Source: an uncultured Smithella sp. (GTDB taxonomy: Bacteria > Desulfobacterota > Syntrophia > Syntrophales > Smithellaceae). Taken from it: a stretch of DNA of 64,000 nucleotides. Shown here piece by piece: positions 1 to 64,000 of the stretch (position 1 is the first letter of the stretch; every line of letters begins with the position of its first letter). Location of the stretch: positions 7,843 to 71,842 of the forward strand of contig CAZSQS010000007.1 in the NCBI GenBank assembly GCA_964608995.1, given 5' to 3'. Made by a program: the position numbers and the translations under genes. A model generated the notes under the pieces. That model saw nothing but the letters and a program-made list of their open reading frames with translations. It ran no database searches and was not told where the DNA came from.

Positions 1-764
1 TTATCGCCCTCGTTGTCGTGGGCCTGTTTCTGGGCGTCGATCCGGGCACCATGCTCCAGGTCGGCCAAACCCTCCAGTCGCCACCGGCAACGGTAGAACA
101 AGGCGTGCCTGCCGGCATGGATGATGAAGGCCGTCGTTTCGTTGCTGTGGTTCTGGCTGAAACCGAAAACGTCTGGAATGACGTTTTTGCCCAAGCGGGA
201 AGGCAGTATGAGGAACCGAAACTGGTCCTTTTTTCAGGCGCGGTGGAATCGGCCTGCGGAATGGCCGGGTCGGCCACAGGGCCGTTTTATTGCCCGGCAG
301 ATCAAAAAGTCTATCTCGATTTAAGTTTTTTCGATGAGCTCCACTCCCGCTTCGGCGCCTCCGGCGATTTTGCCCAGGCCTACGTCATCGCCCACGAAAT
401 CGGCCATCATGTGCAGACACAGCTGGGCATCCTCCAAAAGGTCAGCCAGCTCCAGTCACGTGTCGGCGAGGCACAAAAAAACAAATTGAATGTCATGCTG
501 GAATTACAGGCGGATTGCCTGGCCGGTATGTGGGCGCACCACGCCCAGAAGAATCGCAATATCCTGGAAGCCGGCGATCTTGAAGAAGGACTCAATGCGG
601 CAAGTGCCGTGGGAGATGACCGGATCCAGAAAAGGTCACAAGGGTATGTCGTACCGGACGCCTTTACGCATGGCTCATCGGCTGAGCGCGTAGCCTGGTT
701 TCGGAAAGGCTTCGAACAGGGCAGCATACAGGCCTGTGATACCTTCAGCGCACAGAGGCGCTAG
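1..764 (+). CDS. YpfJ-family putative neutral zinc metallopeptidase, 5' end outside window
   Basis: Frame 3 is open from the window edge to TAG at 762-764. The product has GPFYCPADQKVYLD, the zinc motif AHEIGHHVQ and LQADCLAG, which fits the YpfJ/PF04228-type family. Confidence 0.8.
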   Translation, partial: IALVVVGLFLGVDPGTMLQVGQTLQSPPATVEQGVPAGMDDEGRRFVAVVLAETENVWNDVFAQAGRQYEEPKLVLFSGAVESACGMAGSATGPFYCPADQKVYLDLSFFDELHSRFGASGDFAQAYVIAHEIGHHVQTQLGILQKVSQLQSRVGEAQKNKLNVMLELQADCLAGMWAHHAQKNRNILEAGDLEEGLNAASAVGDDRIQKRSQGYVVPDAFTHGSSAERVAWFRKGFEQGSIQACDTFSAQRR

Positions 765-805
765 GTGTCTTATTCATTAATGATCCCAAAAAGGAGGTGA
801 ACGAA

Positions 806-1015
806 ATGGCTGGAGAAGATGTAAAAAAATCTGACAAACAGGACCCCTGGGACGTCAAGCAATACCATGAAGTAAAAAAAGGAGACACCCTGTGGAAAAT
901 TTCCGAGAAATACTACGGAGACGGCAACCTGTATAAGAAAATTTTTGAAGCCAACCGCGATATTCTGAAAAACCCCGACGTAATTCAAATCGGGCAGAAG
1001 CTTCATATCCCATGA
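806..1015 (+). CDS. Small LysM domain protein
   Basis: AGGAGG at 792-797 lies 8 nt before ATG 806, so the track ORF start at GTG 797 is too close to the RBS. The LysM signature is YHEVKKGDTLWKISEKYYGDGNLYKKIFEANRDILKNPDVIQIGQKLHIP. Confidence 0.75.
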   Translation: MAGEDVKKSDKQDPWDVKQYHEVKKGDTLWKISEKYYGDGNLYKKIFEANRDILKNPDVIQIGQKLHIP

Positions 1016-1083
1016 TCGCGCAGTTGGACAGACAAAGCATTTCAACCTTTTCATGATTATTTAACCCATTAAAGGAGGACGGT

Positions 1084-1686
1084 ATGAAAAAAAATCTATT
1101 GATATTGGCGATCCTGGCATTGTTTACGGCAACGTTGTTTATCGCGTGCACTAATGCCGACAAAGGACCTGCGGAGCTGGCCATCAAAGCGGCCGAAGAA
1201 GCTGTGAGCGCCGCCAAAGCTGAAGTGGGGAAAATTGTCCCGGACGAAATGGCCAACCTTGAAAACGCGCTGACGTCCGCTAAGGAAAAACTCACCAGCG
1301 GTAAATTCAAGGAAGCCCTGGCGGAAGCGCAGGGGCTGGTCACCAAAGCCAAAGAAGTCGTTGAGGCGGCCAAATCCAAAAAAGATGAGCTGACAAATAC
1401 CTGGACAAATTTAAGTCAGGGACTGCCGAAAATGGTCGCGGCAATTGAAAGCCGCGTGGGCATTCTGTCTCAGGCCAAAAGCCTTCCCGCCAATCTGACC
1501 GCTGAAGCATTTGAAGAAACCAAACTCGGACTGGCCGAGGCAAAAGCAGGCTGGGCTAAAGCTCAGGAAAGTTTCAATTCAGGAAACCTCTCAGAAGCCA
1601 TCTCCGTGGCCAACGCCGTCAAAGAAAAAGCCGTCAAAGCCATGGAAACCCTGGGACTTCCGGTTCCCGCAGGCGCAAAACCCTGA
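1084..1686 (+). CDS. Ala/Lys/Glu-rich helical lipoprotein, function unknown
   Basis: AAAGGAGG RBS upstream. Signal peptide with lipobox LFIAC. The rest is a low-complexity helical sequence. Confidence 0.6.
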   Translation: MKKNLLILAILALFTATLFIACTNADKGPAELAIKAAEEAVSAAKAEVGKIVPDEMANLENALTSAKEKLTSGKFKEALAEAQGLVTKAKEVVEAAKSKKDELTNTWTNLSQGLPKMVAAIESRVGILSQAKSLPANLTAEAFEETKLGLAEAKAGWAKAQESFNSGNLSEAISVANAVKEKAVKAMETLGLPVPAGAKP

Positions 1687-1711
1687 TTTCAATTAAACAT
1701 TATCCTAAAAA

Positions 1712-1753
1712 CGGGGAAAAGGTCTGTCAGACTTTTTCCCCGCTCTTTTTTTT
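1712..1753. terminator. Hairpin plus T-run between convergent genes
   Basis: CGGGGAAAAGGTCTG / CAGACTTTTTCCCCG inverted repeat with one mismatch, followed by CTCTTTTTTTT on the plus strand. It overlaps the last codons of the minus-strand gene. Confidence 0.5.
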
Positions 1754-2317
1754 CAGGCGCGCCACCCCCCAGAGCCGCGAGCCCATCTTCCGGATCACCC
1801 AGATCAGGAAAATTCCGAGCAGAATCAGAGCTACGACGGGTACGAAAATGGCCAGAAGCGCGGTAATCAAAGACCCGCCCAGCTCCAGTGTGGAAAAGAC
1901 CGGGTTGCCGATCCCCCCTGTGACGGCGGCCGTTTTTGCGCGAAGCGCAACAGTGGATGCCTGAATCAATCCCGCGATACCGCCTCCGGCAATGAGCGCC
2001 ATGGTCCATTTCAGAAAAGGCGGCATCTCGACCAGCACGGCAGCCGTGGTCAGAGTTCCGGCAATCACAGCGGCCGGCGTTGCCATAACATCCAGAGCGG
2101 AATCGAACCAGGGAATATAGTAGCCCAGAATTTCCGCAACGGTTGCCGTGCCGAATGCTATTACCGCGTAGGGACTGCCAAGCCAGGAAAATCCATCCGG
2201 CAACGACAGATAACCACAAAGCGCCGCTAGGCTGAGGATCAAAAGCGGTACAAAAACCCGAAATCCGCAAGCGGCTGCCAGGCCGAGACCGACACCAATG
2301 GACAAAAGCGTTTCCAT
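1727..2317 (-). CDS. DUF4126-like integral membrane protein
   Basis: Gly/Ala-rich multi-pass membrane protein (GVGLGLAAACGFRVFVPLL, IAGGGIAGLIQAS) with a basic C-terminal tail. Start is taken at ATG 2317. The track ORF begins at TTG 2344 and neither start has a clear SD. Confidence 0.6.
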   Translation of the reverse strand: METLLSIGVGLGLAAACGFRVFVPLLILSLAALCGYLSLPDGFSWLGSPYAVIAFGTATVAEILGYYIPWFDSALDVMATPAAVIAGTLTTAAVLVEMPPFLKWTMALIAGGGIAGLIQASTVALRAKTAAVTGGIGNPVFSTLELGGSLITALLAIFVPVVALILLGIFLIWVIRKMGSRLWGVARLKKKSGEKV

Positions 2318-2593
2318 AAAAACAACATTCCAATTTAATTCCAAAGCTTTTCAAGACTATACAGGAATCTCCAGGCAGGCGCAATGTATCTTGGCCGTGA
2401 CATCCGGTAAAAAGAAGTTTTTAAAAATTTCCCCTGTATTTTTTTGACTCTCCGGTAATTTCTGATACGTTATTTCCTTGTTGTGCAAGCAAAATTGAAC
2501 AGGAGTTATGATTCCCTTGACATGGCATACGTCGTTCCATATACTTTCCACGAATAATTTAATATCACCATTGAAACGGATATCTGAATAAGT

Positions 2594-3790
2594 ATGAATC
2601 ATAATATTGTTTTCTCAGGAAGCCTGCTTTTTTTGTCCCTGGCCGATGTGTTTCAAATGCTTGCCGGGAATAACTGCACCGGCCTTTTGACCTTGAAGAG
2701 CCCCTATTCTCCTGACAATGGGCTTGTCTATTTTACGGAGGGAAATCCGGTCAATGCGCGATGGGGCGAATTGCAGGGTATCGAGGCGGTTTATGCCCTT
2801 TTCGGATGGACAGACGGACAGTACGATTTTTCCAATGAAGAATTCGCGGGACTTGAACCGGCTATCAAACAGAGCATGATGGAAATCATCCTTGATGCTC
2901 TGCGAATGCTGGATGAGGGAAAGATTGTCACGATCGGCCCCGAATCACCCATCCAGGGGGTTACAGAAGAAGGCGGCGCCGATGGCTCCAAGACGGATCT
3001 GGTGCATCCCATCAAGGGGCCGTCCATCGATTATCGCGGAGTCGCCATGGAGCGAAATTACACCAACAACGCGGTCATCGTCAAAGAAGGCTCTCACGGG
3101 AAATGGTTGTGGGTGATCTGTGAAGGCACGGTCAGAATCGTAAAAGAGACGCCCCGCGGCCCCCTGACCATTGCCAGGCTGGCGGAGGGCTGTTTTATCG
3201 GCACCATCGCCTCTTTATTGTATGGCGAATATGAACGCAGCGCCACCGTCATTGCCGAAGGCGATCTTCAACTGGGCATCCTCGACGGAGAAGCGCTTCA
3301 CCGGGAATATTCTTTATTGTCGGAACCCTTTAAGAAGATACTGCTGGGACTGAATAAAAGACTAAAAATGATCAACACGCTCGTGGTTCGAGGCTATACA
3401 GGAAATTATTCAAGAGCCCTTCCAGAAGATGAAGTCACGGACGATGAATACCAAAACAGTTCGAACCTGTATATCATCCGGGAGGGCGCGGCCCACGTCA
3501 TCGGCAAAGGACCGGGCGGCGATGCGCCGCTCATCTCACTGGGCCCGGACGATTTCTTCGGCAGAATTCCGTTCATGGCTTTCGGCCACGAACCGCTTTA
3601 CGCCCGGGTCATGACCTCGTCGCCTTTTGAAGCGGAAATTCTTGACAGCCTTGCGCTGCAAAAAGAATATGACGCACTGTCTCAGACCTTTCGAAATTTC
3701 ATTTTCAGCACGGCTACCAACATCGCCATGACCACGAAACTTTTTTATCATTTTCTCAACAATAACCGCCCCTCCCCGGATCCCCAATGA
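2594..3790 (+). CDS. DUF4388 (PATAN-like) domain protein with two cyclic-nucleotide-binding-like domains
   Basis: N-terminal LSLADVFQMLAGNNCTGLLTL...GEGIEAVYALFGW pattern typical of DUF4388. This is followed by two cNMP-binding-like segments (VIVKEGSHGKWLWVICEGTVRIV... and LYIIREGAAHVIGKG...FFGRIPF). Confidence 0.65.
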   Translation: MNHNIVFSGSLLFLSLADVFQMLAGNNCTGLLTLKSPYSPDNGLVYFTEGNPVNARWGELQGIEAVYALFGWTDGQYDFSNEEFAGLEPAIKQSMMEIILDALRMLDEGKIVTIGPESPIQGVTEEGGADGSKTDLVHPIKGPSIDYRGVAMERNYTNNAVIVKEGSHGKWLWVICEGTVRIVKETPRGPLTIARLAEGCFIGTIASLLYGEYERSATVIAEGDLQLGILDGEALHREYSLLSEPFKKILLGLNKRLKMINTLVVRGYTGNYSRALPEDEVTDDEYQNSSNLYIIREGAAHVIGKGPGGDAPLISLGPDDFFGRIPFMAFGHEPLYARVMTSSPFEAEILDSLALQKEYDALSQTFRNFIFSTATNIAMTTKLFYHFLNNNRPSPDPQ

Positions 3791-3821
3791 CGGACAAAAT
3801 TTTTTACCCGGTGGTTTCCTC

Positions 3822-5057
3822 ATGAAAAAACGACTGATTCTTTTTATCGGCCTGTGCCTGTTGGCAGGTCTGGCTTTCACAGGCTGTTCAAAGCACTCCG
3901 CTATTCTGCTCGATACGGGCGAACTGCCCAAAGATTATTCACGCCCTCTGCCCGAAGGCGAGCTGGCGCTTCGAAAAATTACCGATCCCGCCCAGATTCC
4001 CGACTATACACGCGCACTCGCCGATCTGGAGGGACTGGCCGAAGCCATTGACCGAAGCCTGAGCTATCTGTCCAAGCCGTCGAGCCGGCAGTTTTACCCC
4101 TATGGCGAGATCACGCATGACGGAGCCGTTAAGACGCTTCAGGCACTCAAGGCGCTTGTCACCTCCGGCATCCCCCCCGAACAGATGAACCTCGCCTTGC
4201 GGGAAAAATTCGACACATACATTTCCGTTGGCTGCGACGATCGGGGAACCGTCCTGTTCACCGGGTACTATACCCCTATTCTCGATGGATCGCTTGTCCG
4301 CACGGAGCGTTTCCGGCACCCGCTCTACGCATCACCGGATGATCTGATCAAAGACGCGGATGGCCAAATACTGGGACAGCGGGTTTCCGAAAACGAGATC
4401 CAGCCATATCCCTCACGGGTGGATCTGCAAAGCTCGGGTCAGCTTGAAGATCGGGAAATCGTCTGGCTTTCTGACCCGTTTGAGGTTTATATCGTCCATG
4501 TGCAGGGCTCGGCCAAGATCCGCCTGCCGGATGGGCAGGTGCAAACTTTCGGTTATGATGCGCACAACGGCTGGGACTATCAAAGCATTGTCCCCAAAAT
4601 GATTGCGGATGGAAAACTCGCCACAAAAAACATCAACCTCCAAGCCCTTATCGACTACTTCAAGGCGCATCCAGACGAAGTGGATAACTATGTTAACATC
4701 AATCCCCGGTTTGTTTTTTTCAAGACGCAAGACGGCAGGCCACGGGGATCGCTCAACGAACCGGTGACCCCGTTTCGAACCATTGCCACCGACAAATCCG
4801 TCTATCCGCGCGCCATGTTCGCCTTTGCCGCCGTGGATCTGGCTCGCCCCATCGGATTTGCCCTCGATCAGGACGCAGGAGGCGCCATCCGGGCGCCCGG
4901 CCGCTGCGATGTGTATATGGGCGAAGGGGAGCAAGCCGGCGAACTGGCCGGCGGCACCTATCGCGAAGGGAAACTGTATTACTTATTTTTGAAGCAGGCG
5001 GTGGACCCGTCAGCGCTTACCGGTCAATCGCCTGCATCTGGAAGCGTTGTCCCTTAA
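3822..5057 (+). CDS. mltA: Membrane-bound lytic murein transglycosylase A (lipoprotein)
   Basis: Lipobox LAFTGC. MltA-type motifs are GYYTPILDGS, VHVQGSAKIRLPDG, RFVFFK, TIATDKSVYPRAM and DAGGAIRAPGRCDVYMG. Confidence 0.85.
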   Translation: MKKRLILFIGLCLLAGLAFTGCSKHSAILLDTGELPKDYSRPLPEGELALRKITDPAQIPDYTRALADLEGLAEAIDRSLSYLSKPSSRQFYPYGEITHDGAVKTLQALKALVTSGIPPEQMNLALREKFDTYISVGCDDRGTVLFTGYYTPILDGSLVRTERFRHPLYASPDDLIKDADGQILGQRVSENEIQPYPSRVDLQSSGQLEDREIVWLSDPFEVYIVHVQGSAKIRLPDGQVQTFGYDAHNGWDYQSIVPKMIADGKLATKNINLQALIDYFKAHPDEVDNYVNINPRFVFFKTQDGRPRGSLNEPVTPFRTIATDKSVYPRAMFAFAAVDLARPIGFALDQDAGGAIRAPGRCDVYMGEGEQAGELAGGTYREGKLYYLFLKQAVDPSALTGQSPASGSVVP

Positions 5058-5724
5058 AGCTGAAGAACGCGGCCTGGCGGGTGATTTTCAGCACTTTCAG
5101 CCCATCCGGCCGGGACTGACCTTCTTTGAGTGTATGCTCGTTGATCTGAACAAAGCGTTCATTGATGTCGGCACTGTAGAAATGTAAAAATATCTTGATT
5201 TCAGGAACGCGGCTTCTCGCCTCACCAGGCAATTTGTTAAGCGGCGGATATTTGTCGGCAGAAAAATTCCCTGTCTCCCCTTCACGAACTGGCGTTTGCT
5301 CTGTGTGCATATCCGTGGAACGCTCCGGCACGCGATCTGGCACATTCGCTGCGGGCTTCTCCTCCGGGGCATACGCCATATCCTCCTGTTTTTGCAGAAG
5401 CGGCGGATCGAGCGGTTTTTGGGATTCCTGAATCAATTTGGCATCGTATTCATACATCGGCTCAGGCGCAACGCTCGCCGCGTCCGGCGCCGTCTGGTTG
5501 TGAGCCGTGCTTCCCATTTTTGAAGCGGTTTTCGTCTGCTGAGCCCACCAGTAAATCCCCGCGACGTTGATGACGATTAACAAAACCGCCAGCGCCGCCA
5601 CATAGGGCCACCATTTTTTTCGATCGCGCGGCGGCTGATGATGGTGGTCGGAAAAAAGGTCCGGCGCCGCGCCGCGATGACGGTTCTTTTCGATTTTTTT
5701 CAACCCTTCGAGGATGTAAGACAT
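5017..5724 (-). CDS. GspB/ExeB-like single-pass membrane protein
   Basis: N-terminal MSYILEGLKKIEKNR motif and one TM helix (WWPYVAALAVLLIVINVAGIYWW). The start overlaps the stop of the upstream ExeA-like gene (TAATG). The 3' end overlaps convergent mltA by 41 nt. Confidence 0.5.
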   Translation of the reverse strand: MSYILEGLKKIEKNRHRGAAPDLFSDHHHQPPRDRKKWWPYVAALAVLLIVINVAGIYWWAQQTKTASKMGSTAHNQTAPDAASVAPEPMYEYDAKLIQESQKPLDPPLLQKQEDMAYAPEEKPAANVPDRVPERSTDMHTEQTPVREGETGNFSADKYPPLNKLPGEARSRVPEIKIFLHFYSADINERFVQINEHTLKEGQSRPDGLKVLKITRQAAFFSFKGQRFQMQAIDR

Positions 5725-7355
5725 TAACGATTAACCTTTCTGCTTTCCAGTACCGGCGGTGTGTTATCGACCAGGCCTTGCAGATAGGCGACGGTCATCG
5801 GCCCAACCACTCCGTCCGGCGTCAGTCCCACACTGCTTTGAAACTTTTTTACCTCATTGGAAAGCTGTTCATCATAAATTCTTTTTCCCGTCATCGGCCG
5901 CTTTTGGATGATCGACAAATGCCTGTCGAGCCAGATCACCATCCGCCCGCTCCTTCCGATGCGCAGCTTCTGGCTATACTCGGCAGGCGGACGCCACAAG
6001 AGCGTAAAGTCGCCGCTCCAGATCAGAAATATTTCCTGAATGGCGTAAGTGTTGATAATCAGACCCTCGGCGATTTCCGCGTGATTGTCATTGAGCGACA
6101 TCAGGGTCACATAAAAATGTTTGTTGGTTTTTTCGTCCAGCAGCTTAAGAACGGCCGGTTTATTCATGGTGCGTAAGTCCATCAGATTCCCTTTGGACTC
6201 AATCGCGCTCAACCCCTCCCGGGCGGCCTGCCGCGCAATGCTTTGCTGCCTTGAAGGATCAAACGGCAAACTCCACAATCGAAAGAGTGTCTCATAGGCG
6301 TGCCTCGCGGTTATGGTTTTTTCATTGGGAGAGGGCTTGGCCAGAACTTGCCCCGCCGGTTTCATCTCGCTTTTGATGTTTGAAACCGTCACCTGGGTTT
6401 GGGGGGTATCTTTCTTCTGCGCCCTGGGCAAAACCGGCGAGGAGGAGATATTGGCGCGCCACATCAGCATGGCGAAAACCAGCAAAACAAGACTCAGTGC
6501 GGCGGCCCCGGCATAGACCAGCTTCTTTCGCGAAAGGCTTCGCCCATTGCCGACCACTTCCGCCGCCGCTGTCGCGAGGGTTTTTTTATCCACCTCATCC
6601 CGATTCTGTATGAAGGCGCCCACCAGAGCCCGGTCGCAAATGGCGTTGATCAGCCGGGGAATTCCACCCGAAAGCCGGAAAAGCAGATTCAGCGTGTCAT
6701 CGGGAAACAGGCGCCCGCGCCGCCATCCCGCCACGCGCAGACGGTGCTCAACGTATTGCCCCACCTCGGTTCGCGACAGAGGCCCCAGATGGTAGCGGGC
6801 CGTAATGCGCTGCGAGAGCTGGCGCAACTCCGGCCTGGACAACAGATCCAGAAGCTCCGGCTGCCCCAGCATGATGATCTGCAAAAGCTTTTTTTTGTTG
6901 GTCTCCAGATTCGTCAGCAGGCGGATCTGTTCAAGAACATCGGGCGTAAGATTTTGCGCCTCTTCAATAATCAGAATCGCGCGCCGTCCCTTCTCGTGTG
7001 TCTGTAGAAGATAGGTGTAAATTTCAGAAACCAAAACCTTGTTGCTGTTGGTCCCTTCGGGATACAGTATGGAAAACTCATCGCAGATGCTGGCGAGCAA
7101 TTCAACGGAGGTGACTTTCGGATTCAGGATGAAGGCAATATCGGCGTTGTCCGGCGCCTGCTCGAGCAGGCAGCGGCAAACCATGGTTTTTCCCGTGCCC
7201 ACTTCGCCGGTAAGCAGAATGAATCCACTGTCGGCGCCCATGCCGTAAATGAGATGCGCCAGCGCTTCCCGATGCCCGTCGCTCATATAAAAATAATGAG
7301 GGTCGGGCGCAATCGAAAAGGGATTCTCCTTGAGTCCAAAATACTCTTTATACAT
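5724..7355 (-). CDS. ExeA/GspA/MshM-like AAA ATPase with C-terminal peptidoglycan-binding domain
   Basis: FGLKENPFSIAPDPHYFYMSDGHREAL, Walker A LTGEVGTGKT and a Walker B-like ILIIEEAQ. One TM helix. C-terminal FQSSVGLTPDGVVGPMTVAYL matches a PG_binding_1-type motif. Confidence 0.8.
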   Translation of the reverse strand: MYKEYFGLKENPFSIAPDPHYFYMSDGHREALAHLIYGMGADSGFILLTGEVGTGKTMVCRCLLEQAPDNADIAFILNPKVTSVELLASICDEFSILYPEGTNSNKVLVSEIYTYLLQTHEKGRRAILIIEEAQNLTPDVLEQIRLLTNLETNKKKLLQIIMLGQPELLDLLSRPELRQLSQRITARYHLGPLSRTEVGQYVEHRLRVAGWRRGRLFPDDTLNLLFRLSGGIPRLINAICDRALVGAFIQNRDEVDKKTLATAAAEVVGNGRSLSRKKLVYAGAAALSLVLLVFAMLMWRANISSSPVLPRAQKKDTPQTQVTVSNIKSEMKPAGQVLAKPSPNEKTITARHAYETLFRLWSLPFDPSRQQSIARQAAREGLSAIESKGNLMDLRTMNKPAVLKLLDEKTNKHFYVTLMSLNDNHAEIAEGLIINTYAIQEIFLIWSGDFTLLWRPPAEYSQKLRIGRSGRMVIWLDRHLSIIQKRPMTGKRIYDEQLSNEVKKFQSSVGLTPDGVVGPMTVAYLQGLVDNTPPVLESRKVNR

Positions 7356-7361
7356 AAAAAC

Positions 7362-8354
7362 CTACAACAGGCGCTCCGCGCCGGTAACCATCACCGTTGT
7401 TTTAATCGATCCGGGAGGTTCGCTGGTGAACACGATCATAAAGGGAATTTGCCCGTAGGGAATTACCCGTTCATTCGAGTTGTTGATGCCCTCCGGCTGT
7501 GAAAGATGCTTGATAATTTCCTCCTCGGAGAGGTTGGCCAGCTCTTCATCCGTCAGAATATTCCCTGCATAGCTGGTTCGCTCGCCCAGCACAACGGAAT
7601 ATGCGTCGAGAATCTCCCCCTTGATGCGTATGCGGGCGACTGGGTAATCGGCTTCGTTAATCAGCGTCCCCTCGACAATACGAAGATTGCCCAAAACAAA
7701 ATTATTGGCAATCCGCTGACGGATATCCTTGATTTTCACCTGCGTGGCCACGGTCTGGCCATCGGCGGAATAGGTCGCCTCGCCACCGATGAATTTCCGT
7801 GCAAGGTCAACATAACGCGCGCCGATGTCCGGAAAAAACACCCAGTAAATCAGTGCCGGAATGACAACAATGACCAAAACCGCAAACAGCGCAACTTTCC
7901 AGGCCTGGCCTTTTTTGCGCACAGGCGGCGGCGCCATCGCTTCTTCTTCGAAATCATCGTCATCTGCGACGGATTCCGTCTCTGAATCGACAGGCGTACC
8001 CTCTGACAGATCAATGTCTTCGAGCCGGATATCTTCGCGTTTGACCGGTTCAAACGCCGGATTGGCCTTTTCCTCGATGATAGCCTCAACGGGTTTTGTC
8101 CCGGGTTGATCAGGCGGCACCGCTTTCGGCGGGGCTTCGGCTTTTGCGTCAATAAAGGCCGGCGCGAAGGCCGGGGCATTGACCGCTTCTTCCGGCACGA
8201 TATCCGGCGCAGGCTCCACGTGCGGTTTGCTGCGTGGATTCTCCTGAAAGAAAACATGATGACAGCGGCTGCAGCGCATCCATAATCCATCGTCTTCCAT
8301 CTGCGCTTCGTTAAAACGGAACTTGGTCCGGCACTGCCGGCATTGCACGATCAT
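7362..8354 (-). CDS. MJ0042-type zinc-ribbon / DUF3426-like membrane protein
   Basis: N-terminal CRQCRTKFRF...MRCSRCHHVFF double CxxC zinc ribbon, an acidic/Pro-rich linker, one TM helix, and a C-terminal beta-rich domain as in DUF3426 proteins. Confidence 0.65.
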   Translation of the reverse strand: MIVQCRQCRTKFRFNEAQMEDDGLWMRCSRCHHVFFQENPRSKPHVEPAPDIVPEEAVNAPAFAPAFIDAKAEAPPKAVPPDQPGTKPVEAIIEEKANPAFEPVKREDIRLEDIDLSEGTPVDSETESVADDDDFEEEAMAPPPVRKKGQAWKVALFAVLVIVVIPALIYWVFFPDIGARYVDLARKFIGGEATYSADGQTVATQVKIKDIRQRIANNFVLGNLRIVEGTLINEADYPVARIRIKGEILDAYSVVLGERTSYAGNILTDEELANLSEEEIIKHLSQPEGINNSNERVIPYGQIPFMIVFTSEPPGSIKTTVMVTGAERLL

Positions 8355-8381
8355 AGGCGTTCCTCTTTTGCTGACACCCCA

Positions 8382-8906
8382 TCAGACTTGCACGATACAA
8401 ACATCCGGCAGGAATCGGTCCTGCTCATTGTAATCAAGCCCATATCCGACGACAAATCCATCCTCCATCGTAAAACAGACATAATCTGCTTCCAGGGGAA
8501 CCTCCCTGCGCCTGAGCTTGTCCAAAAACACGCACACCTTAATCGACCTGGGATTTCTCTTTAGCAGGGTATCGATAATATAGCGAAGGGTCAGACCCGT
8601 ATCAATAATGTCCTCCACCACAATGACATCCCGGCCTTCGATGGCCATCTCGATGTCTTTGGTGAGACGAATCTGGCCGGAGCTTGTAGAACCGGCGCCA
8701 TAACTGGCCGCGCGGATGAAATCCAGCTGGCAGGGAATGGTGAGCTCCCGCGCCAGGTCCGCCAGAAAAATAAAAGCGCCCTTGAGCACACCGATCAGTA
8801 ATATTTCGCTGTCCGGATAATCTCTGGATATGTCGCCTGCAACTTCTTTGACCCGCCGCGCAATTTCGCTTCGGGAAAGAAAAACCTCCCTGGATGCCTC
8901 AACCAT
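8382..8906 (-). CDS. hpt: Hypoxanthine phosphoribosyltransferase
   Basis: LLIGVLKGAFIFLADLAREL and the PRPP-binding motif DVIVVEDIIDTGLTL. ATG 8906 has an AAAGGAA upstream. The track start at 8912 is a TTG. Confidence 0.9.
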   Translation of the reverse strand: MVEASREVFLSRSEIARRVKEVAGDISRDYPDSEILLIGVLKGAFIFLADLARELTIPCQLDFIRAASYGAGSTSSGQIRLTKDIEMAIEGRDVIVVEDIIDTGLTLRYIIDTLLKRNPRSIKVCVFLDKLRRREVPLEADYVCFTMEDGFVVGYGLDYNEQDRFLPDVCIVQV

Positions 8907-8968
8907 GAACAATTCCTTTAAATATCGTGGAATTTTGGGAAAATACTACTCAAGATCACCGCCGCCTG

Positions 8969-9790
8969 TCAATATAAATTCCAACGACGGCACAAGGAAA
9001 CAAACGCATTGATATTATCCCACACCATTTTTTCCGCCGCATCCAATTCTTCGGTACAGGAAAATTCGGATGACAGACTCAGCAGGATGGGATTAAGCGG
9101 GGAGATCTCCCGCCCGAATTTTTCATAGTCAATGTGAGAGATCATGTACTGCGATCCGTCGAAATAATATTTACCCAGGCGGTTGGCTTCTTCCGAATGA
9201 AACGGCCAGGCCATTTTCCAGGATAAATATTCAAGCGCCGTTTCGCTGAGCCCGGGGAGATCAAAATCTTCCGCTTTGATTTCGCGGCCGATACGATCGG
9301 CAATCAGCTTAAAATACGTCACGACCAGATCGATGTCTGTCAGGCACAGGCCATACAGATACCAGTCTTTAATCAGCTTGAGCAAAATAAGCTGCTGGGA
9401 GCGCGGTATAAAATGATGGCTGGGGCACAGATGACCCGCGCAGACTTCCTGCCCGTAAAAAGAGACGCCGCGCAGATCCACGCCGCCATTTTGCAAAGGA
9501 TGCAAAAGACAACCGACGCGTTTTTCGTCGGCATCGAGAAAGCCCAGATACTCGCAGCAGTAAATGACTTCATAGCGCTTGCGGAAATCCTCCGAAGCCA
9601 GCGTCTCCTGCGCATAGCGCTCCACATCGGCGGGGGCCTTGACCATTTCGCGGAAACGTCTCGTCCGCGCGCGAAGTCTTTTTGTCAGGGATTCCCGCGA
9701 CGAATCCACATAATTATATAAACCGCAGCAGGCGCCGCAGGATTTTCCCGGATCCGGCTGGCACAACACTTTGATATCCGCAGACGACAT
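8969..9790 (-). CDS. Hypothetical Cys-rich protein (CxxCC motif, YkgJ/UPF0153-like N terminus)
   Basis: 273-aa ORF with SCGACCGLYNY near the N terminus and further Cys/His clusters (CAGHLCPSHH). No other domain recognised. Confidence 0.45.
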   Translation of the reverse strand: MSSADIKVLCQPDPGKSCGACCGLYNYVDSSRESLTKRLRARTRRFREMVKAPADVERYAQETLASEDFRKRYEVIYCCEYLGFLDADEKRVGCLLHPLQNGGVDLRGVSFYGQEVCAGHLCPSHHFIPRSQQLILLKLIKDWYLYGLCLTDIDLVVTYFKLIADRIGREIKAEDFDLPGLSETALEYLSWKMAWPFHSEEANRLGKYYFDGSQYMISHIDYEKFGREISPLNPILLSLSSEFSCTEELDAAEKMVWDNINAFVSLCRRWNLY

Positions 9791-9927
9791 CTCAACCTCT
9801 TTTTCAACGGCCTGGCCTGTATCCCTCTTGCGTCAGGCGGGCGCAACTTATAGAAGGATAAGCGTTGCAGGTCAAGACTAAAAATGGTAATACCCCGCCA
9901 AATGAATGAACAGGACATGAAAAATCC

Positions 9928-10329
9928 ATGAAAGTAATCGACGAAATTGTTTTGCCCAACGGTCTGATCCTCACCGTGACGGACAAATCCCGCTCCATCG
10001 CCGCCGATACCACAAAAGTCGAACTGGTTTTCCAGATGAAAATCGAGGTGACACAATCGCTTCTACCGTCTGCGGCAGATTTTGAAACCCTGGTCAATAT
10101 TTTTGGAAACCAGCTGACCTACGAACACATTTTGGAGCGAACCTTCGTCCACGATAAAAACGAAGACACCGTGCGAAACGAGCTTCTCGACACGTTTAAA
10201 AAGAATTCTCTGACGTATCTGTCCTCGCCGAATTTTGCCCAAAAAATGGCACTGGCCACCCTTCGCGACATTAAAAACAATCCCTTCAAGTATTCAACGC
10301 CGCCCCGAATGCCGGAAGAAGAATTCTAG
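9928..10329 (+). CDS. Hypothetical protein
   Basis: 133-aa ORF, divergent from 8969-9790. No recognisable motif. Coding is inferred only from ORF length and the absence of a competing gene. Confidence 0.4.
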   Translation: MKVIDEIVLPNGLILTVTDKSRSIAADTTKVELVFQMKIEVTQSLLPSAADFETLVNIFGNQLTYEHILERTFVHDKNEDTVRNELLDTFKKNSLTYLSSPNFAQKMALATLRDIKNNPFKYSTPPRMPEEEF

Positions 10330-10364
10330 GCGAGCCTTACACGCACAACAAAAGAAAAGGAATC

Positions 10365-12842
10365 ATGACACAAACTATTGCCGATGCCTTGTTGCATTTA
10401 GCTGAAAAACCGAGCCGCTATATCGGCACGGAAGTCTCTGCCGCGCGCAAATCCGCAGCGGATTTACGTTTTTTACTGGCCTTCCCCGACACCTATGAAG
10501 TGGGCATGTCGCATCTGGGCCTGCAAATTCTCTATGCCGTGCTCAACGCGCGCGAAGGCGTCTGGGCCGAGCGCTCATTTGCCCCTTGGCCGGATCGCGA
10601 AGCCCTGCTTCGCGAGCGCGGCTTGCCGCTGACCTCGCTGGAATCCGGCTCACCGCTTTCGCAGTTTGATCTGGTTGGTTTTTCACTGCAATATGAACTC
10701 TCTTACACCAATGTGCTCAATATGCTGGATTTGGGCGGCGTGGCGATTCGATCCGCCGACCGACGCGAAACGGATCCGCTTATTCTGGCGGGCGGCCCCT
10801 GCGCTTTTAATCCCGCGCCACTTTCGGCTTTCATCGATGCCTTTGTCATCGGCGAGGGGGAACAAGCCATCCTGGAAATTGCCGAGAGCGTCATCGAGTG
10901 CAAAAAGCAAACGCTTTCCCGGCGTGCCGCGCTCGAGAAGCTCGCGAGGATTCCGGGCGTCTATGTGCCCTCCCTGCATGTCCCCGGGAACGTCATCTCC
11001 AGGCGCGCGCCTGTCAATCTCAATGACTGGCCCCATCCTGTCTCGCCGGTGGTGCCGCTCATGCAAACCGTGCATGACCGCATCGTCATAGAGCTGGCCC
11101 GCGGCTGCACGCGCGGCTGCCGGTTTTGCCAGGCGGGCATGCTCTGGCGTCCGTATCGCGAACGAAACGCATCGCAAGTTCTGGAAATGGCAAAGCAGAC
11201 GCTCGGAAACACAGGACATGACGAAATCTCGCTTCTGGCGCTCAGCGCCGGCGATTACAGTTGTATTGAACCCCTGATGCAGGCGCTGATGCAAAAGCAT
11301 TCGGCTGAAAAAGTCGCGCTGGCGCTGCCGTCGCTTCGCGTGGAAACCCTGGGACAGGCGCTGATTGAGGAAATCAAGCGCACGCGCAAAACCAGTTTCA
11401 CGCTGGCGCCCGAGGCGGGAACAGACAAAATGCGCCGCATCATCAACAAGGGCAACACCGCGCAGGATCTTTTGACGTCCATCGATAAAGTCTTTGCCTC
11501 CGGGTGGAAAGCCGTCAAGCTCTACTTCATGATCGGGCTGCCCGGCGAAGATGAAAGCGATCTTGCCGGCATTGTAGATTTGAGCTACGCGGCGCTTGGC
11601 GCGGCAAAAAGGCGCGGCCAGATCACCGTGAGCCTGTCCACCTTTGTTCCCAAGCCGCACACACCGTTTCAGTGGGCCGGGCAGTTGTCTTTGGACCAAA
11701 CTAAGGAGCGGCAGAATTTCCTGCGGCAAAAAATGCACAACCGCAATCTCAACGTCAAATGGCACGACGCACGCATGAGCCTCCTGGAGGGTCTGTTTTC
11801 ACGCGGCGATGAACACATCGGCCACCTTCTGGAAATCGCATGGCGCAAGGGCTGCCGCTTTGACGGCTGGGGCGAGCTTTTGCGCTTTGATTTGTGGGAA
11901 AGCGCCATTGGCGAAGCCGGAATATCGGTTGACGACTATCTGCGGGAGCGATCCACCACCGAGCCCCTGCCTTGGGATTTTATTGACTGCGGCGTCAGCT
12001 GCGAATTTCTTATCGCCGAAAAACACAAAGCCATCGAGCAGCAAACCACGGCGGATTGCCGGTTTGATGTCTGTCAGGCCTGCGGCGTGTGTGACTTTAA
12101 AGAGATACAGAATATCTTTTCCGACAAAGACTTTGGCACGCCGCATCAGGCCCCTGTCGCACCTGCGCAGATGGCGCCCCTGCGTGAAAAAGTCTATCGA
12201 TTAAGCTTTGCCAAAACCGGCCGGTCACGATTTTTATCCCATCTGGAGCTCGCGTCGGCGCTGACGCGCGCGCTTCGACGAAGCCCCTTGCAGCTTTCCT
12301 ACTCCGAAGGCTTTCATCCGCATCCCAAAATCTCGTTTGCCACGGCCACCTCCGTGGGCATGGAAAGTTTCTCGGAATTGCTCGATATCACGGCCCGCGA
12401 GTTTCCAGGCGATCTGGCCGTGCTTCAGAAGAACATCAATGCCGCCTTGCCGGAAGGTGTTTATGTTACGGCCATTGCGCTTTTGCCTTACACCGCCCCG
12501 GACCTCGCCCGCGCGCTTAAGGGATTTTGCTATGATCTGGTCTTGCCCGCCGATACGGACGATTCGAGACTGCAAAGGCTGGATCACAGCCTGCGCGCAT
12601 TTCTGGCCGCGGACACGTATGTCATCACCCGCATGGCCAAAGGCAAATCAGTCAAGCGCGACATCCGTCCCTTTGTAAAAAGCCTCACGCTTTCGACGCC
12701 GGAAAAGAAAGTGATCGCCGAGGTCAGCCATGCGCAAAACGGCTCCGTGCGCCCGGTGGACATCATCGAACACATTATGGGATTTCCGGCCGATGCCATT
12801 CATCTTGTCACCATCGTTAAAACACACACGCTTCTGATCTGA
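10365..12842 (+). CDS. B12-binding-domain radical SAM protein fused to a DUF2344-type C-terminal domain (TIGR03960/TIGR03936-like)
   Basis: ELARGCTRGCRFCQAG matches the CxxxCxxC radical SAM motif. There is an N-terminal B12-binding-like region and a C-terminal YRLSFAKTGRSRFLSHLEL...EGFHPHPKISF segment typical of DUF2344. Confidence 0.8.
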   Translation: MTQTIADALLHLAEKPSRYIGTEVSAARKSAADLRFLLAFPDTYEVGMSHLGLQILYAVLNAREGVWAERSFAPWPDREALLRERGLPLTSLESGSPLSQFDLVGFSLQYELSYTNVLNMLDLGGVAIRSADRRETDPLILAGGPCAFNPAPLSAFIDAFVIGEGEQAILEIAESVIECKKQTLSRRAALEKLARIPGVYVPSLHVPGNVISRRAPVNLNDWPHPVSPVVPLMQTVHDRIVIELARGCTRGCRFCQAGMLWRPYRERNASQVLEMAKQTLGNTGHDEISLLALSAGDYSCIEPLMQALMQKHSAEKVALALPSLRVETLGQALIEEIKRTRKTSFTLAPEAGTDKMRRIINKGNTAQDLLTSIDKVFASGWKAVKLYFMIGLPGEDESDLAGIVDLSYAALGAAKRRGQITVSLSTFVPKPHTPFQWAGQLSLDQTKERQNFLRQKMHNRNLNVKWHDARMSLLEGLFSRGDEHIGHLLEIAWRKGCRFDGWGELLRFDLWESAIGEAGISVDDYLRERSTTEPLPWDFIDCGVSCEFLIAEKHKAIEQQTTADCRFDVCQACGVCDFKEIQNIFSDKDFGTPHQAPVAPAQMAPLREKVYRLSFAKTGRSRFLSHLELASALTRALRRSPLQLSYSEGFHPHPKISFATATSVGMESFSELLDITAREFPGDLAVLQKNINAALPEGVYVTAIALLPYTAPDLARALKGFCYDLVLPADTDDSRLQRLDHSLRAFLAADTYVITRMAKGKSVKRDIRPFVKSLTLSTPEKKVIAEVSHAQNGSVRPVDIIEHIMGFPADAIHLVTIVKTHTLLI

Positions 12843-12916
12843 CGGAACAAAAAACAGAAATAATAATCAATATATTAGCGGATTAACCGGTCATTGCCTG
12901 TATCATTGCTGTCTCA

Positions 12917-12948
12917 GTCCCGCCCATCCGAACGGGACATATCTGTCC
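12917..12948 (+). promoter_or_regulatory. Upstream inverted repeats GTCCCG-N10-CGGGAC overlapping GGACA-N4-TGTCC (candidate activator site)
   Basis: Read directly: GTCCCGCCCATCCGAACGGGACATATCTGTCC. The GGACA half-site starts exactly 100 nt upstream of the GG of the TGGCAT box at 13034. The same architecture occurs at 14615-14649. Confidence 0.45.
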
Positions 12949-13033
12949 GATAACCTGTGGGTTAGGCAGGTCATAACTGCCTGCCTCCAACCCATGTGTA
13001 TAAATATCATACACATAGAATTTCAGTGGGATA

Positions 13034-13050
13034 TGGCATAAAATTTGATT
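13034..13050 (+). promoter_or_regulatory. Sigma-54-like -24/-12 promoter candidate
   Basis: TGGCATAAAATTTGATT compared with the consensus TGGCACG-N4-TTGC. GG and the -12 TTG are spaced correctly and the -12 C is replaced by A. It lies 93 nt upstream of ATG 13128. It shares 13 of 17 positions with 14735-14751. Confidence 0.45.
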
Positions 13051-13127
13051 GCATCTTAACCATTTACGGATTCAAGCGATAGGGGCATTCATCAATAGTC
13101 GTAAAATTAAAAATTTGGAGGAGTAAA

Positions 13128-14516
13128 ATGAAAAAAAGCTTTTTAATGGTTCCCATTTTGTTATTGGCGTTTCTGATGACCGCCACATCGGGTCATGCGC
13201 AGTGGTGGTGGATATCCAGCTCCTCCTCTTCGAGTTCATCTTCGTCCAGCTCTTCTTCTTCGAGTTCGTCCGGATCAAGCTGGTGGTGGATTTCAAGTTC
13301 TTCTTCGTCTTCGTCTTCTTCGAGTTCATCGTCATCGAGCTCCAGCAGCTCTTCTTCCGGTTCTTACTCCGATCCCGGAACAGGCCCGTTTGCTTTAGTG
13401 CCGGACAATCAGGTGGCTAATGCCTGCAAGCTGGATCCCAATCTGCTCAAAACCGCCGACCGGACCATCGGCGCGCCCTATATCATTGTGCGCTACGGAA
13501 AGCTCTGCCATCAATACCTGCCCAACGGCACGGACCGCGCGGCTGAAGTTTATTCCACCACCAAATCGCTGGGCGGGGCCGTCACGGGCGCGGTTGCCTA
13601 TGAAACACGCAATATGAACCGCACCGGCCGCAAAACCGGACCGCTTTCAGACGTTGACCGTGTGGATCACTGGCTGGATCGTTTCAGTTATAATGATGAC
13701 GCCCTGATCGCCCACGTGCTGGCCATGGTGGCCCATAACCGCAGCCTGACCAACGGCCGCATGACCTATGAGTACGATACCGTCGGCTCCGTTCAGATCA
13801 ACAGCTTAAGCGATATCATCAACACGGCCATCGCGCAGGATTCCAGCCGCCTGGGCCGCAACATCGATGAATTCACAAAACGGTTTGTTTTCAATCCGTT
13901 GGGCATGACCAACTCCACCTGGTCCAACGGATCGTCCAATAAAACCTTCGCCTACACCTGGTCAACGACCATGCACGACATGGCACGTCTGGGGCTGATG
14001 ATCCTGCACCGTGGCACGTATAACGGCAAACGCGTGATGTCGGAGGGCTGGGCCTATCGCATGACGCATCCCGCTTTTGAAGAGGCCAACACCGCTTACG
14101 GCTATTTGACCTGGCTCAATTCCCGCGGTGGCGGCACGGGTCCCGGAGGCGCCGGCACGGGTACGGATGGTGATACGTGCGCGCCGGCAGCTTTATGGAA
14201 CAGCTACCCGCACTATCCGTCCACATATCCGAACTGCAAAGCCAGTCTTGGAAATAATTGCAATCAGGTCAATGACATGGGCGTCTGGAGCGCACAGGGC
14301 ATGGGCGGCCAGTTCATTGTGGGCCATCCCGGACTGGATCTCCTGATCGTTGCTAAAAATTTCAGCGGTGGCGACGGCCCCACCGGCCTTTGGAAGGCCA
14401 TTCGTCCGGCGCTGGTGGCGCTGGATCCCGTTTACAAGGGTAACGAATCGTCTTTCTGTTCGGCCTACGCCGCAACGACTTACGCGCCGGATATGCCGAC
14501 CCAGCCCAAGCCGTAG
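13128..14516 (+). CDS. Secreted beta-lactamase-fold serine hydrolase (esterase-like) with N-terminal WWW-polyserine tail
   Basis: GGAGGAG RBS. Signal peptide MKKSFLMVPILLLAFLMTATSGHA with an AxA-type cleavage site before QWWW. The tail is QWWWI-S19-GSS-WWWI-S22-G. The catalytic part has the S-x-x-K motif (YSTTKSLGG). Confidence 0.8.
   Translation: MKKSFLMVPILLLAFLMTATSGHAQWWWISSSSSSSSSSSSSSSSSSSGSSWWWISSSSSSSSSSSSSSSSSSSSSSGSYSDPGTGPFALVPDNQVANACKLDPNLLKTADRTIGAPYIIVRYGKLCHQYLPNGTDRAAEVYSTTKSLGGAVTGAVAYETRNMNRTGRKTGPLSDVDRVDHWLDRFSYNDDALIAHVLAMVAHNRSLTNGRMTYEYDTVGSVQINSLSDIINTAIAQDSSRLGRNIDEFTKRFVFNPLGMTNSTWSNGSSNKTFAYTWSTTMHDMARLGLMILHRGTYNGKRVMSEGWAYRMTHPAFEEANTAYGYLTWLNSRGGGTGPGGAGTGTDGDTCAPAALWNSYPHYPSTYPNCKASLGNNCNQVNDMGVWSAQGMGGQFIVGHPGLDLLIVAKNFSGGDGPTGLWKAIRPALVALDPVYKGNESSFCSAYAATTYAPDMPTQPKP
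13200..13361 (+). repeat. WWW-polyserine tail module (protein-level low-complexity repeat)
   Basis: Codon-by-codon reading gives CAG TGG TGG TGG ATA, 19 Ser codons, GGA TCA AGC TGG TGG TGG ATT, 22 Ser codons, then GGT. All six Ser codons are used. Confidence 0.95.
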
Positions 14517-14561
14517 CAGGCACATTACTGCATTGTTTGGAACGCACTAAAAATTCATTAA

Positions 14562-14598
14562 CCTGAGGAGGACGGGCTTTAAGCCCGCCCTCCTCAGG
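14562..14598 (+). terminator. Rho-independent terminator candidate after the first tail-bearing gene
   Basis: CCTGAGGAGGACGGGC / GCCCGCCCTCCTCAGG form a 16-bp stem with one mismatch and a 5-nt loop, followed by TATTTACATTTTT. Confidence 0.6.
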
Positions 14599-14614
14599 TA
14601 TTTACATTTTTCTT

Positions 14615-14649
14615 GTCCCGTAGCGTCCCATCGCGGGACAAATATGTCC
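14615..14649 (+). promoter_or_regulatory. Second copy of the GTCCCG...CGGGAC / GGACA-N4-TGTCC upstream inverted repeats
   Basis: GTCCCGTAGCGTCCCATCGCGGGACAAATATGTCC. The GGACA at 14636 is exactly 100 nt upstream of the GG at 14736. Confidence 0.45.
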
Positions 14650-14734
14650 GACCATCTGATGGCCACATCAGGCACGTTCACCTTATAAATCAATATCACT
14701 TAACAATACAATAGTTTACAAACCATGTGCCTCA

Positions 14735-14751
14735 TGGCACAGATATTGATT
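14735..14751 (+). promoter_or_regulatory. Sigma-54-like -24/-12 promoter candidate
   Basis: TGGCACAGATATTGATT has a perfect TGGCAC -24 box and TTGA at the -12 position. It lies 99 nt upstream of ATG 14835. Confidence 0.5.
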
Positions 14752-14834
14752 GTTGATGTGTGCCACAAAGAGATGCGCCGTAAATGGATTTTCGGCGGAA
14801 AATTAAAAAAAACAAACAGCGCGGAGGGGAAAAG

Positions 14835-15773
14835 ATGAAAAAGTTTTTATTTATAGTTCCAATTCTGTTTTTGGCATTTCTGATTGCCTCATCAAACGGT
14901 TACGCCCAGTGGTGGTGGTTCTCCAGTTCATCATCTTCCAGTTCAAGTTCGTCTTCCTCAAGTTCAAGTTCAAGTTCAGGTTCAACGTGGTGGTGGATTT
15001 CCAGTTCATCATCTTCCAGTTCGTCGTCCAGTTCTTCATCCTCTTCATCCTCAGGAGCCACAGGTTCAGTTGAAGCCAGAATTGAAGCGGGTGGAACCAT
15101 CCCGGCGGGAACCTACACGCTGACCCGGAAAATTTCCATCTCAAAAAGCGGACTGACCATCACGGCCAACAATGTCATTCTTGACGCGAAAAACTTAACC
15201 GACACGTCCTCGGGCGACGCCATCACCATCAGTGGCAGCAATAACAAGCTCATCGGCATCACCGTCAAGAATGCCGGACATAACGGCATATTAATCAAAG
15301 GCAACGGCAACACCCTCCAGAACTGCATCACGCATTCCAATAAGAACACAGGGATAAACATCAAGGGCAGCGCGGCCAACAACCTCATCACCGGCTGTAA
15401 ATCCTATAACAATTACGACACGCATACCTCCGGTGAAAATGCCGACGGCTTTGGCGTGAAGGATTGCACCGGCAGCGGCAATAAATTTGAAAACTGCGAA
15501 GCCTGGGATAATTCAGACGATGGCTGGGATTTCTGGGGCACGACGGGCGCCGTAACCGTCATCGGTTGTTATGCGCACGATAATGGAAGAGGTTCAGCCG
15601 GAGACGGCAATGGCTTCAAGCTGGGTGAAAGCGGCGTTTGCGGCAGGCATTATTTGAAAGATTGCACCGCCAAGAACAATCTCGCCTGCGGTTTTACGAA
15701 AAATGGCAACACCTGCACAATCACCTATGTCAATTGCGTCAGCAGCAATAACGGAAAGGTGGACAAACGGTAG
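14835..15773 (+). CDS. Secreted right-handed parallel beta-helix protein, pectate-lyase-like (PL9-like by motif) with N-terminal WWW-polyserine tail
   Basis: GGAGGGGAAAAG precedes ATG 14835, and the track start at 14784 lacks an RBS. Signal peptide MKKFLFIVPILFLAFLIASSNGYA precedes QWWWF-S19-GST-WWWI-S18. Repeated beta-helix turns (NNKLIGITVKNAGHNGILIKGNGNTLQNC...), GENADGFGVKD and DNSDDGWDFWG. Confidence 0.75.
   Translation: MKKFLFIVPILFLAFLIASSNGYAQWWWFSSSSSSSSSSSSSSSSSSSGSTWWWISSSSSSSSSSSSSSSSSSGATGSVEARIEAGGTIPAGTYTLTRKISISKSGLTITANNVILDAKNLTDTSSGDAITISGSNNKLIGITVKNAGHNGILIKGNGNTLQNCITHSNKNTGINIKGSAANNLITGCKSYNNYDTHTSGENADGFGVKDCTGSGNKFENCEAWDNSDDGWDFWGTTGAVTVIGCYAHDNGRGSAGDGNGFKLGESGVCGRHYLKDCTAKNNLACGFTKNGNTCTITYVNCVSSNNGKVDKR
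14907..15053 (+). repeat. WWW-polyserine tail module
   Basis: QWWWF, 19 Ser codons, GGT TCA ACG TGG TGG TGG ATT, 18 Ser codons, then GGA. Confidence 0.95.
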
Positions 15774-15903
15774 TTTTTTGTCGGATCAGAAAAAGGCGGC
15801 TATTTGAAAAAAGGCAGGTACCAAAAGGCTTCGGCGGATCAAATGAGACAAAGCCGTTTATTGCCGGAGCAAATATAAATCAGTTTTAAAGGGAGGGGAA
15901 AAG

Positions 15904-16710
15904 ATGAAAAAGTATTTATGGATGATTCCGGTTTTGTTTTTGGCATTCCTGATTGCCTCATCAAACGGTTATGCCCAGTGGTGGTGGTTCTCCAGCTCAT
16001 CATCTTCCAGTTCAAGTTCGTCTTCCTCAAGCTCAAGTTCAGGCTCAACCTGGTGGTGGATTTCCAGTTCCTCATCCTCCAGCTCATCCTCTTCCAGTTC
16101 GTCTTCGTCAAGCTCTTCGTCTTCAGGATCGGGTGGAACGATGACGATTACCAGCACGATTATCGTTAAAGCGGGGGCCACCTATGACGGCAAGGGCGTC
16201 ACCATCAAGGCCGTGGGGCTTGGCGACGGCAGTCAGGACGAAAATCAGAAACCCATTTTTCGGCTCGAAAACGGCGCAACGCTTAAAAACGTCAACATCG
16301 CCGCGCCCGGCGCAGACGGTGTGCATTGCTACGGCGGCTGCACCGTCACCAACGTGGTCTGGCAGGATGTGGGCGAGGATGCCCTGACGATTAAATCCTC
16401 CGGAACGGTCACAATCAATAATTGTAAATTTTACAAAGCCACCGACAAGGTCATTCAGGTCAACGCTGCAAGCACCCTGTATGTCAACAACAGTTCCGCC
16501 GACACCATGGGCAAATTTATTCGCCAGAATGGCGGAACGACGTTCACCTGCACATGGTATTTAAACGGCGTGAACATTAAAAATGCCTCGGAATGCATCG
16601 CGCGAACGGACAGCTCGACCACGAAACTTTATTACAGAAACCTGACCTACTCCAACGTCGGCACCTTGTGGAAGTTCCCCAATGCCGGCAGCCAGGTCAA
16701 ACCCTACTAG
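15904..16710 (+). CDS. Secreted pectate lyase, PL3-type, with N-terminal WWW-polyserine tail
   Basis: Same RBS string GGAGGGGAAAAG. Signal peptide MKKYLWMIPVLFLAFLIASSNGYA precedes QWWWF-S17-GST-WWWI-S21. The catalytic part (GDGSQDENQKPIFRLENGATLKNVNIAAPGADGVHCYGGCTVTNVVWQDVGEDALTIKSSG...FIRQNGGTTF) closely resembles Bacillus/Fusarium PL3 pectate lyases as I remember them. Confidence 0.85.
   Translation: MKKYLWMIPVLFLAFLIASSNGYAQWWWFSSSSSSSSSSSSSSSSSGSTWWWISSSSSSSSSSSSSSSSSSSSSGSGGTMTITSTIIVKAGATYDGKGVTIKAVGLGDGSQDENQKPIFRLENGATLKNVNIAAPGADGVHCYGGCTVTNVVWQDVGEDALTIKSSGTVTINNCKFYKATDKVIQVNAASTLYVNNSSADTMGKFIRQNGGTTFTCTWYLNGVNIKNASECIARTDSSTTKLYYRNLTYSNVGTLWKFPNAGSQVKPY
15976..16125 (+). repeat. 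WWW-polyserine tail module
   Basis: QWWWF, 17 Ser codons, GGC TCA ACC TGG TGG TGG ATT, 21 Ser codons, then GGA. Confidence 0.95.
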
Positions 16711-16919
16711 TCTGCGTTCAAGGCTGGTCTGGTTTATTTTTTTTCGACAAAGATGAGAAACACCGACATGCTCTTCCAGGGAAGGAAGATCAGGGCGCCC
16801 CAAGTCCATGAAAGGGTGCGGGGCGCCTAAACCTGGTCATACCCGATACCATCGGAAACCGCCATATCGGCCTTTGGACCATTGACATGAAAGCCGGATG
16901 AGTCCGCACGGAGGGGAAA

Positions 16920-18554
16920 ATGAGAAAAAGCTTTTTGATCTTTCCTGTTTTGTTTCTGGCATTGCTGGCAATAGCCACAACAAGCCATGCCCAGTGGTGG
17001 TGGATTTCGAGCTCATCTTCCTCTTCCAGCTCATCCTCCAGCTCTTCATCCTCAGGCTCCTCGTGGTGGTTTATCAGTTCATCATCTTCTTCATCCAGTT
17101 CGTCGTCCAGTAGTTCGTCGTCATCTTCTTCTTCTTCCTCCTCGTCGTCTTCATCGTCGAGTTCTTCGTCAGGTACGACGTTTAAAAACCCGCTTAACGG
17201 TTCCGGCCCTGACCCGTGGATGACTTACTATAACGGAAATTACTACATGGCGGCAACCACGTGGGGCGGCGCGAACACGGGTCTGACCATGCGCAAGGCG
17301 CCAATCATCGCGGCGTTGAAAACCGCGCCCCAGACGCGTATCTGGCAGGATTCGACCTCATCGCGTTGCTGCAATATGTGGGCGCCGGAGTTCTTCCTGC
17401 TTAACGGCCCCAACGGCTGGCGCTGGTATGGCTATTACACGGCGGGCCCGACGACCTGTTGCGACGGCCAGCGGCTCCATGTCATTGAAAGTGCGGGAAC
17501 CGACCCGATGGGACCCTATACCTATAGGGGTCAACTTTCCGATACCACCGGCGGATGGATGATTGACGGCAGCATCCTCCAGTTAAACGGCAAACTCTAC
17601 CTGCTGTTTTCCGCATGGAGCGGCAGTAATCAAAATGTTTACATCGTCGGCATGACCAATCCATGGAGTCTTACCGGCAACCGGGTGCTGCTCTCGACGC
17701 CAACCTACAGTTGGGAGAAACAGGGAGGCAACGTCAACGAGGGCCCCGTGGCGATCCAGAGAAATGGCAAGACGTCTGTAGTCTATTCCGCAAGCGCCTG
17801 CGCCAATCAAAATTACGCAATGGGCCAGATGACCCTGACGGGAACCAACCCGCTGGTGGCCTCTGCCTGGAGCAAGAAATCGACCGCCGTCTTCACAAGG
17901 GCCAACGGGGTTTACGGCCCCGGGCACAACACCTTCTTTACCTCCCCGGATGGATCGGAAACCTGGATGGTCTATCACGGCAATGCCTCTTCGACCGGCG
18001 GATGTGATATGTACCGCCAGCCGCATATCAAAAAGATCGCTTTTAACAGCGATAACACCCCCAGTTTGGGAAGCCCGATCAATCCGGCCAACTCCGTCAC
18101 CGTCCCCTCCGGGGATAAAGGCGCGGGCGCGCGGCCCGTCTATCGCATCGCCAACCGCAATAGCGCCAAGGTGTTGGAAGTCGCCAACTGTAACGCAGCG
18201 GATGGCACCAACATCCAGCAATACGCGTCACTGGGCAATACCTGCCAGCAGTGGACCACGCAGGATACCGACAGCGGGTATGTCATGATTGTGAATGTCG
18301 CTACCGGCAAACTTCTGGAAGCAGCGGGATGCGGCACATCGGATGGAACAAACATCCAGCAGTGGAGCTGGCTGAAAAACACCTGCCAGCAGTGGAAGCT
18401 GGTGACCACTACCAGCCCGTACGTGAAAATCATCAACCGCGCAAGCGGCAAGGTGCTGGATGTCTCCAACTGCTCCACCGCCAATGGCGGCAATGTCCAG
18501 CAATGGAGCGATCTGGGAAATTCCTGCCAGGAATGGCAGATCACATCACCGTAA
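16920..18554 (+). CDS. Secreted GH43-family glycoside hydrolase with C-terminal ricin-type (CBM13-like) beta-trefoil and N-terminal WWW-polyserine tail
   Basis: GGAGGGGAAA RBS. Signal peptide MRKSFLIFPVLFLALLAIATTSHA precedes QWWWI-S16-GSS-WWFI-S32. GH43-like motifs are GPDPWMTYYNGNYYM, WAPEF, GPGHNTFF and WMVYH. The C-terminal region has three QxW repeats (CQQWTT, CQQWKL, CQEWQI) with IQQY/IQQW/VQQW. Confidence 0.8.
   Translation: MRKSFLIFPVLFLALLAIATTSHAQWWWISSSSSSSSSSSSSSSSGSSWWFISSSSSSSSSSSSSSSSSSSSSSSSSSSSSSSSGTTFKNPLNGSGPDPWMTYYNGNYYMAATTWGGANTGLTMRKAPIIAALKTAPQTRIWQDSTSSRCCNMWAPEFFLLNGPNGWRWYGYYTAGPTTCCDGQRLHVIESAGTDPMGPYTYRGQLSDTTGGWMIDGSILQLNGKLYLLFSAWSGSNQNVYIVGMTNPWSLTGNRVLLSTPTYSWEKQGGNVNEGPVAIQRNGKTSVVYSASACANQNYAMGQMTLTGTNPLVASAWSKKSTAVFTRANGVYGPGHNTFFTSPDGSETWMVYHGNASSTGGCDMYRQPHIKKIAFNSDNTPSLGSPINPANSVTVPSGDKGAGARPVYRIANRNSAKVLEVANCNAADGTNIQQYASLGNTCQQWTTQDTDSGYVMIVNVATGKLLEAAGCGTSDGTNIQQWSWLKNTCQQWKLVTTTSPYVKIINRASGKVLDVSNCSTANGGNVQQWSDLGNSCQEWQITSP
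16992..17174 (+). repeat. WWW-polyserine tail module (second triplet is WWF)
   Basis: QWWWI, 16 Ser codons, GGC TCC TCG TGG TGG TTT ATC, 32 Ser codons, then GGT. Confidence 0.95.
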
Positions 18555-18597
18555 GAGAAAAAAGAAGCTATTAAATTCATGAAGGAAGGAGTTCACT

Positions 18598-19821
18598 ATG
18601 AAAGACAGGTTTTTTAAAAGAGGAATCTCCGTTCAGATGGCGCTGACCGGACTCGTTTTTGCGCTGGTTTTGTTTGCGGCAGGCGCTAATCAGGCTTTTG
18701 CGCTATCCGGCGATTACCGCACGCACGACCCCAGTATGATCCGGGCGACCAACGGCTGCTATTACGCCTTTTCCACCGGCGACAACGCCTACAATCGGGG
18801 AAACATCCAGATTCGCAGATCCTGCGATCTGGTCAGCGGCTGGAAGCTGCTTGGCACGGTCTTTACCACCGTCCCCTCCTGGATCAGCTCCGCAATCGGC
18901 TCGACGCCGGGAAATCTCTGGGCGCCGGATATCAATTACTTTAACAACAAATACTATCTGTACTATTCCGCCTCCACGTTCGGCTCGAACCGCTCGGCCA
19001 TCGGTCTGGCCACGGCTACAAACATCGAAGGCCCCTGGACGGATTCGGGTCAGGTGATTCGCTCCTCAACATCCAACAACTACAACTGTATCGATCCGGA
19101 AATCGCCTGGACCATCACCAACAATCAGCGCGCCGAGATGTGGCTGTTGTTCGGCTCCTTCTGGGACGGTATCAAAATGCGTCAGCTCAACAATTCGACC
19201 GGCAAACTCTCTACGACCAAAACCACGCTGTATTCACTGGCCTCCCGTGGCGGCGGCGCAATTGAGGCCGCCTCCGTCGCGTGGCGCAACGGGTATTACT
19301 ATCTGTTCGTTTCATTCGACAAATGCTGCAGCGGCACGAGCAGCACCTACCGCATCATGGTGGGCCGCTCCAAAAATATCACCGGGCCGTATGTCGATAA
19401 AAGCGGCGTGGATATGCGAAACGGCGGCGGCACGCAGGTTCTGACTAAATCCAGCAACATGGTCGGCCCCGGCGGCCAGGATGTCTTTCTTGACGGGTCA
19501 ACCTACCGCATGGTCTATCACTACTATGATTCCAACCAAAACGGCGACTTTCGGATGGCCATCCGGGATCTGAACTGGTCGGGCGACTGGCCCGCGGCAG
19601 GCTCCATGTCTTCTGCTGTCAGTTCGTCTTCGTCAAGTTCCTCCAGCTCGTCGAGTTCATCCTCCAGTTCTTCGTCCAGCTCGTCGTCCTCGAGTTCGTC
19701 TTCCTCGTCTTCAAGCTCATCGTCTTCGAGTTCGTCAGGATCAAGCTGGTGGTGGTCCACAAGTTCGTCTTCAAGCTCATCGTCTTCGAGTTCGTCAGGA
19801 TCAAGCTGGTGGTGGTTTTAA
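18598..19821 (+). CDS. Secreted GH43 arabinanase-like glycoside hydrolase with C-terminal WWW-polyserine tail
   Basis: GAAGGAAGGAG RBS only 43 nt after the previous gene. It has its own, different signal peptide (…LVLFAAGANQAFA). GH43 arabinanase-like motifs are YRTHDPSMI, LWAPDINYFNNKYYLYYSAS, DPEIAW, FGSFWDGIKM and GPGGQDVF. The C terminus is S39-GSS-WWW-ST-S12-GSS-WWWF-stop. Confidence 0.8.
   Translation: MKDRFFKRGISVQMALTGLVFALVLFAAGANQAFALSGDYRTHDPSMIRATNGCYYAFSTGDNAYNRGNIQIRRSCDLVSGWKLLGTVFTTVPSWISSAIGSTPGNLWAPDINYFNNKYYLYYSASTFGSNRSAIGLATATNIEGPWTDSGQVIRSSTSNNYNCIDPEIAWTITNNQRAEMWLLFGSFWDGIKMRQLNNSTGKLSTTKTTLYSLASRGGGAIEAASVAWRNGYYYLFVSFDKCCSGTSSTYRIMVGRSKNITGPYVDKSGVDMRNGGGTQVLTKSSNMVGPGGQDVFLDGSTYRMVYHYYDSNQNGDFRMAIRDLNWSGDWPAAGSMSSAVSSSSSSSSSSSSSSSSSSSSSSSSSSSSSSSSSSSSSSSGSSWWWSTSSSSSSSSSSSSGSSWWWF
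19621..19818 (+). repeat. C-terminal WWW-polyserine tail module containing an exact 52-nt direct repeat (19705-19756 and 19765-19816)
   Basis: Codon reading gives 39 Ser, GGA TCA AGC TGG TGG TGG TCC ACA, 12 Ser, GGA TCA AGC TGG TGG TGG TTT, then TAA. The 52-mer TCGTCTTCAAGCTCATCGTCTTCGAGTTCGTCAGGATCAAGCTGGTGGTGGT occurs twice with a 60-nt period. Confidence 0.95.
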
Positions 19822-19856
19822 TTCAACTGCTCATTGAGCAAATCGCAAACACACAA

Positions 19857-19886
19857 AAAGCCGGGGATTGCCCCGGCTTTTTTTTA
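19857..19886 (+). terminator. Rho-independent terminator after the five-gene block
   Basis: AGCCGGGG ATTG CCCCGGCT hairpin followed by TTTTTTTT. Confidence 0.8.
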
Positions 19887-19916
19887 TCCAAGATATCATT
19901 ATCGTATCTGGACCAC

Positions 19917-19994
19917 TCATTCCCGCGAAAGCGGGAATCCAGAACTCTTTAATAAGCCTGGATTCCGGGTCGCGCTTCGCTTGCCAGCAATGAC
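19917..19994. repeat. REP-like intergenic palindromic element (ATTCCCGC-N4-GCGGGAAT core)
   Basis: Perfect 8-bp stem with GAAA loop at 19919-19938. A second stem GGAATCCAG (19934-19942) / CTGGATTCC (19958-19966), then GGGTCGCGCTTCGCTTGCCAGCAATGAC. The core recurs at 59618-59637. Its translations give the SFPRKRESR / RLRGND-type pseudo-peptides. Confidence 0.7.
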
Positions 19995-20033
19995 AAGAAT
20001 TGGAACTACGACGCCGTCTCACTCAACAAGGGA

Positions 20034-20894
20034 TCACCGCAATTTTTCATACACCATCATGACGGTGTTGACATAAACCTCGCTGCGATTGTAATACCAG
20101 ATGGCTTTTCGCTTTTGCTCATCGGAAGCGCTTTCCCGCCAGCCGAATTTCTTCAGATAGTAGCCCATGCTGAACTTTGCATCCGTCAGGTTAAACGGAT
20201 CGGCGAGGCCGTCTTCGTCTCCATCAACACCGAAAAGCCAGAAAGACGATGGAATAAACTGAGCCGGCCCCATGGCGCCGGCAAACGACCCGGCAATGCT
20301 CAAAGGATCAATATTGAGGTGGTCAGCAATGTAAATCAGATGCGCCAGTTCGCCAAGCGCCCAGTTGGCCCGTTTGCGAATACGCTTGTAGGTTTTCTCT
20401 TCTTTGAGCTGGGGATACTCATCCACATAGCGATTGCGGAATTTCAGCAAGTAATCCGGATCCAGTAAAAAGGCCAGATTGGCATAAGCCGTGGCCACAT
20501 TGTAAGGCATGGGATACGTGCCCAGCCGTGATTCGATGAGCAAAATGGCGGTGATGATCCGAGGCGACGTGCCGTAACGCGCTTCAACGGCCGCAAGCGT
20601 CCCCGCGTGCTCAAGCATAAACGCCGCGGAGCGCTGAATCTGCGCGGGAGGAATTCGCATCACATCCGGGCGTTCGGCTGATCCTTTCGGGCTGGAATAA
20701 AAAAGGTTTTTAATGACAATATCCGGCCGGACCTCAACGCAATCTTCACACAGGATACTTTGCGCCTTCGCAGGGTCAATCCCCCGGCCAACGAGCAAAG
20801 CCTCCACTGTTGCCCGCTGCGCCCAGGCTGCACCTGAAAAGAAAACGAATGCCGGCACAACCACGGCCAATCCATACCAGAGACTTCTTCTCAT
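20034..20894 (-). CDS. Lytic murein transglycosylase (MltB/SLT_2-like)
   Basis: Signal peptide. ILLIESRLG (catalytic Glu context) and GSFAGAMGPAQFIPSSFWLFGVDGDEDG. Confidence 0.8.
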   Translation of the reverse strand: MRRSLWYGLAVVVPAFVFFSGAAWAQRATVEALLVGRGIDPAKAQSILCEDCVEVRPDIVIKNLFYSSPKGSAERPDVMRIPPAQIQRSAAFMLEHAGTLAAVEARYGTSPRIITAILLIESRLGTYPMPYNVATAYANLAFLLDPDYLLKFRNRYVDEYPQLKEEKTYKRIRKRANWALGELAHLIYIADHLNIDPLSIAGSFAGAMGPAQFIPSSFWLFGVDGDEDGLADPFNLTDAKFSMGYYLKKFGWRESASDEQKRKAIWYYNRSEVYVNTVMMVYEKLR

Positions 20895-20983
20895 TCATCC
20901 ACCTTCGGGTTTTTGTCTTTGGCGTCATGATATTGGCCGGTATTCGTTTTTGCAAGCAAAATCGGGCCCGAACGAGAGCGCGT

Positions 20984-22423
20984 CTATCCGGTATACCCCA
21001 CAGCATCCGCCAGTTCTTTGACCACGGCCTTGACGGACATGGCCTGCGCTGTGGTTTCTTCTGAAACGGAAGACGCCTCCTGGGCGCCTGCGGCGTTGGT
21101 TTGCGCCGAGCGGCTGATTTCCTCAATCAGCGCATTAATCCGATTGACCGTGTCGAGCTGCCCGGAGGCCTTTTTGGCGGCCTCCTCGGTATAGGTATAG
21201 ATATTCATGGAACTGGTGCCATATTCAACAAATTTTTTCACGCTCAGCCCGATATAATCGTTTCCGTTACTGGAAATTCTTGTGGTCTTGTCGATCAGGG
21301 TCAGCGAGTTTTTAGCCGCTTCCGTCGAACGCGCCCCTAAACCGCGAATATCATCGGACACCACCGCAAAACCGCTGCCCGCATCCCCGGCGCGCGCCGC
21401 CTCCACCGAGGCATTGAGGGCCAGCAGATTGGTTTGAAACGCAATTTTCTCGATCGTCTGAACAATGCCGGAGGTCTCCTCACTGGTTTGCTTGATTCCC
21501 TTCATTGCCTTTTTGGCTTCTTTCATCGTCCCGAAGGCATCCATCCCTATACCGTTAATGCTCATTAATCGGTCCTTTAAGGTTCCAATGATGTCCATAT
21601 AGCTTTTGTTGAGGGTTTTGAGTTCCTCGGTGGCGGAATAGGTTTCTTCCACAGCTGAGGCCTGAACGGACGTCCCTTCCGCCAGATGTGAACTCGAATT
21701 GGCAATCTGTCCGGCTGCCTCGGCAAATTGCTCGGCCGTTTCCGTCAGATTCGCAATCACCCGGTAAATCGGACCGGTAATGGAGCGCGCAAAATAGACG
21801 CCCAGCGCCAGCGCCAGAAGAATCCCGAAAATCGTTCCCGCCACGGCCGTGATTTTCAGCCACGAGGCTCTGGCCAGCGCAGCGGCCCCTGTCGCTTCCG
21901 CCATTTCTTCATTCATGTCCGACAGGCGCCTCATAAGGGTCTGACCCTCCTCCAGCGCTGCGGATAACTTTGTATTCATCACCGTGAGGGCCTCATCGCG
22001 CCGATCGTTTTTCAGAAGGTCCAGAAACTCCGCATCCACCTTCCGCCATGACTCCCAGGCGGTTTTAAGATTTTTCCAGATCGCATCGATGTTGTCCTTG
22101 CGCGGCAGGGCGTCATAGGCCTTGAAGGCCGCATCGGCGCGCTCCCAAGCCTGAGAAGCGCTTCTTTGCAGGCGCTCTCTTTCAAGCGGATTGGCATAAG
22201 TCTCCGGCGCCAGAAGCGTCTGCTCGATGGCCAGAATACTTTGTTGCTGATCACTCATGACCGAAAGGTGATACGTTTCCGGCAGCTGAACGTGAACAAA
22301 CGCTTTCAAATGTCCCGCAATGCTGGAGATCCCGAAAATCCCCACCAGGCCGCCCACCAGCAGTACACCCGCCATGATCAAAAATCCGCCAATTAATCTT
22401 GTACTCAATTTCTGATTTTTCAT
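20984..22423 (-). CDS. Methyl-accepting chemotaxis protein
   Basis: Two TM helices flank a helical sensor region. The highly conserved signalling hairpin is [31 protein letters not shown]. The ATG overlaps the upstream MCP stop (ATGA). Confidence 0.9.
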
Positions 22424-23976
22424 GATCGGCCCTCCCCTGTTCGCGCATCATCCGATAACATAAGTTCCTCGCTGACCCCCGGTGGCGGAAGCTTGAGAGT
22501 CCCTGAATTGGAGGAAGGCCGGGACGCAAAATCCTTTTCCGAAATTTCACCAATCACGTCGGATAACGCCCGAATATACTGTTTCATCGATTCGCACTGC
22601 GCGCTCATTTGCTGGGCGGCCGCCGCCGCTTCTTCGGCGCTGGCGGCGTTACCCTGGACCACCGAATGAATTTCTTCGATGGACTGCTTCACCAGACTGA
22701 ATTTCGGCAACTGCTGCTGACACAGATCCGCCGCGCGCTCCAGAAGCGAGACGAACTCCTTGGCCACAACATTGTAGTTTTCAAATTTATCCGATGTTGT
22801 GGCAACCAGCTCCGCGCCTTTATAGATTGATTCAACCGTCCCGCTGATGAGCTGAGTTGTTTTTTTGGCCGCTTCGGCAGAGCGGATGGCCAGATTGCGC
22901 ACCTCATCGGCCACCACGGCAAATCCTGCCCCCACTTCGCCCGCGCGCGCCGCTTCCACCGAGGCATTGAGCGCCAGTAGATTGGTCTGGAAGGCTATTT
23001 TTTCAATGTTTTTCAGAATACCCGAAGTTTCTTCGCTGGAGGACTTGATGTCATTCATGGTTGAAGCTGTCAGTTTGACATTCTCATGGGTTTGTTCGCG
23101 AAGCTTGTCTGCGTCATAGGTCGTTTTTTTGAGCGCTTGAACCTGATTGTTGTGGGCATGACCCTCGCTTGAAAGCGCATTGATGGCTTCAAAGGCTTCT
23201 TCCACCGAAGAGGCCTGAATAGCGGTTCCTTCAGCCAGGTGATTACTCGACTGTGCAATTTGTCCGGCCGCCTCGCCAAACTGCTCGGAGGCCTCCGTCA
23301 ATCGAGCAATCACCCGACTGATGGATCGCGTAATGGAACGTGAAAAATAAAGCCCGAAGAGCACCGCTATAATAATCCCCAAAACCATGCCGGCCAGAGC
23401 CGTGATCGTCAGCCACCACGACTGACTCACCCCGGCTGCCCCGGCTTGAGCAGCCAGATCCGCATTCATATCCGAAAGTTTCTGAAGGAGGCCCCGGCTG
23501 GACTCAAAGGCTTGTTCCACCTGCCCATTCATTAAAAGGAGCCCGGCGTCGCGATCGCCCGCCGTCATCTTGCCAATGTAGTCTTCGCTCGCCTTTCGCC
23601 ATCCCTGCCAGGCTGGTTTGAGCTCTTTTAATACGGCCTTTTCTTGCGCCGTGCGGGGCAACTGTTCATATTTTTTCCAAAACACATCGGCGCGTTCGAA
23701 TGCCTGATTCAATCCCTTGTAAATATTATCCTTTTCACTGTGGCTGTCAAATACCTCCGGCACGAGAAGCGAGCGGCTCAGCCGATGAATCTTCATCTGC
23801 GCTTCAGAGATCACGCCAATATCATAGGTGGCCCCATGGTAAACGCTTGAGATATTACTCAGTTTTTCCGTAACTTGCCCAATACCCACCACCCCCACGA
23901 GACCGCCTGCCAGAAGCATCAGCCCCATGAGCCCGAATGCGCTAATCAGCTTCACACTTAATTTCCTGTTTGTCAT
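22420..23976 (-). CDS. Methyl-accepting chemotaxis protein (tandem paralogue)
   Basis: Same architecture and the hairpin [42 protein letters not shown] 23976 has AAAGGA 8 nt upstream. The track start at 24000 is a TTG. Confidence 0.9.
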
Positions 23977-24131
23977 TTTATGTCCTTTTATGGTTTTCAA
24001 AAAAACCGGGAATTCCAGTAGTCAGCTTCCCTATTTCATCAACTGGTAAATCGGCATAAAACGGGTTTTCTTGAATTTCCGGATGAAAAAAGGCACCACA
24101 TAAAAAATTGGCGGCCTGATCATAAATTTTA

Positions 24132-24160
24132 TTGACAAATAAGCCGATTTTATCTATAAG
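24132..24160 (+). promoter_or_regulatory. Sigma-70-type promoter candidate for rplU-rpmA
   Basis: TTGACA (24132-24137), a 17-nt spacer, then TATAAG (24155-24160). It lies 33 nt before rplU. Confidence 0.6.
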
Positions 24161-24192
24161 CATCGGTCTTAACGACAATCGAGGATAGGAAT

Positions 24193-24504
24193 ATGTACGC
24201 AATTATCAAGACAGGAGCAAAACAACACAAGGTCAGCGAGGGTGATATTTTATCCGTAGAAAAGCTCACCGGCGACAAAGGCACTGAGGTTGTTTTTGAT
24301 GAAGTTCTGATGGTATCGGAAAACGACACCGTGAAAATCGGCAAGCCATTTGTAAGTGGCGCCACGGTTACCGGCGAAATCGTCGCCCAGATCCAGGGCC
24401 CCAAACTTCTGATCGGCAAGCAGAAACGCCGCAAGGGATTTCGCAAGAAAACCGGACACCGTCAGGAATTAACCAGTATGAAAATTAAGAAGATTTCGAT
24501 ATAA
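24193..24504 (+). CDS. rplU: 50S ribosomal protein L21
   Basis: [20 protein letters not shown]... is the canonical L21 N terminus. 103 aa. Confidence 0.95.
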
Positions 24505-24516
24505 GCGGAGGACATC

Positions 24517-24774
24517 ATGGCACATAAAAAAGGTCAGGGAAGCTCCCGCAACGGTAGAGACTCCAATTCACAGCGCCGCGGCGTTAAAGTATTCGGCGGT
24601 CAGAGCATCAACGCGGGCTCCATTATCGTGCGGCAGGTCGGCACCAAAATTCACCCCGGCAATAATGTAGGAATGGGCAAGGATTTTACGCTTTTCTCGC
24701 TCATCACCGGGGTGGTCAAATATGAACGCCTCGACAAGACCCGCAAAAAGGTCAGCGTCTATGTGGCGGCGTAA
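24517..24774 (+). CDS. rpmA: 50S ribosomal protein L27
   Basis: [29 protein letters not shown] is the canonical L27 sequence. Confidence 0.95.
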
Positions 24775-24798
24775 AACGATTGATAAAATCTGAAATTC

Positions 24799-24828
24799 AA
24801 GGCGCTTAGATTCTAAGCGCCTTTTTTA
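24799..24828 (+). terminator. Rho-independent terminator after rpmA
   Basis: AAGGCGCTTAG ATT CTAAGCGCCTT hairpin followed by a T-run. Confidence 0.75.
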
Positions 24829-24915
24829 TTTAGGGCCCGGTTGAAAGCCATACGCGAATCGGTTCTTTAGTCCGGCGCATGCCGGATAAAACCATTCCCG
24901 ACAGGATTATTCCAT

Positions 24916-25932
24916 ATGAAATTCGTTGATGAAGTCAAAGTGTATGTTCAAGCGGGGCACGGCGGCGCAGGCGCAGTCAGCTTCCGCCGCGAGAAGTTCA
25001 TCGCCAAAGGCGGCCCCGACGGCGGCAACGGCGGAAAAGGCGGCGACGTCATTTTGCACGCGACCAACAGCCATCACACCCTTCTGGATTTAAAGTATCG
25101 CCAGCACCTCACGGCCCAAAACGGCGGGCATGGCTCCGGTAACAACCGCAGCGGCCGCGACGGCGACGATTTGAATATCAATGTCCCGGTGGGGACGGTT
25201 GTGAAAGATCACGAGACGAAGGAGATCCTCGCCGACCTGACCGAAGTCGGACAAACCTACATTGCCGGGGCGGGCGGCATCGGCGGCAAAGGCAACGCCC
25301 ACTTCAAAACCTCAACGCATCAAACCCCGCGCTTTGCGCAGGAGGGCATGGAGGGACACGCCTGCACGCTGACACTGGAGCTCAAGCTGCTGGCGGATGT
25401 GGGACTGGTGGGATTTCCCAACGCGGGCAAATCCACTTTCATCGCGCGCGTGTCGGCCGCCCGGCCGAAAATCGCCGACTATCCCTTCACAACGCTCACC
25501 CCCCATCTGGGCGTCGTTTCGCACGGGAACGCTCCCGCGTTTGTCATTGCGGACATCCCCGGCCTCATTACCGGCGCATCGGAGGGCATGGGCATGGGGA
25601 TTCAGTTTCTGCGCCACGTCGAGCGGACCTCCGTTTTGCTGCACATTGTGGACATTTCCGACGAGGCCCATCCCGACGCCTGGAAAAATTTTGCGGCGAT
25701 CAACAAGGAACTGGCGCTTTACAATTCTGAGCTTTCCGACAAACCGCAAATTGTCACCCTCAACAAGATTGATCTGCCGGTTGTGCGCGAGAGCGTTAAA
25801 AAAACCGTTGCGCAATTTTCGAAAAAAGGGATAATGCTTCATCCGTTTTCCGCCGTCACCGGTGAAGGATTGCAGGATATTTTAAACAGCATCATAACCC
25901 TTTTGAGCCAGAAGAATGCTTTAACCCCATGA
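24916..25932 (+). CDS. obg: GTPase Obg/CgtA
   Basis: MKFVDEVKVYVQAGHGGAGAVSFRREKF with a Gly-rich Obg fold. G1 motif GFPNAGKST and G3 motif DIPGLI. Confidence 0.95.
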   Translation: MKFVDEVKVYVQAGHGGAGAVSFRREKFIAKGGPDGGNGGKGGDVILHATNSHHTLLDLKYRQHLTAQNGGHGSGNNRSGRDGDDLNINVPVGTVVKDHETKEILADLTEVGQTYIAGAGGIGGKGNAHFKTSTHQTPRFAQEGMEGHACTLTLELKLLADVGLVGFPNAGKSTFIARVSAARPKIADYPFTTLTPHLGVVSHGNAPAFVIADIPGLITGASEGMGMGIQFLRHVERTSVLLHIVDISDEAHPDAWKNFAAINKELALYNSELSDKPQIVTLNKIDLPVVRESVKKTVAQFSKKGIMLHPFSAVTGEGLQDILNSIITLLSQKNALTP

Positions 25933-27074
25933 ACGATATTCGGTTGCAAACCCTTGCCCCGGTCAAAAAAATTCTCATTAAAATCGGCTCAGCCGTGCTC
26001 ACAGGCTCTGATGGTCTGGATTTAAAAGTCATCGAAGCGCTCTCTGGCGAGATGTGTGATCTCACCCGCCGGGGATTTTCCATTGTGCTTGTCACCTCCG
26101 GCGCCATCGCTTCAGGCAAGCACCGCCTGGGACTCACGGCCCCCCTCAAAAACATGCCCGAAAAACAGGCCGCCGCCGCCGTCGGCCAGGGACGCCTCAT
26201 GCGCGTCTATTCCAAGGCGTTTGAAAAAAACAACCTCTACGTCGCGCAGATTCTTCTGACCATGTCGGATCTGACGGACCGGCAGCGCTACCTCAACATC
26301 AGAAATACGCTCTCCACGCTCATGGAATGGCGCGTCACGCCGATCATCAACGAAAACGACACGGTTGCCGTCGATGAAATCAAATTCGGCGACAACGACA
26401 ATCTGGCCGCCATGATCGCCAACATTATCGGCGCGGACCTCCTGATCAACCTCACGGCCACCGACGGCCTGTACGACGGCAATCCATCTGTCTCCAAAAA
26501 AGCCAAACGCATTGAACTGGTCCGCGAAATCACGGACGCTATTGAAGCTATGGCCACATCGGAGACCTCATCGGTTGGCACGGGTGGCATGCAAAGCAAA
26601 ATTTCAGCCGCCAAAAAAGTCACTTCGCTGGGCATGGCCTGTATCATCGCGCCGGGAAAACGCAAAAAAGTGCTCTCCGATATTCTCGCAGGCCTTGACG
26701 TCGGAACGCTGTTTTTACCGCAGGCCTCACGTCTGGCCAGCCGCAAATACTGGATTGCCAACACGCTTAAACCCCGCGGCCGCGTGGTTCTGGACGAAGG
26801 CGCTAAAAAAGCCCTTCTGGAAAAAGGCAAAAGCCTGCTCCCGTCCGGCATCACATCCGTCGAAGGCGATTTCAACCCGGGTGATCCCGTCATCTGCGCG
26901 GACGCAGACGGCGCGGTGCTGGCCAAGGGCCTTGTCAATTACAGCGCCGGGGACGTCCGCCTCATTCTGGGCAAAAGAACGTCCCAGATTTTATCCGTTT
27001 TAGGCCACAAGGACTACGATGAGGTCATCCACCGCGACAATCTCGTCCTCATCGAACCGATTCGCAAAAAATAA
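25929..27074 (+). CDS. proB: Glutamate 5-kinase with PUA domain
   Basis: ILIKIGSAVLT, VTSGAIASG, INENDTVAVDEIKFGDNDNLAA and a C-terminal PUA-like region. The ATG overlaps the obg stop (ATGA). Confidence 0.9.
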   Translation: MNDIRLQTLAPVKKILIKIGSAVLTGSDGLDLKVIEALSGEMCDLTRRGFSIVLVTSGAIASGKHRLGLTAPLKNMPEKQAAAAVGQGRLMRVYSKAFEKNNLYVAQILLTMSDLTDRQRYLNIRNTLSTLMEWRVTPIINENDTVAVDEIKFGDNDNLAAMIANIIGADLLINLTATDGLYDGNPSVSKKAKRIELVREITDAIEAMATSETSSVGTGGMQSKISAAKKVTSLGMACIIAPGKRKKVLSDILAGLDVGTLFLPQASRLASRKYWIANTLKPRGRVVLDEGAKKALLEKGKSLLPSGITSVEGDFNPGDPVICADADGAVLAKGLVNYSAGDVRLILGKRTSQILSVLGHKDYDEVIHRDNLVLIEPIRKK

Positions 27075-27110
27075 AAATCGAAACACCCAAATAACCATCA
27101 GGAGGAGACC

Positions 27111-27704
27111 ATGATTCCATTTATCGTATTGGTAGTCATCATCGCCGTTTTCGCGTTTTATTTGATTGGAATTTACAACAAACTGATCGCGCTTCGCAAT
27201 TTATTCAAAAACGCCTTCGCGCAGATCGACGTTCAGCTTCGACGCCGCTACGATCTCATTCCCAATCTGGTGGAAGCGACCAAAGGCTACCTGACCCACG
27301 AGCGCGCCACGCTTGAAGCCGTCATCCAGGCGCGGGGCGCCGCCGTTAACGCAGGCCGCGTCGCCGCCGCTCAGCCGGGAAACGCCGCCGCCATGGCCGG
27401 TCTTAACGCGGCGGAAGGCACGCTGGCGGGTGCGTTGTCCAAGCTTCTGGCCGTAGTCGAATCCTACCCGGATTTGAAGGCTAATACAACCGTCCGTGAT
27501 CTGATGGAGGAGCTCACCTCCACGGAAAACAAAGTCGGTTTTGCGCGCCAGGCCTATAACGACGCGGTCACCGACTACAACACCCAGCGCGAACTCTTCC
27601 CCAACAACGTCGTCTCCTCCCTGTTTAATTTTGAGTCGGCCGCGCTTCTGGAAGCGGTAGAGGAGGCTTCGCAGCGCTTGGCGCCCAAAGTGTCGTTTCA
27701 ATGA
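27111..27704 (+). CDS. lemA: LemA family protein
   Basis: N-terminal TM helix, then YNKLIALRN...QIDVQLRRRYDLIPNLVE...YNDAVTDYN, typical of LemA. Confidence 0.9.
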   Translation: MIPFIVLVVIIAVFAFYLIGIYNKLIALRNLFKNAFAQIDVQLRRRYDLIPNLVEATKGYLTHERATLEAVIQARGAAVNAGRVAAAQPGNAAAMAGLNAAEGTLAGALSKLLAVVESYPDLKANTTVRDLMEELTSTENKVGFARQAYNDAVTDYNTQRELFPNNVVSSLFNFESAALLEAVEEASQRLAPKVSFQ

Positions 27705-27729
27705 CTTGTGACCCTGTTGACGATCCCCG

Positions 27730-29718
27730 ATGAACACGGATAAACCGACCAACTTTTTCGCCCGCCAGGAAGCAGCAAGACGAAACTGCCGCAACTATCT
27801 GATCGGGTTTTGCGCTGCGGTGCTCGTCATCATCGTGGTCACCACGATGGCGCTGCGGTTTGTCTGGTATCTGTATCTCCACTTCCAGGCCGTCTCCACC
27901 ATCAATTTTGCCGAAAGCCGGGTATATATGCAAAAAGTGGACGGGTTTTCGCTTTTCGATCCCGCCTCCTTCATCCTGGTGGCCTTTGTCCTGACAGCCA
28001 TCATCGGCGCGGCCAGCCTTTATAAGCTCCACGCTCTGCGCCAGGGCGGTCCGGCCGTGGCCGAGCTCTTAGGCGGCGAGCTCGTCAGCCCCGACTCAAC
28101 CGATCCGGCCCGGCGGCGGCTTCTCAATATTGTGGAGGAAATGTCCATCGCTTCGGGCATTCCCATGCCGAAGGTGTATGTGCTGGCGCGCGAATACAAC
28201 ATCAATGCCTTTGCCGCGGGCCTGACGTTTAACGACGCGGTGGTGGGCATAACGGGTGGCGGCCTCGAAAGGCTCAGCCGCGACGAGCTCCAGGGTGTAA
28301 TCGCTCACGAGTTCAGCCATATCCTAAACGGCGACATGCGCCTCAATGTCCAGCTCATCGGCATTCTCTTCGGCATTTTATTTCTGGGCATCTCAGGACG
28401 GAAATTTCTCTCCGGCAGCCGATTCACGCTGCGGGTGGGGCTCCCCGCCATCGCCACAGGCGTTTTGCTCACCGTCATCGGCTACCTGGGCACCTTTCTG
28501 GGCCGGGCGCTTCAGGCCGCCATCTCGCGGCACAAAGAGCGACTGGCCGACGCCTCTGCCGTCCAGTTTACACGAAATCCGCTGGGGCTTTCAGGCGCGC
28601 TCAAGAAAATCGGCGGGGCCACCTTCGGCTCGAATATCCGCTCACATGACGCCCGCCAGGCCAGCCACTTATTTTTTGGTGAAAGCCATCCGGATAACCT
28701 CTTTCCGTTTCTGGCCACGCATCCGCCGCTTAAAGAGCGCATCCTTCTGCTGGAGCCTTCATTTGACGGCGTTTTCCCCTCGTGGCGGGATGATCGCATA
28801 AAGCCGAAAGACGCTTATGTGGCCGCTTCGTCCATCTCCACGCTCAACATCCCCATCCGGGCGCCCAGGCTCGGCGGCGGCAGCGCCGCTGAGGTTGTCG
28901 GGGCAGTGGGAAACCCGTCGGCGGAAAACATTGTCCAGGGACAGGTTTTTCTCGATGCGCTCCCGATAGGTTTACACAAGGCCATGCAGACACCCGCAGG
29001 AGCGTCGGCAACCATCTTCGCGCTTTTGCTCGAACCCGATGCCTCCCGCAAACGCGTCCAGGTCGAAGCGCTCAGGCGCGCCCTGACTCTGCAGGGCGAC
29101 ACAGATCAAGTCGTTCGCATCGCCGCGGAAATGGCCGGCCTGTCAAGGGAGTGTCGGCTGCCGCTCATCGAGATGGCCATGCCGGCGCTTTCGCGACTCA
29201 ACAGTCTGGAAAAGCGCAATTTCCTGCTCATCTTAAACGCGCTCATCAACGTGGACGGGCGCATCAGCCTTTTTGAGCTCTCCGTTCAGTGGATTCTCAA
29301 CCGCTACATCAATCCCGAGGAGGCACTTTTCCGCAGCATCACGAAATTCACCTTCGCCCAGGCGGGGATGGACGCGGTCGTGCTGATATCCGCCTTGGCC
29401 ACAGCCGGGCACGCGGGTGACATCGAAAAAACCCAGCGCGCCTTTGAGGCCGGCATCGCACGGATTCCCGAACTCGCCGCGCGCCGCCCGGTTTTACTTA
29501 GTCAGGAGATAGACTCCTACATGCGCGTCAACCGCGCGCTGACCAACCTGACATCCGCCTCATTTAAAATCCGCCAAACCGTTATCGACGCCTGCGCCCA
29601 CTGCGCCTTTGCCGATAAAATCGTCACCGCCGACGAGAGAGAACTCCTGCGCGTCATCGCGCTTGCCCTCGAATGCCCCCTGCCGCCGTTTATCACTGCC
29701 GAAAACCCCACCAGGTAG
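27730..29718 (+). CDS. M48-family zinc metallopeptidase (HtpX-like) with long C-terminal TerB-like region
   Basis: TM helices. HEFSHILNGD (HExxH) and ADASAVQFTRNP. The C-terminal ~300 aa have two DG/D..E.LL-type segments (INVDGRISLFELS and ADKIVTADERELLRVIA). Confidence 0.8.
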   Translation: MNTDKPTNFFARQEAARRNCRNYLIGFCAAVLVIIVVTTMALRFVWYLYLHFQAVSTINFAESRVYMQKVDGFSLFDPASFILVAFVLTAIIGAASLYKLHALRQGGPAVAELLGGELVSPDSTDPARRRLLNIVEEMSIASGIPMPKVYVLAREYNINAFAAGLTFNDAVVGITGGGLERLSRDELQGVIAHEFSHILNGDMRLNVQLIGILFGILFLGISGRKFLSGSRFTLRVGLPAIATGVLLTVIGYLGTFLGRALQAAISRHKERLADASAVQFTRNPLGLSGALKKIGGATFGSNIRSHDARQASHLFFGESHPDNLFPFLATHPPLKERILLLEPSFDGVFPSWRDDRIKPKDAYVAASSISTLNIPIRAPRLGGGSAAEVVGAVGNPSAENIVQGQVFLDALPIGLHKAMQTPAGASATIFALLLEPDASRKRVQVEALRRALTLQGDTDQVVRIAAEMAGLSRECRLPLIEMAMPALSRLNSLEKRNFLLILNALINVDGRISLFELSVQWILNRYINPEEALFRSITKFTFAQAGMDAVVLISALATAGHAGDIEKTQRAFEAGIARIPELAARRPVLLSQEIDSYMRVNRALTNLTSASFKIRQTVIDACAHCAFADKIVTADERELLRVIALALECPLPPFITAENPTR

Positions 29719-29810
29719 CGCCCTCGGCATCCCGCACGCCCGACACACACAATCGTTTGCGTCGCGAGTAATGATTGCCAAGTGGGGCCTAGGTGTGTTA
29801 AAGGCCGCGC

Positions 29811-31133
29811 ATGTCTTTGTGGGAAAAGAAAAATCGCATACTGGTGACGTGTCCGAAGGGAGTGGCGCCATGCCTCAAGGCAGAGCTGGAGGCGCTGGGG
29901 TTTCCCGTCCTGCACGAGATTGATACGGCCGTGCAAACGGAGGGGACGCTGGCCGATACGATGCGTCTCAATCTACATCTGCGCACGGCCCAGCGTGTTT
30001 TGTATCAACTGCAACAGTTCAAGGTCATCTCACCTGCCGCGCTCTATGAACGGATGAACGGCATCCCGTGGGAGACGATTCTGCATGTCTCCGGGCCGGA
30101 CGCCTATGTCTGCGTCACGTCCATGGTAGAAAACGAGCAAATTAGAGACACACGGTTTGCCAATCTCAAGGCCAAAGACGCGATTGTGGACCGGCTGCGT
30201 GACAAGTGCGGCGTGCGGCCGGATTCGGGCCCGGAAAAGGATCGGGCGGTTGTCCATGTTTACTGGCGAAACGATTCGGCCAGTGTGTATATCGATACCT
30301 CCGGCGAACGCCTCTCTATGCGCGGCTACCGCAAGATTCCGCTTGCGGCCCCCTTGCAGGAATCACTGGCGGCGGCTCTGGTTTTGTCCAGCGGCTGGCG
30401 GCATGACAAGGCGTTCATCAATCCGATGTGCGGCAGCGGCACGATTGCCATCGAGGCGGCGCTGATTGCGCTGAATCGCGCGCCGGGGCTTTCCCGCAGT
30501 AATTTCGGCTTTCTCCATCTTCTTGATTTTCCGCGAGACAACTGGCATGCGCTGCGCGATCAGGCGCGAAAGATCTCGCTTAAAGCGCTTCCGGGCGTCA
30601 TCATTGCTTCGGACATTGATCCCAATGCGGTGGACGCGGCGCGCCGAAACGCGCAGACCGCCGGGGTGGATCGCCTTGTCGAGTTCAAGGTTTGCCCCTT
30701 TGAGAAAACGCCCGTGCCGGGTGGCGCAGGCGTGATCCTGATGAACCCGCCCTACGGCGAACGCATGGAAACGCTGCCGGTTAGACCCAGCCACGCGACT
30801 GAGCGAAAGAAAATGGTCGGCGGCAAGCAAGTCATCCTGCGCAAAGCCCCCGCTCCGGCTGCGGTCTCATTTGAAAGGGATCCCCGAAAGCGGCTGGAAA
30901 GCCTGTATGAAAGCTGTGGTGATTTCTTCAAAAGCATCGGCCGGGGATACCGCGGCTACATCTTCACCGGCAATCTGGAGATGGCCAAAAAAATCGGGCT
31001 TCGCACCAAGCGGCGTCTGCCGTTTTTCAACGGCGATATCGAATGCCGCCTTTTGGAGTATGATCTGTACGTCGGCAGCAAAAAAAATACCGCTACACAA
31101 GAGTCGTCAAACTTACCGCCAGCCGGTGAATAG
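29811..31133 (+). CDS. THUMP-domain class I SAM-dependent RNA methyltransferase (RlmL/UPF0020-like)
   Basis: N-terminal THUMP-like region, DPMCGSGTI (SAM motif I) and the NPPYGERM catalytic motif. Confidence 0.8.
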   Translation: MSLWEKKNRILVTCPKGVAPCLKAELEALGFPVLHEIDTAVQTEGTLADTMRLNLHLRTAQRVLYQLQQFKVISPAALYERMNGIPWETILHVSGPDAYVCVTSMVENEQIRDTRFANLKAKDAIVDRLRDKCGVRPDSGPEKDRAVVHVYWRNDSASVYIDTSGERLSMRGYRKIPLAAPLQESLAAALVLSSGWRHDKAFINPMCGSGTIAIEAALIALNRAPGLSRSNFGFLHLLDFPRDNWHALRDQARKISLKALPGVIIASDIDPNAVDAARRNAQTAGVDRLVEFKVCPFEKTPVPGGAGVILMNPPYGERMETLPVRPSHATERKKMVGGKQVILRKAPAPAAVSFERDPRKRLESLYESCGDFFKSIGRGYRGYIFTGNLEMAKKIGLRTKRRLPFFNGDIECRLLEYDLYVGSKKNTATQESSNLPPAGE

Positions 31134-31150
31134 CTTATCCGAAAACGCCC

Positions 31151-32341
31151 TTAACGCCGCAAAAGCTTCCGAACCCAGCTCATCCATGCGGGCTCTTCCT
31201 TATCGCCTCGCGCCCCCTGGTCTGTTTCCCCTTTAAATGTCAATAGCTTCAGCATATCCTCCAGCGAGACCACACCGACGAGCTGATCATTTTCAACCAC
31301 CATCAGACGGTTATGCCTCGCCCGGTTCATGACGGTCAGCGCCTGTTCGGCGCTTTCGTCCGGTGAAATCATCGTGTCCGGCCCGCAAGGCTCAGTCACC
31401 GCCCCGACGGTCTGGTGCTCCCATTCATCGCGCGGCACGCGGCCTGCGTTTTGGACAGATACACAACCGGACAATCTGCCAAAGGACATGACCGGATAAA
31501 ACGAATAATTATATTGATATGCATAATCATTGATAAATTCTTCGAGCGATGCGGATCGGGAAACCACCACCGGATCTTTGGCCATCACCTCCCGAACCGA
31601 AACGCCGCGAAACAAACTGCTGGCCATCATCTGGCGGTAGGACCCCAGCGCCGCCATCCGCACGAAAAAACCGATCATCAGCCACCACAGGCCGCCGACA
31701 AAACTTCCCGTCAGAATAGACACACCACCCAACGCCATGAGAACAATGCCCAGTCCCGAGCCCACCCGGGCAGCAACGGACGTTGCCCAGCGCAAATCCT
31801 TTTTCCAATGCCACAAGATGGATCGCAAAATCCGTCCGCCGTCGAGCGGAAACGCCGGAACCAGATTAAAGACGGCCAGCGCCAGGTTCAGCCACGCCAG
31901 ATAGGCCAAAACCCCCGTCACCGTAACCGAAAGGCCCCTGTCCTGTCCCCCCGCCAGCACGACAAACATCAACGCGCCGGCGGCAGCACTCGAGAGGGGA
32001 CCCACCACCGCCATCCAGAATTCGGCTTTGGGCGAGGGCGGATCGTTTTTCATTTCCGCCACGCCGCCAAAAAGAAACAGGGTAATGCCTTTCATGGAAA
32101 TACCGAAATGCCTGGCCATAAGCGAATGCGCCAGTTCGTGAAACACGATGGACATAAACAGCCCCACGGCGCCTGCCACCCCCATCCACCAGTAGGAGGA
32201 TTGCGGCAAATCCTTGTAAAATTCAGGGAATAGCCTTGTGGCGAGCGACCAGGCAATGAGCAGGGCCAAAATCAGCCAGCTGGGATCAACTTTGATATCA
32301 AAACCAAACAATCTAAAAAGTGTTACCGGACGTCCAAACAT
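31151..32341 (-). CDS. Site-2 (M50) metalloprotease with tandem CBS domains
   Basis: HELAHSLMA (HExxH) in a TM helix, and NLVPAFPLDGGR (the second M50 motif). The C-terminal CBS pair ends in NRLMVVENDQLVGVVSLEDM. Confidence 0.85.
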   Translation of the reverse strand: MFGRPVTLFRLFGFDIKVDPSWLILALLIAWSLATRLFPEFYKDLPQSSYWWMGVAGAVGLFMSIVFHELAHSLMARHFGISMKGITLFLFGGVAEMKNDPPSPKAEFWMAVVGPLSSAAAGALMFVVLAGGQDRGLSVTVTGVLAYLAWLNLALAVFNLVPAFPLDGGRILRSILWHWKKDLRWATSVAARVGSGLGIVLMALGGVSILTGSFVGGLWWLMIGFFVRMAALGSYRQMMASSLFRGVSVREVMAKDPVVVSRSASLEEFINDYAYQYNYSFYPVMSFGRLSGCVSVQNAGRVPRDEWEHQTVGAVTEPCGPDTMISPDESAEQALTVMNRARHNRLMVVENDQLVGVVSLEDMLKLLTFKGETDQGARGDKEEPAWMSWVRKLLRR

Positions 32342-32578
32342 ATTGCGTTACACATCTTTCTTTCCAAACATTCATCGCGTCGGCGGACAAAATCGTTTTT
32401 ACCGTACAGTCTTAAATTAACTTTTTACCTGAAAAAATCAACTACCGATTTTTCTTTTTCGCCATAAAGACCGATATTGAGTCAAATATCGCATCCGACG
32501 CGAAAATAATTGACACTGTGGCTGTTTTTAAGGTATTTTTCGCGGAAAGTCAGATATATCCGGTATCGGGAAGGTTGC

Positions 32579-34702
32579 ATGATGATCTCTAAAAAAATTT
32601 TTCTTTCGGCCCTTGTCTTGATCCTTTCTTTGTCCCCGATGGCGCAGGCTAACCCCGAAGCGCCCCGCTGGGTTTCTCTTTCAACGGATTCCCCTGATAC
32701 AGTGCGGGAAATCATTCGCTCGGAAGTGGACAATCGTGAATTCTTTTCCACGTCTCAGGAAGAAAGAAAAAACCTCAAAGCCGTGGAGGACGAAAAGGAA
32801 AAAGAAGATGCGGGATATAAAAACGCCGTCATCACCGCAAACCGCGAGTTCATCCGGGCCAAAAAAAAGCGAGATGACATCACCTCGCAGTTTCACATGT
32901 CTTCAACCGACCTTGATGAATCCGCCCGCGCCATCAAGTCCATCCGCACTACGATAGAAAATCTCGACCACCAGATTGCCCGTTATGAACAGGACATCAA
33001 AACCCAGCAGGATTCTCTCAAACGCTGGCTGCAAACCGAAAAACAGGGCGAAGCGCTCGTGGCCGTCATCTATACGCGCGGTTTCCGCGATAAAACTCAC
33101 GATCTCGAAGCGAAGGCGGACATCGCCTCCGCGCCGCTGATTGCCTCGTATATGGGCACCTTCATTAAGTCTTTCACCAAAGTCGTCAACAATGTCACCG
33201 CGGTGGATTTTATTCGCGCCACCGAAGAAGGCACGGCCAAGTGGAACAACGAAGAGCCAATTCGCACCGCGCTGGAAACCACGAACAAAGGCACATCGTA
33301 TTTGAGGATCAAGCGCTACGACCTCTATCCGTTTCAGGAAAACAAAACGGGCAAAGTCAAAGCCGGTGGCAGTTCCGGTTTTAAAGCGGCGCTCATCAAT
33401 TCCCGTACGGAGCTGGACGAGTTTATCAAGGCCAACGATTATGATGCCACGAAACATGATCTGGATCGCGCTTACCGCGCCATTGCCAACGTCAACCGCA
33501 GCAACATCCTCGCGGAAGAAGGGTTGAACGAACAGGTCAAATCCTTTCAGGACAGAATTCTCAGTTTACAAAGCAAAATCCGCGAAGCCAGCTCGGAGCG
33601 AGGCGCCCAGCAGGCACAGCTCAAACGCCGGGAAGAAAGCTATTACAAACTAAGCCTTGATGTCGCCGCCATCCGGGAACGCAAAGACGCGGCGGAAAGA
33701 GTGTTTCAGCAGGCCCAGGGCGCCTTGCAGGAAAAAAAGCGCACGCATGAATCCATCATCATTAAATCGGCGCTGGCCGCCACCAAAGGCTCGCAGACAC
33801 CCGCCGAAGCCTCGGCGGAAGTCATCCTCGACAAGCTGGCCGAAGTCAAAAACGACGCCAAGACGCAGCACTCGTCATCGGCTACCGAAGTGACCAATTT
33901 CCAGGTCACGGCGGAAAGCGCCACGCAATCCATTACGGAAGCGCGCATCACCGCCGTGCGGCTGATCTCGTTTATCAATGAAGGCGACAGCGTCCGCGTG
34001 AAAATGGCGTTTCGCGTTCGAACCATTTTAGAAGAACAACCGCCCGCGGAAGATCCGGCCAAAGCCACTGCACCGGCCCCCGTCCAGGCGGAAACTGCAC
34101 CGCCTGCGCCCGCAGCGAAAGAAACGCCTGTTGCCCCGGCCACCCCGGCCGCCCCGGCAACTCCGCCTCCTGCTCAGCCTCAACCCAAGGTGGCGGATGC
34201 CCCTGCTCCAACGCCAGTCCCTGCGCCCAAGGTCATTGCGCCTTTCAAACGATCCTACCGCCCACTGGCAGTAAAAGACGCGCTGGGCTGCGCCTTTGAA
34301 CTGCGCAGCGCAACGCTCACGCAGGAAGGCCTGCGCGTTTTGGTCGAAGTCATCAATTTGGATACGGAAGTGCGTAAAGTCGCCTTCTACGATGATCGCT
34401 TCGGCAGCTGGCCGCGATCCAAGGTATTCGACGAAGCGGAAAACGCCTATTTAACATCCGATGCCTACGTCTGGCAGGGATCAGAAAAAAAACTGATGGT
34501 TGAAATAGACGGGCGGGGACGCGGCGTTGAAATTCAGCCGCAGACCTCCGTAACGATGGAGCTGATCTTTAAAGATATTCCCAACACGGCTAAGAAGGTT
34601 AAAATTCAACTGCACCCGTTTATTTACCATTACCCGGGCGGTAGAAGAGAAACCTGGCAGGAATTTGACCTGGATCTGCCGGTCATGACGATCCGGCGTT
34701 AA
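32579..34702 (+). CDS. Secreted coiled-coil protein with Pro/Ala-rich linker and C-terminal beta-rich domain, function unknown
   Basis: Start is taken at ATG 32579 (MMISKKIFLSALVLILSLSPMAQA signal peptide), and the track ORF has an unlikely 23-codon extension. Long heptad-like charged region, then a ~65-aa P/A-rich segment (PAEDPAKATAPAPVQAETAPPAPAAKETPVAPATPAAPATPPPAQPQPKVADAPAPTPVPAPK). Confidence 0.6.
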   Translation: MMISKKIFLSALVLILSLSPMAQANPEAPRWVSLSTDSPDTVREIIRSEVDNREFFSTSQEERKNLKAVEDEKEKEDAGYKNAVITANREFIRAKKKRDDITSQFHMSSTDLDESARAIKSIRTTIENLDHQIARYEQDIKTQQDSLKRWLQTEKQGEALVAVIYTRGFRDKTHDLEAKADIASAPLIASYMGTFIKSFTKVVNNVTAVDFIRATEEGTAKWNNEEPIRTALETTNKGTSYLRIKRYDLYPFQENKTGKVKAGGSSGFKAALINSRTELDEFIKANDYDATKHDLDRAYRAIANVNRSNILAEEGLNEQVKSFQDRILSLQSKIREASSERGAQQAQLKRREESYYKLSLDVAAIRERKDAAERVFQQAQGALQEKKRTHESIIIKSALAATKGSQTPAEASAEVILDKLAEVKNDAKTQHSSSATEVTNFQVTAESATQSITEARITAVRLISFINEGDSVRVKMAFRVRTILEEQPPAEDPAKATAPAPVQAETAPPAPAAKETPVAPATPAAPATPPPAQPQPKVADAPAPTPVPAPKVIAPFKRSYRPLAVKDALGCAFELRSATLTQEGLRVLVEVINLDTEVRKVAFYDDRFGSWPRSKVFDEAENAYLTSDAYVWQGSEKKLMVEIDGRGRGVEIQPQTSVTMELIFKDIPNTAKKVKIQLHPFIYHYPGGRRETWQEFDLDLPVMTIRR

Positions 34703-34714
34703 GCGGGTCAGTCC

Positions 34715-36268
34715 TTATTGCGGCAATTTGATTTTCTGACCGACCAGCAGAACATCGGCCGCTCTCATGGAATTAAGGCGGCGCAAATCATCCACCGTCA
34801 TCGCGCAGCTTTTGGCCAGCGAATACAGCGTGTCCCCTTTTTTAACCCGATACGACCGATAGGACACGACTGTCTGGCCTTTTTGGGCAACCGGCACCAC
34901 AATACGCTTTCCGGCATAGAGGCGATCCGGAAGGCGCATATCGTTGAGTCTCAAAAGAACTGAGACTGTCGTATCATGCTGCCGGGCAATGGTGATGAGC
35001 GTTTCACCCCGTTTAACGCGATAGACAGTGGTTTTGATCTCGCCCGGCGCAAATGGGACCTGGAGTTTAGCCCAAGCCCCCCCCTGTGTCGCCTGATCGG
35101 CAACGACAACAGGCTGGCCGCCGGGCTGGCCGGAAAAGTGATTGACCACCGCCTCAGCAACCGCACGGGCCATCAGCTTGTGAAAACTTTCTTTCTTGAG
35201 CATCCTCTCTTCCTGCGCATTGGACAGATACGCAGTTTCCAGAAGCACCGCCGGAATATCCAGAAGTTTTAAAACGCGAAACGGGGCCTCTTGAAAAACG
35301 GGATATTTCAGGCACTGGACGCTGCCGATCCGATCAATCAACGCTGTGGCAAAAGTTTTGGAATAATTTAACGTGTTCGTCTGGAACATATTTAAAATAA
35401 TCTCATCGGATTGATTGTTGCTCTCTCCATTGGCCACACCGCCAATCACATCGGAGAGATTTTCGTTATTGGCCAACAGGCGCGCCGCTTCGCTCGAGAC
35501 GCCGCCTCTTGAAAGGCAATAGACGGAACTGCCCCTGGCCCGGCGGTTTCTGGCCGCATCCGCATGCACACTGATAAACAGACTGGCGTCTGCGTCACGG
35601 GCAATCTGCAACCGCTTGCTGAACGAGACATAGTAATCGCCGTCGCGCGTCAGAATTGCCCGATAGCCGGGTATTTTGTCGATAGCTTTCTTGATTTCGC
35701 GGCTGATAGACAGGACCACATGTTTTTCATACGTTCCGCCTCTGCCGACAGCGCCCGGATCTTCACCGCCGTGGCCGGGATCCACCACGATGATCCGCGT
35801 TGTCGCGGCAGACGGCCCAGCCGGTTGACTGACCGGCTCTTCCGTTTTTGCACCACCTGCGAAAACATCCACGACCACGCGATCCGGCTTGTCCATGAAC
35901 TTCTTTAACTTAAAAACATCCGTCTTCCAATGCTCGCCCAGTGTCAGGCTGACTTTGCATTTGCCGCCGTCTTTGGACTCAAAAAGGATTTTATCAATCC
36001 CCGGCTTGCCGATGATCATTTCGCCGGAAATGGAGGCGTGCAGGGAGGCATCATAGAATTCGAGCGAAAGCAGATTTTCGCTGACGACATAGGAATAATC
36101 CGGAACATCGCTGAGGTCAAACACAATGCGGGTATGATCGGGGGCGGCCCAGCTGCGGACTTTCGATATCTCCACCGCCGCAAACACCACCGCAAACTGA
36201 GACAGCAAGGCAAACACGGCTAAAACACAAACGCCAAGCCGGATTCGTTTGTCAAATGCATTCATCAT
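34715..36268 (-). CDS. amiC: N-acetylmuramoyl-L-alanine amidase with N-terminal AMIN domain and two C-terminal LysM domains
   Basis: Start at ATG 36268 (MMNAFDKRIRLGVCVLAVFALL signal). AMIN-like VRSWAAPDHTRIVFDL. Amidase_3 motifs IVVDPGHGGEDPGAVG and ISVHADAA. Two YRVK(R/K)G(E/D)TL LysM repeats. Confidence 0.85.
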   Translation of the reverse strand: MMNAFDKRIRLGVCVLAVFALLSQFAVVFAAVEISKVRSWAAPDHTRIVFDLSDVPDYSYVVSENLLSLEFYDASLHASISGEMIIGKPGIDKILFESKDGGKCKVSLTLGEHWKTDVFKLKKFMDKPDRVVVDVFAGGAKTEEPVSQPAGPSAATTRIIVVDPGHGGEDPGAVGRGGTYEKHVVLSISREIKKAIDKIPGYRAILTRDGDYYVSFSKRLQIARDADASLFISVHADAARNRRARGSSVYCLSRGGVSSEAARLLANNENLSDVIGGVANGESNNQSDEIILNMFQTNTLNYSKTFATALIDRIGSVQCLKYPVFQEAPFRVLKLLDIPAVLLETAYLSNAQEERMLKKESFHKLMARAVAEAVVNHFSGQPGGQPVVVADQATQGGAWAKLQVPFAPGEIKTTVYRVKRGETLITIARQHDTTVSVLLRLNDMRLPDRLYAGKRIVVPVAQKGQTVVSYRSYRVKKGDTLYSLAKSCAMTVDDLRRLNSMRAADVLLVGQKIKLPQ

Positions 36269-36416
36269 GGCCAACAAATAACAAATTTCCCAAACATCTG
36301 CAAGAACAGTCGGACATTTCTTCCTCCGTTCATTTGCGCCCCGGACACTCATTTTCCCGCTTTTGCATATTATGTATTGAAGATTCACAAAGGATAGTGT
36401 AGAAAATCGATCCTGT

Positions 36417-36493
36417 GGGCGATTAGCTCAGCTGGATAGAGTACTGGCCTCCGAAGCCAGGTGCCGTGAGTTCGAATCTCACATCGCCCACCA
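36417..36493 (+). tRNA. tRNA-Arg (anticodon CCG), CCA encoded
   Basis: The hand-folded cloverleaf has acceptor GGGCGAT/ATCGCCC, D stem GCTC/GAGT, anticodon stem CTGGC/GCCAG with loop CTCCGAA, a 5-nt variable loop, and T arm GTGAG-TTCGAAT-CTCAC. 77 nt. Confidence 0.9.
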
Positions 36494-36525
36494 TGCCATT
36501 CTCCGATACATTATCAAACAGAACA

Positions 36526-36556
36526 AAAAGCCCGCTCACTCAAGCGGGCTTTTTGT
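36526..36556 (+). terminator. Rho-independent terminator after the tRNA
   Basis: AGCCCGCT CACTCA AGCGGGCT hairpin followed by TTTTTGTTTG. Confidence 0.75.
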
Positions 36557-36620
36557 TTGCAATTGTTTCAAGAAGTTGTAATATGGCCAAACTCTAACAG
36601 TTGGTGGAAAGGGTTTCTCC

Positions 36621-38882
36621 ATGAACGCCTTTGCCGACAAGCAGATCTCAAAGAACACTTCGACAGAGGTTTGCCGCCCTGGGGCCTCCGCATCTTTGGC
36701 GCCTTTGCGACATCATTTTCATGAAGAGACTTCCGGTAAACGACCGGTAACGCCGGATCAACGGGTTTCGACTGACGGTGATACTCCCCTCCCCTCCCGG
36801 GAAAATTCAAAAAGACCTGTTCACGCTTTTGGCAACATACCGGTTTATTCCGGAGCGCATCAAGCTTCAAACAACCGGACAATCTCCGCACCTGCTTCCC
36901 TGCCCTCGCTGTTTCGCGCTGTCCCGCCTCGCACAAGCAGCCCTCGCCTGGGGGCAAAATCAGACAGCGCGGAAACGGACGCCAGCCGTTTCGCGGAAAG
37001 GATTCTATCGAGAAGCCCACAGTTTGCCGACAGCCCCGCGAAAGACAGGACACCTCCATCGGTTGCCGCAGGCGGCGTGGGCCTTGCGGAAAGTGAACGG
37101 AATTTTTTTGAACCGCGTCTTGGGAAAAGCCTGCATCAAATAGGCATTCATTGCGATGAGGCCGCCGCCCGGAGCGCCCGACGCCTGGGGGCTAACGCCT
37201 TTACACTGGGATCAAATATCTGGTTCGGATCAGGTCAATACCACCCCGGCGCTTCTTCCTTTAGGCGTACGCTGGCCCATGAGCTTGGCCATGTTGCTCA
37301 GTCGGCGGCAGGCTTCGATTCCGGAATGATCCGCCGCACGCCCGGCGAGGATGATTTTGATTGGACGCAAAGCCGTCTGGCCCAGGCCATCTCGGCCGCC
37401 CTCGATGCAATTCAGGCGCCCACGGGGCTTACCGATCCAGAGACGGATGAGGCTCTTTACGCGCCGCTGATCAACAGCGAAGTTGTCCTTCGGTTATTAT
37501 CCGAGTCTCCCCTTTTCCTGACACTGGCTGAGTCGGTCGAAAACACGTATTTGAGCGAACCGGAATCATCTCCTTTGCATTTTGATTTTCACTTGAATGC
37601 CGAACGCCCGACGGAGTTTATGCGGGGAAGCGGCGATGAAGCCTCAGTGGTCAGTGTGTTTATCCATCCACAGCAGGCGGTAACGCGCAGGCTGGCGCTG
37701 GTGGTCGGGGCGATTGTCCATGAGCTGGCGCATGCCTCGCATGAGCACCTGCCGCGGGTCAGCACCCGCGGGCTTGGCGAGGTCGCTATTACAGAAGCCA
37801 GAGGCGTGGCGGAAGAAAGAAACACGCGTGTTGAGGAATTTGCCATTATGGACGAAATCATGGCCAGTTCGTCCTGGCAGACGCTGACGATGAACGCGCG
37901 CCTGAACCGGCCCGACACAGCCGAGGACATCACAGAAGCCTCCGTGCGGGACTCGTTTCGCAGCGGATTACCCAAGCTCACCTATCAGGAATATTTTATC
38001 GTGGAGGTCATGCTGAACCGCTACCGGCCTGAAAGCGCAAGCGATGACGATGCGCGCCACTACGCGCGGATTATCCTCGACCAGGCAGGCCTGCCCGAGG
38101 TGGCGCCCGGAAACGTCGCACGCTTCTGGGTGTACTGGTCACAGGCCTCCCGGATGCCCACCCGGGATGAGCAAGGCGGCCCGGAAGTCGCAATCAGCGC
38201 CATTGAGACCGAAGCTCTCGTGGAGCTTCCCCCCGCGCCTCCGCCGCTGGAGCACGCGGCAAAGGCCATTCAAATTTACAACCGTCACGACAGAAATCTC
38301 CGCCGGGCCAGTGCCGCGCTGAATGACGTCTCCCCTCGATGCGTCGATTTCATCCATTTTGTGAGCGAAGACTTCCATTACCGGACGCTCATCGATCAGG
38401 GGTTCGAGCCGCTGCCGGCCGACCCGGACCGTCGCATCGATGCCTGGACCACATTGATGGATATGTGGTCCGCCATGCAGGAGCGCCACGACCGCCGTGC
38501 CGCGAGTCAAACCGAAGCCGTCGCCTTTATGGCCTGGTATGCCCAGCACCTTCAAGGCGTTCGTGAAGAAGCGCAGCCGGAAGCGGCACAGCCCCCGGAG
38601 ACGGCAACACGGGCCCATCGAAGAGAGCAGGCCAGACAAGACAGGCTTGCGCTTGAGCACCGCGAAGACCAGGCTGATCAACAGCTACAGGCGCTTCGAT
38701 ATTTCGCGTGGGTGCTGATTTCTGAAAAGATGTCGCGTGAATGGACAAGCTACGACGCGCCCGAGGCCTCTTTACAGGAGCGGCACTTGCAGTTTCTGGA
38801 AGAAGCGGCAGGCGCCGCACCGGAGAGCCCCGGCCTCATCAGCGGCGAAGAAGAACTGCTGAGAGGCATTCCCCATCCCTGA
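36621..38882 (+). CDS. DUF4157-domain protein with two HExxH metallopeptidase-like motifs
   Basis: FEPRLGKSLHQIGIHCDEAAARSARRLGANAFTLGSNIWFGSGQYHPGASSFRRTLAHELGHVAQ matches the DUF4157 signature as I know it. A second VHELAHASHEH lies ~190 aa downstream. No signal peptide. Confidence 0.75.
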   Translation: MNAFADKQISKNTSTEVCRPGASASLAPLRHHFHEETSGKRPVTPDQRVSTDGDTPLPSRENSKRPVHAFGNIPVYSGAHQASNNRTISAPASLPSLFRAVPPRTSSPRLGAKSDSAETDASRFAERILSRSPQFADSPAKDRTPPSVAAGGVGLAESERNFFEPRLGKSLHQIGIHCDEAAARSARRLGANAFTLGSNIWFGSGQYHPGASSFRRTLAHELGHVAQSAAGFDSGMIRRTPGEDDFDWTQSRLAQAISAALDAIQAPTGLTDPETDEALYAPLINSEVVLRLLSESPLFLTLAESVENTYLSEPESSPLHFDFHLNAERPTEFMRGSGDEASVVSVFIHPQQAVTRRLALVVGAIVHELAHASHEHLPRVSTRGLGEVAITEARGVAEERNTRVEEFAIMDEIMASSSWQTLTMNARLNRPDTAEDITEASVRDSFRSGLPKLTYQEYFIVEVMLNRYRPESASDDDARHYARIILDQAGLPEVAPGNVARFWVYWSQASRMPTRDEQGGPEVAISAIETEALVELPPAPPPLEHAAKAIQIYNRHDRNLRRASAALNDVSPRCVDFIHFVSEDFHYRTLIDQGFEPLPADPDRRIDAWTTLMDMWSAMQERHDRRAASQTEAVAFMAWYAQHLQGVREEAQPEAAQPPETATRAHRREQARQDRLALEHREDQADQQLQALRYFAWVLISEKMSREWTSYDAPEASLQERHLQFLEEAAGAAPESPGLISGEEELLRGIPHP

Positions 38883-38941
38883 GCGCAAATCATATTTACT
38901 GTAGTCACAGCGGATACGTTGCTTGCGCCGGTGTTTCCGGG

Positions 38942-39853
38942 CTACTTGAGGAAGATTCCGCTCAGAATATAACCTATGGCAATCAGCGCTTGAGTGGATA
39001 GGACCAGAAAGACATTTTGTCCCATGGCCGTAAGGAAGGCGGGCCGGTCGTCATACCGGAAGGACCCCTTGATCACCTGAAAGGCGACAGGCAACGTCAC
39101 AAGCGCAATCAGGGTGAATACCGGCATGAAGCGGAACATCACTGCCCAGATCAGCCACAGATACACAAGTACGGTCACCGCCGAGAAAAAATAGGCCGCC
39201 CGTTTCTTGCCCGCGACAATCGGCAGCGTGCGTCTTTTCACCGTGATGTCTGCTTCCGCATCCGGGAATTCGTTGAGCAACAGCAGGTTGTGCACCAGAA
39301 AAAATGACGGCATCGAGGCGATCAATGCGCTTAACGAATAGACGCCGGTGTGCACAAAATAGGCGCCCAGAACCGGAAGGATACCCAGCCCCAGTCCGGC
39401 GGACCACTCCGGATACCCCATCTTCAGGATTAGGGGGGTGTAAAAAATGATGAGAAAAACCGCCAGAAGCAAAAGCGGCAAAAGCAGGAAGCCTGAGGTC
39501 CGGACAAAAAATATGGAGATGGGAATCAAAATAATCAAGCAGATGATCCCGATCCACAAAACCTCGGATACGGTGAGCAGACCAGTGGGCGCGGCACCGC
39601 TACCGCCGCTGAAGGGCGTGCGCTGTGTTTTGTAATCGAGCCCGCTTCGCGCGTCGAAATAGTCATTGAAGATATTGACCGCCGCATGGGCCACCAGCAA
39701 TCCGAACGTCGCCAGCACCGCATATTCCAGGTAGAACGGTGAACCGAAGCGCCTTGATTCATACCATGCGATCGCCGCCCCCAGAATACCCAGAATGAGA
39801 GCAAGAATGAGAAACGGAATACGAATAACGGTTATGATGCCTTGAAGTTTCAT
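38942..39853 (-). CDS. UbiA-family prenyltransferase (MenA-like)
   Basis: Eight or so TM helices. The Asp-rich motif NIFNDYFDARSGLD (NxxxDxxxD) and a second LLNEFPDAEAD motif. Confidence 0.7.
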   Translation of the reverse strand: MKLQGIITVIRIPFLILALILGILGAAIAWYESRRFGSPFYLEYAVLATFGLLVAHAAVNIFNDYFDARSGLDYKTQRTPFSGGSGAAPTGLLTVSEVLWIGIICLIILIPISIFFVRTSGFLLLPLLLLAVFLIIFYTPLILKMGYPEWSAGLGLGILPVLGAYFVHTGVYSLSALIASMPSFFLVHNLLLLNEFPDAEADITVKRRTLPIVAGKKRAAYFFSAVTVLVYLWLIWAVMFRFMPVFTLIALVTLPVAFQVIKGSFRYDDRPAFLTAMGQNVFLVLSTQALIAIGYILSGIFLK

Positions 39854-40060
39854 TGTGAAGTTTTATTTCACCTCTATCTGCAAAATTTATGAGTCTGCTC
39901 TTTTACAGATTCGACGTCTTCTTGGCAAGCAGTTTATCACCCGAGGGCAGACTTTACAGCATGAGGATGACGCGCAAAATATGTCGGGGCGTGAACACCG
40001 GGAACGGTTTCAGGTTTATGGCGGGTGGAGGCCATTTGCGGGAAATGAAGGTTCGCGGTT

Positions 40061-41137
40061 TTATCCCTGCTTGTTTAAAAGTTCCGCCTGATGGTTGGAG
40101 ATGAGCGCGTCGATCATGGCGCCGATGTTGCCGTTGATGAAACTGTCCAGATCGTAGCGGGTGAGGTTGATGCGGTGGTCGGTGATGCGGCCCTGCGGGA
40201 AGTTGTAGGTGCGGATACGCTCGGAGCGGTCACCGGTGCCCACCTGGCTTTTGCGCACCTGGGCCTGTTCGGCGTTGTGTTTTTGCACCATGGCGTCGAG
40301 TATCCGGGCGCGCAGAACCTTCATGGCCTTGATCTTGTTTTTGAGCTGTGATTTTTCATCCTGGCAGGTGACGACCACCCCCGTCGGCAAATGCGTGATG
40401 CGCACGGCCGAGTCGGTGGTATTAACACTCTGGCCGCCGTGGCCGGTGGAGCGATACACGTCGATGCGCAGGTCGTTTTGATCGATGTCCAGTTCCACTT
40501 CGTCCACTTCCGGCATGATGGCCACGGTGACGGCGGAGGTGTGGATGCGCCCCTGCGCCTCGGTGATGGGTACGCGCTGGACACGGTGCACGCCGCTTTC
40601 AAATTTCATACGGCTGTAAGCGCCCTTGCCATCGATCTCGGCAATGATTTCCTTGAAACCGCCCATGCCGCCCGAAGGCGATGAGCTGACGATTTCCACT
40701 TTCCATCCCTGCGCCTCGGCGTAGCGCGCGTACATACGAAACAGATCTCCCACAAAAAGCCCGGCTTCGTCCCCACCCGTGCCAGCGCGGATTTCCAGAA
40801 AAACGTTTTTATCGTCGTTGGGGTCTTTGGGTAAAAGCAGGATTTTGATTTTTTCTTCAAGCTCGGCCTGCCGGGTTTGCAAAGGCTGCATTTCTTCTTT
40901 GGCCATCGCCCGCAGTTCTTCATCGGATTCCGCCATGAGCTCCTGGTTGCCCGCGATGCGGTTGCAGACCTCTTCATAGTCGCGGATGGTCTCGACCAGT
41001 TCGCTCAAATCTGAATGTTCTTTGGCGTATTTCTGATACAGGCCCTGTTTGGAGACGATGTCCGGGTCGCTCAGCAGTCCTTCGAGTTCGCGATAGCGCA
41101 GCTCAATATCGCGAAGTTTATTCAATATAATATCCAT
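40061..41137 (-). CDS. prfA: Peptide chain release factor 1
   Basis: RF1-type [15 protein letters not shown] (PxT tripeptide region) and the GGQ motif [21 protein letters not shown]. Confidence 0.95.
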
Positions 41138-41190
41138 GGTTTTGATCCGATGTGTTAAAAAGAAACAGGATTTCTGTGCGAAGAAAGATA

Positions 41191-41233
41191 CATCTATAGC
41201 GCCCCTTTATGGAATTAAGCGGCGCTATAGATG
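41191..41233 (-). terminator. 13-bp perfect inverted repeat between rpmE and prfA (terminator/attenuator candidate)
   Basis: CATCTATAGCGCC (41191-41203) and GGCGCTATAGATG (41221-41233) with a 17-nt loop. On the minus strand it is followed by TATCTTTCTT. Confidence 0.4.
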
Positions 41234-41295
41234 CTGGATTCGTTGACTCGTCATATGGGCTGATGTCCGAAGGCGAATGCCTGAATCGGACGAAA

Positions 41296-41547
41296 TTACG
41301 CGGTGGCTTTTTTGGTGGTTTTCTTTTTGGCCGTCGTCGCTGCTTCAGGTTTGGTTTCGTATCTCTTCCTGAATTTCTCGACGCGTCCTGCCGTATCCAT
41401 AATTTTCTGTTTGCCTGTCATGAACGGATGGCAGTTGGAACAGATTTCAATTTTAATGTCTTTTTTGGTGGAGCGGGTTTCAATCACGTTGCCGCAGACG
41501 CAGGTGATGGTGGTCTCCTCATATTTCGGATGAATGCCTTCTTTCAT
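41296..41547 (-). CDS. rpmE: 50S ribosomal protein L31
   Basis: [27 protein letters not shown]...[19 protein letters not shown] lies upstream of ATG 41547, so the track ORF start at 41580 is an over-extension. Confidence 0.9.
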
Positions 41548-41689
41548 TGTCGCTTTGTCCTCCTGATTCCTGATCGGCAAAAACGATGCAGGTCTCTGTA
41601 ATTTTAAATAGATGGGCTCTCTATATCATATAAGGTAAAAACTCAAGCAAATTTATTTGCGGTCCTTAAGGGATATTATTACCGCCACT

Positions 41690-42937
41690 TCAGGAATTCA
41701 TGGATTCCAGGAATTCCTTATTATTATCGGTTTTCCGGATTTTGCTGATGATGAATTCCATGGCGTCCACCGGATTCATTTCCTGCAGCAGACGGCGCAA
41801 GATCCAGATACGATTGAGCGTCACTTTGGGAATCAGCAGTTCTTCCTTGCGGGTGCCGGAACGGATCAGGTCAAACGCGGGGAAGATGCGCCTGTCGGCA
41901 ATGCGGCGGTCCAGATGCAGTTCCATGTTGCCGGTGCCCTTGAACTCTTCAAAAATGACTTCGTCCATGCGGCTGCCCGTATCAATGAGCGCCGTGGAGA
42001 TAATGGTGAGAGAGCCGCCGTTTTCGATATTTCGGGCCGCGCCGAAGAAGCGTTTGGGTTTGTGCAGGGCGTTGGAATCGACACCGCCGGAAAGGACTTT
42101 GCCCGAGGGCGGAACCACGGTGTTGTATGCGCGGGCAAGCCGCGTGATGGAGTCGAGTAGAATGACGATGTCCTTTTTATGTTCTACGAGGCGTTTGGCC
42201 TTTTCAATGACCATTTCCGCCACCTGTACGTGGCGCGTGGCCGGTTCGTCAAAGGTGGAGGAGATGACTTCGCCTTTGACGCTGCGTTGCATGTCGGTCA
42301 CTTCTTCGGGGCGTTCGTCAATCAGAAGCACCATTAAAACGACTTCTTTGTGGTTGGCCGTGATGCTGTGGGCAATGTCCTGGAGCAAAACGGTTTTACC
42401 GGCGCGGGGCGGAGAGACGATGAGCGCTCTTTGTCCCTTGCCGATCGGGACAAAAAGATCCAGCGTACGGGTGGAATAATTTTCGGAATCGTATTCCAGG
42501 TTGAGTTTTTCCTGGGGGTATAGCGGCGTCAGGTTATCGAAGAGAATCTTATCGCGGGCCTGCTCGGGAGTCTCATAGTTGACCGTATCCACCTTTAAAA
42601 GGGCAAAATATTTTTCACCTTCTTTCGGGGGACGAACTTCGCCGGAAATGGTATCGCCGGTTCGAAGGTTGAATCGGCGGATCTGCGAGGGTGAAATATA
42701 AATATCGTCGGGGCTGGGCAGATAGTTGTAATCGACTGCGCGAAGGAAACCGAAGCCGTCCGGCAGGATTTCCAACACGCCGGATCCGGAAATGACGCCG
42801 TTTTGTTCGGCCTGGGTTTGCAAAATGGCAAAAATGAGGTCCTGGCGGCGCATGCCGCTGGCGCCCGGCACATCCAGTTCTTTGGCCATGCTGGTCAGTT
42901 CGCTGATCGGCAGCCTCTTAATGTCTTCGATGTTCAT
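41690..42937 (-). CDS. rho: Transcription termination factor Rho
   Basis: N-terminal [21 protein letters not shown]...[14 protein letters not shown], Walker A SPPRAGKT and [23 protein letters not shown]. Confidence 0.95.
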
Positions 42938-43332
42938 AACTTCTTCCTTTTATTAATTAATTTTTAACAGGCACGGTATTGAGATAGGCAATCTTGACTG
43001 CTTTATGCTTATTTAAAGACAAATAAAGACATTTTTTGGTTTTTAGCAGTTACAGGTTTTCTATCGGCTTGTTTGTTTGAATACTTGAGTCGCTCCAAAA
43101 GGCAGGGCCTTAAGCCTCTGACGAATTGTAGAAATGCTATACGAATCATTTTCAGGTGTCAAGATATTTTAGAATATAATTCAGAATATAATTTTCTTGC
43201 GGATATTGTGTCGCGGGTATAAAGAGTTCTCCAACGAAAACAAGTTTCTTTCAAAATCTTTTCTTGATTTCCGGATCGTACTGAACTAAATGATTTTTAA
43301 TAATATTTAACCTGAAAGGTGTTATTGACGTT

Positions 43333-44817
43333 ATGGATGATATTCACTCAAGCGACCCTGTGGACGAGAATTCAGCCCCTGAATTACCGGAGCTTTCCCT
43401 GGAGACGATGACGCCGGAGCTTCAGGCGGCCTGCCTGCGGGCGGGCTGGAACACGCTGACGCCGGTGCAGGCCAAATCGATTCCCTTTCTTCTGGAGGGG
43501 CGCGATATGATGATCCAGTCCCGGACCGGCAGCGGCAAAACCGGCGCGTATCTTCTGCCGATCCTGCAAAAAATTAACCTGGAAAAAAAAGTCGCCCAGG
43601 CGCTGGTGCTGGTTCCCACGCGAGAACTGGCCCTGCAGGTTTCGCTGGAAGCGAGAATGCTGGCCGAAGGAACAAAATTACAAACGGCGATGGTTTACGG
43701 TGGCGTCGGTTATACGGCACAACTGGAGGCTTTCCGCGCAGGCGCACAACTGGTTGTGGGAACACCGGGACGCATTCTCGATCATTTGCTGAAAAACACG
43801 TTATCGTTGAATCATATAAAAATATTGATCTTTGACGAGGCGGACCGGATGCTCTCGATGGGATTTTATCCCGACATGGTGAAAATCCGCAAATATCTGC
43901 CGACACGGGAGATGCAAAGCAGCATGTTTTCAGCAACCTTTCCGCCACAGGTCATCCGGCTGGCCGAACAATTTTTACACAAGCCCCAACTGATGAGCTT
44001 AAGCGGCAATCAGGTGCACATCGCCGAAATCGAACACGCCTACTACGTCGTTCCGGGAATGCGCAAAGACCGCTCGCTGGTGCGGATCATTGAGATTGAA
44101 AATCCCGCCTCGGCCATCATTTTCTGCAATACCAAAGACACCGTTCACTACCTGTCGGTCGTCCTCAAGCGGTTCGGCTATGACGCAGACGAATTGAGCT
44201 CTGATCTGGCGCAAAGCGCGCGTGAAAAAGTGATGGCGCGCGTGCGCCGTGGAGCGCTTCGATTCCTGGTGGCCACCGATGTGGCCGCACGCGGTATTGA
44301 TATTCCGGATCTGTCCCACGTCATCCAGTACGAACCGCCGGAAGATCCGGAAGCCTACATTCATCGCGCCGGACGCACGGGCCGCATGGGATCGGGCGGT
44401 GTGGCCATCTCGCTGGTGGCGGAGATGGAAAAATACAAGCTGATGAGCATTGCCCGTTTTTACGACATTCACATGGAAGAGCGAACGCTGCCGGATGATG
44501 AGGCGATTCAAAAAGTTGCAGGCGAACGCATCACCGCGCTCCTGGAGGCCAAGCTGCGCGCCCGGGACAATCTGCAATTGGAAAGAATGCGCCGATTCCA
44601 GCCTCTGGCGCACCATCTGTCCCAATCCGACGAGGGGCTTTCCCTGATGGTGATGTTGCTCGACGACTATTATCAACAATCTTTGCATGCGCCACCGGAG
44701 CAGCCAACCGCTGACATCAAGGAAGAAAAACCGGATAAGCCGGAAATGCCGGATAAGCCCGCCATCAAGAAAAGAAGGCCTCGTTCAAGAAGTCGAAGCT
44801 CCCAAAAGGAATTATAA
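43333..44817 (+). CDS. DEAD-box RNA helicase
   Basis: Q motif TPVQAKSIP, SRTGSGKT, FDEADRML, SAT and HRAGRTGR. Basic C-terminal tail. Confidence 0.9.
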   Translation: MDDIHSSDPVDENSAPELPELSLETMTPELQAACLRAGWNTLTPVQAKSIPFLLEGRDMMIQSRTGSGKTGAYLLPILQKINLEKKVAQALVLVPTRELALQVSLEARMLAEGTKLQTAMVYGGVGYTAQLEAFRAGAQLVVGTPGRILDHLLKNTLSLNHIKILIFDEADRMLSMGFYPDMVKIRKYLPTREMQSSMFSATFPPQVIRLAEQFLHKPQLMSLSGNQVHIAEIEHAYYVVPGMRKDRSLVRIIEIENPASAIIFCNTKDTVHYLSVVLKRFGYDADELSSDLAQSAREKVMARVRRGALRFLVATDVAARGIDIPDLSHVIQYEPPEDPEAYIHRAGRTGRMGSGGVAISLVAEMEKYKLMSIARFYDIHMEERTLPDDEAIQKVAGERITALLEAKLRARDNLQLERMRRFQPLAHHLSQSDEGLSLMVMLLDDYYQQSLHAPPEQPTADIKEEKPDKPEMPDKPAIKKRRPRSRSRSSQKEL

Positions 44818-45722
44818 TGTTTAAGGTGTTGTTTCCGGCCCACAAGGATGTTTGTGCAATCCTGCTTTTTTCTCTGGTTGTGTTTTTGGCTTCCTGCGCC
44901 GCGACGCCACCTGTCGCGCCCGCGCCGAAACCGGCTAAAATTGCCGTTGTGCTTGGGGCCGGCGCCTCAAAGGGGTTTGCGCATATCGGCGTTTTGAAAG
45001 TCCTGGAGTTGCAGAATGTTCCCATCCATATGGTTGTGGGAACAAGCGCCGGAAGCCTCGTCGCCAGTCTCTATGCCTGGAGCAAAAGCGCTTATGCATT
45101 GCAGGACATTGCCATGACCATGGAGCAAGACAAGGTCATTGACTATGACTGGAAGGTTTGGAAAGGCGGGCTTATCAAAGGCGAGAAGCTGCAAAACTTT
45201 ATCAATGCCAGTGTAGGTCATGTTCCCATTGAGAATCTCAAAATTCCCTTCTACGCCGTAGCAACCAACGCCAACACCGGCGAGGAAATGGTTTTTGGCA
45301 GAGGCAACACCGGCATAGCCGTTCAGGCCAGCTGTAGTGTGCCGGGGGTGTTCCAGCCGGTCAGAATCGGGAACAACACTTACGTGGATGGCGGACTGGT
45401 CAGCGCTGTAGCGGTGGATGTGGCCAGGCGCTACGGGGCGGACGTGGTGATTGCCGTAGATATCTCAGGCGGCCTGGATCAAAATGCCCCCAACGGGATC
45501 ATGGACACAATGGGGAAAACGGTCAGCATCATGTATATGCGAAATATCAATGCACAGCTGAAAAACGCCGATGTCGTCATCCGGCCGAACGTGAAGGACA
45601 TTGGTTCGACGGAAATGGAAAAATTCAACCAGGCGATTTTTGAAGGTGAAAAGGCGGCCGTTGCGGCCATGCCCGAGATACGAAAGATCATCGATAGGCT
45701 GGTAATGGAAGGGCGTTTATAG
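44817..45722 (+). CDS. Patatin-like phospholipase lipoprotein (RssA-like)
   Basis: Lipobox FLASC. GAGASKGFAHIGVL (oxyanion Gly-rich loop), GTSAGS (GxSxG) and DGGL. The start overlaps the helicase stop (TAATG). Confidence 0.85.
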   Translation: MFKVLFPAHKDVCAILLFSLVVFLASCAATPPVAPAPKPAKIAVVLGAGASKGFAHIGVLKVLELQNVPIHMVVGTSAGSLVASLYAWSKSAYALQDIAMTMEQDKVIDYDWKVWKGGLIKGEKLQNFINASVGHVPIENLKIPFYAVATNANTGEEMVFGRGNTGIAVQASCSVPGVFQPVRIGNNTYVDGGLVSAVAVDVARRYGADVVIAVDISGGLDQNAPNGIMDTMGKTVSIMYMRNINAQLKNADVVIRPNVKDIGSTEMEKFNQAIFEGEKAAVAAMPEIRKIIDRLVMEGRL

Positions 45723-46018
45723 GCGGATGCAGGTGATGGAAACACAAGGCTGCGCCGTCTGTCCCCTGTACCTTCCATCAAGAGGGTGATCCACAACCTC
45801 GAGAAAGAGCGAGGATTGCCGTCAATCCCGCGCATGCGTTGACAACACTGGCGACGACCTGCGGCAGTTGCGCCAACAGCCAGAGATTAAACTGTGTTTT
45901 AAAAGGCCGCGCCGCCTGGTGGTTGTGGGCCAGGCTTGCGGGTTGGAACCAGTCCCCTGATAATGGAATTATTTGCATACGAATCTTTAACAAACATACC
46001 CATGGAGGAACACTCAGA

Positions 46019-46405
46019 ATGACCGATACGATGGCCGCCTGGCACAAACTGGTTGAAACGCGCGATGCCGCAGAGCTCGACGCCATTTTAGCCGATAACG
46101 TCGTTTTCCATTCACCGGTGGTGCATACCCCTCAGGCGGGAAAGCCCATTACCACCTTGTATCTCACGGCCGCCCTGCATGTGCTCAATAACGACACATT
46201 TCGCTATTTGCGCGAAGTGGTTCAGGGGAATTGCGCCGTCCTCGAGTTCCAAACCGTCATCGACGGCATCACAATTAACGGCGTGGATATGATCGCGTGG
46301 GGCGAGGACGGCAAAATTAACGATTTCAAAGTCATGATCCGTCCGCTCAAGGCCATCAACCTGGTGCATCGGATGATGGGCGAAATGCTCGAAAAGATCA
46401 AATAG
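46019..46405 (+). CDS. NTF2/SnoaL-like fold protein
   Basis: GGAGG precedes ATG 46019. The 128-aa product (AWHKLVETRDAAELDAILADNVVFHSP...) resembles SnoaL-like/NTF2 family proteins. The upstream part of the track ORF lacks coding character. Confidence 0.55.
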   Translation: MTDTMAAWHKLVETRDAAELDAILADNVVFHSPVVHTPQAGKPITTLYLTAALHVLNNDTFRYLREVVQGNCAVLEFQTVIDGITINGVDMIAWGEDGKINDFKVMIRPLKAINLVHRMMGEMLEKIK

Positions 46406-46533
46406 CCGACAAGACACATCAACAAAGACGTATCATAACCGTTTAGATTTCCCGCCGTTTTCGGGCAGATGTCGCTGTGCGCTGAAAAAACGGCGGGGTG
46501 TCATACTCAAACAAAAGAAAGGAGCTGTTTTTT

Positions 46534-47109
46534 ATGAAGAAAGGATTCAAGGGATGTCTGGTCTTGGGATTAATGGTGATGGCTTTATCTTTTTCAGGAT
46601 GCACGCTGCATGTCACAAAACACATTTCCGACAAGCTTGATCAGGAGGCCATGTACAAAACGTATGATGTCCGCCCCATGGATTTATCCACCGCCTCGAA
46701 GTGTCCCGCGCCGCCGTCCGTTAAAATCGTCAACGCTGAAACAAGGGAAGAGGACTATCATGCCTTCAGGAATCCGCCCTACAAAGGTTATATTAATCCC
46801 CGGATCATGATGGACAATGCCGCCGCATACCTCAAGGGCGCATACGAAAAAAGCAATATTAAAGTCGATGACTCATCCGGCAAGGTGATTGAACTGAAAA
46901 TGATCGAACTGCAGTCCGTGGCGGGAGCCTGGTCGTTTGGCTCCAATATCAAACTGGAAGTAACGATTCCCGAAAAAAAAATAACGAGAGTCTATGAGGC
47001 CCAGGAAAACGCCGGCAATGGATTTTCCGCGGCGGCCTATGTGATTCACAAAGCCTCGCAGCAGATTCTTTACGATCCGGCGGTACTGGACTATATTTTA
47101 TGCAAGTAA
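46534..47109 (+). CDS. Lipoprotein, function unknown
   Basis: AAAGGAG RBS. Signal peptide MKKGFKGCLVLGLMVMALSFSGC with a lipobox. Confidence 0.6.
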   Translation: MKKGFKGCLVLGLMVMALSFSGCTLHVTKHISDKLDQEAMYKTYDVRPMDLSTASKCPAPPSVKIVNAETREEDYHAFRNPPYKGYINPRIMMDNAAAYLKGAYEKSNIKVDDSSGKVIELKMIELQSVAGAWSFGSNIKLEVTIPEKKITRVYEAQENAGNGFSAAAYVIHKASQQILYDPAVLDYILCK

Positions 47110-47168
47110 CGCGCATCGGCCCCTGACCTTCGCGTGCACTGTGCTTTAACCTGTTTTCAGAAAAACGC

Positions 47169-47206
47169 AAAGACGCCCCGGAATCTCAAGACTCCGGGGC
47201 GTCTTT
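47169..47206. terminator. Bidirectional terminator hairpin between convergent genes
   Basis: AAAGACGCCCCGGA (47169-47182) / TCCGGGGCGTCTTT (47193-47206), with A-run and T-run flanks. Confidence 0.75.
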
Positions 47207-47258
47207 TTAATTTTAGCGTCAGAATAAAAACATCTGCGACGCTATTTTTCCTATCATC

Positions 47259-48128
47259 CTATTTCTTGTAGCTGTAGAAACCCTCGCCGGTTTTCTGGCC
47301 GTATTTGCCCTGCGTGTAGAGTTTCACAACGGTGGGCACAGGCAGATCAGCCGGATTGCCGGACTCATAGAAGTGGCTCATGCCGATATCGAAGGCCAGA
47401 TCAACACCGGTGAGATCCAGCAGACGGAAGGGCCCCATCGGGTGACCGGCGCCATAGACGCACGCTTTGTCGATGTCTTCATAAGAGGCTACGCCCATTT
47501 CCAGCATCCAGAAGGCTTCCTTGTGGATTGCGCTGAAAATGCGGTTTAAGATGAACCCATCCACTTCTTTTTTCACATGGACGGGAATCTTGTCGATTTT
47601 CAAGCAGAAGTCCATCATGCACTTCGCGGTTTCGTCGGAGACATGCGGTCCCTGAACGACTTCGACCAGTTTCATGACCAGCGCCGGATTGAAGAAATGC
47701 AGATTGCACACCTGGGAGGGACGCTTGGTGGCATCGGCGATGCGTGAGCTGACGATAAAGGAGCTGTTCGAGCATAAAATGGCGTTCGCCGGAGCAATTT
47801 TATCGAGGTCGGCAAAGATTTTGCGCTTGAGGTCAATGCGTTCCAAAACGGCTTCGATCACCAGATCCGCATCCTTGGCGGCCACGCTCAGATCACCGGT
47901 AAAGGAGATTCTCGCGCGAGCGGCTTTGGCATCGGCTTCCGTCATTTTGCCCTTCTGGACACGACCGGCCAGATAGTTGTCCGCGAATTTCTCCGCTTTT
48001 TCCAGAACAGCCGCAACCACATCGGTGCAAACCGTCTTATAGCCGGACAGAGCGCACTGCATCGCAATCTGGTGCCCCATGTTTCCCGCGCCAACCACAC
48101 ATACGTTTTTCAGATCTTCAATTTTCAT
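47259..48128 (-). CDS. hbd: 3-hydroxybutyryl-CoA / 3-hydroxyacyl-CoA dehydrogenase
   Basis: Rossmann motif VVGAGNMGHQIA, NSSF, HFFNPA and a C-terminal dimerisation domain with GFILNRI. Confidence 0.85.
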   Translation of the reverse strand: MKIEDLKNVCVVGAGNMGHQIAMQCALSGYKTVCTDVVAAVLEKAEKFADNYLAGRVQKGKMTEADAKAARARISFTGDLSVAAKDADLVIEAVLERIDLKRKIFADLDKIAPANAILCSNSSFIVSSRIADATKRPSQVCNLHFFNPALVMKLVEVVQGPHVSDETAKCMMDFCLKIDKIPVHVKKEVDGFILNRIFSAIHKEAFWMLEMGVASYEDIDKACVYGAGHPMGPFRLLDLTGVDLAFDIGMSHFYESGNPADLPVPTVVKLYTQGKYGQKTGEGFYSYKK

Positions 48129-48276
48129 ACTGCATCCTCTCTTTCTTGTTTTTGATTTTTTTCTTCCGGTCGTGACGGGTATATCCGCCCGACCGTGAAT
48201 AGACTTCGATCGTCGGATGTATGAACTATGTTGTGCATGGTTTTGTCAAGTATTATTTGATTTTTTTGAATGATCG

Positions 48277-48305
48277 TTGACAGTGTGGCGCAATTTGATA
48301 TAGAT
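48277..48305 (+). promoter_or_regulatory. Sigma-70-type promoter candidate for the TetR-family gene
   Basis: TTGACA (48277-48282), a 16-17-nt spacer, then TATAGAT. Confidence 0.5.
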
Positions 48306-48341
48306 ACCCTTCACCGCGCAGAAAGGTCAGGTGTTTGATTG

Positions 48342-48968
48342 ATGAAAACTCAAGCTGCGTCAGGGAAGAAAACCGTTCCCAAAAAATGCAGCGATCTGTT
48401 TCGGAAAAGACAGGAACAGATCATCCATAAAGCCACCAAGCTCTTCATGAAAAAAGGGTATGCGCAAACCACCATGCGCGAAATATCCAAGGCCACAGGG
48501 ATTGATATCCGTAATATTTATTACTTTATCAAAAGTAAAGAGGAGATTCTTTTTCTGGTTTTTGAAATGCTTCACCGGCCCATCTATGAGCATTTCGAGC
48601 GCCAGGAGATCGCCGGCATTGACGACCCCGAAGAGCAACTGCGCGTCGTCATCCGTGAAATGATCCGAACCGGCTGCGACTATACCGACGAGATCGTGCT
48701 GATGTACCGGGAATCCAAATCGCTTCCCAGGCGACTGCTCAAAATCATGATGGAGCGCGAAAGCAAAGGAGTGGCTCAGATTGAAGCCATTTTGCAAAAA
48801 GGCGTCGAGCGGAAAGTATTTGACATCGACGATACGTCTTTTACCGCCAACGCCATCCTTTATCAATTGAGCCTCTACTCCCTTCGCCACTGGAACATGA
48901 AAAAGTATACCAAGGAACAGCTGGTTGATCTGCTTTCAAAAATTGTCATGTCCATGGTGAAACGGTAG
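48342..48968 (+). CDS. TetR-family transcriptional regulator
   Basis: HTH region ATKLFMKKGYAQTTMREISKATGIDIRNIYYFIKSKEEIL. Divergent from hbd. Confidence 0.85.
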   Translation: MKTQAASGKKTVPKKCSDLFRKRQEQIIHKATKLFMKKGYAQTTMREISKATGIDIRNIYYFIKSKEEILFLVFEMLHRPIYEHFERQEIAGIDDPEEQLRVVIREMIRTGCDYTDEIVLMYRESKSLPRRLLKIMMERESKGVAQIEAILQKGVERKVFDIDDTSFTANAILYQLSLYSLRHWNMKKYTKEQLVDLLSKIVMSMVKR

Positions 48969-49025
48969 CGCTCCGGTTCAATCACGGCAAGCGTATGCCC
49001 CTTGGACCGCATAAGGAATGCCTTC

Positions 49026-50570
49026 ATGACGCGTCTCTTCAAGACTCTCCTGCCGTGGATCGCCGCCGTATCGGGCGGCGTGCTGGCGTTTCTGGGCTAC
49101 GCCGGGTTTGATCACTTTTATCTGGAATGGATTTGCCTGGTGCCCATCCTCTGGGCGATTTCCGACGCAAAACCGCTGCGGGCGTTCTTTATCGGCTGGG
49201 TGGCGGGCCTGGTGGGCCATGCGGGCGGCTTCTACTGGATTGTTTATATGTTTGAGGAATTCGCTGGCCTGCCGCGGACTCCCGCCATCCTCGGGCTTTT
49301 GCTTCTGGCATCGGCCAACGCGCTGGTGTTTGCACTTTGGGCGGCAGGAACGAGGCTCATCGTCCGCGCCACCGGCTGGAGCATCATCTGGGTGTCGCCC
49401 GTCATCTGGACGGCGCTTGAAAAATTCTGGCCGCAGATTTTTCCCAACTACCTGGGCGCAAGCCAATATCAGCTTTCCGCACTCACCCAGATTGCGGATG
49501 TCACCGGCATTCTGGGCGTCACGTTTTTAGTGGTCTATGTCAATTCGCTTCTATGGGCGATCCTCGAGAGGCGCATCCACAAACAGCCGTTTGCCTGGCG
49601 GCCCATTACCGTATTTGCCCTCGTGATAGCGCTGACGATGGGCTATGGCGCATATCGCATCCGGACCATTGACACGCAGGCAACAGCGGCCAAAAAGCTC
49701 ACCATCGGGCTTGTGCAGACCAATCGCGGCGCGGGGCAGAAACACGCCGACCGGGACCGGTTTTTGAGAGAGCATCAGGAGCTCACCAGAGAGCTTCTCG
49801 CGGAGCGCAAAATCGATCTTCTGGTCTGGCCGGAAAATATCGTGTCGCTTCATCTGACATCGCGCCACGGGCAGCTGCCGCCTGCGGCCTTCGGCCAGCT
49901 CGACGCGCCGCTTTTGTTGGGCGCCATTTTGCAAATGGAGCAAAATCGCGAAACGCGCTACTACAACAGCGCCGTGCTTCTGGATCCATCCGGGCAGATT
50001 CTGGGCACTTACGACAAAACCATCCTGGTGCCTTTTGGCGAGTATATTCCGATGGGAGATATTTTTCCGTGGCTGTATTCCTGGTCGCCCTATTCCAGCC
50101 GGTTCTGGTCCGGCGAGATGACTGAACCGATGATCCTGGGCGGCCGGCCAATTTCCGTGAATATCTGCTATGAGGATATTTTTCCGGGCCATATCCGCCT
50201 GCTGATGAAAGGCGGACGTGACGGGCTTTTGCCGCAGGCCATGTTTAATCTGACCGACGATTCCTGGTACGGCAACACCGTGCAGCCCACCGAGCATCTC
50301 GTACTGGCCAGCTTCCGGGCTATTGAGCATCGGCGTCCTCTGGTGCGAGCCACCACCACCGGTATTTCCGCTCTCATCGATCCCGTGGGGCGCTTTACAC
50401 ACCGTACCGGTCAATGGACGAAGGAGACGCTCGTCGGCGACATCCCACTGATGTCGGGCCGCACCGTCTATGCGCGCGTCGGCGACTGGCTGGGATGGTT
50501 GTGTGCAAGTCTCGTCCTGTTCGCGTTGATACAGGCGTATCGGCTCAGGCGAAAAAGGAGCGCGTCATGA
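49026..50570 (+). CDS. lnt: Apolipoprotein N-acyltransferase
   Basis: Multi-pass N-terminal membrane domain plus a CN-hydrolase domain (LLVWPENI, NSAVLLDP, NICYEDIFPG). AAGGA lies 8 nt before ATG 49026. The track start at 49002 is a TTG. Confidence 0.85.
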   Translation: MTRLFKTLLPWIAAVSGGVLAFLGYAGFDHFYLEWICLVPILWAISDAKPLRAFFIGWVAGLVGHAGGFYWIVYMFEEFAGLPRTPAILGLLLLASANALVFALWAAGTRLIVRATGWSIIWVSPVIWTALEKFWPQIFPNYLGASQYQLSALTQIADVTGILGVTFLVVYVNSLLWAILERRIHKQPFAWRPITVFALVIALTMGYGAYRIRTIDTQATAAKKLTIGLVQTNRGAGQKHADRDRFLREHQELTRELLAERKIDLLVWPENIVSLHLTSRHGQLPPAAFGQLDAPLLLGAILQMEQNRETRYYNSAVLLDPSGQILGTYDKTILVPFGEYIPMGDIFPWLYSWSPYSSRFWSGEMTEPMILGGRPISVNICYEDIFPGHIRLLMKGGRDGLLPQAMFNLTDDSWYGNTVQPTEHLVLASFRAIEHRRPLVRATTTGISALIDPVGRFTHRTGQWTKETLVGDIPLMSGRTVYARVGDWLGWLCASLVLFALIQAYRLRRKRSAS

Positions 50571-51433
50571 ATGACCCAATATACCGGGGCGTCCTGACGA
50601 CGCAATACGGAAGGAGTTTTCTGCTCGCCGATGACGGCACGAAGCCGCTGGACAATGAAAAAATCTGGGAAGGCTACCTTGCGCACTGGACGGGAAAGCG
50701 GGTCTCGGCCCGCAGGCTTGTCCAAAAGGATTACGACACAGGCAAACCCATCATTATTCTCTGGCCGGACGAGCCTGTCTCGTGCGAACCATTTATTGAA
50801 CTTTACTTCAATGAACGGCTCGTGAAATATCCCGCCTCGCTTCTGGGACACCTGGCCGTCAACGTCAGCGGCGAAATCTTCAACTTCTCGCACCGGACGT
50901 ATGAAAATGAGGTCATGCGCCATGAAGACTATTTCTACCGGCCGGCGCTGGGCGAATTCGCGCCCCACCCGGAAACCGGACGCGACAACCTGACGGACCC
51001 GGAAAAACCCTACTATGACAAATTCGGCAGACTGTTCATGCGCACGATTTCCGTCCTTCGCCTCACCGGGCTCGATACACGGCGGCTGGCCGGCTTTTTT
51101 CATGCCCGGCTCAATGAAATCCACAGCGCGCCGCCCGATCCGCGTAAACCCGGATACTACAGCGGATTCAACCTCTTTACCCGAAACTGCGCCACGATGA
51201 TCCGCAACGGCTTTCAGGATCTGGGCTTTTCATCGATTCGCGGCATTTTCCCGCGGGAGGTGTTCGTAAGCGCCTCCTATTATTTTTTGAAACAAAATAC
51301 GGATGCAACCATCCAAGCCTCAAGCCATGTGCTTCGTCAGCTTAGGGTGCCCCAGGCGGCAAAAAGCGCCCTGCCCCCGATGATGAATCCGGTAAACTGG
51401 TTAAAGTATTGGCGCCTTGCACAAAACGCCTAA
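50567..51433 (+). CDS. Hypothetical protein translationally coupled to lnt (possible DUF4105/Lnb-N-like His...Cys motifs)
   Basis: ATG 50567 overlaps the lnt stop (ATGA). 288 aa with no signal peptide or TM helix. Contains LLGHLAVNVSG and FTRNCATMIRNG. Confidence 0.55.
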   Translation: MNDPIYRGVLTTQYGRSFLLADDGTKPLDNEKIWEGYLAHWTGKRVSARRLVQKDYDTGKPIIILWPDEPVSCEPFIELYFNERLVKYPASLLGHLAVNVSGEIFNFSHRTYENEVMRHEDYFYRPALGEFAPHPETGRDNLTDPEKPYYDKFGRLFMRTISVLRLTGLDTRRLAGFFHARLNEIHSAPPDPRKPGYYSGFNLFTRNCATMIRNGFQDLGFSSIRGIFPREVFVSASYYFLKQNTDATIQASSHVLRQLRVPQAAKSALPPMMNPVNWLKYWRLAQNA

Positions 51434-51528
51434 AGTTTTATTGAAAAACTGCCGAACGTATCTGTATAGCTTCATGCGAGGCCATAAATAAACGGTACTT
51501 AACTTTTTCCCTGACGGGTTACTTCGAC

Positions 51529-52434
51529 ATGACCAAACACACCAGAGCGCTGGCCGTCTTATTCGCAGACATTACAAAAAGCTCCATCATCTATGAAAAG
51601 CTTGGCGATCAGGCCGCCCAGGAAACCGTAGGCCGAATTCTCTCAACCCTGTCCGATCTGACGCTGGAAAAGGGCGGCAGTGTGATCAAAAGCGTGGGCG
51701 ACGCCATTATTTCGACGTTTCCGGCAATGGATAGCGCCGTTGAAGCCGCCATCCTGATGCAGCAGGCAATGAGCGCTCATTTTTCCAGCGCTCAAAACAA
51801 CCTTCCACTGCACATCCATATCGGCATCCAGTATGGGCCGGTGGTTGTGGAAAATGGCGATATTTTCGGAGATGTCGTCAATACAACCGCGCGTCTCGTG
51901 GACTTCGCCAATCCGCGGCAAATTGTCACCACGCGCCAGGCCCTGGAAAAACTGCCCGCCGATACACCGCATCGCACGCGATACATCATGAACATTACAG
52001 CCAAAAATATCGCCGGTGAGCTTGAGCTTTTCGAAGTTATCCATGAGGAACAAAGCACCACCACCGTCATCGACTGCCGCAGACTCGAAAAAATCCTCTC
52101 GAGCAGCCTTCACCTGACGCGCGGGGCGCAAACGGTGATTGTCAACCGCCAAAATCCTCTGGTGTCCATCGGTCGGGAAAGCTTCAACGACATCATCATC
52201 CGCCATCCCTGGATTTCGCGGGCGCACGCCGTCATTGAAAATCGCGGCGGCGTCTTTTTAATCAAGGACAAAAGCACCAACGGCACGTTTGTCTATCCGG
52301 ATGAGGGAGAACCTTTTGTGGTCAGTAAAGCCGAAGCCTCACTTGCCGGACGAGGAGCTATCATCTTCGGCCGCGGCAAAGACAGCCAGCGCGAAGGCGA
52401 AACCACCGATCTGATTTCCTACGACATTCCGTGA
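51529..52434 (+). CDS. Class III adenylate/guanylate cyclase domain fused to FHA domain
   Basis: AVLFADITKSS...KSVGDAIISTF...FGDVVNTTARL form the cyclase core. The C-terminal VSIGRESFNDIIIRHPWISRAHAVIENRGGVFLIKDKSTNGTFV is an FHA domain. Confidence 0.85.
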   Translation: MTKHTRALAVLFADITKSSIIYEKLGDQAAQETVGRILSTLSDLTLEKGGSVIKSVGDAIISTFPAMDSAVEAAILMQQAMSAHFSSAQNNLPLHIHIGIQYGPVVVENGDIFGDVVNTTARLVDFANPRQIVTTRQALEKLPADTPHRTRYIMNITAKNIAGELELFEVIHEEQSTTTVIDCRRLEKILSSSLHLTRGAQTVIVNRQNPLVSIGRESFNDIIIRHPWISRAHAVIENRGGVFLIKDKSTNGTFVYPDEGEPFVVSKAEASLAGRGAIIFGRGKDSQREGETTDLISYDIP

Positions 52435-52481
52435 CGCGGCCCCTTGTTTTTTTTATGAAACCGGGGCCGGACACCCTGCCA

Positions 52482-53687
52482 TCACTCAGTGAAATATTTG
52501 TTCAGATCGATTTCTTCCCAGCCGGAATACCCGCGCACTTTCAGCCATATTTTCAATGTCGAGGGCTGCGCCACGACCGAATAGATAGTTTTGATAAACC
52601 CGCCTTCAGGGAAGGTCGCCGCGCCTTCGGGAATCGTCATATCAAAGATTTGCATCATCTTCTGCGGTGTGATGGCGCCTTTGTTCAATTCACCCTGATC
52701 CATCAAATTCAATCGGCGGGTGACGGTGAGACCAATGCCCTCGGTTGTCGTATCGAAGAAAACAATCGGGTAATCCACCCAGGAAGGATCGATAAAGTCG
52801 TTGGTGGCAGCAATCAGCCCGTCAGCGTTGCGCGGCGCCACACGAAACGTGGCCCATTCGTAGATTGTGGCCCTATCGGGAAAAGACGCGTTCATGATGA
52901 GCCCCGCGTCGGGCAGTGTGGATTGAAACCACCTTTCCACCTCTTCGGCGGATGTGTTGCGAAAAAGGCTCTCCAATAAGATATTATTGGCGTTTTCGCG
53001 GCCTTCCGGCTCGGTGGGATCGGCATTCTGGCCGTTTTGGAGTTCCAGAAAAATGCCCTTACTATTGATCGCGGTCTGATAAAACAGTCCGCCGAGAAAG
53101 TCGATATGGGCCACGGAGGCGGGCCAGCCATAAGGATTCCAGACGACCACATGAAAATATTTACTGAAACGGCGCAGGGTTTCAGAAGGCAAATCCAGGT
53201 TGCGCCCGGTCACGACAGCGCCATCTTCCGTGTAGTCGCCCCAGGCGGATAAACTGCTGCACCCGGCTTCAAAAATCGTCACGAGGGAGGTGGATAAAAT
53301 ATAGGTCTTTTCCTGATCCAATTCGTTGGTTTCAGCCATCCCGTCGAGAAAATCCTTGAATATCTGGGGAAATTGATCGTAACTCACCTGGGCCGCCGCC
53401 GCCAGGTCATCATAGCTGACCCCTTTCTCGCCTATGAGAAACTCATCGACGGCTGCTTCGTAAAACGCGCCCAGCTCCCCTTTGAGCAGCAGTCCATATT
53501 GCCGGCCCATCTGATGGAAGGTGCCGCTGAGTTTGGCAATATAAAACGATCCCGACGGACTTTTATAAAGCTCTCCTCCCTCGAAGGTTCGAATGGGGGC
53601 ATTTTTATCCTGATCGCCATCGGCACACGACGTGGCCAAAAAACACACCATCAACATTAAAATAACGAATATAAATCGTTTATTCAT
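52482..53687 (-). CDS. C45-family / Ntn-hydrolase-like lipoprotein
   Basis: Lipobox LATSC. FEAGCSSLSAWGDYTEDGAVVTGRNLDL resembles the autoprocessing Cys context of C45 acyltransferase/hydrolases. Confidence 0.6.
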   Translation of the reverse strand: MNKRFIFVILMLMVCFLATSCADGDQDKNAPIRTFEGGELYKSPSGSFYIAKLSGTFHQMGRQYGLLLKGELGAFYEAAVDEFLIGEKGVSYDDLAAAAQVSYDQFPQIFKDFLDGMAETNELDQEKTYILSTSLVTIFEAGCSSLSAWGDYTEDGAVVTGRNLDLPSETLRRFSKYFHVVVWNPYGWPASVAHIDFLGGLFYQTAINSKGIFLELQNGQNADPTEPEGRENANNILLESLFRNTSAEEVERWFQSTLPDAGLIMNASFPDRATIYEWATFRVAPRNADGLIAATNDFIDPSWVDYPIVFFDTTTEGIGLTVTRRLNLMDQGELNKGAITPQKMMQIFDMTIPEGAATFPEGGFIKTIYSVVAQPSTLKIWLKVRGYSGWEEIDLNKYFTE

Positions 53688-53958
53688 AAAATTCCTGCCT
53701 CCTTAAAAGCAATCCTCTCTTAAAAAATCATTTACCTGCTTTCCACACAACCCGCCTGACGCTCCCCTTAGGTTTTCCGATGCTCATTTTGAACTATATC
53801 GGCAAAAACTGCAAAGCATTGAACCCGTCTGGGGAAATCCCTTGAATAAGGACGTAAGTTTATATGTCCATCGTCGTATTTCCCCCAAGTTTTATTCAAA
53901 TTGTGCCGATAATCTATCAGATATAAAAATACCTGGAAAGGCCAAAGCCTGATCGATC

Positions 53959-55218
53959 ATGCTATCGCTCGACACCGCAACCGTCATCTTTATGGTGCTC
54001 ATCATCACGTGCATCTGCGCATTGCTGATCATGCTTCTTTGGCGAAACAACCGTCATCGCTATCCGGAATTGCACCTCATGGCCTGGGGCTTTGCGATCC
54101 AGACACTGGCCATGATCCTGCTTTCCTTGCACGATCTGGCCCCGGAAGGTTTCTCCATGGTGGCCGGCAATGCGCTGATTATTGCCGCGGCCATCACCGG
54201 CTACATCAGCCTGGAGCGTTTCCTGGACAAACGGGGGCCGCAATTCCACAATGTCATCCTTCTGGGACTGTTTATCCTTCTCCAGATCTATTTTACGTAT
54301 ATCGCCCCCAATACAGCGGCCCGTCTTTACAACTCCGCAGCGGCGCTTTTAATCATCTGTCTGCAATATGCCTGGCTCTTGCTCTGGCGCGCCGGGGCCG
54401 CCCTGCGCCCCATCACGCGCGATGTGGGCCTTGTTTTTCTGGGTTTTTCCGTGCTGGGCATCGCCCGGATTCTCGCCGCTTTCGCCCGGCCCGATATGGG
54501 GGACTATTTTGAAACCGGCAATTTTCAGTCCTGGGTTTTCATTCTGTATGGCGTTTTTTTTATATTGTTCACCTATACCTTGTCTTTGATGATCAACCGG
54601 CGACTGCTTCGCGACGTTTACACCGGGGAGGAAAAATTTTCCAAAGTTTTTCATAGCTCCCCTTACGCGCTGATTCTGTCATCTCTGTCTGACGGCAGGA
54701 TCCTGGATTTCAATGATGGTTTTTTAAAGATGTTCGGTTATGACCGAAGCGATGTGGCCGGGAAATCCGGCATGGAAATCAACACCTGGTATAACCCCGA
54801 GGACCGGGAACTCATCATGGAAACGCTTCGGCAGGAAGGCGGCCTGAGAGAAAAAGAACTGCTCTTTCGGCATAAATCCGGACAGGTGCTCTGCGGGCTG
54901 GTCTGGAGTGATGTCCTGACCATCAACGCCGAACCCTTTGTTTTGTCGAGCATCATCGACATCACCGGGCGCAAACAGCAACAATTTGAACGCGAGGCCC
55001 TGATCGAACAGCTCCAGCAGGCCCTCGCGGACGTTCGCACGCTCAGCGGTCTTTTGCCCATCTGTTCATCGTGCAAGAAAATCCGCGACGACAAGGGCTA
55101 CTGGAATTCACTGGAAGCGTATATTCAAAAACACTCTCCGGCAAAGCTCTCCCACAGTATCTGCCCGGAATGCACTAAAAAGCTCTATCCGGAATATGCC
55201 GACCGGAAAAAAGAATAA
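53959..55218 (+). CDS. Membrane PAS sensor with C-terminal 4-Cys (CxxC...CxxC) module and no kinase domain
   Basis: About seven N-terminal TM helices, a PAS domain (FSKVFHSSPYALILSS...DITGRK), then LSGLLPICSSCKKIRDDKGYWNSLEAYIQKHSPAKLSHSICPECTKKLYPEY. Confidence 0.75.
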   Translation: MLSLDTATVIFMVLIITCICALLIMLLWRNNRHRYPELHLMAWGFAIQTLAMILLSLHDLAPEGFSMVAGNALIIAAAITGYISLERFLDKRGPQFHNVILLGLFILLQIYFTYIAPNTAARLYNSAAALLIICLQYAWLLLWRAGAALRPITRDVGLVFLGFSVLGIARILAAFARPDMGDYFETGNFQSWVFILYGVFFILFTYTLSLMINRRLLRDVYTGEEKFSKVFHSSPYALILSSLSDGRILDFNDGFLKMFGYDRSDVAGKSGMEINTWYNPEDRELIMETLRQEGGLREKELLFRHKSGQVLCGLVWSDVLTINAEPFVLSSIIDITGRKQQQFEREALIEQLQQALADVRTLSGLLPICSSCKKIRDDKGYWNSLEAYIQKHSPAKLSHSICPECTKKLYPEYADRKKE

Positions 55219-55266
55219 GCCTGTCGATTGTTTTATCAATTTTTCTTCAACTGAACCCATCGTTTT

Positions 55267-56445
55267 TCAGGCCTTTTTCATTAAATATCCGTCTTTGAGC
55301 GCCCGGGCCAGTATCACGCCGGCGCGCACCAGGGACAGGCCTGTGGTTTCGCTGATCCTGGCCAGTGTCGCGGCGCCGCCTGAGATCGCATTGACCACGG
55401 TTTGCATTTCGGGGTCTTCCGTCTGCGGAACTTTTTTGACGTCGATCCGGTCTTCCCGACCGGGAAAATATGGCTTCAGAGCATCGCGCTCATCCGCCAG
55501 ACGGCAGGTATCCATCAAAACGAAATTGACGGGGTGGTTCATGTGGCCGGAGACAATTTTATTGGCGGCCACGTGAAATTCGCCCTCACGCAGCGACACC
55601 AGATCGACCAGGGCGTCTTCGCCCTGCAGAGACCCGAGAGAAGCGTCCAGGACCCGGCCATTTTTTATAGCGATGAAACCTTCCTGCGCCCCGGCCTTCA
55701 CATGAATCGTCCCCTCCTTGTCGAGTTGCTCAAAAATCTGCATCATGTCGATCAGAGAGATTTCATCGAGCCTTCCGCCAAGTATTTTTTCGGTTTGTTT
55801 CATTTTCCCCAGCATCATATCCATCCGGGAGGAGGCCATATTGGCGCATAAATCGACAAACGACTGGATTTTTGCTTTTTCAGCCGGTGTCGCATCAATA
55901 AATTCAACGCCCAGCTCGCAGATGTCTTTCGAGGTCTTGATCTTGCGGATGGCGCAAAACAAATGCATGTCGCTGTCCATCGCGTTGAAGATCACCCGGT
56001 AAAGCACATCGGAGGCCGGCTCTCTCGCCTCCCCGGCAGGAATGCGAAAACCGCATCCGCCTGCGCTGATGTCCGTCAGCGTCGCCTGCGATATAAAATT
56101 GCCGTCTTTGTCCAGAAACTGCGCCGGTAAATTCACCGCGACGCGCTTGAATTGCCGGATGGAGCATTGGTCGATCTTGTCCGGATATTTGCAGAACATG
56201 ACGGGGAAATAATGCGCGTTGATGAGCAGGATCTTCGTCTCGAATCCATAGGCGATGCCGTCTTTGAGAAAGCGCATCTTGCAGTGCGTGTTGGGTTTGA
56301 GCTGCGCCGCCGCGCCGGATGATTTCACAACGCCCGTGATGAGGAACACATCCTGCTTCCAGCCCAGAAGCTCAGTGGTCAGATAGGATTTGTAATAGGA
56401 TTCGATGGCGATGGGCAGCCCGACTTCAAAAACATGATTGTCCAT
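55267..56445 (-). CDS. PilZ domain - DUF4388 (PATAN-like) fusion protein
   Basis: AGGAGAGG precedes ATG 56445, so the track start at 56688 is an over-extension. PilZ-like RQFKRVAVNLPAQF...DISAGGCGFRI. C-terminal DUF4388-like ISLIDMMQIFEQLDKEGTIHV...GEDALVDLVSL. Confidence 0.7.
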   Translation of the reverse strand: MDNHVFEVGLPIAIESYYKSYLTTELLGWKQDVFLITGVVKSSGAAAQLKPNTHCKMRFLKDGIAYGFETKILLINAHYFPVMFCKYPDKIDQCSIRQFKRVAVNLPAQFLDKDGNFISQATLTDISAGGCGFRIPAGEAREPASDVLYRVIFNAMDSDMHLFCAIRKIKTSKDICELGVEFIDATPAEKAKIQSFVDLCANMASSRMDMMLGKMKQTEKILGGRLDEISLIDMMQIFEQLDKEGTIHVKAGAQEGFIAIKNGRVLDASLGSLQGEDALVDLVSLREGEFHVAANKIVSGHMNHPVNFVLMDTCRLADERDALKPYFPGREDRIDVKKVPQTEDPEMQTVVNAISGGAATLARISETTGLSLVRAGVILARALKDGYLMKKA

Positions 56446-56650
56446 GGAGCCTCTCCTGGCGGTATTGCGTTTCATGAAACGAAAACGGTTGTTCGAGAAA
56501 CTTCGAAGGTATTTGTAACACAAGTTCATCCAGAGTTCTACGGTATTTGATGAATGAACCGGGGCAAGAGACGTCCTTCGTGAGTAATTCCATGACAAGT
56601 GGATCAGTGATGCAGAATTGGCAATCCCATGGTGGCGCATGAAGATCACC

Positions 56651-56679
56651 TTGACACTTATTCCGGCGTTTTCTATACT
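56651..56679 (+). promoter_or_regulatory. Sigma-70-type promoter candidate
   Basis: TTGACA (56651-56656), a 17-nt spacer, then TATACT (56674-56679). It lies 36 nt before GTG 56715. Confidence 0.6.
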
Positions 56680-56714
56680 TCGCTTCACAAAGATTTTCGG
56701 ACAAGGGGGAATGC

Positions 56715-57137
56715 GTGAAGAATCTGGTGATTTTATCCGGCGGTTTTGATCCGATTCAGATGGGCCATGTGTATATGATGGAAGCCGCGTCGCTTTTGGG
56801 CGAGATTGTGATTTGCCTCAACAGCGATGAGTGGCTTCGGCGAAAAAAGGGCAAACCATTCATGACCTGGATTGAACGGGCGACGATTGTCGGCAATATG
56901 AAACAGGTGATTGATGTTTTGCCCATGAATGATGAGGACAATACCGCCTGTGACGGCATTCGATGCGCGCATGAGAAATATCAGAAGCAGTATAACGCCA
57001 TCCATTTCGGCAACGGCGGCGAGAGAAACCCTGTTTCAACGCCCGCCAAAGAACAGGAATTATGCAAAAAACTGGGCATCCGGTTAATCTGGGATTTGGG
57101 CGAAAGGGATAAAGTGCCTCCCTCGGGCTGGATTTGA
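56715..57137 (+). CDS. Cytidylyl/adenylyltransferase-family small nucleotidyltransferase
   Basis: GTG start with AAGGGGGA upstream. ILSGGFDPIQMGHVYMM contains the (H/T)xGH nucleotidyltransferase motif. Confidence 0.65.
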   Translation: MKNLVILSGGFDPIQMGHVYMMEAASLLGEIVICLNSDEWLRRKKGKPFMTWIERATIVGNMKQVIDVLPMNDEDNTACDGIRCAHEKYQKQYNAIHFGNGGERNPVSTPAKEQELCKKLGIRLIWDLGERDKVPPSGWI

Positions 57138-57181
57138 GATTTACAAAAAACTTTTTTGGCTGCGGGATGTGTTTTACCGGA

Positions 57182-58630
57182 TTACTTTTTCCGGGGCTCA
57201 AACTGATTTTTGGCCATCCAGAAAGACGGCAGGTGGCGGATTAAATACAAAAGACTCCTGCGATGTTCCCAGAGGCGACCGCGAAAGCGCCTGCGCCAGC
57301 CCCAATCCGAATAGAAGCGTTTGACGTATTCGTTATAGAGCTGATCGAGCCGTTCCTTCGAGGCAATCCCTTTCGGGACAAACACAAAATTCAGACAGTT
57401 CATTTGACGCCAGTCTTCCTCAAACGTTCCTTCCTCGCGGATGGTTGACCAAAGCGGCGCGCCGGGAAAGGGCGTGAACTTGGCCATATTCATGTCGTCG
57501 AGCCCCAGGGAAATAATAAAATCGGACGTGCGTTTGACCGACTGCTCCGTTTCACCCGGAAGCCCCATCATGAAAAGCCCCTTGGCGCGAAGTCCCGCCG
57601 CCTGAATGCGCCTTACCGTGTCGCACACCTCGTCGAGCGATACACCGGACTTATGGCGCTGCAGCATCTCCGGATCGGCCGATTCAATGCCCAGCGACAC
57701 CATCAGGCAGCCCGCGTCCTTGAGCATGCGCAGAAGCTCATCGTCCGTATAGCCCACGCGCACGGCGCAGTTGAAATGCATCCCCAGAGGCGCTCGCGAA
57801 AGCTTTTCGTACAGATCGACAATACGCCTTCGATTGGCGGTGAAAAGGTCGTCGTAAATATTCACATGCCGCGCGCCGAAGCGATCACGCAGATATTTCA
57901 TGTGCTCGTAAATGTAATCAGCGGAGTTGTAGCGGAACCCTTTTTGAAAAACGGAGCGGTCACAGTAGGAGCAGGCATACATGCAGCCGCGCGACGTAAT
58001 CATCGTGGCGCCCGGCGTCTGAATGTAGCTGAAAAGCGGCAGATGATAGTCGCGCGGGAACCCGCGCAGCAATTCATAGGCGGGAAAAGGCAGATCATCA
58101 AGATTGGTGATATGCCGGCGCGGCGCATTGGCCACGGCGCCGCCCGGTTCGCGCCGGATCAGGCCGGGGATGCCGGCCGGGTCGTCGCCTGCGGCCAGTT
58201 CACTCATCGTCTGCTCCCCCTCACCTGCCACCATAAAATTGAAGGCGGGATACGCCTCGAGCAGTTTTTCGCGAAGCGCCGATACATGAACGCCGCCGCA
58301 GACCGTCACAATGCCGCGACGGCTTTTTTTGATCATCTGTGCAAGCTCGGCCGCATCGGGAAAGGACGACGTGGTGGTGGAAAAGCCGACAATGTCCGGG
58401 GAAAAAGCCAGAATATCGGACGCCTGTTTTTTCAGATCAACCGGCGCACCGGGCCCCAGACAGTCATAGACAAAGACATCATGTCCGTCGCGCCCAAGCC
58501 ATGCGGCGATGGAGAGCATCCCCTGCGGCACCATGCGGTTGGCGATGTCGGTCAGATCACGCTTTCCCGGAAACCAGTTGGAACCGCGCGGATGAACCAG
58601 CACGATACGTTTTTTTGGTGAAGCGCTCAT
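57182..58630 (-). CDS. B12-binding-domain radical SAM enzyme
   Basis: N-terminal cobalamin-binding-like Rossmann region (RIVLVHPRG...), then TSRGCMYACSYCDRSVF (CxxxCxxC). It starts 12 nt downstream of the KS-like gene on the same strand. Confidence 0.8.
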   Translation of the reverse strand: MSASPKKRIVLVHPRGSNWFPGKRDLTDIANRMVPQGMLSIAAWLGRDGHDVFVYDCLGPGAPVDLKKQASDILAFSPDIVGFSTTTSSFPDAAELAQMIKKSRRGIVTVCGGVHVSALREKLLEAYPAFNFMVAGEGEQTMSELAAGDDPAGIPGLIRREPGGAVANAPRRHITNLDDLPFPAYELLRGFPRDYHLPLFSYIQTPGATMITSRGCMYACSYCDRSVFQKGFRYNSADYIYEHMKYLRDRFGARHVNIYDDLFTANRRRIVDLYEKLSRAPLGMHFNCAVRVGYTDDELLRMLKDAGCLMVSLGIESADPEMLQRHKSGVSLDEVCDTVRRIQAAGLRAKGLFMMGLPGETEQSVKRTSDFIISLGLDDMNMAKFTPFPGAPLWSTIREEGTFEEDWRQMNCLNFVFVPKGIASKERLDQLYNEYVKRFYSDWGWRRRFRGRLWEHRRSLLYLIRHLPSFWMAKNQFEPRKK

Positions 58631-58642
58631 GAGGGGGCTTTC

Positions 58643-59605
58643 TTAAGTTGAAGCCGCCACAATGATGGCGGGCTTTCCTGAATCCGAACAATTGTAGTGC
58701 ATCAACACGGAAGCTTGATTGTGACGCATGGCGTAGGCCAGACCGAAGGCGGACGCGGTTGGGTAAATCCCGCAGTGACGCAGATAATCCTGCGTTTGCA
58801 TCCCCTCAGGCGCATCGGGGTTTTTCAAGCGAAACCCCGGTAGCCAGATGCGTTCTTTTGCGCCGGAAGCGCTTGAACACAGAGACGCAAATTCATCGCT
58901 TTTCGCATACTGCCGGGGCGTCATTTTTTCGGAATTCATCCTGACCGTCAGGAGATTCCCGATTTCGTTTCCCCCCTCTGAACCCAGCAAAAGCCAGGAG
59001 CTGCCCTCCCCAATGGGCAAAGCGCGGGAATTATCTGAAAGCGCGTTCATTCGCTGGCGGTATTCTTCGACTGTCGGCGTATAGACATCGCAACCGCCCA
59101 CCAGCGCATAATCCAGCTCGCCGCTTTCAAGGTAGCTTTGCGCAAGCCACAGTGCGGATTCAAACGAGAGTTCCTCATCAGACAAGGTGAGAATGATGCC
59201 CCGGATCCCGCATGAACGCGCCAGGAAAAAAGCGGCCGCATTACTGACAGAGTTGGCAAATTGATTCGGGCTGGGAAATCCTCCGTCATGCTTGAAGACC
59301 TGTGTGACAAACGGCAGGATCTCATCGCCATTGCCCAGCCCCGTCGCCAGAAATATTCCTGTTTTTTTACCGTCAAGCCTTCCGGGCTCAACCTGGTTGA
59401 GGCAAGCGATGGCGCCCGCACAGACCATTTTGATGAAACGCCCGGCCCGCCGCATCGGCTGCCCCATCACCTTTTGCACCAGCGGATCGCAATTAAGCGG
59501 CAGAAGCGCCTCTTCCCAGGGCGAATCTTCATTGGGCGAAAGCGAAGGCCCCAGATAACTGGCTGCGACAACGGCTATGGGTGCGGTATGTTGTTTTTCT
59601 TGCAT
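58643..59605 (-). CDS. Beta-ketoacyl synthase-like partner protein lacking the catalytic Cys (chain-length-factor-like)
   Basis: Thiolase-fold-like sequence. By eye, LTLSDEELSFESAL aligns with FTLSMACVSSSHAL of the adjacent KS, which places Glu where the active Cys sits. Start is taken at ATG 59605. The track N-terminal MDSRLRGNDRNN comes from the REP hairpin. Confidence 0.6.
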   Translation of the reverse strand: MQEKQHTAPIAVVAASYLGPSLSPNEDSPWEEALLPLNCDPLVQKVMGQPMRRAGRFIKMVCAGAIACLNQVEPGRLDGKKTGIFLATGLGNGDEILPFVTQVFKHDGGFPSPNQFANSVSNAAAFFLARSCGIRGIILTLSDEELSFESALWLAQSYLESGELDYALVGGCDVYTPTVEEYRQRMNALSDNSRALPIGEGSSWLLLGSEGGNEIGNLLTVRMNSEKMTPRQYAKSDEFASLCSSASGAKERIWLPGFRLKNPDAPEGMQTQDYLRHCGIYPTASAFGLAYAMRHNQASVLMHYNCSDSGKPAIIVAAST

Positions 59606-59614
59606 ATTATTTCT

Positions 59615-59641
59615 GTCATTCCCGCGCAGGCGGGAATCCAC
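59615..59641. repeat. Second copy of the REP-like hairpin (ATTCCCGC-GCAG-GCGGGAAT) between the two KS genes
   Basis: GTCATTCCCGCGCAGGCGGGAATCCAC has the same 8-bp stem as at 19919-19938. Confidence 0.7.
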
Positions 59642-59655
59642 TTTCTCATCAAATC

Positions 59656-60825
59656 CTACAACTTTTCAATCACGTAGCTTGTACAGGTTGCGCCGAATCC
59701 GAAAAAGTTAAAAAGATACGCCCCGCGCGGCGCGGGCAGGTTTTGCTGCGACGGTGCAAATCCAATGTCCGGATCCATCTCGGAAAAGCCGAAAGTAACC
59801 GGCAGCGTGCCTTCCTCCAGACAGGACAGCCACAGCGCCGTCTCCACCGCGCCCGCCGCGCCCAGGCCATGGCCGATTGCGCCCTTGAGCGAAATCACCG
59901 GTGGCAACGAATCGCCAAACACTTTCAAAAGCCCCCGCCCCTCGGACAGATCATTGTCGCGCGTGCCGGTGCCGTGCGCCTTGACCACCACAATCTGCTC
60001 TGGGCGGATCTCAGCACGCGTCAACGCCTCGTCCACCACCGTCCGGACCGTTTCGCCGTCCGTGCCGGCGGAGGTCAGGGAAGAGTTGTCGTTAAAAAGA
60101 TACCCGCCCCTGAATACGTAGCGGTTAGAGGCCGCCGTTTTCCCACCGCCCGCCTCCAGAACCAGACATGACGCGCCTTCGCCAATCTGCATGCCGCTTC
60201 GCCTATTGCAAAACGGGCGGCAGCGCTCTGCGTCATACAGCAGAAGACTGGCAAAGCCGTGCAGCGTCATATTCAAAAGCGGCTCAAAGCCGATGACTAT
60301 GGCCCGTCGAATTTTCCTGTGCTTTAAAAGGTCCGTCGCCATGACCAGCGCATGCGAGCTGGAAACACAAGCCATGCTCAGGGTAAAGCTCATACCGCCG
60401 ATGCCGTGTTTCTCGGCAATCAGCTGCGTGACTTCACCGGGCCCCCGGTTGCGGCAGGAGATGGGCGGGGATTCCCGATCGGGATGAAGCCGCACGGATT
60501 CGGTGAATTCAAATTCGTTGCGGATGAACAGGCCGCCGGTGGTGCCGACTAAAAGGCAGCTTTCGGCGATTTCATCGGGCGAGAGCTGGGCCTGGGCAAA
60601 TGCCTCTGCAATCGACGAATCGAGCATGGCCAGCGATTTTTCCAGGGGGTTGCCGTCATAGGCCACTTCAAAGGCGTTAAATTCGCCTTTCGTTAAATGC
60701 GACGAGGCACAGGGTCCAGCGGGTTTCATGCGTCCGGCAATCAGATTGCGCGCAGATTCAGATGCGCTCCACCCCAGCGTGGTGACGGCGCCCCAGCCAC
60801 GGATATGGATATCGTCCGATCTCAC
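59656..60825 (-). CDS. Beta-ketoacyl-ACP synthase (KAS I/II-like)
   Basis: Active-site context LSMACVSS, and His motifs KAHGTGT and IGHGLGAAG. The GTG start overlaps the ACP stop (GTGA). Confidence 0.85.
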   Translation of the reverse strand: MRSDDIHIRGWGAVTTLGWSASESARNLIAGRMKPAGPCASSHLTKGEFNAFEVAYDGNPLEKSLAMLDSSIAEAFAQAQLSPDEIAESCLLVGTTGGLFIRNEFEFTESVRLHPDRESPPISCRNRGPGEVTQLIAEKHGIGGMSFTLSMACVSSSHALVMATDLLKHRKIRRAIVIGFEPLLNMTLHGFASLLLYDAERCRPFCNRRSGMQIGEGASCLVLEAGGGKTAASNRYVFRGGYLFNDNSSLTSAGTDGETVRTVVDEALTRAEIRPEQIVVVKAHGTGTRDNDLSEGRGLLKVFGDSLPPVISLKGAIGHGLGAAGAVETALWLSCLEEGTLPVTFGFSEMDPDIGFAPSQQNLPAPRGAYLFNFFGFGATCTSYVIEKL

Positions 60826-61133
60826 TTTTTAACCTTCGGCGCAGCAATGACAAAATCCGCCAGGGAGTCAAACGACTGCATCGCCTGCGCCGCCGTGGAG
60901 GCGTTTTTCAGCTCGACGCCGAAAGTATAGCGAAGCTCCATGGCAATTTCCATCGCATCGAGCGAATCGAGCTTGAGCGGCCCGGACCCCCCGATAAAGG
61001 GAACATCCGTGGGCACATCCTCCGCTTTCACGTCCTGGACATCGCAGGCCCGGATGACCAGTTCCTTCAATTTGAAAATCAAATCCTCACGCGAGGACAC
61101 ATTTAATTCCGAATATGCCTTCTCTAAATCCAT
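60822..61133 (-). CDS. Acyl carrier protein
   Basis: GGAAGGAGAG precedes ATG 61133. The phosphopantetheine attachment motif is LDSLDAMEIAMEL. 103 aa. It overlaps the ABC-2 permease 3' end by 10 nt. Confidence 0.8.
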   Translation of the reverse strand: MDLEKAYSELNVSSREDLIFKLKELVIRACDVQDVKAEDVPTDVPFIGGSGPLKLDSLDAMEIAMELRYTFGVELKNASTAAQAMQSFDSLADFVIAAPKVKK

Positions 61134-62242
61134 TGAACTCTCCTTCCGGCGACATAAAAGCAGATTCCCGCGAATCCTGTCAATATAATTAATTTGGGCG
61201 CGATGGCGGCAAGCGACGCGTCGCGCAAAAAGATATCCAGATAGGCCTGATGCGCCCAATACATGGGTGAAATCATAGCCGCCTTCTTCATCACGAGCGG
61301 CATGACCGCATGCGGAAACATAATCCCGCCGAAAACACCCATCAGCACCGCCCCCGTGGCCGCAAGCGTTGTCGCCTGTTCCTGCGTCCGTCCCAGCGCC
61401 GCGACCATGACGCCAAACCCGGTTGTAGCGGCTGCCACAACAAGCGTTACCGGAATTAAATGCCAGGGGTGTCCCCCCAGATGAAAGGCATGGATGACAA
61501 AGCGGGACATGACAAAAACCCCCATGAGCATCATTAAAACAAACTGAATAATATTAATGAGATAATAAGGAAATATCTTTCCCAGGGTCAGCAGAGCGGG
61601 GCTGATCGGATATGTTTTAAGACGCTGGAGCGTGCCATCGTTTTTTTCTCTCAAAAATCCAATGGACATGGGAATCGCAATAAAAAACATCGCGAAAATG
61701 GCATAGGCCGGCACCGAATGCTGAAGCGGTGTCGGCAAATCACGGTTGGCCCTGGTTTTTTCAACAATGAGCGTCGCGATAACCGCATCGAGGTTCTCAA
61801 GGCCCATGACGACCTCCACGGTCGCCGTGGTAATCAGCGATCGCGCCGCCATCTTATAGCCCGCGTCAATCGACGGCTCGAAATAAAGCGCCACGGGACG
61901 CTCCCCTTCTTCAAACCCCTTGGGAATCGTGACGATAAGCTGCGTCTTGCCGTCTTCGAGCATCCGCTCGTCGCTGATGGCCGCAGGCTGTGAGACGACT
62001 TCAATCATTGGATGGGACTTGATTTTTTCTTCGAGGAGGTTCGCCTTGTAAGAGAGGCTTTCGTTTTTCACCGCCACCCGGATCTTGCGCCCGGTCAGCT
62101 TGTCCGTCCAGACCCCCTCCATAGCCAGCGACAAAAAGAAGATGAGCGCCACCGGCATCAAAAACAAAAGCAGAATCGTCTGCCGATCGCGAAGCAGAAT
62201 CAGCATTTCCTTGCGGATCATTTCCTTGAATTGTCGAAGCAT
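61124..62242 (-). CDS. ABC-2-type transporter permease
   Basis: N-terminal KEMLILLRDRQTILLLFLMPV, a large extracytoplasmic loop, then five further TM helices typical of ABC-2 permeases. No ATPase gene is adjacent. Confidence 0.7.
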   Translation of the reverse strand: MLRQFKEMIRKEMLILLRDRQTILLLFLMPVALIFFLSLAMEGVWTDKLTGRKIRVAVKNESLSYKANLLEEKIKSHPMIEVVSQPAAISDERMLEDGKTQLIVTIPKGFEEGERPVALYFEPSIDAGYKMAARSLITTATVEVVMGLENLDAVIATLIVEKTRANRDLPTPLQHSVPAYAIFAMFFIAIPMSIGFLREKNDGTLQRLKTYPISPALLTLGKIFPYYLINIIQFVLMMLMGVFVMSRFVIHAFHLGGHPWHLIPVTLVVAAATTGFGVMVAALGRTQEQATTLAATGAVLMGVFGGIMFPHAVMPLVMKKAAMISPMYWAHQAYLDIFLRDASLAAIAPKLIILTGFAGICFYVAGRRVQWI

Positions 62243-62444
62243 TTCGTTACATCCACACTGAACCAGATTGAGTATCGTTGTCCGGGCTTGAGCCCCATTA
62301 TCATAAATCTCTTGCCTAAAGCTAGTCCTTTGCGCCTTCCCCCGAAAAGACACCGGGACTTGGGACTATCCCCGATGTAAATACAATGACAAGACCGTGT
62401 ACAACGCGCATATTTACTTGATTTTATGTCACTACTTCACTAAG

Positions 62445-62476
62445 GGATCAAAAAGGAGAATTGCAATTGTTGATCC
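62445..62476 (+). promoter_or_regulatory. Nested inverted repeat upstream of / overlapping the START-domain gene start (operator candidate)
   Basis: GGATCAA aaaggag AATTGCAATT g TTGATCC. The outer arms are 7 bp and the inner perfect palindrome is 10 bp. Confidence 0.35.
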
Positions 62477-63207
62477 AAAGAAAACATCTCGCAGATGCGC
62501 CGACCCGAAGGCCGTCAATACGGCGATGGATAATGCTGTCCGGATTGGGACTGATCGCGTTGCTTGTTTGTATGCGGGGGTCATGGACATGGGCTGCGAC
62601 CGAACCGCAATGGAAGTTCCTTTATTCCCAAGACGGCATCGAAGTCTTTGCCGGCGCAGGCACTTTACTGCCCACATTCAAGGCGGAGGCTGTTATCCCG
62701 GTCAACATTGTGGATTTGCTGGCGGTGATTTCCGATGTGTCCCGCCGTAAAGAATGGCTGCCGGACGTTACCTTGAGCCGCATTTTGGAAGGAGACATCG
62801 AATCTCGCGTTGTGATTTATGAACGGATCAACATGCCCTGGCCCGTCAAAAACCGGGACTGCGTCGTGGAGTCCGTGATTACGAAAGATTTTGATCGCGG
62901 CGAAGTGGTGGTGACATATAAACAAGTCACACACAAGGAAGTGCCCCCTGATCCCGGCTATGTGCGCATACCGGTAGTCGAAGGACAGATGCGCTATCGC
63001 TTTATCGATGACGGTCACACTGCGGCATTTTATGTGACAACCCTCGATTTTGGCGGGATCCTTCCCCAGTGGGTGGCGTCACTTGGGATTGAAAGAGTGC
63101 CCGCTTATTCACTCCAGGCCATTGTCAAGCAGGTCGAGCGCACCCGGGGCCAGTATAAAGCGTTTGTAGAAAAACAGCGGGCCAGGTTGAACTTCAAATT
63201 CAAATAA
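62467..63207 (+). CDS. Secreted START/SRPBCC lipid-binding domain protein
   Basis: START-like core (WKFLYSQDGIEVFA...RKEWLPDV...NRDCVV...). Signal peptide IMLSGLGLIALLVCMRGSWTWA. The start is ambiguous: TTG 62467 lies 8 nt after AGGAG, and ATG 62533 is the first ATG. Confidence 0.65.
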   Translation: MLIQRKHLADAPTRRPSIRRWIMLSGLGLIALLVCMRGSWTWAATEPQWKFLYSQDGIEVFAGAGTLLPTFKAEAVIPVNIVDLLAVISDVSRRKEWLPDVTLSRILEGDIESRVVIYERINMPWPVKNRDCVVESVITKDFDRGEVVVTYKQVTHKEVPPDPGYVRIPVVEGQMRYRFIDDGHTAAFYVTTLDFGGILPQWVASLGIERVPAYSLQAIVKQVERTRGQYKAFVEKQRARLNFKFK

Positions 63208-63241
63208 AAAAGAAGTAAAAGCGTTCGGGCTCCATGGAATC

Positions 63242-64000
63242 TTATGCCGACGGCAGATGAGTCAGGGCAACATCCAGAAGCGCCTGATGATCGATCTTGC
63301 CGAGTAGATTTCGCGGCAGCTCCGAAACGATTTCAAAACGCTTGGGAACCTTAAAGCGCTCCACCCTTTCTTGCAGCCAGTGGCGAATATCCGCAGGCGT
63401 CAATGTGTGCCCCGACCGGACGATAATGCAGGCATGCATGCGCTGTCCGAACTCGGCATCCGGCAGCACGACGATGGCAGCCTCTTCAATGAAGGGATGT
63501 TCTCGTAAAACACCTTCAACCTCCCGTGGATAAATATTCTCTCCTCCGGAGATCAACATGTCGTCGGAGCGGCCACAGACGAACAGATGCCGTTTGTCAT
63601 CCCATTGCCCGAGATCTCCGGTATCCAACCATCCATCGGCATCGGCCTTGAGCACCAATGGACCACGAACAAGGATTCTTCCGACCAGTTGCGCCGGCCG
63701 GCCTTCAAAATCCACGAGGCGCACCTCATTGCCCGGCAGCGGCCGCCCCACGGTTCCCGGCGCTTGGGACAGCATCTCCGGCAAAGCGACGGAGACAATC
63801 CCGGCTTCGCTGGAACCGTAAAGGTTGTACAAAATGGGTCCCAAAAGGGCCATCAGGCGCTGGCAAAGTTGCGGAGTAAGGGGCGCGCTGCCGGTGATAA
63901 CGGCGGAAACACGGTCAAAGCCCTCTCCTGAATTCGCCCAGCGCTGCAGTAATGTGGGAACAGAGACCACAATGGGCTTTTCAGGCATCGTAGCCCTTTG
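63242..64000 (-). CDS. AMP-dependent synthetase/ligase (acyl-adenylating enzyme), N-terminal part outside window
   Basis: The frame stays open to the window edge. ANL-family C-terminal motifs are YGSSEAG, WLDTGDLG, RSDDMLISGGENIYPREVE and the final LGKIDHQAL. Confidence 0.8.
   Translation of the reverse strand, partial: QRATMPEKPIVVSVPTLLQRWANSGEGFDRVSAVITGSAPLTPQLCQRLMALLGPILYNLYGSSEAGIVSVALPEMLSQAPGTVGRPLPGNEVRLVDFEGRPAQLVGRILVRGPLVLKADADGWLDTGDLGQWDDKRHLFVCGRSDDMLISGGENIYPREVEGVLREHPFIEEAAIVVLPDAEFGQRMHACIIVRSGHTLTPADIRHWLQERVERFKVPKRFEIVSELPRNLLGKIDHQALLDVALTHLPSA

Follow-up and report, generated by a model that had tools for sequence, protein, structure and literature searches.

The stretch of DNA that was analysed (64 kb, referred to as the window) derives from the lineage Smithellaceae (Desulfobacterota); its Rho protein shares 94–98% identity with proteins of Smithellaceae/Smithella MAGs. 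The sequence is also present in Logan SRR11845628/29. A tRNA scan of the window returned one tRNA-Arg only. The cluster of genes 1 to 5 and its terminators are arranged as follows:

13128–14516, forward strand: gene 1, encoding a secreted protein with signal peptide, two WWW-polySer modules and a beta-lactamase-fold (serine hydrolase-like) domain
14561–14612, forward strand: strong intrinsic terminator 3' of gene 1 (hairpin of -33.9 kcal/mol followed by a T-rich tail)
14835–15773, forward strand: gene 2, encoding a secreted Pel9A-like right-handed beta-helix protein (pectate-lyase-like) with WWW-polySer leader
15904–16710, forward strand: gene 3, encoding a pectate lyase (PF03211) with WWW-polySer leader
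16706–16745, forward strand: terminator-like hairpin with U8 tail 3' of gene 3 (-13.2 kcal/mol, z = -3.4)
16920–18554, forward strand: gene 4, encoding a GH43 protein with ricin-type lectin domain
18598–19821, forward strand: gene 5, encoding a GH43 protein with C-terminal polySer-WWW tail
19855–19888, forward strand: intrinsic terminator closing the cluster (-20.5 kcal/mol)

The terminator after gene 1 separates two transcription units, one comprising gene 1 and the other starting with gene 2. Gene 3 has no sigma-54-like box of its own, no stable hairpin was found in 15770–15830 after gene 2, and gene 3 is probably co-transcribed with gene 2. According to the original prediction, genes 3 to 5 lack the promoter motif described below and genes 2 to 5 are not interrupted by a terminator. 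The first statement was confirmed, as no sigma-54-like box was found 5' of genes 4 and 5 in the window either. The second holds for the interval after gene 2 but not for that after gene 3, where the U8-tailed hairpin is located. Because of this hairpin genes 4 and 5 may need a separate promoter; they may be reached by read-through, or another promoter may be used.

Upstream of genes 1 and 2 the following elements were located:

12911–12949, forward strand: enhancer-like half-site array of gene 1 (GTCTC 12911–12915, GTCCCG 12917–12922, CGGGACA 12933–12939, TGTCCG 12944–12949)
12935–12948, forward strand: core palindrome GGACA-N4-TGTCC of gene 1, centred at about -118
13034–13050, forward strand: putative sigma-54 promoter of gene 1, TGGCATAAAATTTGATT (TGGCAT-AAAAT-TTGA; GG at 13035–13036, -12 A at 13048)
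14614–14650, forward strand: enhancer-like half-site array of gene 2 (TGTCCCG 14614–14620, GTCCC 14625–14629, CGGGACA 14634–14640, TGTCCG 14645–14650)
14636–14649, forward strand: core palindrome GGACA-N4-TGTCC of gene 2, centred at about -118
14735–14751, forward strand: putative sigma-54 promoter of gene 2, TGGCACAGATATTGATT (TGGCAC-AGATA-TTGA; GG at 14736–14737, -12 A at 14749)

Direct reading of the sequence agreed with the predicted coordinates of both boxes and with their identity at 13 of 17 positions. The -24 elements are TGGCAT (13034–13039) and TGGCAC (14735–14740), each with the GG. In both -12 elements TTG is kept and C is replaced by A, as had been noted, and the spacing is that of canonical TGGCAC-N5-TTGC. 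Both boxes are intergenic and sense-oriented, with the GG at the predicted distances of 93 nt (gene 1, ATG at 13128) and 99 nt (gene 2, ATG at 14835) 5' of the start codons. Transcription would start at approximately 13060 and 14761, respectively. The pattern initially suggested for genome-wide searches, TGGCA-N8-TTGA, was miscounted and matches neither site; the true geometry is TGGCA-N6-TTGA.

The box alone is not enriched in the window, where TGGCAY-N5-TTG was found twice against 1.67 expected. Scoring against background, which had been proposed as a check, was performed with a crude sigma-54 consensus score and gave a divided result: the boxes ranked only about 24th window-wide but tied best among intergenic sites. 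Their significance therefore rests on placement, identical spacing and cross-genome conservation. The -12 C is among the best-conserved positions of sigma-54 promoters. Its replacement by A in both window boxes counts against a sigma-54 reading, as do a box count and rank that are unremarkable within the window alone and, described below, the lack of rpoN and EBP genes in the 64 kb, the lack of an IHF consensus, the chance-level outcome of wider scans and the deviations in palindrome and spacing in L062. In vitro, sigma-54 RNA polymerase of P. putida selected two -12 motifs, one of them TTGAAT, and TTGCAT is the only -12 motif in the top 15% of templates expressed in vitro (PMC11997794).

The composite inverted repeats that had been predicted further upstream were recovered by reading, with GTCCCG...CGGGAC at 12917–12938 and 14615–14639 overlapping GGACA-N4-TGTCC. 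Exact copies of this 10-base palindrome occur at only two sites in 64 kb, namely at the two promoters, with approximately 0.06 expected. With one mismatch allowed, 6 matches were obtained versus 1.65 expected. The claim that GGACA starts exactly 100 nt before the GG applies to both window promoters but is no rule, the distance being 102 nt in the related locus L062 and arrays elsewhere lying at about -75 to -150. The gap between TGTCC and TGGCA is 85 nt at both window promoters. EBPs (enhancer-binding proteins) bind approximately 100–150 bp upstream (PMC7057263). No IHF consensus was matched in the spacers at up to one mismatch. GTCCCG...CGGGAC was also considered as a hairpin or terminator and rejected, with weak folds (-10.9 and -13.5 kcal/mol; z = -1.3 and -2.5) and no U-tail.

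For comparison across genomes, L062 was found to be syntenic with the window (MltA ... radical SAM/DUF2344, beta-helix, GH43, SLT_2, MCPs, L21/L27, Obg), with proteins 66–78% identical to those of the window (radical SAM 66%, GH43 70%). Ahead of the gene 2 ortholog, at position 9911, L062 carries a perfect sigma-54 consensus, GTGGCATATAACTTGCTG, with canonical TTGC and the top score of the whole locus. A further box, ATGGCATATAAATTGA, lies at position 11152 ahead of the ortholog of gene 5 (GH43). It is preceded by a 16-nt block, GACATATCTGTCCGAT, that is identical to the core of the gene 1 palindrome and is centred at approximately -120, with the 102-nt spacing given above. The box at 9911 has no exact GGACA palindrome, and GAGAC-type repeats stand in its place. 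In L063 the gene 2 ortholog is preceded by ATGGCATACATATTGT (TGGCAT-N5-TTGT). The top intergenic consensus scores of L063 belong to three further near-canonical boxes, TTGGCATGTATTCTGCTTT, CTGGCATGGATTCTGCTTT and CGGCATGCGTCTTGCTG (TGGCAT-N5-(C/T)TGCT), located 5' of PETase-like and alpha/beta-hydrolase genes. Within the intergenic DNA of their contigs the L062 and L063 boxes are the top scorers for the sigma-54 consensus.

In all eight boxes from the window, L062 and L063 the spacer between TGGCAY and TTG is exactly 5 nt. TGGCA[CT]-N5-TTGN occurs at only five sites in these three loci (about 100 kb, both strands), every one on the coding strand upstream of a secreted-hydrolase gene; per-locus expectations for the box were 1.67 (window), 0.28 (L062) and 0.61 (L063). 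When five leader regions were aligned, the only invariant columns were TGGCA-A-A--TTG. Rfam was empty in the regulatory regions, and since the 5' UTRs are unconserved outside the box, a riboswitch or leader was discarded as an explanation.

Half-sites of the family G[GA]GACA / TGTC[CT]C are enriched 5' of all eight boxes. In the regions from -180 to -30, GAGAC was counted 11 times versus 1.6 expected (p = 1e-6) and GGACA 12 times versus 2.8 expected (p = 4e-5). Motifs, spacing and placement are conserved ahead of orthologous or related secreted-hydrolase genes in L062 and L063. On the high-GC contig L064 a gene 2 homolog (67% identical) has no such promoter, and the module is therefore lineage-specific. 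Homologs of gene 1 were uninformative, the close ones lying on truncated contigs and the distant ones, without the motif upstream, in unrelated genomic contexts.

Judged from the sequence, the intergenic regions of genes 1 and 2 are probably sigma-54 promoters driven, via the half-site arrays, by an EBP encoded elsewhere. The predicted combination of a sigma-54 promoter with an enhancer-like repeat about 100 nt upstream is supported by the boxes of L062 and L063, the 16-nt palindrome copy and the half-site enrichment. A sigma-54 promoter with an upstream activator site, which genes 1 and 2 very probably carry, is a well-known type of switch, and such elements also precede genes for related enzymes in two further genomes.

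As to the mechanism, we infer sigma-54 dependence, EBP binding, an inducing signal and the transcription start sites as follows. The promoter would be TGGCAY-N5-TTGA, in which -24/-25 are GG, -13 is G and -12 is, unusually, A, and sigma-54 RNA polymerase would rest on it as a closed complex. Several half-sites (G[GA]GACA / TGTC[CT]C) would make up the enhancer, its core CGGGACA-N4-TGTCCG being centred near -118. Upon arrival of a signal, presumably a pectin- or arabinan-derived cue and possibly relayed by a sensor kinase, an NtrC-family EBP from outside the window would oligomerise on the half-site array, loop out the approximately 85-bp A/T-rich spacer, touch the polymerase and open the promoter by ATP hydrolysis. 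Two units would be driven in this manner, gene 1 alone, ending at its strong terminator, and gene 2 together with gene 3.

Alternatively, the conserved TGGCAY-N5-TTG box could be another kind of recognition site, used as operator by a dimeric transcription factor or as promoter by a different alternative sigma factor. In that case a weak sigma-70 or extended -10 element, e.g. at TAAAAT or TATAAA-like hexamers inside the box, could act as the true promoter. The box spacer is A/T-rich with -10-like hexamers in most copies, three of the five TGGCAY-N5-TTGN copies have no -12 C, and the gene 2 box overlaps the inverted repeat TGTGCC-TCA-TGGCACA. However, this repeat is not conserved in the remaining box copies, and the positions that never vary coincide exactly with the sigma-54 consensus (TGGCA ... 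TTG at canonical spacing), with no conserved -35-like element 17 bp upstream. Scans for sigma-70-like promoters gave matches at chance level and at unconserved positions. Given also the perfect consensus of the orthologous promoter in L062 and the three near-canonical boxes in L063, another recognition site was considered unlikely.

Slightly less likely still is that the box does act as a sigma-54 promoter while GGACA-N4-TGTCC binds a conventional dimeric repressor or co-regulator, with the EBP acting elsewhere, e.g. at the flanking GTCTC/GAGAC repeats. Perfect 14-bp palindromes are typical for many HTH dimers, the L062 promoter at 9911 and the L063 promoters keep GAGAC/GTCYC repeats without the exact palindrome, and an additional element, ATTGAACAC-N-AAATTGAACA, is conserved in the L063 promoters. 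Against this, the centre at about -118 and the spacings of 100, 100 and 102 nt in three promoters fit enhancer geometry (PMC7057263). In addition, the GGGACA half-site and the flanking GAGACA, GTCCC and GTCTC look like a single family, and the same palindrome stands beside EBP genes in locus L010 (see below).

The 5' coding modules of genes 1 and 2 are nearly identical, and shared ancestry instead of selection could therefore account for part of the similarity upstream. RBS and leader coding sequence are nearly identical in genes 2 and 3 as well, and the identity of the two 85-nt spacers, although poor (35%), slightly exceeds that of shuffled sequences (26 ± 5%). That the elements are merely a non-functional, not yet eroded remnant of a 5' module (upstream region, RBS, signal peptide and WWW-polySer leader) copied among genes 1, 2 and 3 is nevertheless very improbable and largely refuted by cross-genome conservation: L062 and L063 have these blocks 5' of genes without WWW leader, although intergenic DNA under no selection should no longer align between loci whose proteins are 66–78% identical, conservation in the window is limited to two discrete blocks equally spaced over a near-random spacer, and gene 3 has the copied leader without the boxes.

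The reading as EBP-driven sigma-54 promoters places the regulatory genes outside the window. As originally stated, the window contains no EBP or rpoN gene; Pfam analysis of all ORFs of at least 300 aa and a six-frame scan for GAFTGA/Walker-A motifs were both empty. The same six-frame scans found no EBPs in L062 and L063. Judged from its taxonomic position in the Smithellaceae, the genome likely encodes RpoN. Thermodesulfobacteriota was reported as the phylum with most EBP genes (PMC12316311), and the host lineage falls within it.

For wider searches, the composite pattern GGGACANNNNTGTCCGN{70,100}TGGCANNNNNNTTGM was scanned against 596 Gb of genomes (GTDB) and JGI metagenomes. The GTDB genomes gave 19 matches versus about 17 expected by chance, and the JGI metagenomes 35. 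The matches were taxonomically scattered, their gap distribution showed no peak at 84–85 nt, and they included no further Smithellaceae instance. Some resembled genuine sigma-54 promoters (L005, L006, L008/L046/L053, L010, L012, L014 and L017), with no family established among them.

A broader proposal, which we advance only tentatively, is that a Smithellaceae-like lineage controls secreted polymer-degrading enzymes (pectate-lyase-like beta-helix, GH43, PETase-like, other alpha/beta hydrolases and beta-lactamase-fold hydrolase) through a dedicated sigma-54/EBP regulon, with a previously undescribed half-site, G[GA]GACA, and tolerance of A or T at -12. The -12 A/T may then set the degree of promoter silencing in the absence of activator. 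If true, it would provide a case in Desulfobacterota in which extracellular hydrolases of plant polymers are under direct sigma-54 control. The G[GA]GACA arrays with core GGGACA-N4-TGTCCG would constitute a new enhancer motif, with which Smithellaceae MAGs could be searched for the cognate EBP and for the regulon, and natural -12 A/T variants would join the set of conserved sigma-54 promoters. Smithellaceae are known for syntrophic fatty-acid and alkane oxidation. The proposal would support a regulated saccharolytic capacity in some members of this 'syntroph' family; the understanding of the sigma-54 mechanism itself is unchanged by the finding.

The arrangement resembles classical NtrC/NifA-type promoters (glnAp2, nifH) in its -24/-12 geometry with GG and G in place, its intergenic, sense-oriented position and its dyad-symmetric, multi-half-site activator site about 100–150 bp upstream (PMC7057263). 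In contrast to these, the -12 position holds not C but A in the two window boxes and T in L063, the spacer has no IHF-consensus site, the targets are secreted polymer hydrolases and the EBP gene is not adjacent. The half-site G[GA]GACA was not matched to any described EBP site. The sigma-54 regulome of Desulfovibrio vulgaris and other Desulfobacterota (Kazakov et al. 2015, PMC4641369) comes from the same phylum-level lineage with many EBPs; its consensus is tGGcacg / tTGCt, with EBP-specific palindromes upstream of conserved promoters. Neither TGTC nor GACA was matched in the text of that paper (PMC4641369). EBP genes of that regulome are described as co-localised with their target operons, whereas the window has no EBP gene in 64 kb.

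A closer likeness was found in Desulfosarcina alkanivorans (L010, NZ_AP021874.1), where GGGACA-N4-TGTCCG lies 77 nt upstream of CTGGCAC-N5-TTGA and thus combines the same palindrome with the -12 A. There, GGGACAATCTTGTCCG and CTGGCACAAAAATTGA are located directly 3' of two PAS-AAA+-HTH_8 EBP genes. L010 differs in that the next gene is approximately 240 nt away and, by eye from its translation, BCCT-type transporter-like, with a second, off-spacing box nearer to it. As L010 was retrieved via the pattern itself, the adjacency of EBP genes is the sole independent evidence there.

LevR/CelR-type EBPs carry PRD/EIIA regulatory domains. In the LevR/CelR-type control of Bacillota, sigma-54 and a dedicated EBP switch on carbohydrate catabolism genes in response to substrate (PMC12316311), a logic similar to that proposed here. 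Those systems serve PTS transporters and intracellular enzymes, whereas the target genes considered here belong to a Gram-negative member of the Desulfobacterota and encode enzymes that act outside the cell on pectin and arabinan.

Window positions 12600-15000 were read for a check of coordinates, and the -24/-12 boxes upstream of genes 1 and 2 were found where the original prediction had placed them, with the GG preceding the ATG of gene 1 (13128) by 93 nt and that of gene 2 (14835) by 99 nt. GGAGG-type ribosome-binding sites precede both ATGs. The boxes agree at 13 of 17 positions, and the composite inverted repeats claimed upstream of them were likewise present.

Features of the promoter and gene region (window coordinates; genes 1-5 on the plus strand; gene products according to Pfam)
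10365-12842, upstream neighbour, radical SAM / DUF2344
12917-12948, GTCCCG...CGGGAC overlapping GGACA-N4-TGTCC
13034-13050, gene 1 box TGGCATAAAATTTGATT
13128-14516, gene 1, weak beta-lactamase-fold hydrolase; WWW-polySer modules at 13200-13360
14615-14649, GTCCCG...CGGGAC overlapping GGACA-N4-TGTCC
14735-14751, gene 2 box TGGCACAGATATTGATT
14835-15773, gene 2, Pel9A-like beta-helix; modules at 14907-15060
15904-16710, gene 3, pectate lyase PF03211; modules at 15976-16130
16706-16745, terminator-like hairpin with U8 tail after gene 3 (-13.2 kcal/mol, z = -3.4)
16920-18554, gene 4, GH43 and ricin-type lectin domain; modules from 16992 onward
18598-19821, gene 5, GH43; modules at 19615-19821

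The terminator 3' of gene 1 is very strong (-33.9 kcal/mol) and divides genes 1 and 2 into separate units. In agreement with the original claim, no sigma-54-like box lies upstream of gene 3, 4 or 5; the accompanying statement that no terminator lies between genes 2-5 is contradicted by the hairpin after gene 3. The intergenic gap before gene 4 is 200 nt and contains a GC-rich inverted repeat, GGGCGCCCC...GGGGCGCC, at ~16793-16828. Gene 5 is followed by convergent SLT_2 and MCP genes. With its beta-helix lyase-like protein, PF03211 pectate lyase and two GH43 proteins, the stretch 13128-19821 is a pectin/arabinan-type CAZyme cluster; Smithellaceae are known mainly for syntrophic metabolism. Further downstream, a 730-aa ORF (32510-34702) had no Pfam match, and a 753-aa ORF (36621-38882) with eCIS core domain PF13699 adjoins tRNA-Arg(CCG) (36417-36493).

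Both boxes have the geometry TGGCA-N6-TTGA, which equals the canonical TGGCAC-N5-TTGC spacing; the pattern TGGCA-N8-TTGA, proposed for follow-up searches, misses both. When the two intergenic regions were aligned with MAFFT, two discrete blocks were conserved, CCCATC..CGGGACAWATMTGTCCGA and ATGGCAYARAWWTTGATTG, with poor conservation elsewhere. The 85-nt spacer between the blocks had an ungapped identity of 35% vs 26 +/- 5% for shuffles. No IHF-consensus site was found in the spacers, which have 58-61% A+T. Use of the GTCCCG...CGGGAC repeats as terminators was rejected because their RNA folds are weak and U-tails are missing; Rfam gave no match in the regulatory regions. At gene 2 (14726-14766), an inverted repeat TGTGCC-TCA-TGGCACA overlaps the -24 box, with a third GTGCCAC copy at the predicted start (14760-14766). 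The arrangement is without counterpart at gene 1 or in the contigs L062 and L063 described below, and may be an operator specific to gene 2 or a chance match.

Exact GGACA-N4-TGTCC occurs only twice in the 64 kb (~0.06 expected), and six times with one mismatch allowed (1.65 expected). TGGCAY-N5-TTG was counted twice against 1.67 expected, so the box alone is not enriched, and TGGCACN5TTGCW with up to 2 mismatches was rarer than expected. Scoring against background had been suggested as a check: weighted crudely by consensus, both boxes came no higher than ~24th in the window as a whole, owing to the missing -12 C, and tied for the top score within its intergenic DNA. Since the box is not enriched and its whole-window rank is low, the sigma-54 case from the window alone is suggestive, short of compelling. 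Weak statistics of this kind are what the original prediction had itself named as speaking against it.

Two long JGI contigs were reached via gene 2 homologs. The first, L062, is a syntenic relative with the order MltA, T2SSB, AAA_22, Zn-ribbon, radical SAM/DUF2344, beta-helix, GH43, SLT_2, two MCPs, L21, L27 and Obg. Its divergence is considerable, with protein identities to the window of 66% (radical SAM), 78% (beta-helix) and 70% (GH43). The L062 cluster occupies the same insertion point, behind the radical SAM/DUF2344 gene, and has two genes only. Its gene 2 ortholog is preceded by GTGGCATATAACTTGCTG, which matches the sigma-54 consensus perfectly, canonical -12 C included, and has the top consensus score anywhere in the locus. 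A terminator separates this gene from the box of the gene 5 ortholog, ATGGCATATAAATTGAAC, in which the -12 element is again TTGA. GTGTCCCGAAGAAAGACATATCTGTCCGATTC lies 102 nt upstream of the GG of ATGGCATATAAATTGAAC; the 16 nt at its core, GACATATCTGTCCGAT, match the gene 1 palindrome exactly. Another sigma-54-like match, CTGGAACCCCAAATGCA, is found 22 nt upstream of GTGGCATATAACTTGCTG (L062 9889-9926), and the two may be tandem boxes.

The second contig, L063, has a different context, a gene cluster with GH12, PETase-like, alpha/beta-hydrolase, GH43 and pectinesterase genes. ATGGCATACATATTGTAA lies upstream of the gene 2 ortholog. Three other hydrolase genes are preceded by TTGGCATGTATTCTGCTTT, CTGGCATGGATTCTGCTTT and CGGCATGCGTCTTGCTG, which have the three best intergenic consensus scores in L063. 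TTGAACA, directly repeated as ATTGAACAC-N-AAATTGAACA, is common to three sigma-54-type promoters of L063 (~9490-9515 and ~5480-5500, minus strand; ~13290-13315, plus strand). This element sits between half-site array and box, is absent from the window, and may be a second regulator site. Leaders of the gene 2 orthologs are ~200 nt long (L062 9936-10130, L063 9793-10001) vs ~75 nt in the window, and their sequences are not conserved save for a AAGGAGGTGA-like motif ~65-75 nt before the real ribosome-binding site.

Searched on both strands (~100 kb), the three loci contain just five copies of TGGCA[CT]-N5-TTGN, each on the coding strand upstream of one of these secreted-enzyme genes. TGGCA-A-A--TTG was the sole invariant stretch within the box region of five aligned leader regions. 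As neutral intergenic DNA is unalignable at this divergence, conservation indicates selection on the boxes and on the palindrome core.

The A at -12 of the window boxes is off consensus. Among orthologous promoters this position is C, A or T, with TGGCA and TTG unvarying. From a large random library, P. putida sigma-54 RNAP selected both TTGAAT and TTGCAT as -12 motifs in vitro, and the top 15% of templates contained TTGCAT only, not TTGAAT (PMC11997794). Recognition of the box by a factor other than sigma-54 is rather unlikely; matches in sigma-70-type scans were at chance level and non-conserved. In a Desulfosarcina alkanivorans locus matched by pattern scan (L010), GGGACAATCTTGTCCG lies 77 nt upstream of CTGGCACAAAAATTGA, directly downstream of two adjacent PAS-AAA+-HTH_8 enhancer-binding protein (EBP) genes (5574-7520). 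This adjacency is independent support, because EBP genes were not part of the search pattern. A second L010 box, CTGGCATTGCGTTGCT, with a spacing one nt too short, is nearer the downstream gene, which by eye from its translation looks like a BCCT-type transporter.

Positions -180 to -30 of the eight boxes in the window, L062 and L063 were compared with the three loci for 5-mer enrichment. GAGAC/GTCTC (11 observed, 1.6 expected, p = 1e-6), TCTCA/TGAGA (10, 1.6, p = 9e-6) and GGACA/TGTCC (12, 2.8, p = 4e-5) were enriched. Every box has an upstream array of 2-4 G[GA]GAC / GTC[CT]C half-sites in both orientations, such as the GTCTC-a-GTCCCG-N10-CGGGACA-N4-TGTCCG of gene 1 and the GGAGAC-t-GTCTCC-N5-GAGACA of L062 9911. 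Measured to its centre, the core palindrome sits at ~-118 (window) or ~-120 (L062). The predicted distance of exactly 100 nt from GGACA to the box GG holds at both window sites; given the 102 nt in L062 and arrays between ~-75 and -150 in L063, it is no family rule. Several half-sites 100-150 bp upstream are expected for an oligomerising EBP (PMC7057263). That the palindrome serves a conventional regulator, with an EBP binding the neighbouring repeats, is improbable.

Composite-pattern scans of 596 Gb of genomes (GTDB representatives, window's genome not included; 19 matches vs ~17 expected) and of JGI metagenomes (35 matches) stayed at chance level, with no Smithellaceae match and a flat gap distribution. 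Homologs of gene 1 were uninformative, their contigs being truncated or their surroundings unrelated, and a high-GC homolog of gene 2 had no such promoter. Two of the scan matches, in Larkinella soli (NZ_QTJY01000005.1) and a contig labelled Eubacteriales (L017), have a canonical TGGCAT-N5-TTGC box with GGGACA-N4-TGTCCG 84 or 95 nt upstream of it, directly before genes resembling FtsX/MacB-like permeases (by eye from translation); the palindrome may be an EBP site in other phyla too. The retrieved loci L012, L014, L040 and L052 have a third GTCC(C) half-site upstream.

Genes 1-4 encode a signal peptide followed by two WWW(I/F)-polySer modules of ~20 serines each, the "tails" of the original prediction; gene 5 carries two C-terminal polySer-GSSWWW modules. 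The L062 and L063 orthologs have plain signal peptides without these modules, and a gene 1 homolog with 73% identity (L003) has a WW-polySer variant. The modules may be lineage-specific and serve surface anchoring or glycosylation. Similarity of the promoters as a non-functional duplication remnant is most improbable: boxes and palindrome also precede genes without the WWW-polySer leader, which rules out simple co-duplication of a 5' module.

Rho of the window is 94-98% identical to that of Smithellaceae / Smithella MAGs, which places the host in Syntrophales within Desulfobacterota. As predicted, the window contains no EBP or rpoN gene by Pfam (all ORFs of at least 300 aa) and none by a six-frame GAFTGA/Walker-A scan. 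rpoN is widespread in Thermodesulfobacteriota. The largest EBP complements have been reported in this phylum (PMC12316311). Because of this lineage, rpoN and EBP genes are presumed likely elsewhere in the host genome.

Conservation in L062 and L063 and half-site enrichment uphold, at the level of sequence, the original reading of a sigma-54 promoter with an enhancer-like upstream site. Both regions are thus most likely sigma-54 promoters, each with an enhancer-like half-site array, and would belong to a conserved secreted polymer hydrolase regulon of Smithellaceae-like bacteria, activated by an EBP encoded elsewhere. The sigma-54 and enhancer architecture is well known; what is new is the set of genes it targets, the motif of the half-sites and the natural variation at -12.

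Follow-up and report, generated by a model that had tools for sequence, protein, structure and literature searches.

Five adjacent genes in the window (the whole 64-kb stretch of DNA analysed here) encode secreted enzymes that share one appendage, a tail in which W-W-[WF] clusters are separated by 12-39 serines (Table 1). The tail follows the predicted signal-peptidase site in four genes (g1 to g4) and forms the C terminus of the fifth (g5). We tentatively read the Trp clusters as the payload of a polySer tether, a possible lipid-free anchor to the cell envelope, on the basis of sequence, structure prediction and analogy. The first-pass annotation had claimed five adjacent genes on one strand with the same tail on unrelated folds, and this was borne out: all five ORFs lie on the + strand, the tail is present on each of the five unrelated folds, the codon count reproduces exactly the proposed Ser-run lengths (19/22, 19/18, 17/21 and 16/32) and the order of elements in g5, and the runs indeed use all six Ser codons. 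A six-frame translation of the 64-kb window shows ten WW[WF] clusters adjoining Ser runs and no others, and the tail-unit DNA patterns give 5-6 matches against 0.00 expected (100 shuffles).

Table 1. Positions in the window of the five genes, their tails and the shared 5' cassette.
Feature	Position	Strand	Description	Basis
Cassette, copy 1	13116..13271	+	RBS, signal peptide and first tail unit	Repeat search and alignment
Cassette, other copies	14823-14978, 15892-16047, about 16917-17023	+		Repeat families D2/D3
g1	13128..14516	+	Secreted protein, beta-lactamase-fold serine hydrolase family, SxxK = STTK; N-terminal tail	ORF
g1 signal peptide	13128..13199	+	MKKSFLMVPILLLAFLMTATSGHA; predicted SPase I cut after GHA; no Cys, hence no lipobox	
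g1 tail	13200..13358	+	Q-WWW-I-S19-GSS-WWW-I-S22	
g2	14835..15773	+	PL9-like right-handed beta-helix (Pel9A-like); N-terminal tail	Pfam/NCBIfam Beta_helix / Pel9A-like
g2 tail	14907..15053	+	Q-WWW-F-S19-GST-WWW-I-S18	
g3	15904..16710	+	PL3 pectate lyase; N-terminal tail	Pfam PF03211, 1.5e-48
g3 tail	15976..16125	+	Q-WWW-F-S17-GST-WWW-I-S21	
g4	16920..18554	+	GH43 with ricin-type (CBM13-like) trefoil; N-terminal tail	ORF and Pfam
g4 tail	16992..17171	+	Q-WWW-I-S16-GSS-WWF-I-S32	
g5	18598..19821	+	GH43 endo-arabinanase (AbnA-like); C-terminal tail	Pfam GH43; NCBIfam NF053747
g5 tail	19621..19818	+	S39-GSS-WWW-ST-S12-GSS-WWWF, then stop	

Alignment to tail-less orthologues delimits the tails: in g1 to g4 the tail fills precisely the gap between the predicted SPase site and the start of the mature domain, and in g5 it comes after the domain's last residue. 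The leaders of g1 to g4 end in SGHA, NGYA or TSHA before Q; residues 1-80 of these proteins hold no Cys and thus no lipobox of the form [LVI][ASTVI][GAS]-C, and basic residues number zero in all five tails. In the AlphaFold model of g3, residues 17-73 have pLDDT <50 and no secondary structure while the enzyme exceeds 90 from residue 79, which predicts a disordered, undocked tail. An interdomain linker would have a module at either end; as only WW(W) stands beyond the Ser run here, the tail is better described as a two-part appendage.

By sequence, the carriers are all plant-wall enzymes, gathered in a single pectin/arabinan island. Pfam and NCBIfam profile scans upheld the domain calls proposed for g2 to g5, g4 matching two ricin trefoil models besides GH43 and g5 matching NF053747 at 1.9e-91, under the equivalog cutoff. 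The description of the set as five hydrolases has to be amended, two of the five being lyases. The beta-lactamase fold proposed for g1 stands as far as its STTK, the conserved SxxK motif, is concerned; the Pfam Beta-lactamase score (20.6 bits) falls short of the 27-bit cutoff, and matches in the PDB (Lsa45, NylB) are weak. Homologues of g1 in the representative library number 2646. The protein probably works as an esterase-like enzyme. A second open ATG lies upstream of g2 at 14784, but the RBS and the homology to g3 favour the start at 14835.

That the tail fits no described domain or sorting signal, as first proposed, agrees with Pfam and NCBIfam scans of the tails, which returned no covering model (no sorting-signal model either in NCBIfam at E up to 1), and with a literature search that found no description of it. 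Its features also depart from those of PEP-CTERM, GlyGly-CTERM, LPXTG, MYXO-CTERM and T9SS CTD signals, as the ...GSSWWWF terminus of g5 lacks a TM segment and the other four tails lie at the N terminus. Ser-rich repeat adhesin models were rejected as low-complexity noise, NF033849 and NF042931 scoring 8-24 bits where the cutoffs are 650 and 80. Standard protein catalogues largely fail to show the tail: a collection of 15 billion proteins lacks tailed proteins or has them truncated, the HMMER bias correction wipes out tail matches, and short-read contigs and assemblies break within tails. Because these resources lose them, modules of this type may be more frequent than databases suggest, and this blind spot, common to gene callers, to protein catalogues and to short-read assemblers, would lead to a systematic under-count.

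The tails are not an assembly artefact, an explanation rejected since they recur in assemblies of independent read sets from digester samples, L139 (SRR8925804) and L151 (SRR13394437); four contigs from SRR11845623/25/26/35 also end ...SSSGSSWWWF-stop. The g4 tail of strain L139 is identical to the window copy. Ser-run lengths vary across the three strains (15-24 and 18-32), and AQWWW[FI] and GS[ST]WW[WF]I remain unchanged despite this drift. Amino-acid changes between strains affect 0 of 97 tail codons against 24 of 433 catalytic-domain codons (Fisher p = 0.012), and about half of the aligned tail Ser codons differ silently, a count inflated by register ambiguity. The comparison indicates purifying selection on both Ser and Trp of the tail, and a selection that targets the Trp clusters rather than spacer length. 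The first-pass annotation had taken the use of six Ser codons as an argument against slippage. This holds in part: the lack of non-synonymous change fits selection on the peptide, but the Ser-coding DNA is made of imperfect, multi-codon repeat units of 6-30 nt whose run lengths drift between strains.

A related species (L140) carries tails of a Trp-doublet type on 2/5 island genes at the syntenic locus, again both N-terminal and C-terminal. Positional conservation of the Trp clusters, set beforehand as a check able to refute the proposal, therefore extends to a second species: the clusters occupy the same two positions, the free terminus and one Ser run inward, as WW doublets. The tail is so far known from these two species. 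It is absent from two further syntenic loci (0/4 and 0/2 island genes) and from one non-syntenic locus, as well as from g3 orthologues 72-78% identical to it (P0003/P0004), and the nearest orthologues (o3, o4, o5a and those in L148/L149/L150) are ordinary secreted enzymes that carry no anchor. The series 0/4, 0/2, 2/5 and 5/5 (window) indicates that the tail was gained and then spread stepwise to more island genes, and would be an unusually clear record of the birth and spread of a functional low-complexity module within one island. The g2 orthologue of L140 keeps a WW-type tail, and the tailed g2 allele seems to have crossed between species.

The vehicle of this spread can be seen in the DNA. 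The leaders of g1 to g4 are homologous at the nucleotide level, with homology beginning at the RBS (91% identity over 156 nt between g2 and g3, 74-77% over 107 nt between g1 and the others); in the N-terminal cases signal peptide and tail form one DNA cassette. The signal peptide of g4 was swapped along with it, as the tail-less orthologue o4 carries a different one. In g5, an identical 40-nt stretch is common to both GSSWWW units.

The lipid-free anchor reading is suggested first by homologues. Among the 47 g1-family representatives whose leader is complete, at least 23 carry a lipobox and, after it, a low-complexity linker of 20-175 aa, and a lipobox with a short acidic or Ser-Gly linker is also present in the distant g2 orthologues (P0133/P0134); the tail stands at the position equivalent to the lipobox plus linker of these other lineages. 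The same reading draws on the AlphaFold model, with nothing folded beyond the Ser runs, on the invariance of the Trp clusters while Ser-run length varies, on the portability of the cassette between genes and on the diderm nature of the host, which has Lnt, MltA and GspA/GspB-like genes. It also draws on the preference of Trp for the membrane interface, the strongest among residues. On the Wimley-White scale, partition to the interface comes by our estimate to roughly -5 to -6.5 kcal/mol for each WWW cluster and roughly -3 to -4 kcal/mol for each WW doublet. A passage of PMC7160233, citing Zarena 2017, describes WWW motifs of peptides as bacterial-membrane targeting, and the lipobox-polySer(~110)-GH18 protein Chi18B of S. 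degradans has been read as carrying an outer-membrane tether (PMC3124978).

Under the lipid-free anchor, the enzymes would be exported by Sec, and SPase I cleavage after G/S-x-A would free a Gln, which would probably cyclise to pyroGlu, followed by WWW-[IF]. The terminal and the second Trp cluster would then partition into the membrane or LPS interface, with avidity from two clusters per tail, and the polySer runs, as flexible and protease-poor spacers, would keep the enzyme within 2-10 nm of the cell envelope or of vesicles, as on a leash, with no need for lipid-modification machinery. Secretion, pyroGlu formation, the binding target of the Trp clusters and the energetics are all steps that we infer. 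Being purely physical, such an anchor should function equally at the N or C terminus, and the small size of the cassette would let it move between genes. Several points go against it. The closest orthologues are plain secreted enzymes, so tethering is not required for these activities, and the WW doublets of L140 would anchor weakly. In a diderm, LPS and not phospholipid makes up the outer leaflet of the outer membrane, and known LPS-binding Trp-rich peptides are cationic, unlike the tail with its lack of Arg and Lys; if the enzymes stay inside the outer membrane, the tail's site of action would be the periplasm.

A tag adhering to plant particles would in fact fit the same facts equally well, the tail being then a minimal unfolded binder of carbohydrate or lignin on a polySer linker, a CBM reduced to its aromatics that stacks on sugar rings or lignin aromatics. 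The island enzymes are all of the right kind, the host lives in manure-fed anaerobic digesters where lignocellulose particles abound, CBMs typically sit at either terminus, paired clusters would give avidity, and polySer linkers of Cellvibrio and Teredinibacter usually connect a CBM with a catalytic domain, as is documented for known polySer linkers (PMC3124978). We nevertheless consider this unlikely: CBMs are folded with spaced co-planar aromatics, which three consecutive Trp in a predicted-disordered chain cannot provide, g4 is tailed despite its own ricin-type CBM, the g1 homologues are lipoproteins rather than CBM-bearing proteins, and our literature search yielded no precedent. It is less probable that the tails act as stickers and spacers, pairing through Trp-Trp stacking into a scaffold-free five-enzyme 'pectinosome'. 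One tail type on five functionally complementary, co-oriented enzymes, exactly two clusters per tail (the minimum valency for chain formation), a spacer predicted to be disordered, the stepwise arrival of the tail on more island genes and the reported promotion of peptide aggregation by Trp pi-pi interactions (PMC7160233) are all compatible with such assembly; two short stickers, however, make for very weak multivalency at extracellular dilution, only 2/5 enzymes are tailed in L140, and the sequence data fit surface anchoring equally.

Spread through DNA homology, repeat-built tail DNA of drifting length, the tail-less state of working orthologues and the restriction to two species so far could also be accommodated by near-neutral expansion, in which a recombinogenic Ser-rich leader cassette was spread by gene conversion and tolerated, its Trp clusters having no specific role. 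This seems improbable: Trp is the rarest residue and has a single codon, and none of the ten clusters shows a substitution between paralogues, among the three strains or in the second species while Ser codons vary silently; the 0/97 count and the apparent between-species exchange of a tailed g2 allele weigh in the same direction, and the C-terminal version cannot derive from the spread of a 5' leader, yet has the same architecture. Lowest of all we place a tag recognised by some unlinked enzyme or by a secretion system (O-glycosyltransferase, sortase-like transpeptidase, outer-membrane translocation or vesicle loading). The invariant G-S-[ST] before internal clusters and the post-cleavage Gln resemble a motif, Ser-rich regions are known beside sorting signals and in glycosylated adhesins, and GspA/GspB-like genes lie 6 kb upstream. 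These and all other flanking genes, including the radical SAM gene, are nonetheless also present in tail-less relatives, the NCBIfam sorting-signal models gave no match, and the scanned ORFs of the 64-kb window include no glycosyltransferase or sortase-like gene. Known processed sorting signals work at one fixed terminus; a tail used at both termini, here and in L140, makes a signal of that kind unlikely and favours a physical anchor over an enzyme-processed one.

The broader proposal, that of a machinery-free, position-independent anchor or glue whose Trp clusters on polySer leashes pin enzymes to envelope or vesicles or join the five into a scaffold-free complex, with a cassette hopping between genes and co-resident species, we hold to be rather doubtful. 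Should the clusters truly anchor or glue, this would be the simplest known bacterial way to retain secreted enzymes, requiring no lipid-modification pathway, sortase, scaffoldin or folded binding domain but about 50-70 residues attachable to either end of any exported protein, and would offer a ready tag for surface display or enzyme co-localisation.

Compared with known systems, the tail is closest to the polyserine-linker (PSL) carbohydrases of Saccharophagus degradans, Cellvibrio and Teredinibacter, which likewise have long Ser runs in secreted polysaccharide-degrading enzymes of diderms. More than about 10 consecutive Ser (12-39 in the five proteins) and the mixing of all six codons are PSL traits, and Howard et al. 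in 2004 reportedly described polySer runs coded by mixed Ser codons. In Chi18B (lipobox-polySer-GH18-polySer-GH18), as in the tail, a Ser run comes directly after the signal peptide with the enzyme at its far end. A PSL run, however, joins two folded modules or a lipobox to a module, whereas only WW(W)[IF] stands beyond the run here: an SPase I site (G/S-x-A before Gln) replaces the lipobox Cys, WW(W) takes the place of lipid or CBM at the far end, a second cluster interrupts the run, and the unit occurs at a C terminus too. The host differs too, being an anaerobic-digester bacterium and not a marine gammaproteobacterium.

Type-A CBMs on Ser-rich linkers (CBM10, CBM1) share with the tail a terminal aromatic-based element linked to the enzyme by Ser, but are folded domains of >=35 aa, often with disulfides and spaced co-planar aromatics, whereas the tail has 2-4 consecutive aromatics and no Pfam match, in a chain for which pLDDT <50 and the lack of secondary structure predict disorder. 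Three consecutive Trp are also found in Trp-rich membrane-active peptides (tritrpticin, designed triplet-Trp), where the triplet is an interfacial, membrane-seeking element (PMC7160233, PMC11858513). These antimicrobial peptides are short, cationic (Arg-rich) and membrane-disrupting, while the clusters of the tail carry no charge, have Ser on their flanks and are part of fusions to enzymes of 20-55 kDa. With surface lipoprotein enzymes, finally, the tail shares the order anchor, flexible low-complexity linker, enzyme; in place of a Cys acylated in dependence on Lgt, Lsp and Lnt, its proposed anchor would be encoded in the peptide itself and may be C-terminal.

The five consecutive plus-strand genes with a common tail (g1 to g5, secreted enzymes carrying a unit of Trp clusters and Ser runs) that were described in the first-pass annotation are borne out by their ORFs and sequence. 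In g1 to g4, a signal peptide of 24 residues ending in G/S-x-A is followed by Q-WWW-[IF]-S16-19-G-S-[ST]-WW[WF]-I-S18-32 and then by the enzyme, and the C terminus of g5 reads S39-GSS-WWW-ST-S12-GSS-WWWF-stop. A recount of the Ser-run codons agreed exactly with the lengths first reported, all six Ser codons being present. The initial fold calls hold for g2 to g5 through Pfam and NCBIfam, but the beta-lactamase fold proposed for g1 is weakly assignable (a Pfam match below threshold and weak PDB matches to Lsa45 and NylB), with its S-T-T-K motif conserved. The tail had been judged unassignable to any described domain or sorting signal, and neither Pfam nor NCBIfam indeed contains a model for it, the sole matches to it being low-complexity noise far under the cutoff. 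Degenerate DNA patterns for the tail unit matched 5-6 times in the window and never in shuffles, and no further Trp cluster beside a Ser run was found in any frame of its 64 kb.

Coordinates of the tailed genes and of the genes bounding their row in the window
Feature	Position	Strand	Description
Radical-SAM gene, large	10365-12842		Upstream boundary of the g1-g5 row
g1	13128-14516	+	Beta-lactamase fold, weak assignment
g2	14835-15773	+	PL9-like beta-helix (Pfam/NCBIfam)
g3	15904-16710	+	PL3 pectate lyase (Pfam/NCBIfam)
g4	16920-18554	+	GH43 + ricin trefoil (Pfam/NCBIfam)
g5	18598-19821	+	AbnA-like GH43 arabinanase (Pfam/NCBIfam)
Lytic transglycosylase gene (SLT)	20034-20894	minus	Downstream boundary of the g1-g5 row

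The true start of g2 was set by its ribosome-binding site and by DNA homology with g3; the ORF is open for 17 codons 5' of this likely start (14784-14834, MDFRRKIKKNKQRGGEK-). Three minus-strand ORFs of 87-97 aa antisense to N-terminal tails (13072-13335, 14851-15144 and 15839-16111) are not credible genes and were set aside as by-products of low-complexity Ser-coding DNA. When the island was scanned for promoters and terminators, counts were no greater than in shuffled sequence. The g5 and SLT genes converge on a 12-bp GC-rich hairpin with A and T runs on its flanks (19855-19882), plausibly a bidirectional terminator and the sole convincing terminator-like site in the island. Elsewhere in the window, a 753-aa eCIS_core protein (PF13699, 4.8e-21) is encoded at 36621-38882 (plus strand), adjoining a tRNA-Arg(CCG) at 36417-36493, and the 730-aa ORF upstream of it (32510-34702, plus strand) has no Pfam match whatever.

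A syntenic locus from a related species (L140, NCBI GCA_964525155.1), reached via a PL3 search, carries in order a radical SAM gene, a g2 orthologue, PL3, GH43-ricin, GH43, a second GH43, SLT and two MCP genes. The start of its g2 orthologue reads GYA followed by QWW-S7-TSG-WW-S21-TSSSG, and its second GH43 ends in S28-GWW-S12-GWW-LSSN-stop; the tail is wholly absent from its PL3, GH43-ricin and first GH43. Pairwise alignment fixes the insertion point of the tail precisely, either downstream of the signal-peptidase site and immediately ahead of the mature domain's first residue, or past the last residue of the domain. Tails are absent from two more syntenic loci (L148 and L149) and a non-syntenic one (L150), so that the tailed island genes number 0 of 4 in L148, 0 of 2 in L149, 2 of 5 in L140 (as WW doublets) and 5 of 5 in the window (as triplets). 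The CAZyme content of the island also differs between relatives: L140 has no g1 and an extra second GH43, together with a 464-aa repeat protein (14762-16156, minus strand; PD40/WD40-like by eye) that has no counterpart in the window, and L148 has a PL1 (Pectate_lyase_4, 8926-9843) in place of PL3.

Housekeeping proteins make the window species the outgroup to the L140, L148 and L149 species (62-70% identity); its radical SAM protein shares 66-70% identity with those of the other three, and these share 72-78% among themselves. The mature domains of the tailed g2 alleles of the window and of L140 (8749-9651) are, by contrast, 88% identical, against 75-79% to untailed alleles. Since both species were moreover assembled from one read set, SRR11845623 (L141 and L142), this comparison suggests that the tailed g2 allele was exchanged laterally between them.

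Sequence similarity further indicates that the N-terminal tail moves as a cassette. The DNA similarity among g1 to g4 starts at the ribosome-binding site and spans the signal peptide and tail, with unrelated DNA further upstream; identity reaches 91% over 156 nt between g2 and g3, and 74-77% over 107 nt between g1 and the others. Relative to its tail-less orthologue o4, g4 has gained the tail and had its signal peptide replaced by the cassette type. In g5, a 40-nt stretch is identical between the two GSSWWW units, a sign of recent tandem duplication.

The Ser runs vary in length among three strains (19/18 against 20/24 in g2, 17/21 against 15/21 in g3), and AQWWW[FI] and GS[ST]WW[WF]I are unchanged. 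None of 97 aligned tail codons shows an amino-acid change, as against 24 of 433 catalytic-domain codons in the same genes (Fisher p = 0.012), with silent differences in roughly half the Ser codons that were aligned, a figure that register ambiguity inside the runs inflates. The mixture of Ser codons had been taken earlier as an argument for selection on the peptide. This stands insofar as the tail is encoded by imperfect units of 6-30 nt, so that the Ser runs are not a plain trinucleotide microsatellite, but the runs do still expand and contract. We conclude that selection preserves both the Ser and the Trp residues, at positions fixed relative to the termini, and leaves the exact spacer length free, just as one would expect for a leash with a functional end.

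The tail was also found in independent assemblies. In one contig (L139, SRR8925804), the g3 tail is partly covered and the g4 tail fully so, identical to the window; another (L151, SRR13394437) carries g2 and g3, both tailed; and SSSGSSWWWF-stop is the end of four contigs (SRR11845623/25/26/35). One of the run series comes from pig-manure anaerobic digesters (PMC13644194). The nearest named matches are Desulfobacteraceae MAG proteins. Four Logan short-read contigs (L142, L144, L146 and L147) stop within the GSSWWW unit that is duplicated in the g5 tail (window ~19790-19821), which indicates that short-read assemblies fragment at tails.

Protein catalogues are affected as well. Exact look-up in a collection of 15 billion proteins recovered none of the five tailed proteins, whose neighbours are present, g3 being recorded there only as a 189-aa product starting at Met80, just past the tail (16141-16710). 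The two tailed L140 proteins (8749-9651 and 13443-14621) are likewise absent from the collection and their untailed neighbours present. A profile of seven real tail units run against 5.8 billion proteins yielded 8000 word candidates, of which not one reached an E value of 10 or lower, a null result that is not evidence of absence, as the HMMER composition correction cancels the low-complexity Ser/Trp signal. With tailed proteins missing or truncated, the frequency of the tail is not measurable in such catalogues and its apparent rarity there is uninformative.

At the DNA level, a strict two-cluster pattern (WWW...WW[WF]) searched in the genomes of 185,579 species, one per species, gave 18 matches, none of them true (each was a (TGG)n microsatellite or GC-rich DNA read out of frame), this pattern being blind to WW-doublet variants and the species-representative set evidently lacking the window's own genome. 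The matches listed for metagenome contigs were filled by (TGG)n microsatellites, because IUPAC WSN also fits TGG. A corrected pattern with WYN after the first WWW, TGGTGGTGGWYN(WSN)5N{15,45}(WSN)3GGN(WSN)2TGGTGGT, kept 8 of 8 true sites, dropped 122 of 138 false ones and had no match in 2.9 million viral contigs; a form suited to doublets would be, for instance, TGGTGG(WSN)6N{0,60}GGNTGGTGG(WSN)4. The evidence allows one statement only: nearly all sequenced species representatives lack the triplet form, and the tail occurs in several strains and in at least two co-resident digester species.

In homologues, other elements occupy this position. In the g1 family, a lipobox and then a long low-complexity linker precede the conserved DPG-x-GPW domain start in at least 23 of the 47 representatives with a complete leader, none of these 47 having a WW cluster, and the lipobox-plus-linker arrangement recurs in the more distant g2 orthologues P0133 and P0134. 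None of 408 retrieved homologues has a Trp cluster beside a Ser/Thr run or WWW anywhere, and their longest Ser run is 8. An AlphaFold2 model of g3 (34-sequence alignment) has a beta-helix with pLDDT >90 from residue 79, and residues 17-73 fall below 50 without secondary structure or docking, the alignment being uninformative for the tail. A propeptide or autoinhibitor docked on the enzyme is rejected for now, as the modelled tail is undocked and is common to five unrelated folds.

A linker must join two things, yet on the far side of this one there is just the Trp cluster, which must then be the module. The reading that we tentatively favour is that the tail is a lipid-free tether for secreted enzymes. 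The enzymes would be exported by Sec and cut by SPase I, and the exposed N-terminal Gln would likely be cyclised to an uncharged pyroGlu, followed by WWW-[IF]. Both Trp clusters would then partition into the membrane or LPS interface, holding the enzyme on a leash with a contour length of 4-14 nm, or about 2-3 nm as a random coil. The Wimley-White interfacial scale gives about -5 to -6.5 kcal/mol per WWW and -3 to -4 per WW, and avidity from two clusters would be comparable to a lipid anchor. Use at either terminus, mobility between genes and independence from any accessory gene would all follow from the anchor being purely physical. Relatives without the tail have the same flanking genes (GspA/GspB-like, MltA, radical SAM, SLT, MCPs, L21/L27/Obg, M48 and others). 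Among these genes, the GspB-like (T2SSB) and GspA-like (AAA_22 + PG_binding_1) pair, 6 kb upstream of the island (5017-7355, minus strand), is not tail-specific, being conserved in those relatives as well. WWW motifs in peptides are described as membrane-targeting in one paper (PMC7160233). Against a tether, the nearest orthologues work without an anchor, LPS makes up the outer leaflet, no residue of the tail is cationic, and WW doublets would be weak binders.

The same Trp clusters could instead serve as a minimal tag for adhesion to plant particles, which would suit the enzyme set and the CBM-like placement; the tail nevertheless has no folded aromatic platform, and we consider this unlikely. 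Sticker-and-spacer self-association of the five enzymes, for which a bivalent design and a common tail are fitting, is physically weak and more doubtful again. Perfect retention of ten Trp clusters and an independent C-terminal version weaken the idea of a tolerated low-complexity expansion, to which we give less credence still. Least probable is a recognition tag for glycosylation or sorting, as the tail is used at both termini and no linked partner gene was found within the 64 kb inspected.

The tail is a real, selected and undescribed terminal module, whose function we infer. It suggests an anchor or glue that would need no machinery, provides a clean evolutionary series and exposes a database blind spot. 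It is best filed within the polyserine-linker carbohydrase theme, as a form whose leash ends in Trp clusters instead of a lipobox or CBM, and the described architecture nearest to the tailed enzymes is that of S. degradans Chi18B, a lipobox-polySer-GH18 enzyme (PMC3124978).

Follow-up and report, generated by a model that had tools for sequence, protein, structure and literature searches.

What allows one short sequence to stand on secreted enzymes of unrelated families, and what might it do for them? The question is raised by a block of five adjacent genes (13128-19821) coding for secreted pectin- and arabinan-degrading enzymes, all five of which carry a tag made almost wholly of Ser and Trp. 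The block lies within a 64-kb stretch of DNA that was analyzed as a whole and is referred to here as the window.

The tag and the genes that carry it

The catalytic domains of the five genes belong to four unrelated families (Table 1): serine hydrolase (gene 1), Pel9A-like lyase (gene 2), PL3 lyase (gene 3), and GH43 (genes 4 and 5). The tag is N-terminal in genes 1 to 4 and C-terminal in gene 5. The N-terminal version is a cassette that opens with a Shine-Dalgarno site, continues with a Sec signal peptide whose 25 residues end in (G/S)(Y/H)A↓Q (the arrow marks the predicted cleavage site), and closes with a disordered tag of two units, each of the form WWW(I/F)-Ser16-32-GS(S/T). Units are 20 to 36 residues long and consist entirely of Ser apart from three to four aromatic residues and the GSx. 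The signal peptides of genes 1 to 4 are all exactly 25 residues long, homologous to each other, and unlike those of untagged orthologues; they follow the pattern MKK(x)L..P(V/I)LFLAFL... and end in NGYA↓Q, SGHA↓Q, or TSHA↓Q. All 10 Ser runs, of 12 to 39 residues, are 100% Ser. Their 176 Ser codons contain no non-Ser interruption, make use of all six Ser codons, and are scrambled in order. Trp, a single-codon residue, is kept at 29 of 30 positions across diverged copies of the tag. Following WWW-x, the eight N-terminal units all start with TCN-AGY-TCN-TCN-TCN-TCN, and the Ser runs display a 15-nt periodicity.

Table 1. Positions of the tagged genes, their parts, and the hairpin in the window
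Feature	Position	Strand	Description
Gene 1	13128-14516	+	Secreted beta-lactamase-fold serine hydrolase, probable esterase; N-terminal tag (ORF and translation)
Gene 1 signal peptide	13128-13202		
Gene 1 unit 1	13203-13280		WWWI-S19-GSS
Gene 1 unit 2	13281-13358		WWWI-S22
Gene 1 catalytic part	13359-14513		
Gene 2 RBS	14823-14834	+	GGAGGGGAAAAG; left end of the tract common to genes 2 and 3
Gene 2	14835-15773	+	Pel9A-like right-handed beta-helix pectate lyase; N-terminal tag (Pfam PF22842/PF13229)
Gene 2 signal peptide	14835-14909		
Gene 2 unit 1	14910-14987		WWWF-S19-GST
Gene 2 unit 2	14988-15053		WWWI-S18
Gene 3 high-identity tract	15892-16083	+	Runs from the RBS through signal peptide and unit 1 into unit 2; 91% identity with 14823-15020
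Gene 3	15904-16710	+	PL3 pectate lyase; N-terminal tag (Pfam PF03211 at 1.5e-48)
Gene 3 signal peptide	15904-15978		
Gene 3 unit 1	15979-16050		WWWF-S17-GST
Gene 3 unit 2	16051-16125		WWWI-S21
Gene 3 junction	to 16137		GSGG
Gene 4 with RBS	16910-18554	+	GH43 plus ricin-type lectin (CBM13-like); N-terminal tag (Pfam)
Gene 4 signal peptide	16920-16994		
Gene 4 unit 1	16995-17063		WWWI-S16-GSS
Gene 4 unit 2	17064-17171		WWFI-S32
Gene 4 catalytic part	from 17172		
Gene 5	18598-19821	+	GH43 endo-arabinanase-like; own unrelated signal peptide; C-terminal tag
Gene 5 tag, Ser run	19621-19737		S39
Gene 5 tag, Trp cluster	19738-19761		GSS-WWW-ST
Gene 5 tag, Ser run	19762-19797		S12
Gene 5 tag, Trp cluster	19798-19818		GSS-WWWF
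Gene 5 stop	19819-19821		
Hairpin	19855-19882	.	GC-rich; 12-pair stem with 7 GC pairs; T/A runs on both sides

Gene 5 matched the NCBIfam AbnA model (1.9e-91), with additional support from Pfam. For gene 1, the PF00144 and PDB matches were weak, and none of the related loci examined contained a counterpart. In an AF2 model of the gene 3 product, residues 1 to 77 had pLDDT values of 45 to 57 and no secondary structure, and a beta-helix domain, mostly with pLDDT above 90, began at residue 79; residues 1 to 77 are accordingly predicted to be disordered. The strong hairpin downstream of gene 5 is likely a bidirectional terminator that closes the five-gene block, and apart from it the promoter and terminator scans stayed at background level. 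Rfam gave no match in 12000-21000. GspA/GspB-like genes are located 6 to 8 kb upstream. The window encodes Lnt and GspA/B, and the envelope is diderm.

Descent and transfer of the cassette

The earlier note had aligned the 5' ends of genes 2 and 3 by hand and counted 17 mismatches and one 6-nt indel, at about 90% identity. Our alignment of 14823-15020 with 15892-16083 reproduced these counts exactly, with 175 matches in 198 columns (91.1%; blastn E-value, 1e-73). The 12-mer GGAGGGGAAAAG was identical in the two genes (14823-14834 and 15892-15903), as the note had stated, and a copy with one mismatch was found at 16910-16921, ahead of gene 4. Identity extends beyond the Ser part, covering the RBS (12/13) and the signal peptide (65/75); within the tag it is 68/72 for unit 1 and 30/33 where unit 2 begins. 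Only 23% identity was found in the 22 nt upstream of the tract, and past 15020/16083, inside the second Ser run where the similarity had been said to fade, identity drops to about 53%, which is about the level of unrelated Ser codons. The change from 91% to background spans about 20 nt at both ends. The tract is therefore a sharp-edged stretch of high identity within otherwise unalignable genes, and its identity at synonymous sites goes beyond protein conservation. In the first Ser run, 15 of the 17 aligned Ser residues use the same codon, where a proportion of 0.18 is expected from pooled Ser codon usage (binomial p = 7e-10). A match so far above 18% indicates shared DNA ancestry of the two copies rather than convergence. 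The signal peptides likewise share the codon in 16 of 20 identical residues.

Such similar 5' ends, in two adjacent genes on the same strand whose catalytic parts are both broadly right-handed beta-helices, might be taken for the remains of a recent event in which the whole of gene 2 was duplicated to yield gene 3 and the catalytic parts then diverged. We find this hardly credible. The two catalytic parts belong to different families, PF22842 (Pel9A-like) and PF03211 (PL3), in line with the folds proposed from the sequence at the outset. As anticipated, they did not align: blastp gave no match, and homology between the two genes was confined to the 5' tract. Each catalytic part also has its own orthologue, at 75 to 88% identity, in a related genome (NCBI GCA_964525155.1; here L019) with a syntenic locus, and these separate orthologues already refute a duplication, to which the steep fall in identity at both tract ends is also opposed.

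Convergence was a further alternative: Ser/Trp extensions could have arisen gene by gene through slippage and selection, without any transfer of DNA. Low-complexity runs do expand readily (TRF detected periods of 6 to 30 nt), genes 1 and 4 agree with the other copies in their Ser codons no more often than chance predicts, and the C-terminal GH43 tags of the window and L019 are joined at slightly different residues. We nonetheless consider convergence very unlikely given the 15 of 17 identical Ser codons of genes 2 and 3 together with their common RBS and signal peptide, the codon pattern that opens 8 of 8 N-terminal units, and the four homologous 25-residue signal peptides that differ from those of the untagged orthologues. 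Moreover, an exact 18-mer, GGATCAAGCTGGTGGTGG, is common to unit 2 of gene 1 and the units of gene 5; we located it at 13272, 19738, and 19798, in agreement with the note, where chance predicts none. Judged from the sequences, convergence is refuted for genes 2 and 3, and all tag units share descent at the DNA level. The last two units of gene 5 form a 60-nt tandem duplication, with identical codons at 14 of 15 positions.

Genes 1 and 4 had been proposed to form a second subtype. Their signal peptides lend this weak support, being mutual best matches (73% at the nucleotide and 60% at the amino acid level), but their Ser codons, at chance level, do not. Descent of these two genes from the common cassette is suggested by signal-peptide homology and the TCN/AGY pattern.

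We compared the block with related loci. At the same chromosomal site, the number of tagged genes is zero in L039, zero in L041, two in L019, and five in the window. Among the N-terminal genes of L019, the gene 2 orthologue is the sole tagged one; its tag is a variant form, preceded by the same RBS. Homology between the two gene 2 copies runs from the RBS through signal peptide and tag into the catalytic part (76.7% nucleotide identity; 87.6% amino acid identity for the catalytic part). The L019 orthologues of genes 3 and 4, the latter of 489 residues, have ordinary, differing signal peptides and no tag. The same was true of the gene 3 orthologues P0002 and P0003 (215 residues; plain signal peptide). 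Nucleotide homology between the window and L019 begins at 16137 in gene 3 and at 17176 in gene 4, that is, directly 3' of the window cassette and directly 3' of the L019 signal peptide, and the junctions keep the mature N termini T(K/M)TIT and (A/T)TFKNPL. As read from these junctions, the cassette swaps exactly for the native signal peptide in genes 3 and 4 and leaves the mature N terminus intact. Since the orthologues are untagged and the cassette replaces exactly their signal peptide, the comparison supports transfer of a module. Together with a tract limited to RBS, signal peptide, and tag, it upholds the note's preference for module transfer or gene conversion over whole-gene duplication.

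Tag-bearing sequences in our comparison comprised two genomes and one strain fragment. The fragment, L021, is an independent Logan contig from another sample and is about 98% identical to the window. In it, the cassettes of genes 3 and 4 are both present and unchanged in length; the gene 4 cassette is identical, and the differences observed are all synonymous. Because an independent contig contains the same cassettes, they are not an assembly artefact. The tag was missing in the two further syntenic relatives, L039 and L041 (gene 4 of L041 included), and in about 20 other inspected homologues; all other fetched homologues of genes 2, 3, and 4 lack it. Of the two GH43 paralogues in L019, which share 82.5% identity, one has the tag and the other lacks it. 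Gene 5 as an unequal-crossover hybrid of these paralogues was not supported, as it is equidistant from both (about 73% nucleotide identity) along its full length. Flanking housekeeping proteins share 70% amino acid identity between the window and L019, 66% between the window and L039, and 72% between L019 and L039. The species tree alone does not root the events because the window is about equidistant from L019 and L039; on parsimony, a gain by the lineage of the window is preferred to losses in the others.

Together, these results make it highly probable that the cassette moved between genes by transfer, along with its RBS and signal peptide, onto unrelated enzymes. Gene 2 is the probable donor of the gene 3 cassette. 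The lineage of gene 2 may be where the tag originated, possibly with a separate origin at the C terminus of a GH43 enzyme. It would have grown by duplication of 15-nt blocks of Ser codons and of whole units, and would have spread to neighboring genes through ectopic recombination or gene conversion. The route could have been a one-step replacement of the 5' end or conversion between cassettes already in place. The last 50 nt or so of the gene 3 tag do not resemble gene 2, so a one-step fusion falls short as a full account of gene 3. A mosaic reading of this distal part, which blastn aligned to unit 1 of gene 1 at 89%, was discarded as a register effect of the common 15-nt periodicity.

Selection would then have retained the copies, with the Ser runs pure and Trp at 29 of 30 positions even though synonymous sites were randomized. 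If the tag were instead a neutral low-complexity insertion that hitch-hiked with recombination, its limitation to a narrow lineage and the ability of close homologues to function without it would be accounted for. We attach little weight to this possibility: the 176 Ser codons remain uninterrupted despite scrambled codon use, Trp is kept, strains differ by synonymous substitutions at equal lengths, and the tag is fixed on five genes.

We found no description of a WWW/poly-Ser tag in the literature. A word-index protein search with the 78-residue cassette returned no candidates, and a profile HMM of the four cassettes gave 0 matches against 1.84 billion protein representatives. These zeros are not evidence of absence because the HMMER bias filter penalizes poly-Ser and because tagged proteins themselves seem to be missing from the collection: exact look-ups for genes 1, 3, and 5 and for the two tagged proteins of L019 found none of them in it, whereas neighboring proteins were present. 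At the DNA level, a degenerate WWW(I/F)S8 pattern, in which the first and third Ser have to be TCN and which does not cover the WW variant of L019, gave 18 matches in 185,579 species-representative genomes and 8 in viral contigs, all of them out-of-frame chance matches. A metagenome scan with the catalytic domain of gene 4 recovered 17 loci, none of them tagged.

Possible function of the tag

Composition and architecture make it reasonably likely that the tag acts as a disordered adhesive tether in a generic sense; any specific target of the tether we hold with less confidence. According to this model, signal peptidase I would cut at A↓Q, and the mature enzyme would bear a poly-Ser tether that is flexible and holds two Trp clusters, both very hydrophobic and interfacial and one of them at the extreme terminus. 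The Trp clusters would serve as anchors and poly-Ser as the spacer, and the tether would keep the enzyme, once secreted, at a surface, which may be that of the cell envelope or of the plant-wall substrate. The interfacial sum computed on the established Wimley-White scale is about -6 kcal/mol per Trp cluster. In tritrpticin, a WWW core drives binding to the membrane interface (PMC4790384), and poly-Ser linkers and lipobox anchors are known devices for tethering carbohydrases to surfaces (PMC2386152, PMC2699552). The combined explanation, cassette transfer plus an adhesive tether, is in our judgment likely.

The Trp clusters might alternatively be a minimal carbohydrate-binding device that targets the plant cell wall and not the cell, with Trp stacking on sugar rings or cellulose faces. 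The binding faces of carbohydrate-binding modules (CBMs) are aromatic. All five carriers act on plant-wall polysaccharides and four have no CBM at all; in known poly-Ser-linked carbohydrases, moreover, the linker leads to a CBM (PMC2386152, PMC2699552). However, three consecutive Trp residues in a disordered chain cannot build the planar aromatic strip of folded CBMs, no CBM family in Pfam or NCBIfam matched the tag, and gene 4 is tagged although it already has a ricin-type lectin domain. We regard this reading as possible rather than probable; it is a sub-case of the adhesive tether and does not contradict it.

We also weighed whether the tag is recognized by a machine dedicated to secretion, sorting, or modification, so that it would be cleaved or modified instead of serving as an anchor; examples would be recruitment to a T2SS, processing by a sortase-like enzyme, or a tract for O-glycosylation. 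The tag is inherited together with a dedicated subtype of signal peptide, which recalls the specialized signal peptides of serine-rich surface proteins, and the upstream GspA/GspB-like genes would suit such a machine; yet these genes are equally present in relatives that have no tag. The tag is found at either terminus, the signal peptide of gene 5 is unrelated, and the transmembrane helix or basic tail of known C-terminal sorting signals is lacking. No Pfam or NCBIfam model of a sorting signal or special signal peptide matched, and the 64-kb window contains no candidate processing enzyme or glycosyltransferase. This alternative thus appears improbable. The use of the tag at both N and C termini fits binding or tethering better than a processed sorting signal.

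More tentatively, the tag could be an undescribed lipid-free, position-independent device for surface retention or enzyme clustering, built of aromatic stickers and poly-Ser spacers, of recent de novo origin in a single deltaproteobacterial lineage, and propagating through a polysaccharide-degradation locus as a cassette that supplies its own RBS and signal peptide. If so, it would be a natural example of the birth and spread of a new protein-localization signal. As an anchor or tether, the tag would be a very small portable means of surface retention for secreted enzymes, about 50 to 60 residues long and free of lipidation. It would bear on how anaerobic sediment bacteria limit the diffusive loss of exoenzymes and could be of direct use as a display or immobilization tag. 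The series of zero, two, and five tagged genes offers an unusually clean view, with codon-level evidence, of a localization module spreading between non-homologous neighbors. Features of this kind may escape the mining of protein databases, as the tagged proteins we looked up were missing from a large collection that holds their neighbors.

Relation to known systems

The serine-rich repeat adhesins of Gram-positive bacteria have a KxYKxGKxW signal peptide and use accessory Sec. These surface-associated proteins resemble the tagged ones in that a particular subtype of signal peptide is inherited together with a long disordered region rich in Ser. Here, however, the KxYKxGKxW motif is absent, the envelope is diderm, and the carriers are enzymes and not adhesins. 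The NCBIfam SAG1386/EF1546 and ser_rich models stayed below threshold (15 to 25 bits versus cut-offs of 80 to 650), and the 64-kb window contained no SecA2/Y2 or glycosyltransferase genes. Neither Pfam nor NCBIfam gave a match to PEP-CTERM, LPXTG, GlyGly-CTERM, or the T9SS CTD; gene 5 ends in ...S12-GSS-WWWF, with no transmembrane segment or basic tail. Choline-binding repeats are about 20 residues long and GW modules about 80, and no Pfam match to either was found at E<=0.01.

Tritrpticin has in common with the tag three consecutive Trp residues as a core that seeks the membrane interface (PMC4790384), and the Wimley-White sums of the tag are large. Tritrpticin, however, is a free cationic 13-mer flanked by Arg, whereas the tag is uncharged, flanked by Ser, and attached to an enzyme, and its membrane binding is putative. 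A closer layout is seen in the lipobox carbohydrases of Saccharophagus degradans, in which signal peptide II, a lipid anchor, and a flexible linker were proposed to provide retention at the outer membrane (PMC2386152). In both cases a signal peptide is followed by a hydrophobic anchor at the mature N terminus, a flexible spacer, and the enzyme. In contrast to a lipobox, the cleavage site of the tag is that predicted for signal peptidase I, and Trp side chains would take the place of acyl chains as the anchor. Residues 1 to 77 of the four N-terminally tagged proteins contain no Cys, and hence no lipobox Cys. The tag also has a C-terminal version, which lipidation cannot provide.

The tag is most readily placed among the poly-serine linkers (PSLs). 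Those of Cellvibrio japonicus, S. degradans, and Teredinibacter turnerae have mean lengths of 39 to 44 residues and are 80 to 83% Ser (PMC2699552, PMC2386152). Like PSLs, the tag has long, nearly pure Ser runs of a similar order of length, tens of residues with at least about 80% Ser, and is found in secreted carbohydrate-active enzymes that degrade plant polysaccharides, pectate lyases included. Judged by its title, the 2004 work of Howard et al. on PSLs may be a precedent for Ser-rich sequences common to different enzymes. PSLs join a CBM to a catalytic domain, whereas the Ser runs of the tag join Trp clusters of three to four residues and the chain terminus; with no Pfam or NCBIfam domain in residues 1 to 77, the tag does not link two folded modules. 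Known PSL hosts are gammaproteobacteria, whereas the present host looks like a Desulfobacteraceae-like deltaproteobacterium, as judged by its nearest named homologues only. The tag also travels with its own RBS and signal peptide. It is a poly-serine-linker-type element that differs from the described PSLs in its terminal, repeated Trp-cluster units.

Architecture of the tag and its Ser codons

A six-frame scan of the 64-kb window found WWW combined with long Ser runs in exactly five genes, g1 to g5, which encode adjacent secreted pectin- and arabinan-degrading enzymes on the same strand. We refer to the disordered WWW(I/F)/poly-Ser units as the tag, and to the RBS, signal peptide and tag together as the cassette. 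Genes g1 to g4 open with a 25-residue signal peptide of the consensus M(K/R)K..L...P(V/I)L(F/L)LA(F/L)L......(G/S)(Y/H)A↓Q (↓, end of the signal peptide), followed by two WWW(I/F)-Ser16-32-GS(S/T) units; in g4, Phe takes the place of one Trp. The signal peptide of g5 is unrelated, and its tag is C-terminal (S39-GSS-WWW-ST-S12-GSS-WWWF-stop), the last two units forming a tandem duplication of 60 nt in which 14 of 15 codons agree. In an AlphaFold2 model of g3, built from a 31-sequence alignment, residues 1 to 77 had pLDDT values of 45 to 57 and no secondary structure, and the beta-helix was confident from residue 79. The longest ORF of g2 opens at ATG 14784, which adds 17 residues (MDFRRKIKKNKQRGGEK), but the RBS and start conserved in g3, g4 and the orthologue of a related genome indicate that the true start is 14835.

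Coordinates of the tagged genes, their Ser runs and the variable CAZyme islands (window positions unless another locus is named)
Feature	Coordinates	Strand	Assignment or content
g1	13128-14516	same as g2-g5	beta-lactamase-fold serine hydrolase, matches weak
g2	14835-15773 (RBS at 14823)	same as g1-g5	Pel9A-like pectate lyase, beta-helix, PF22842
g3	15904-16710	same as g1-g5	PL3 pectate lyase, PF03211, 1.5e-48
g4	16920-18554	same as g1-g5	GH43 + ricin-type lectin domain
g5	18598-19821	same as g1-g5	AbnA-like GH43 endo-arabinanase, NCBIfam 1.9e-91
Ser runs	13215-13358, 14922-15053, 15991-16125, 17007-17171, 19621-19797		codon periodicity
Island, window (radical-SAM to SLT_2 transglycosylase gene)	12843-20033		5 genes including g1
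Island, L019	8500-16209		5 genes + PD40-repeat protein
Island, L039	9759-12830		2 genes
Island, L041	7409-12621		4 genes, PL1 in place of PL3

The Ser runs are not simple repeats: all six Ser codons occur in them, arranged with a TCN-AGY-TCN-TCN-TCN period of 5 codons (15 nt), and all eight N-terminal units start with WWW-x-TCN-AGY-TCN-TCN-TCN-TCN. The common start and periodicity therefore indicate that the units derive from one ancestral DNA unit, grown by block duplication. AGY and TCN codons are not interconverted by single synonymous changes, so the runs would have grown in blocks and later diverged at third positions only. Ser-codon matches are at chance level except in the g2/g3 pair, the g5 internal pair and the g1-g5 junction. 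Despite this, no non-Ser residue interrupts the 176 Ser codons and 29 of 30 Trp are retained, which indicates that the tag peptide is under purifying selection; we judge neutrality of the tag less likely than tethering to the cell envelope or the plant wall.

The tract shared by g2 and g3, and the tag in related loci

The earlier note had described a tract shared by g2 and g3. Alignment of 14800-15080 with 15869-16150 by MAFFT, followed by segment-wise scoring, reproduced its figures exactly: 14823-15020 and 15892-16083 form 198 columns with 175 matches, 17 mismatches and one 6-nt indel (91.1%), and both genes have the RBS 12-mer GGAGGGGAAAAG without a mismatch. Upstream, the next 22 nt show 23% identity, and beyond 15020/16083 identity drops to approximately 53%; blastn gave the tract pair an E value of 1e-73. 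The catalytic parts could not be aligned, as the note had stated: blastp returned no alignment, and the families differ (PF22842 versus PF03211). Among all five genes, blastp detected catalytic similarity only between g4 and g5 (26%), both GH43. The 18-mer that the note had placed in g1 and both g5 units was present there. In the first Ser run, g2 and g3 use the same codon at 15 of 17 aligned Ser (expectation of 0.18 from pooled six-Ser-codon usage; binomial p = 7e-10), as they do at 16 of 20 identical residues in the signal peptide. Neither low complexity nor protein conservation can thus account for the similarity.

The genome GCA_964525155.1 (L019) encodes, on CAZGDK010000016.1, the g3 homologue P0003 (215 aa, 77% identical). 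This locus is syntenic with the window from GspB/GspA-like genes through an 823-aa radical-SAM gene to SLT_2 and two MCP genes. Its g2 orthologue (8749-9651) is preceded by the same RBS and bears a variant tag (...SGYA↓QWW-S7-TSG-WW-S21...); its g3 and g4 orthologues lack a tag and begin with signal peptides that are ordinary and different. By blastn, g2 aligned continuously from the RBS into the catalytic part (14805-15772, 76.7%), and homology began only at 16137 in g3 and only at 17176 in g4. In the window, these starting points lie immediately 3' of the cassette, and the matching points in L019 lie immediately behind the signal peptide. The mature N terminus was kept at the junctions of g3 (SYA↓ATKTITATI in L019 versus ...GSGG-TMTITSTI in the window) and g4 (SVSA↓ATFKNPL versus ...SSG-TTFKNPL). 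Judged from these alignments, the tag has evidently taken the place of the g3 and g4 signal peptides in the window lineage, which supports the earlier proposal of module transfer or gene conversion.

The likely cassette donor for g3 would be g2, because its L019 orthologue already has the RBS and tag. The last g2/g3 exchange would be much younger than the split of the two genomes, since the tract is 91% identical and window/L019 orthologues share 70 to 77% of nucleotides; the g1 and g4 copies would be older, as their Ser codons are randomised. At the distal end, ~50 nt of the g3 tag do not resemble g2, which makes gene conversion acting on a g3 that was tagged beforehand somewhat more probable than fusion in one step.

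L019 also carries two tandem GH43 paralogues (12302-13315 and 13443-14621; 82.5% nucleotide identity). One ends in ...AGSMQ-stop and the other (13443-14621) is extended by S-rich-GWW-S12-GWWLSSN-stop; they could be a pair of free and tethered isoforms. Since g5 is equidistant from both, the C-terminal tag may have been gained either once or twice.

The best g3 homologue, P0001 (97%), lies on a 1,460-bp Logan contig (L021), and its gene call is truncated at a Met directly after the tag. L021 holds the distal part of the g3 cassette, which five substitutions, each of them synonymous, and no indels separate from the window, and the whole g4 cassette, which matches the window at 266 of 266 positions. 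The cassettes are therefore real and length-stable. Along L021 (1-1460, aligned to window 16000-17460) divergence was uneven: the g3 region differs by 3 to 5%, and the g3-g4 intergenic region, g4 cassette and start of the g4 catalytic part are 99.7 to 100% identical. Such a pattern points to recent recombination with a boundary close to the stop codon of g3.

No tag was present in the syntenic loci L039 (JGI 3300045916) and L041 (JGI 3300005259), which have g2-like and GH43 genes (L041 also has a PL1 and a GH43-ricin gene), nor in the non-syntenic locus L040, metagenomic GH43 homologues or the closest g2 and g3 homologues. No fetched locus held a counterpart of g1. As far as seen among the loci compared, the tag is confined to the window lineage (five genes) and L019 (two genes). 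The direction of change, a gain in the window lineage, is assigned by parsimony only: flanking housekeeping proteins give the window roughly equal distances to L019 (70% and 63% aa identity) and L039 (66% and 61%), and the g2 catalytic domain pairs the window with L019. That this domain is 87.6% identical (aa) between window and L019, against 63 to 70% for the flanking proteins, hints that island genes are exchanged laterally.

Protein searches, DNA-pattern scans of species-representative genomes and viral contigs, and a metagenome scan did not find the tag elsewhere. The protein-search negatives are weak evidence because every tag-bearing protein queried by exact sequence (g1, g3, g5, the L019 g2 orthologue and the L019 tagged GH43) is missing from the 15-billion-protein collection. 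Proteins encoded next to them on the same contigs are present, and the near-identical g3 relative occurs only as the shortened call that starts behind the tag. It seems that this collection filters out or mis-calls low-complexity proteins, so that protein-database searches would be blind to the tag.

Possible function and comparison with known systems

By eye, the -3/-1 residues (G/S-x-A) are compatible with signal peptidase I cleavage before Gln. Mature g1 to g4 proteins would begin with QWWW(I/F), followed by a second Trp cluster 20 to 23 residues further in, 18 to 32 Ser and the enzyme; g5 has the mirror arrangement, terminating in WWWF-COOH. On the Wimley-White interfacial scale, each Trp cluster totals about -6 kcal/mol, and the WWW core drives interface binding in tritrpticin (PMC4790384). 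Translation, Pfam and NCBIfam revealed no TM helix, lipobox or known sorting motif in the tag. Given this, its occurrence at either terminus, and the tagged and untagged L019 GH43 genes side by side, we favour a disordered adhesive tether. The cell envelope is a tentative candidate for its target, and the plant-wall substrate a slightly less likely one. Enzyme-enzyme clustering and a signal recognised by a dedicated machine both appear less likely than tethering to either; no partner gene is evident in the 64-kb window, the rest of which is housekeeping.

At 5017-7355, the minus strand carries a GspB-like gene (PF16537) together with a GspA/ExeA-like AAA+ gene whose product has a peptidoglycan-binding domain; both encode accessory proteins of type II secretion. 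A link to the tag is improbable, since all syntenic relatives keep the two genes, tagged or not. Elsewhere, two large ORFs of unassigned function, one of 730 aa without a Pfam match (32510-34702, plus strand) and one of 753 aa whose sole match is an eCIS_core (DUF4157-type) domain (36621-38882, plus strand), flank an amidase/LysM gene on the opposite strand.

When compared with the lipobox, C-terminal sorting signals, choline-binding or GW repeats, and serine-rich-repeat adhesin signal peptides, the tag matched none of them. Poly-serine linkers (PSLs) and lipobox anchors are established in surface-retained carbohydrases of Saccharophagus, Cellvibrio and Teredinibacter, and what PSLs themselves do is still given as unknown in the literature (PMC2386152, PMC2699552). 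In composition the Ser runs of the tag qualify as PSLs, and the proteins that carry them are of the expected kind; unlike known PSLs, they do not join two folded modules.

Carbohydrases are already known to have non-catalytic modules shuffled between them. Three features seem new here: what the module consists of (terminal Trp triplets on poly-Ser, with no folded domain), its inclusion of the RBS and signal peptide, and the presence of 0, 2 or 5 tagged genes at one chromosomal site across genomes.
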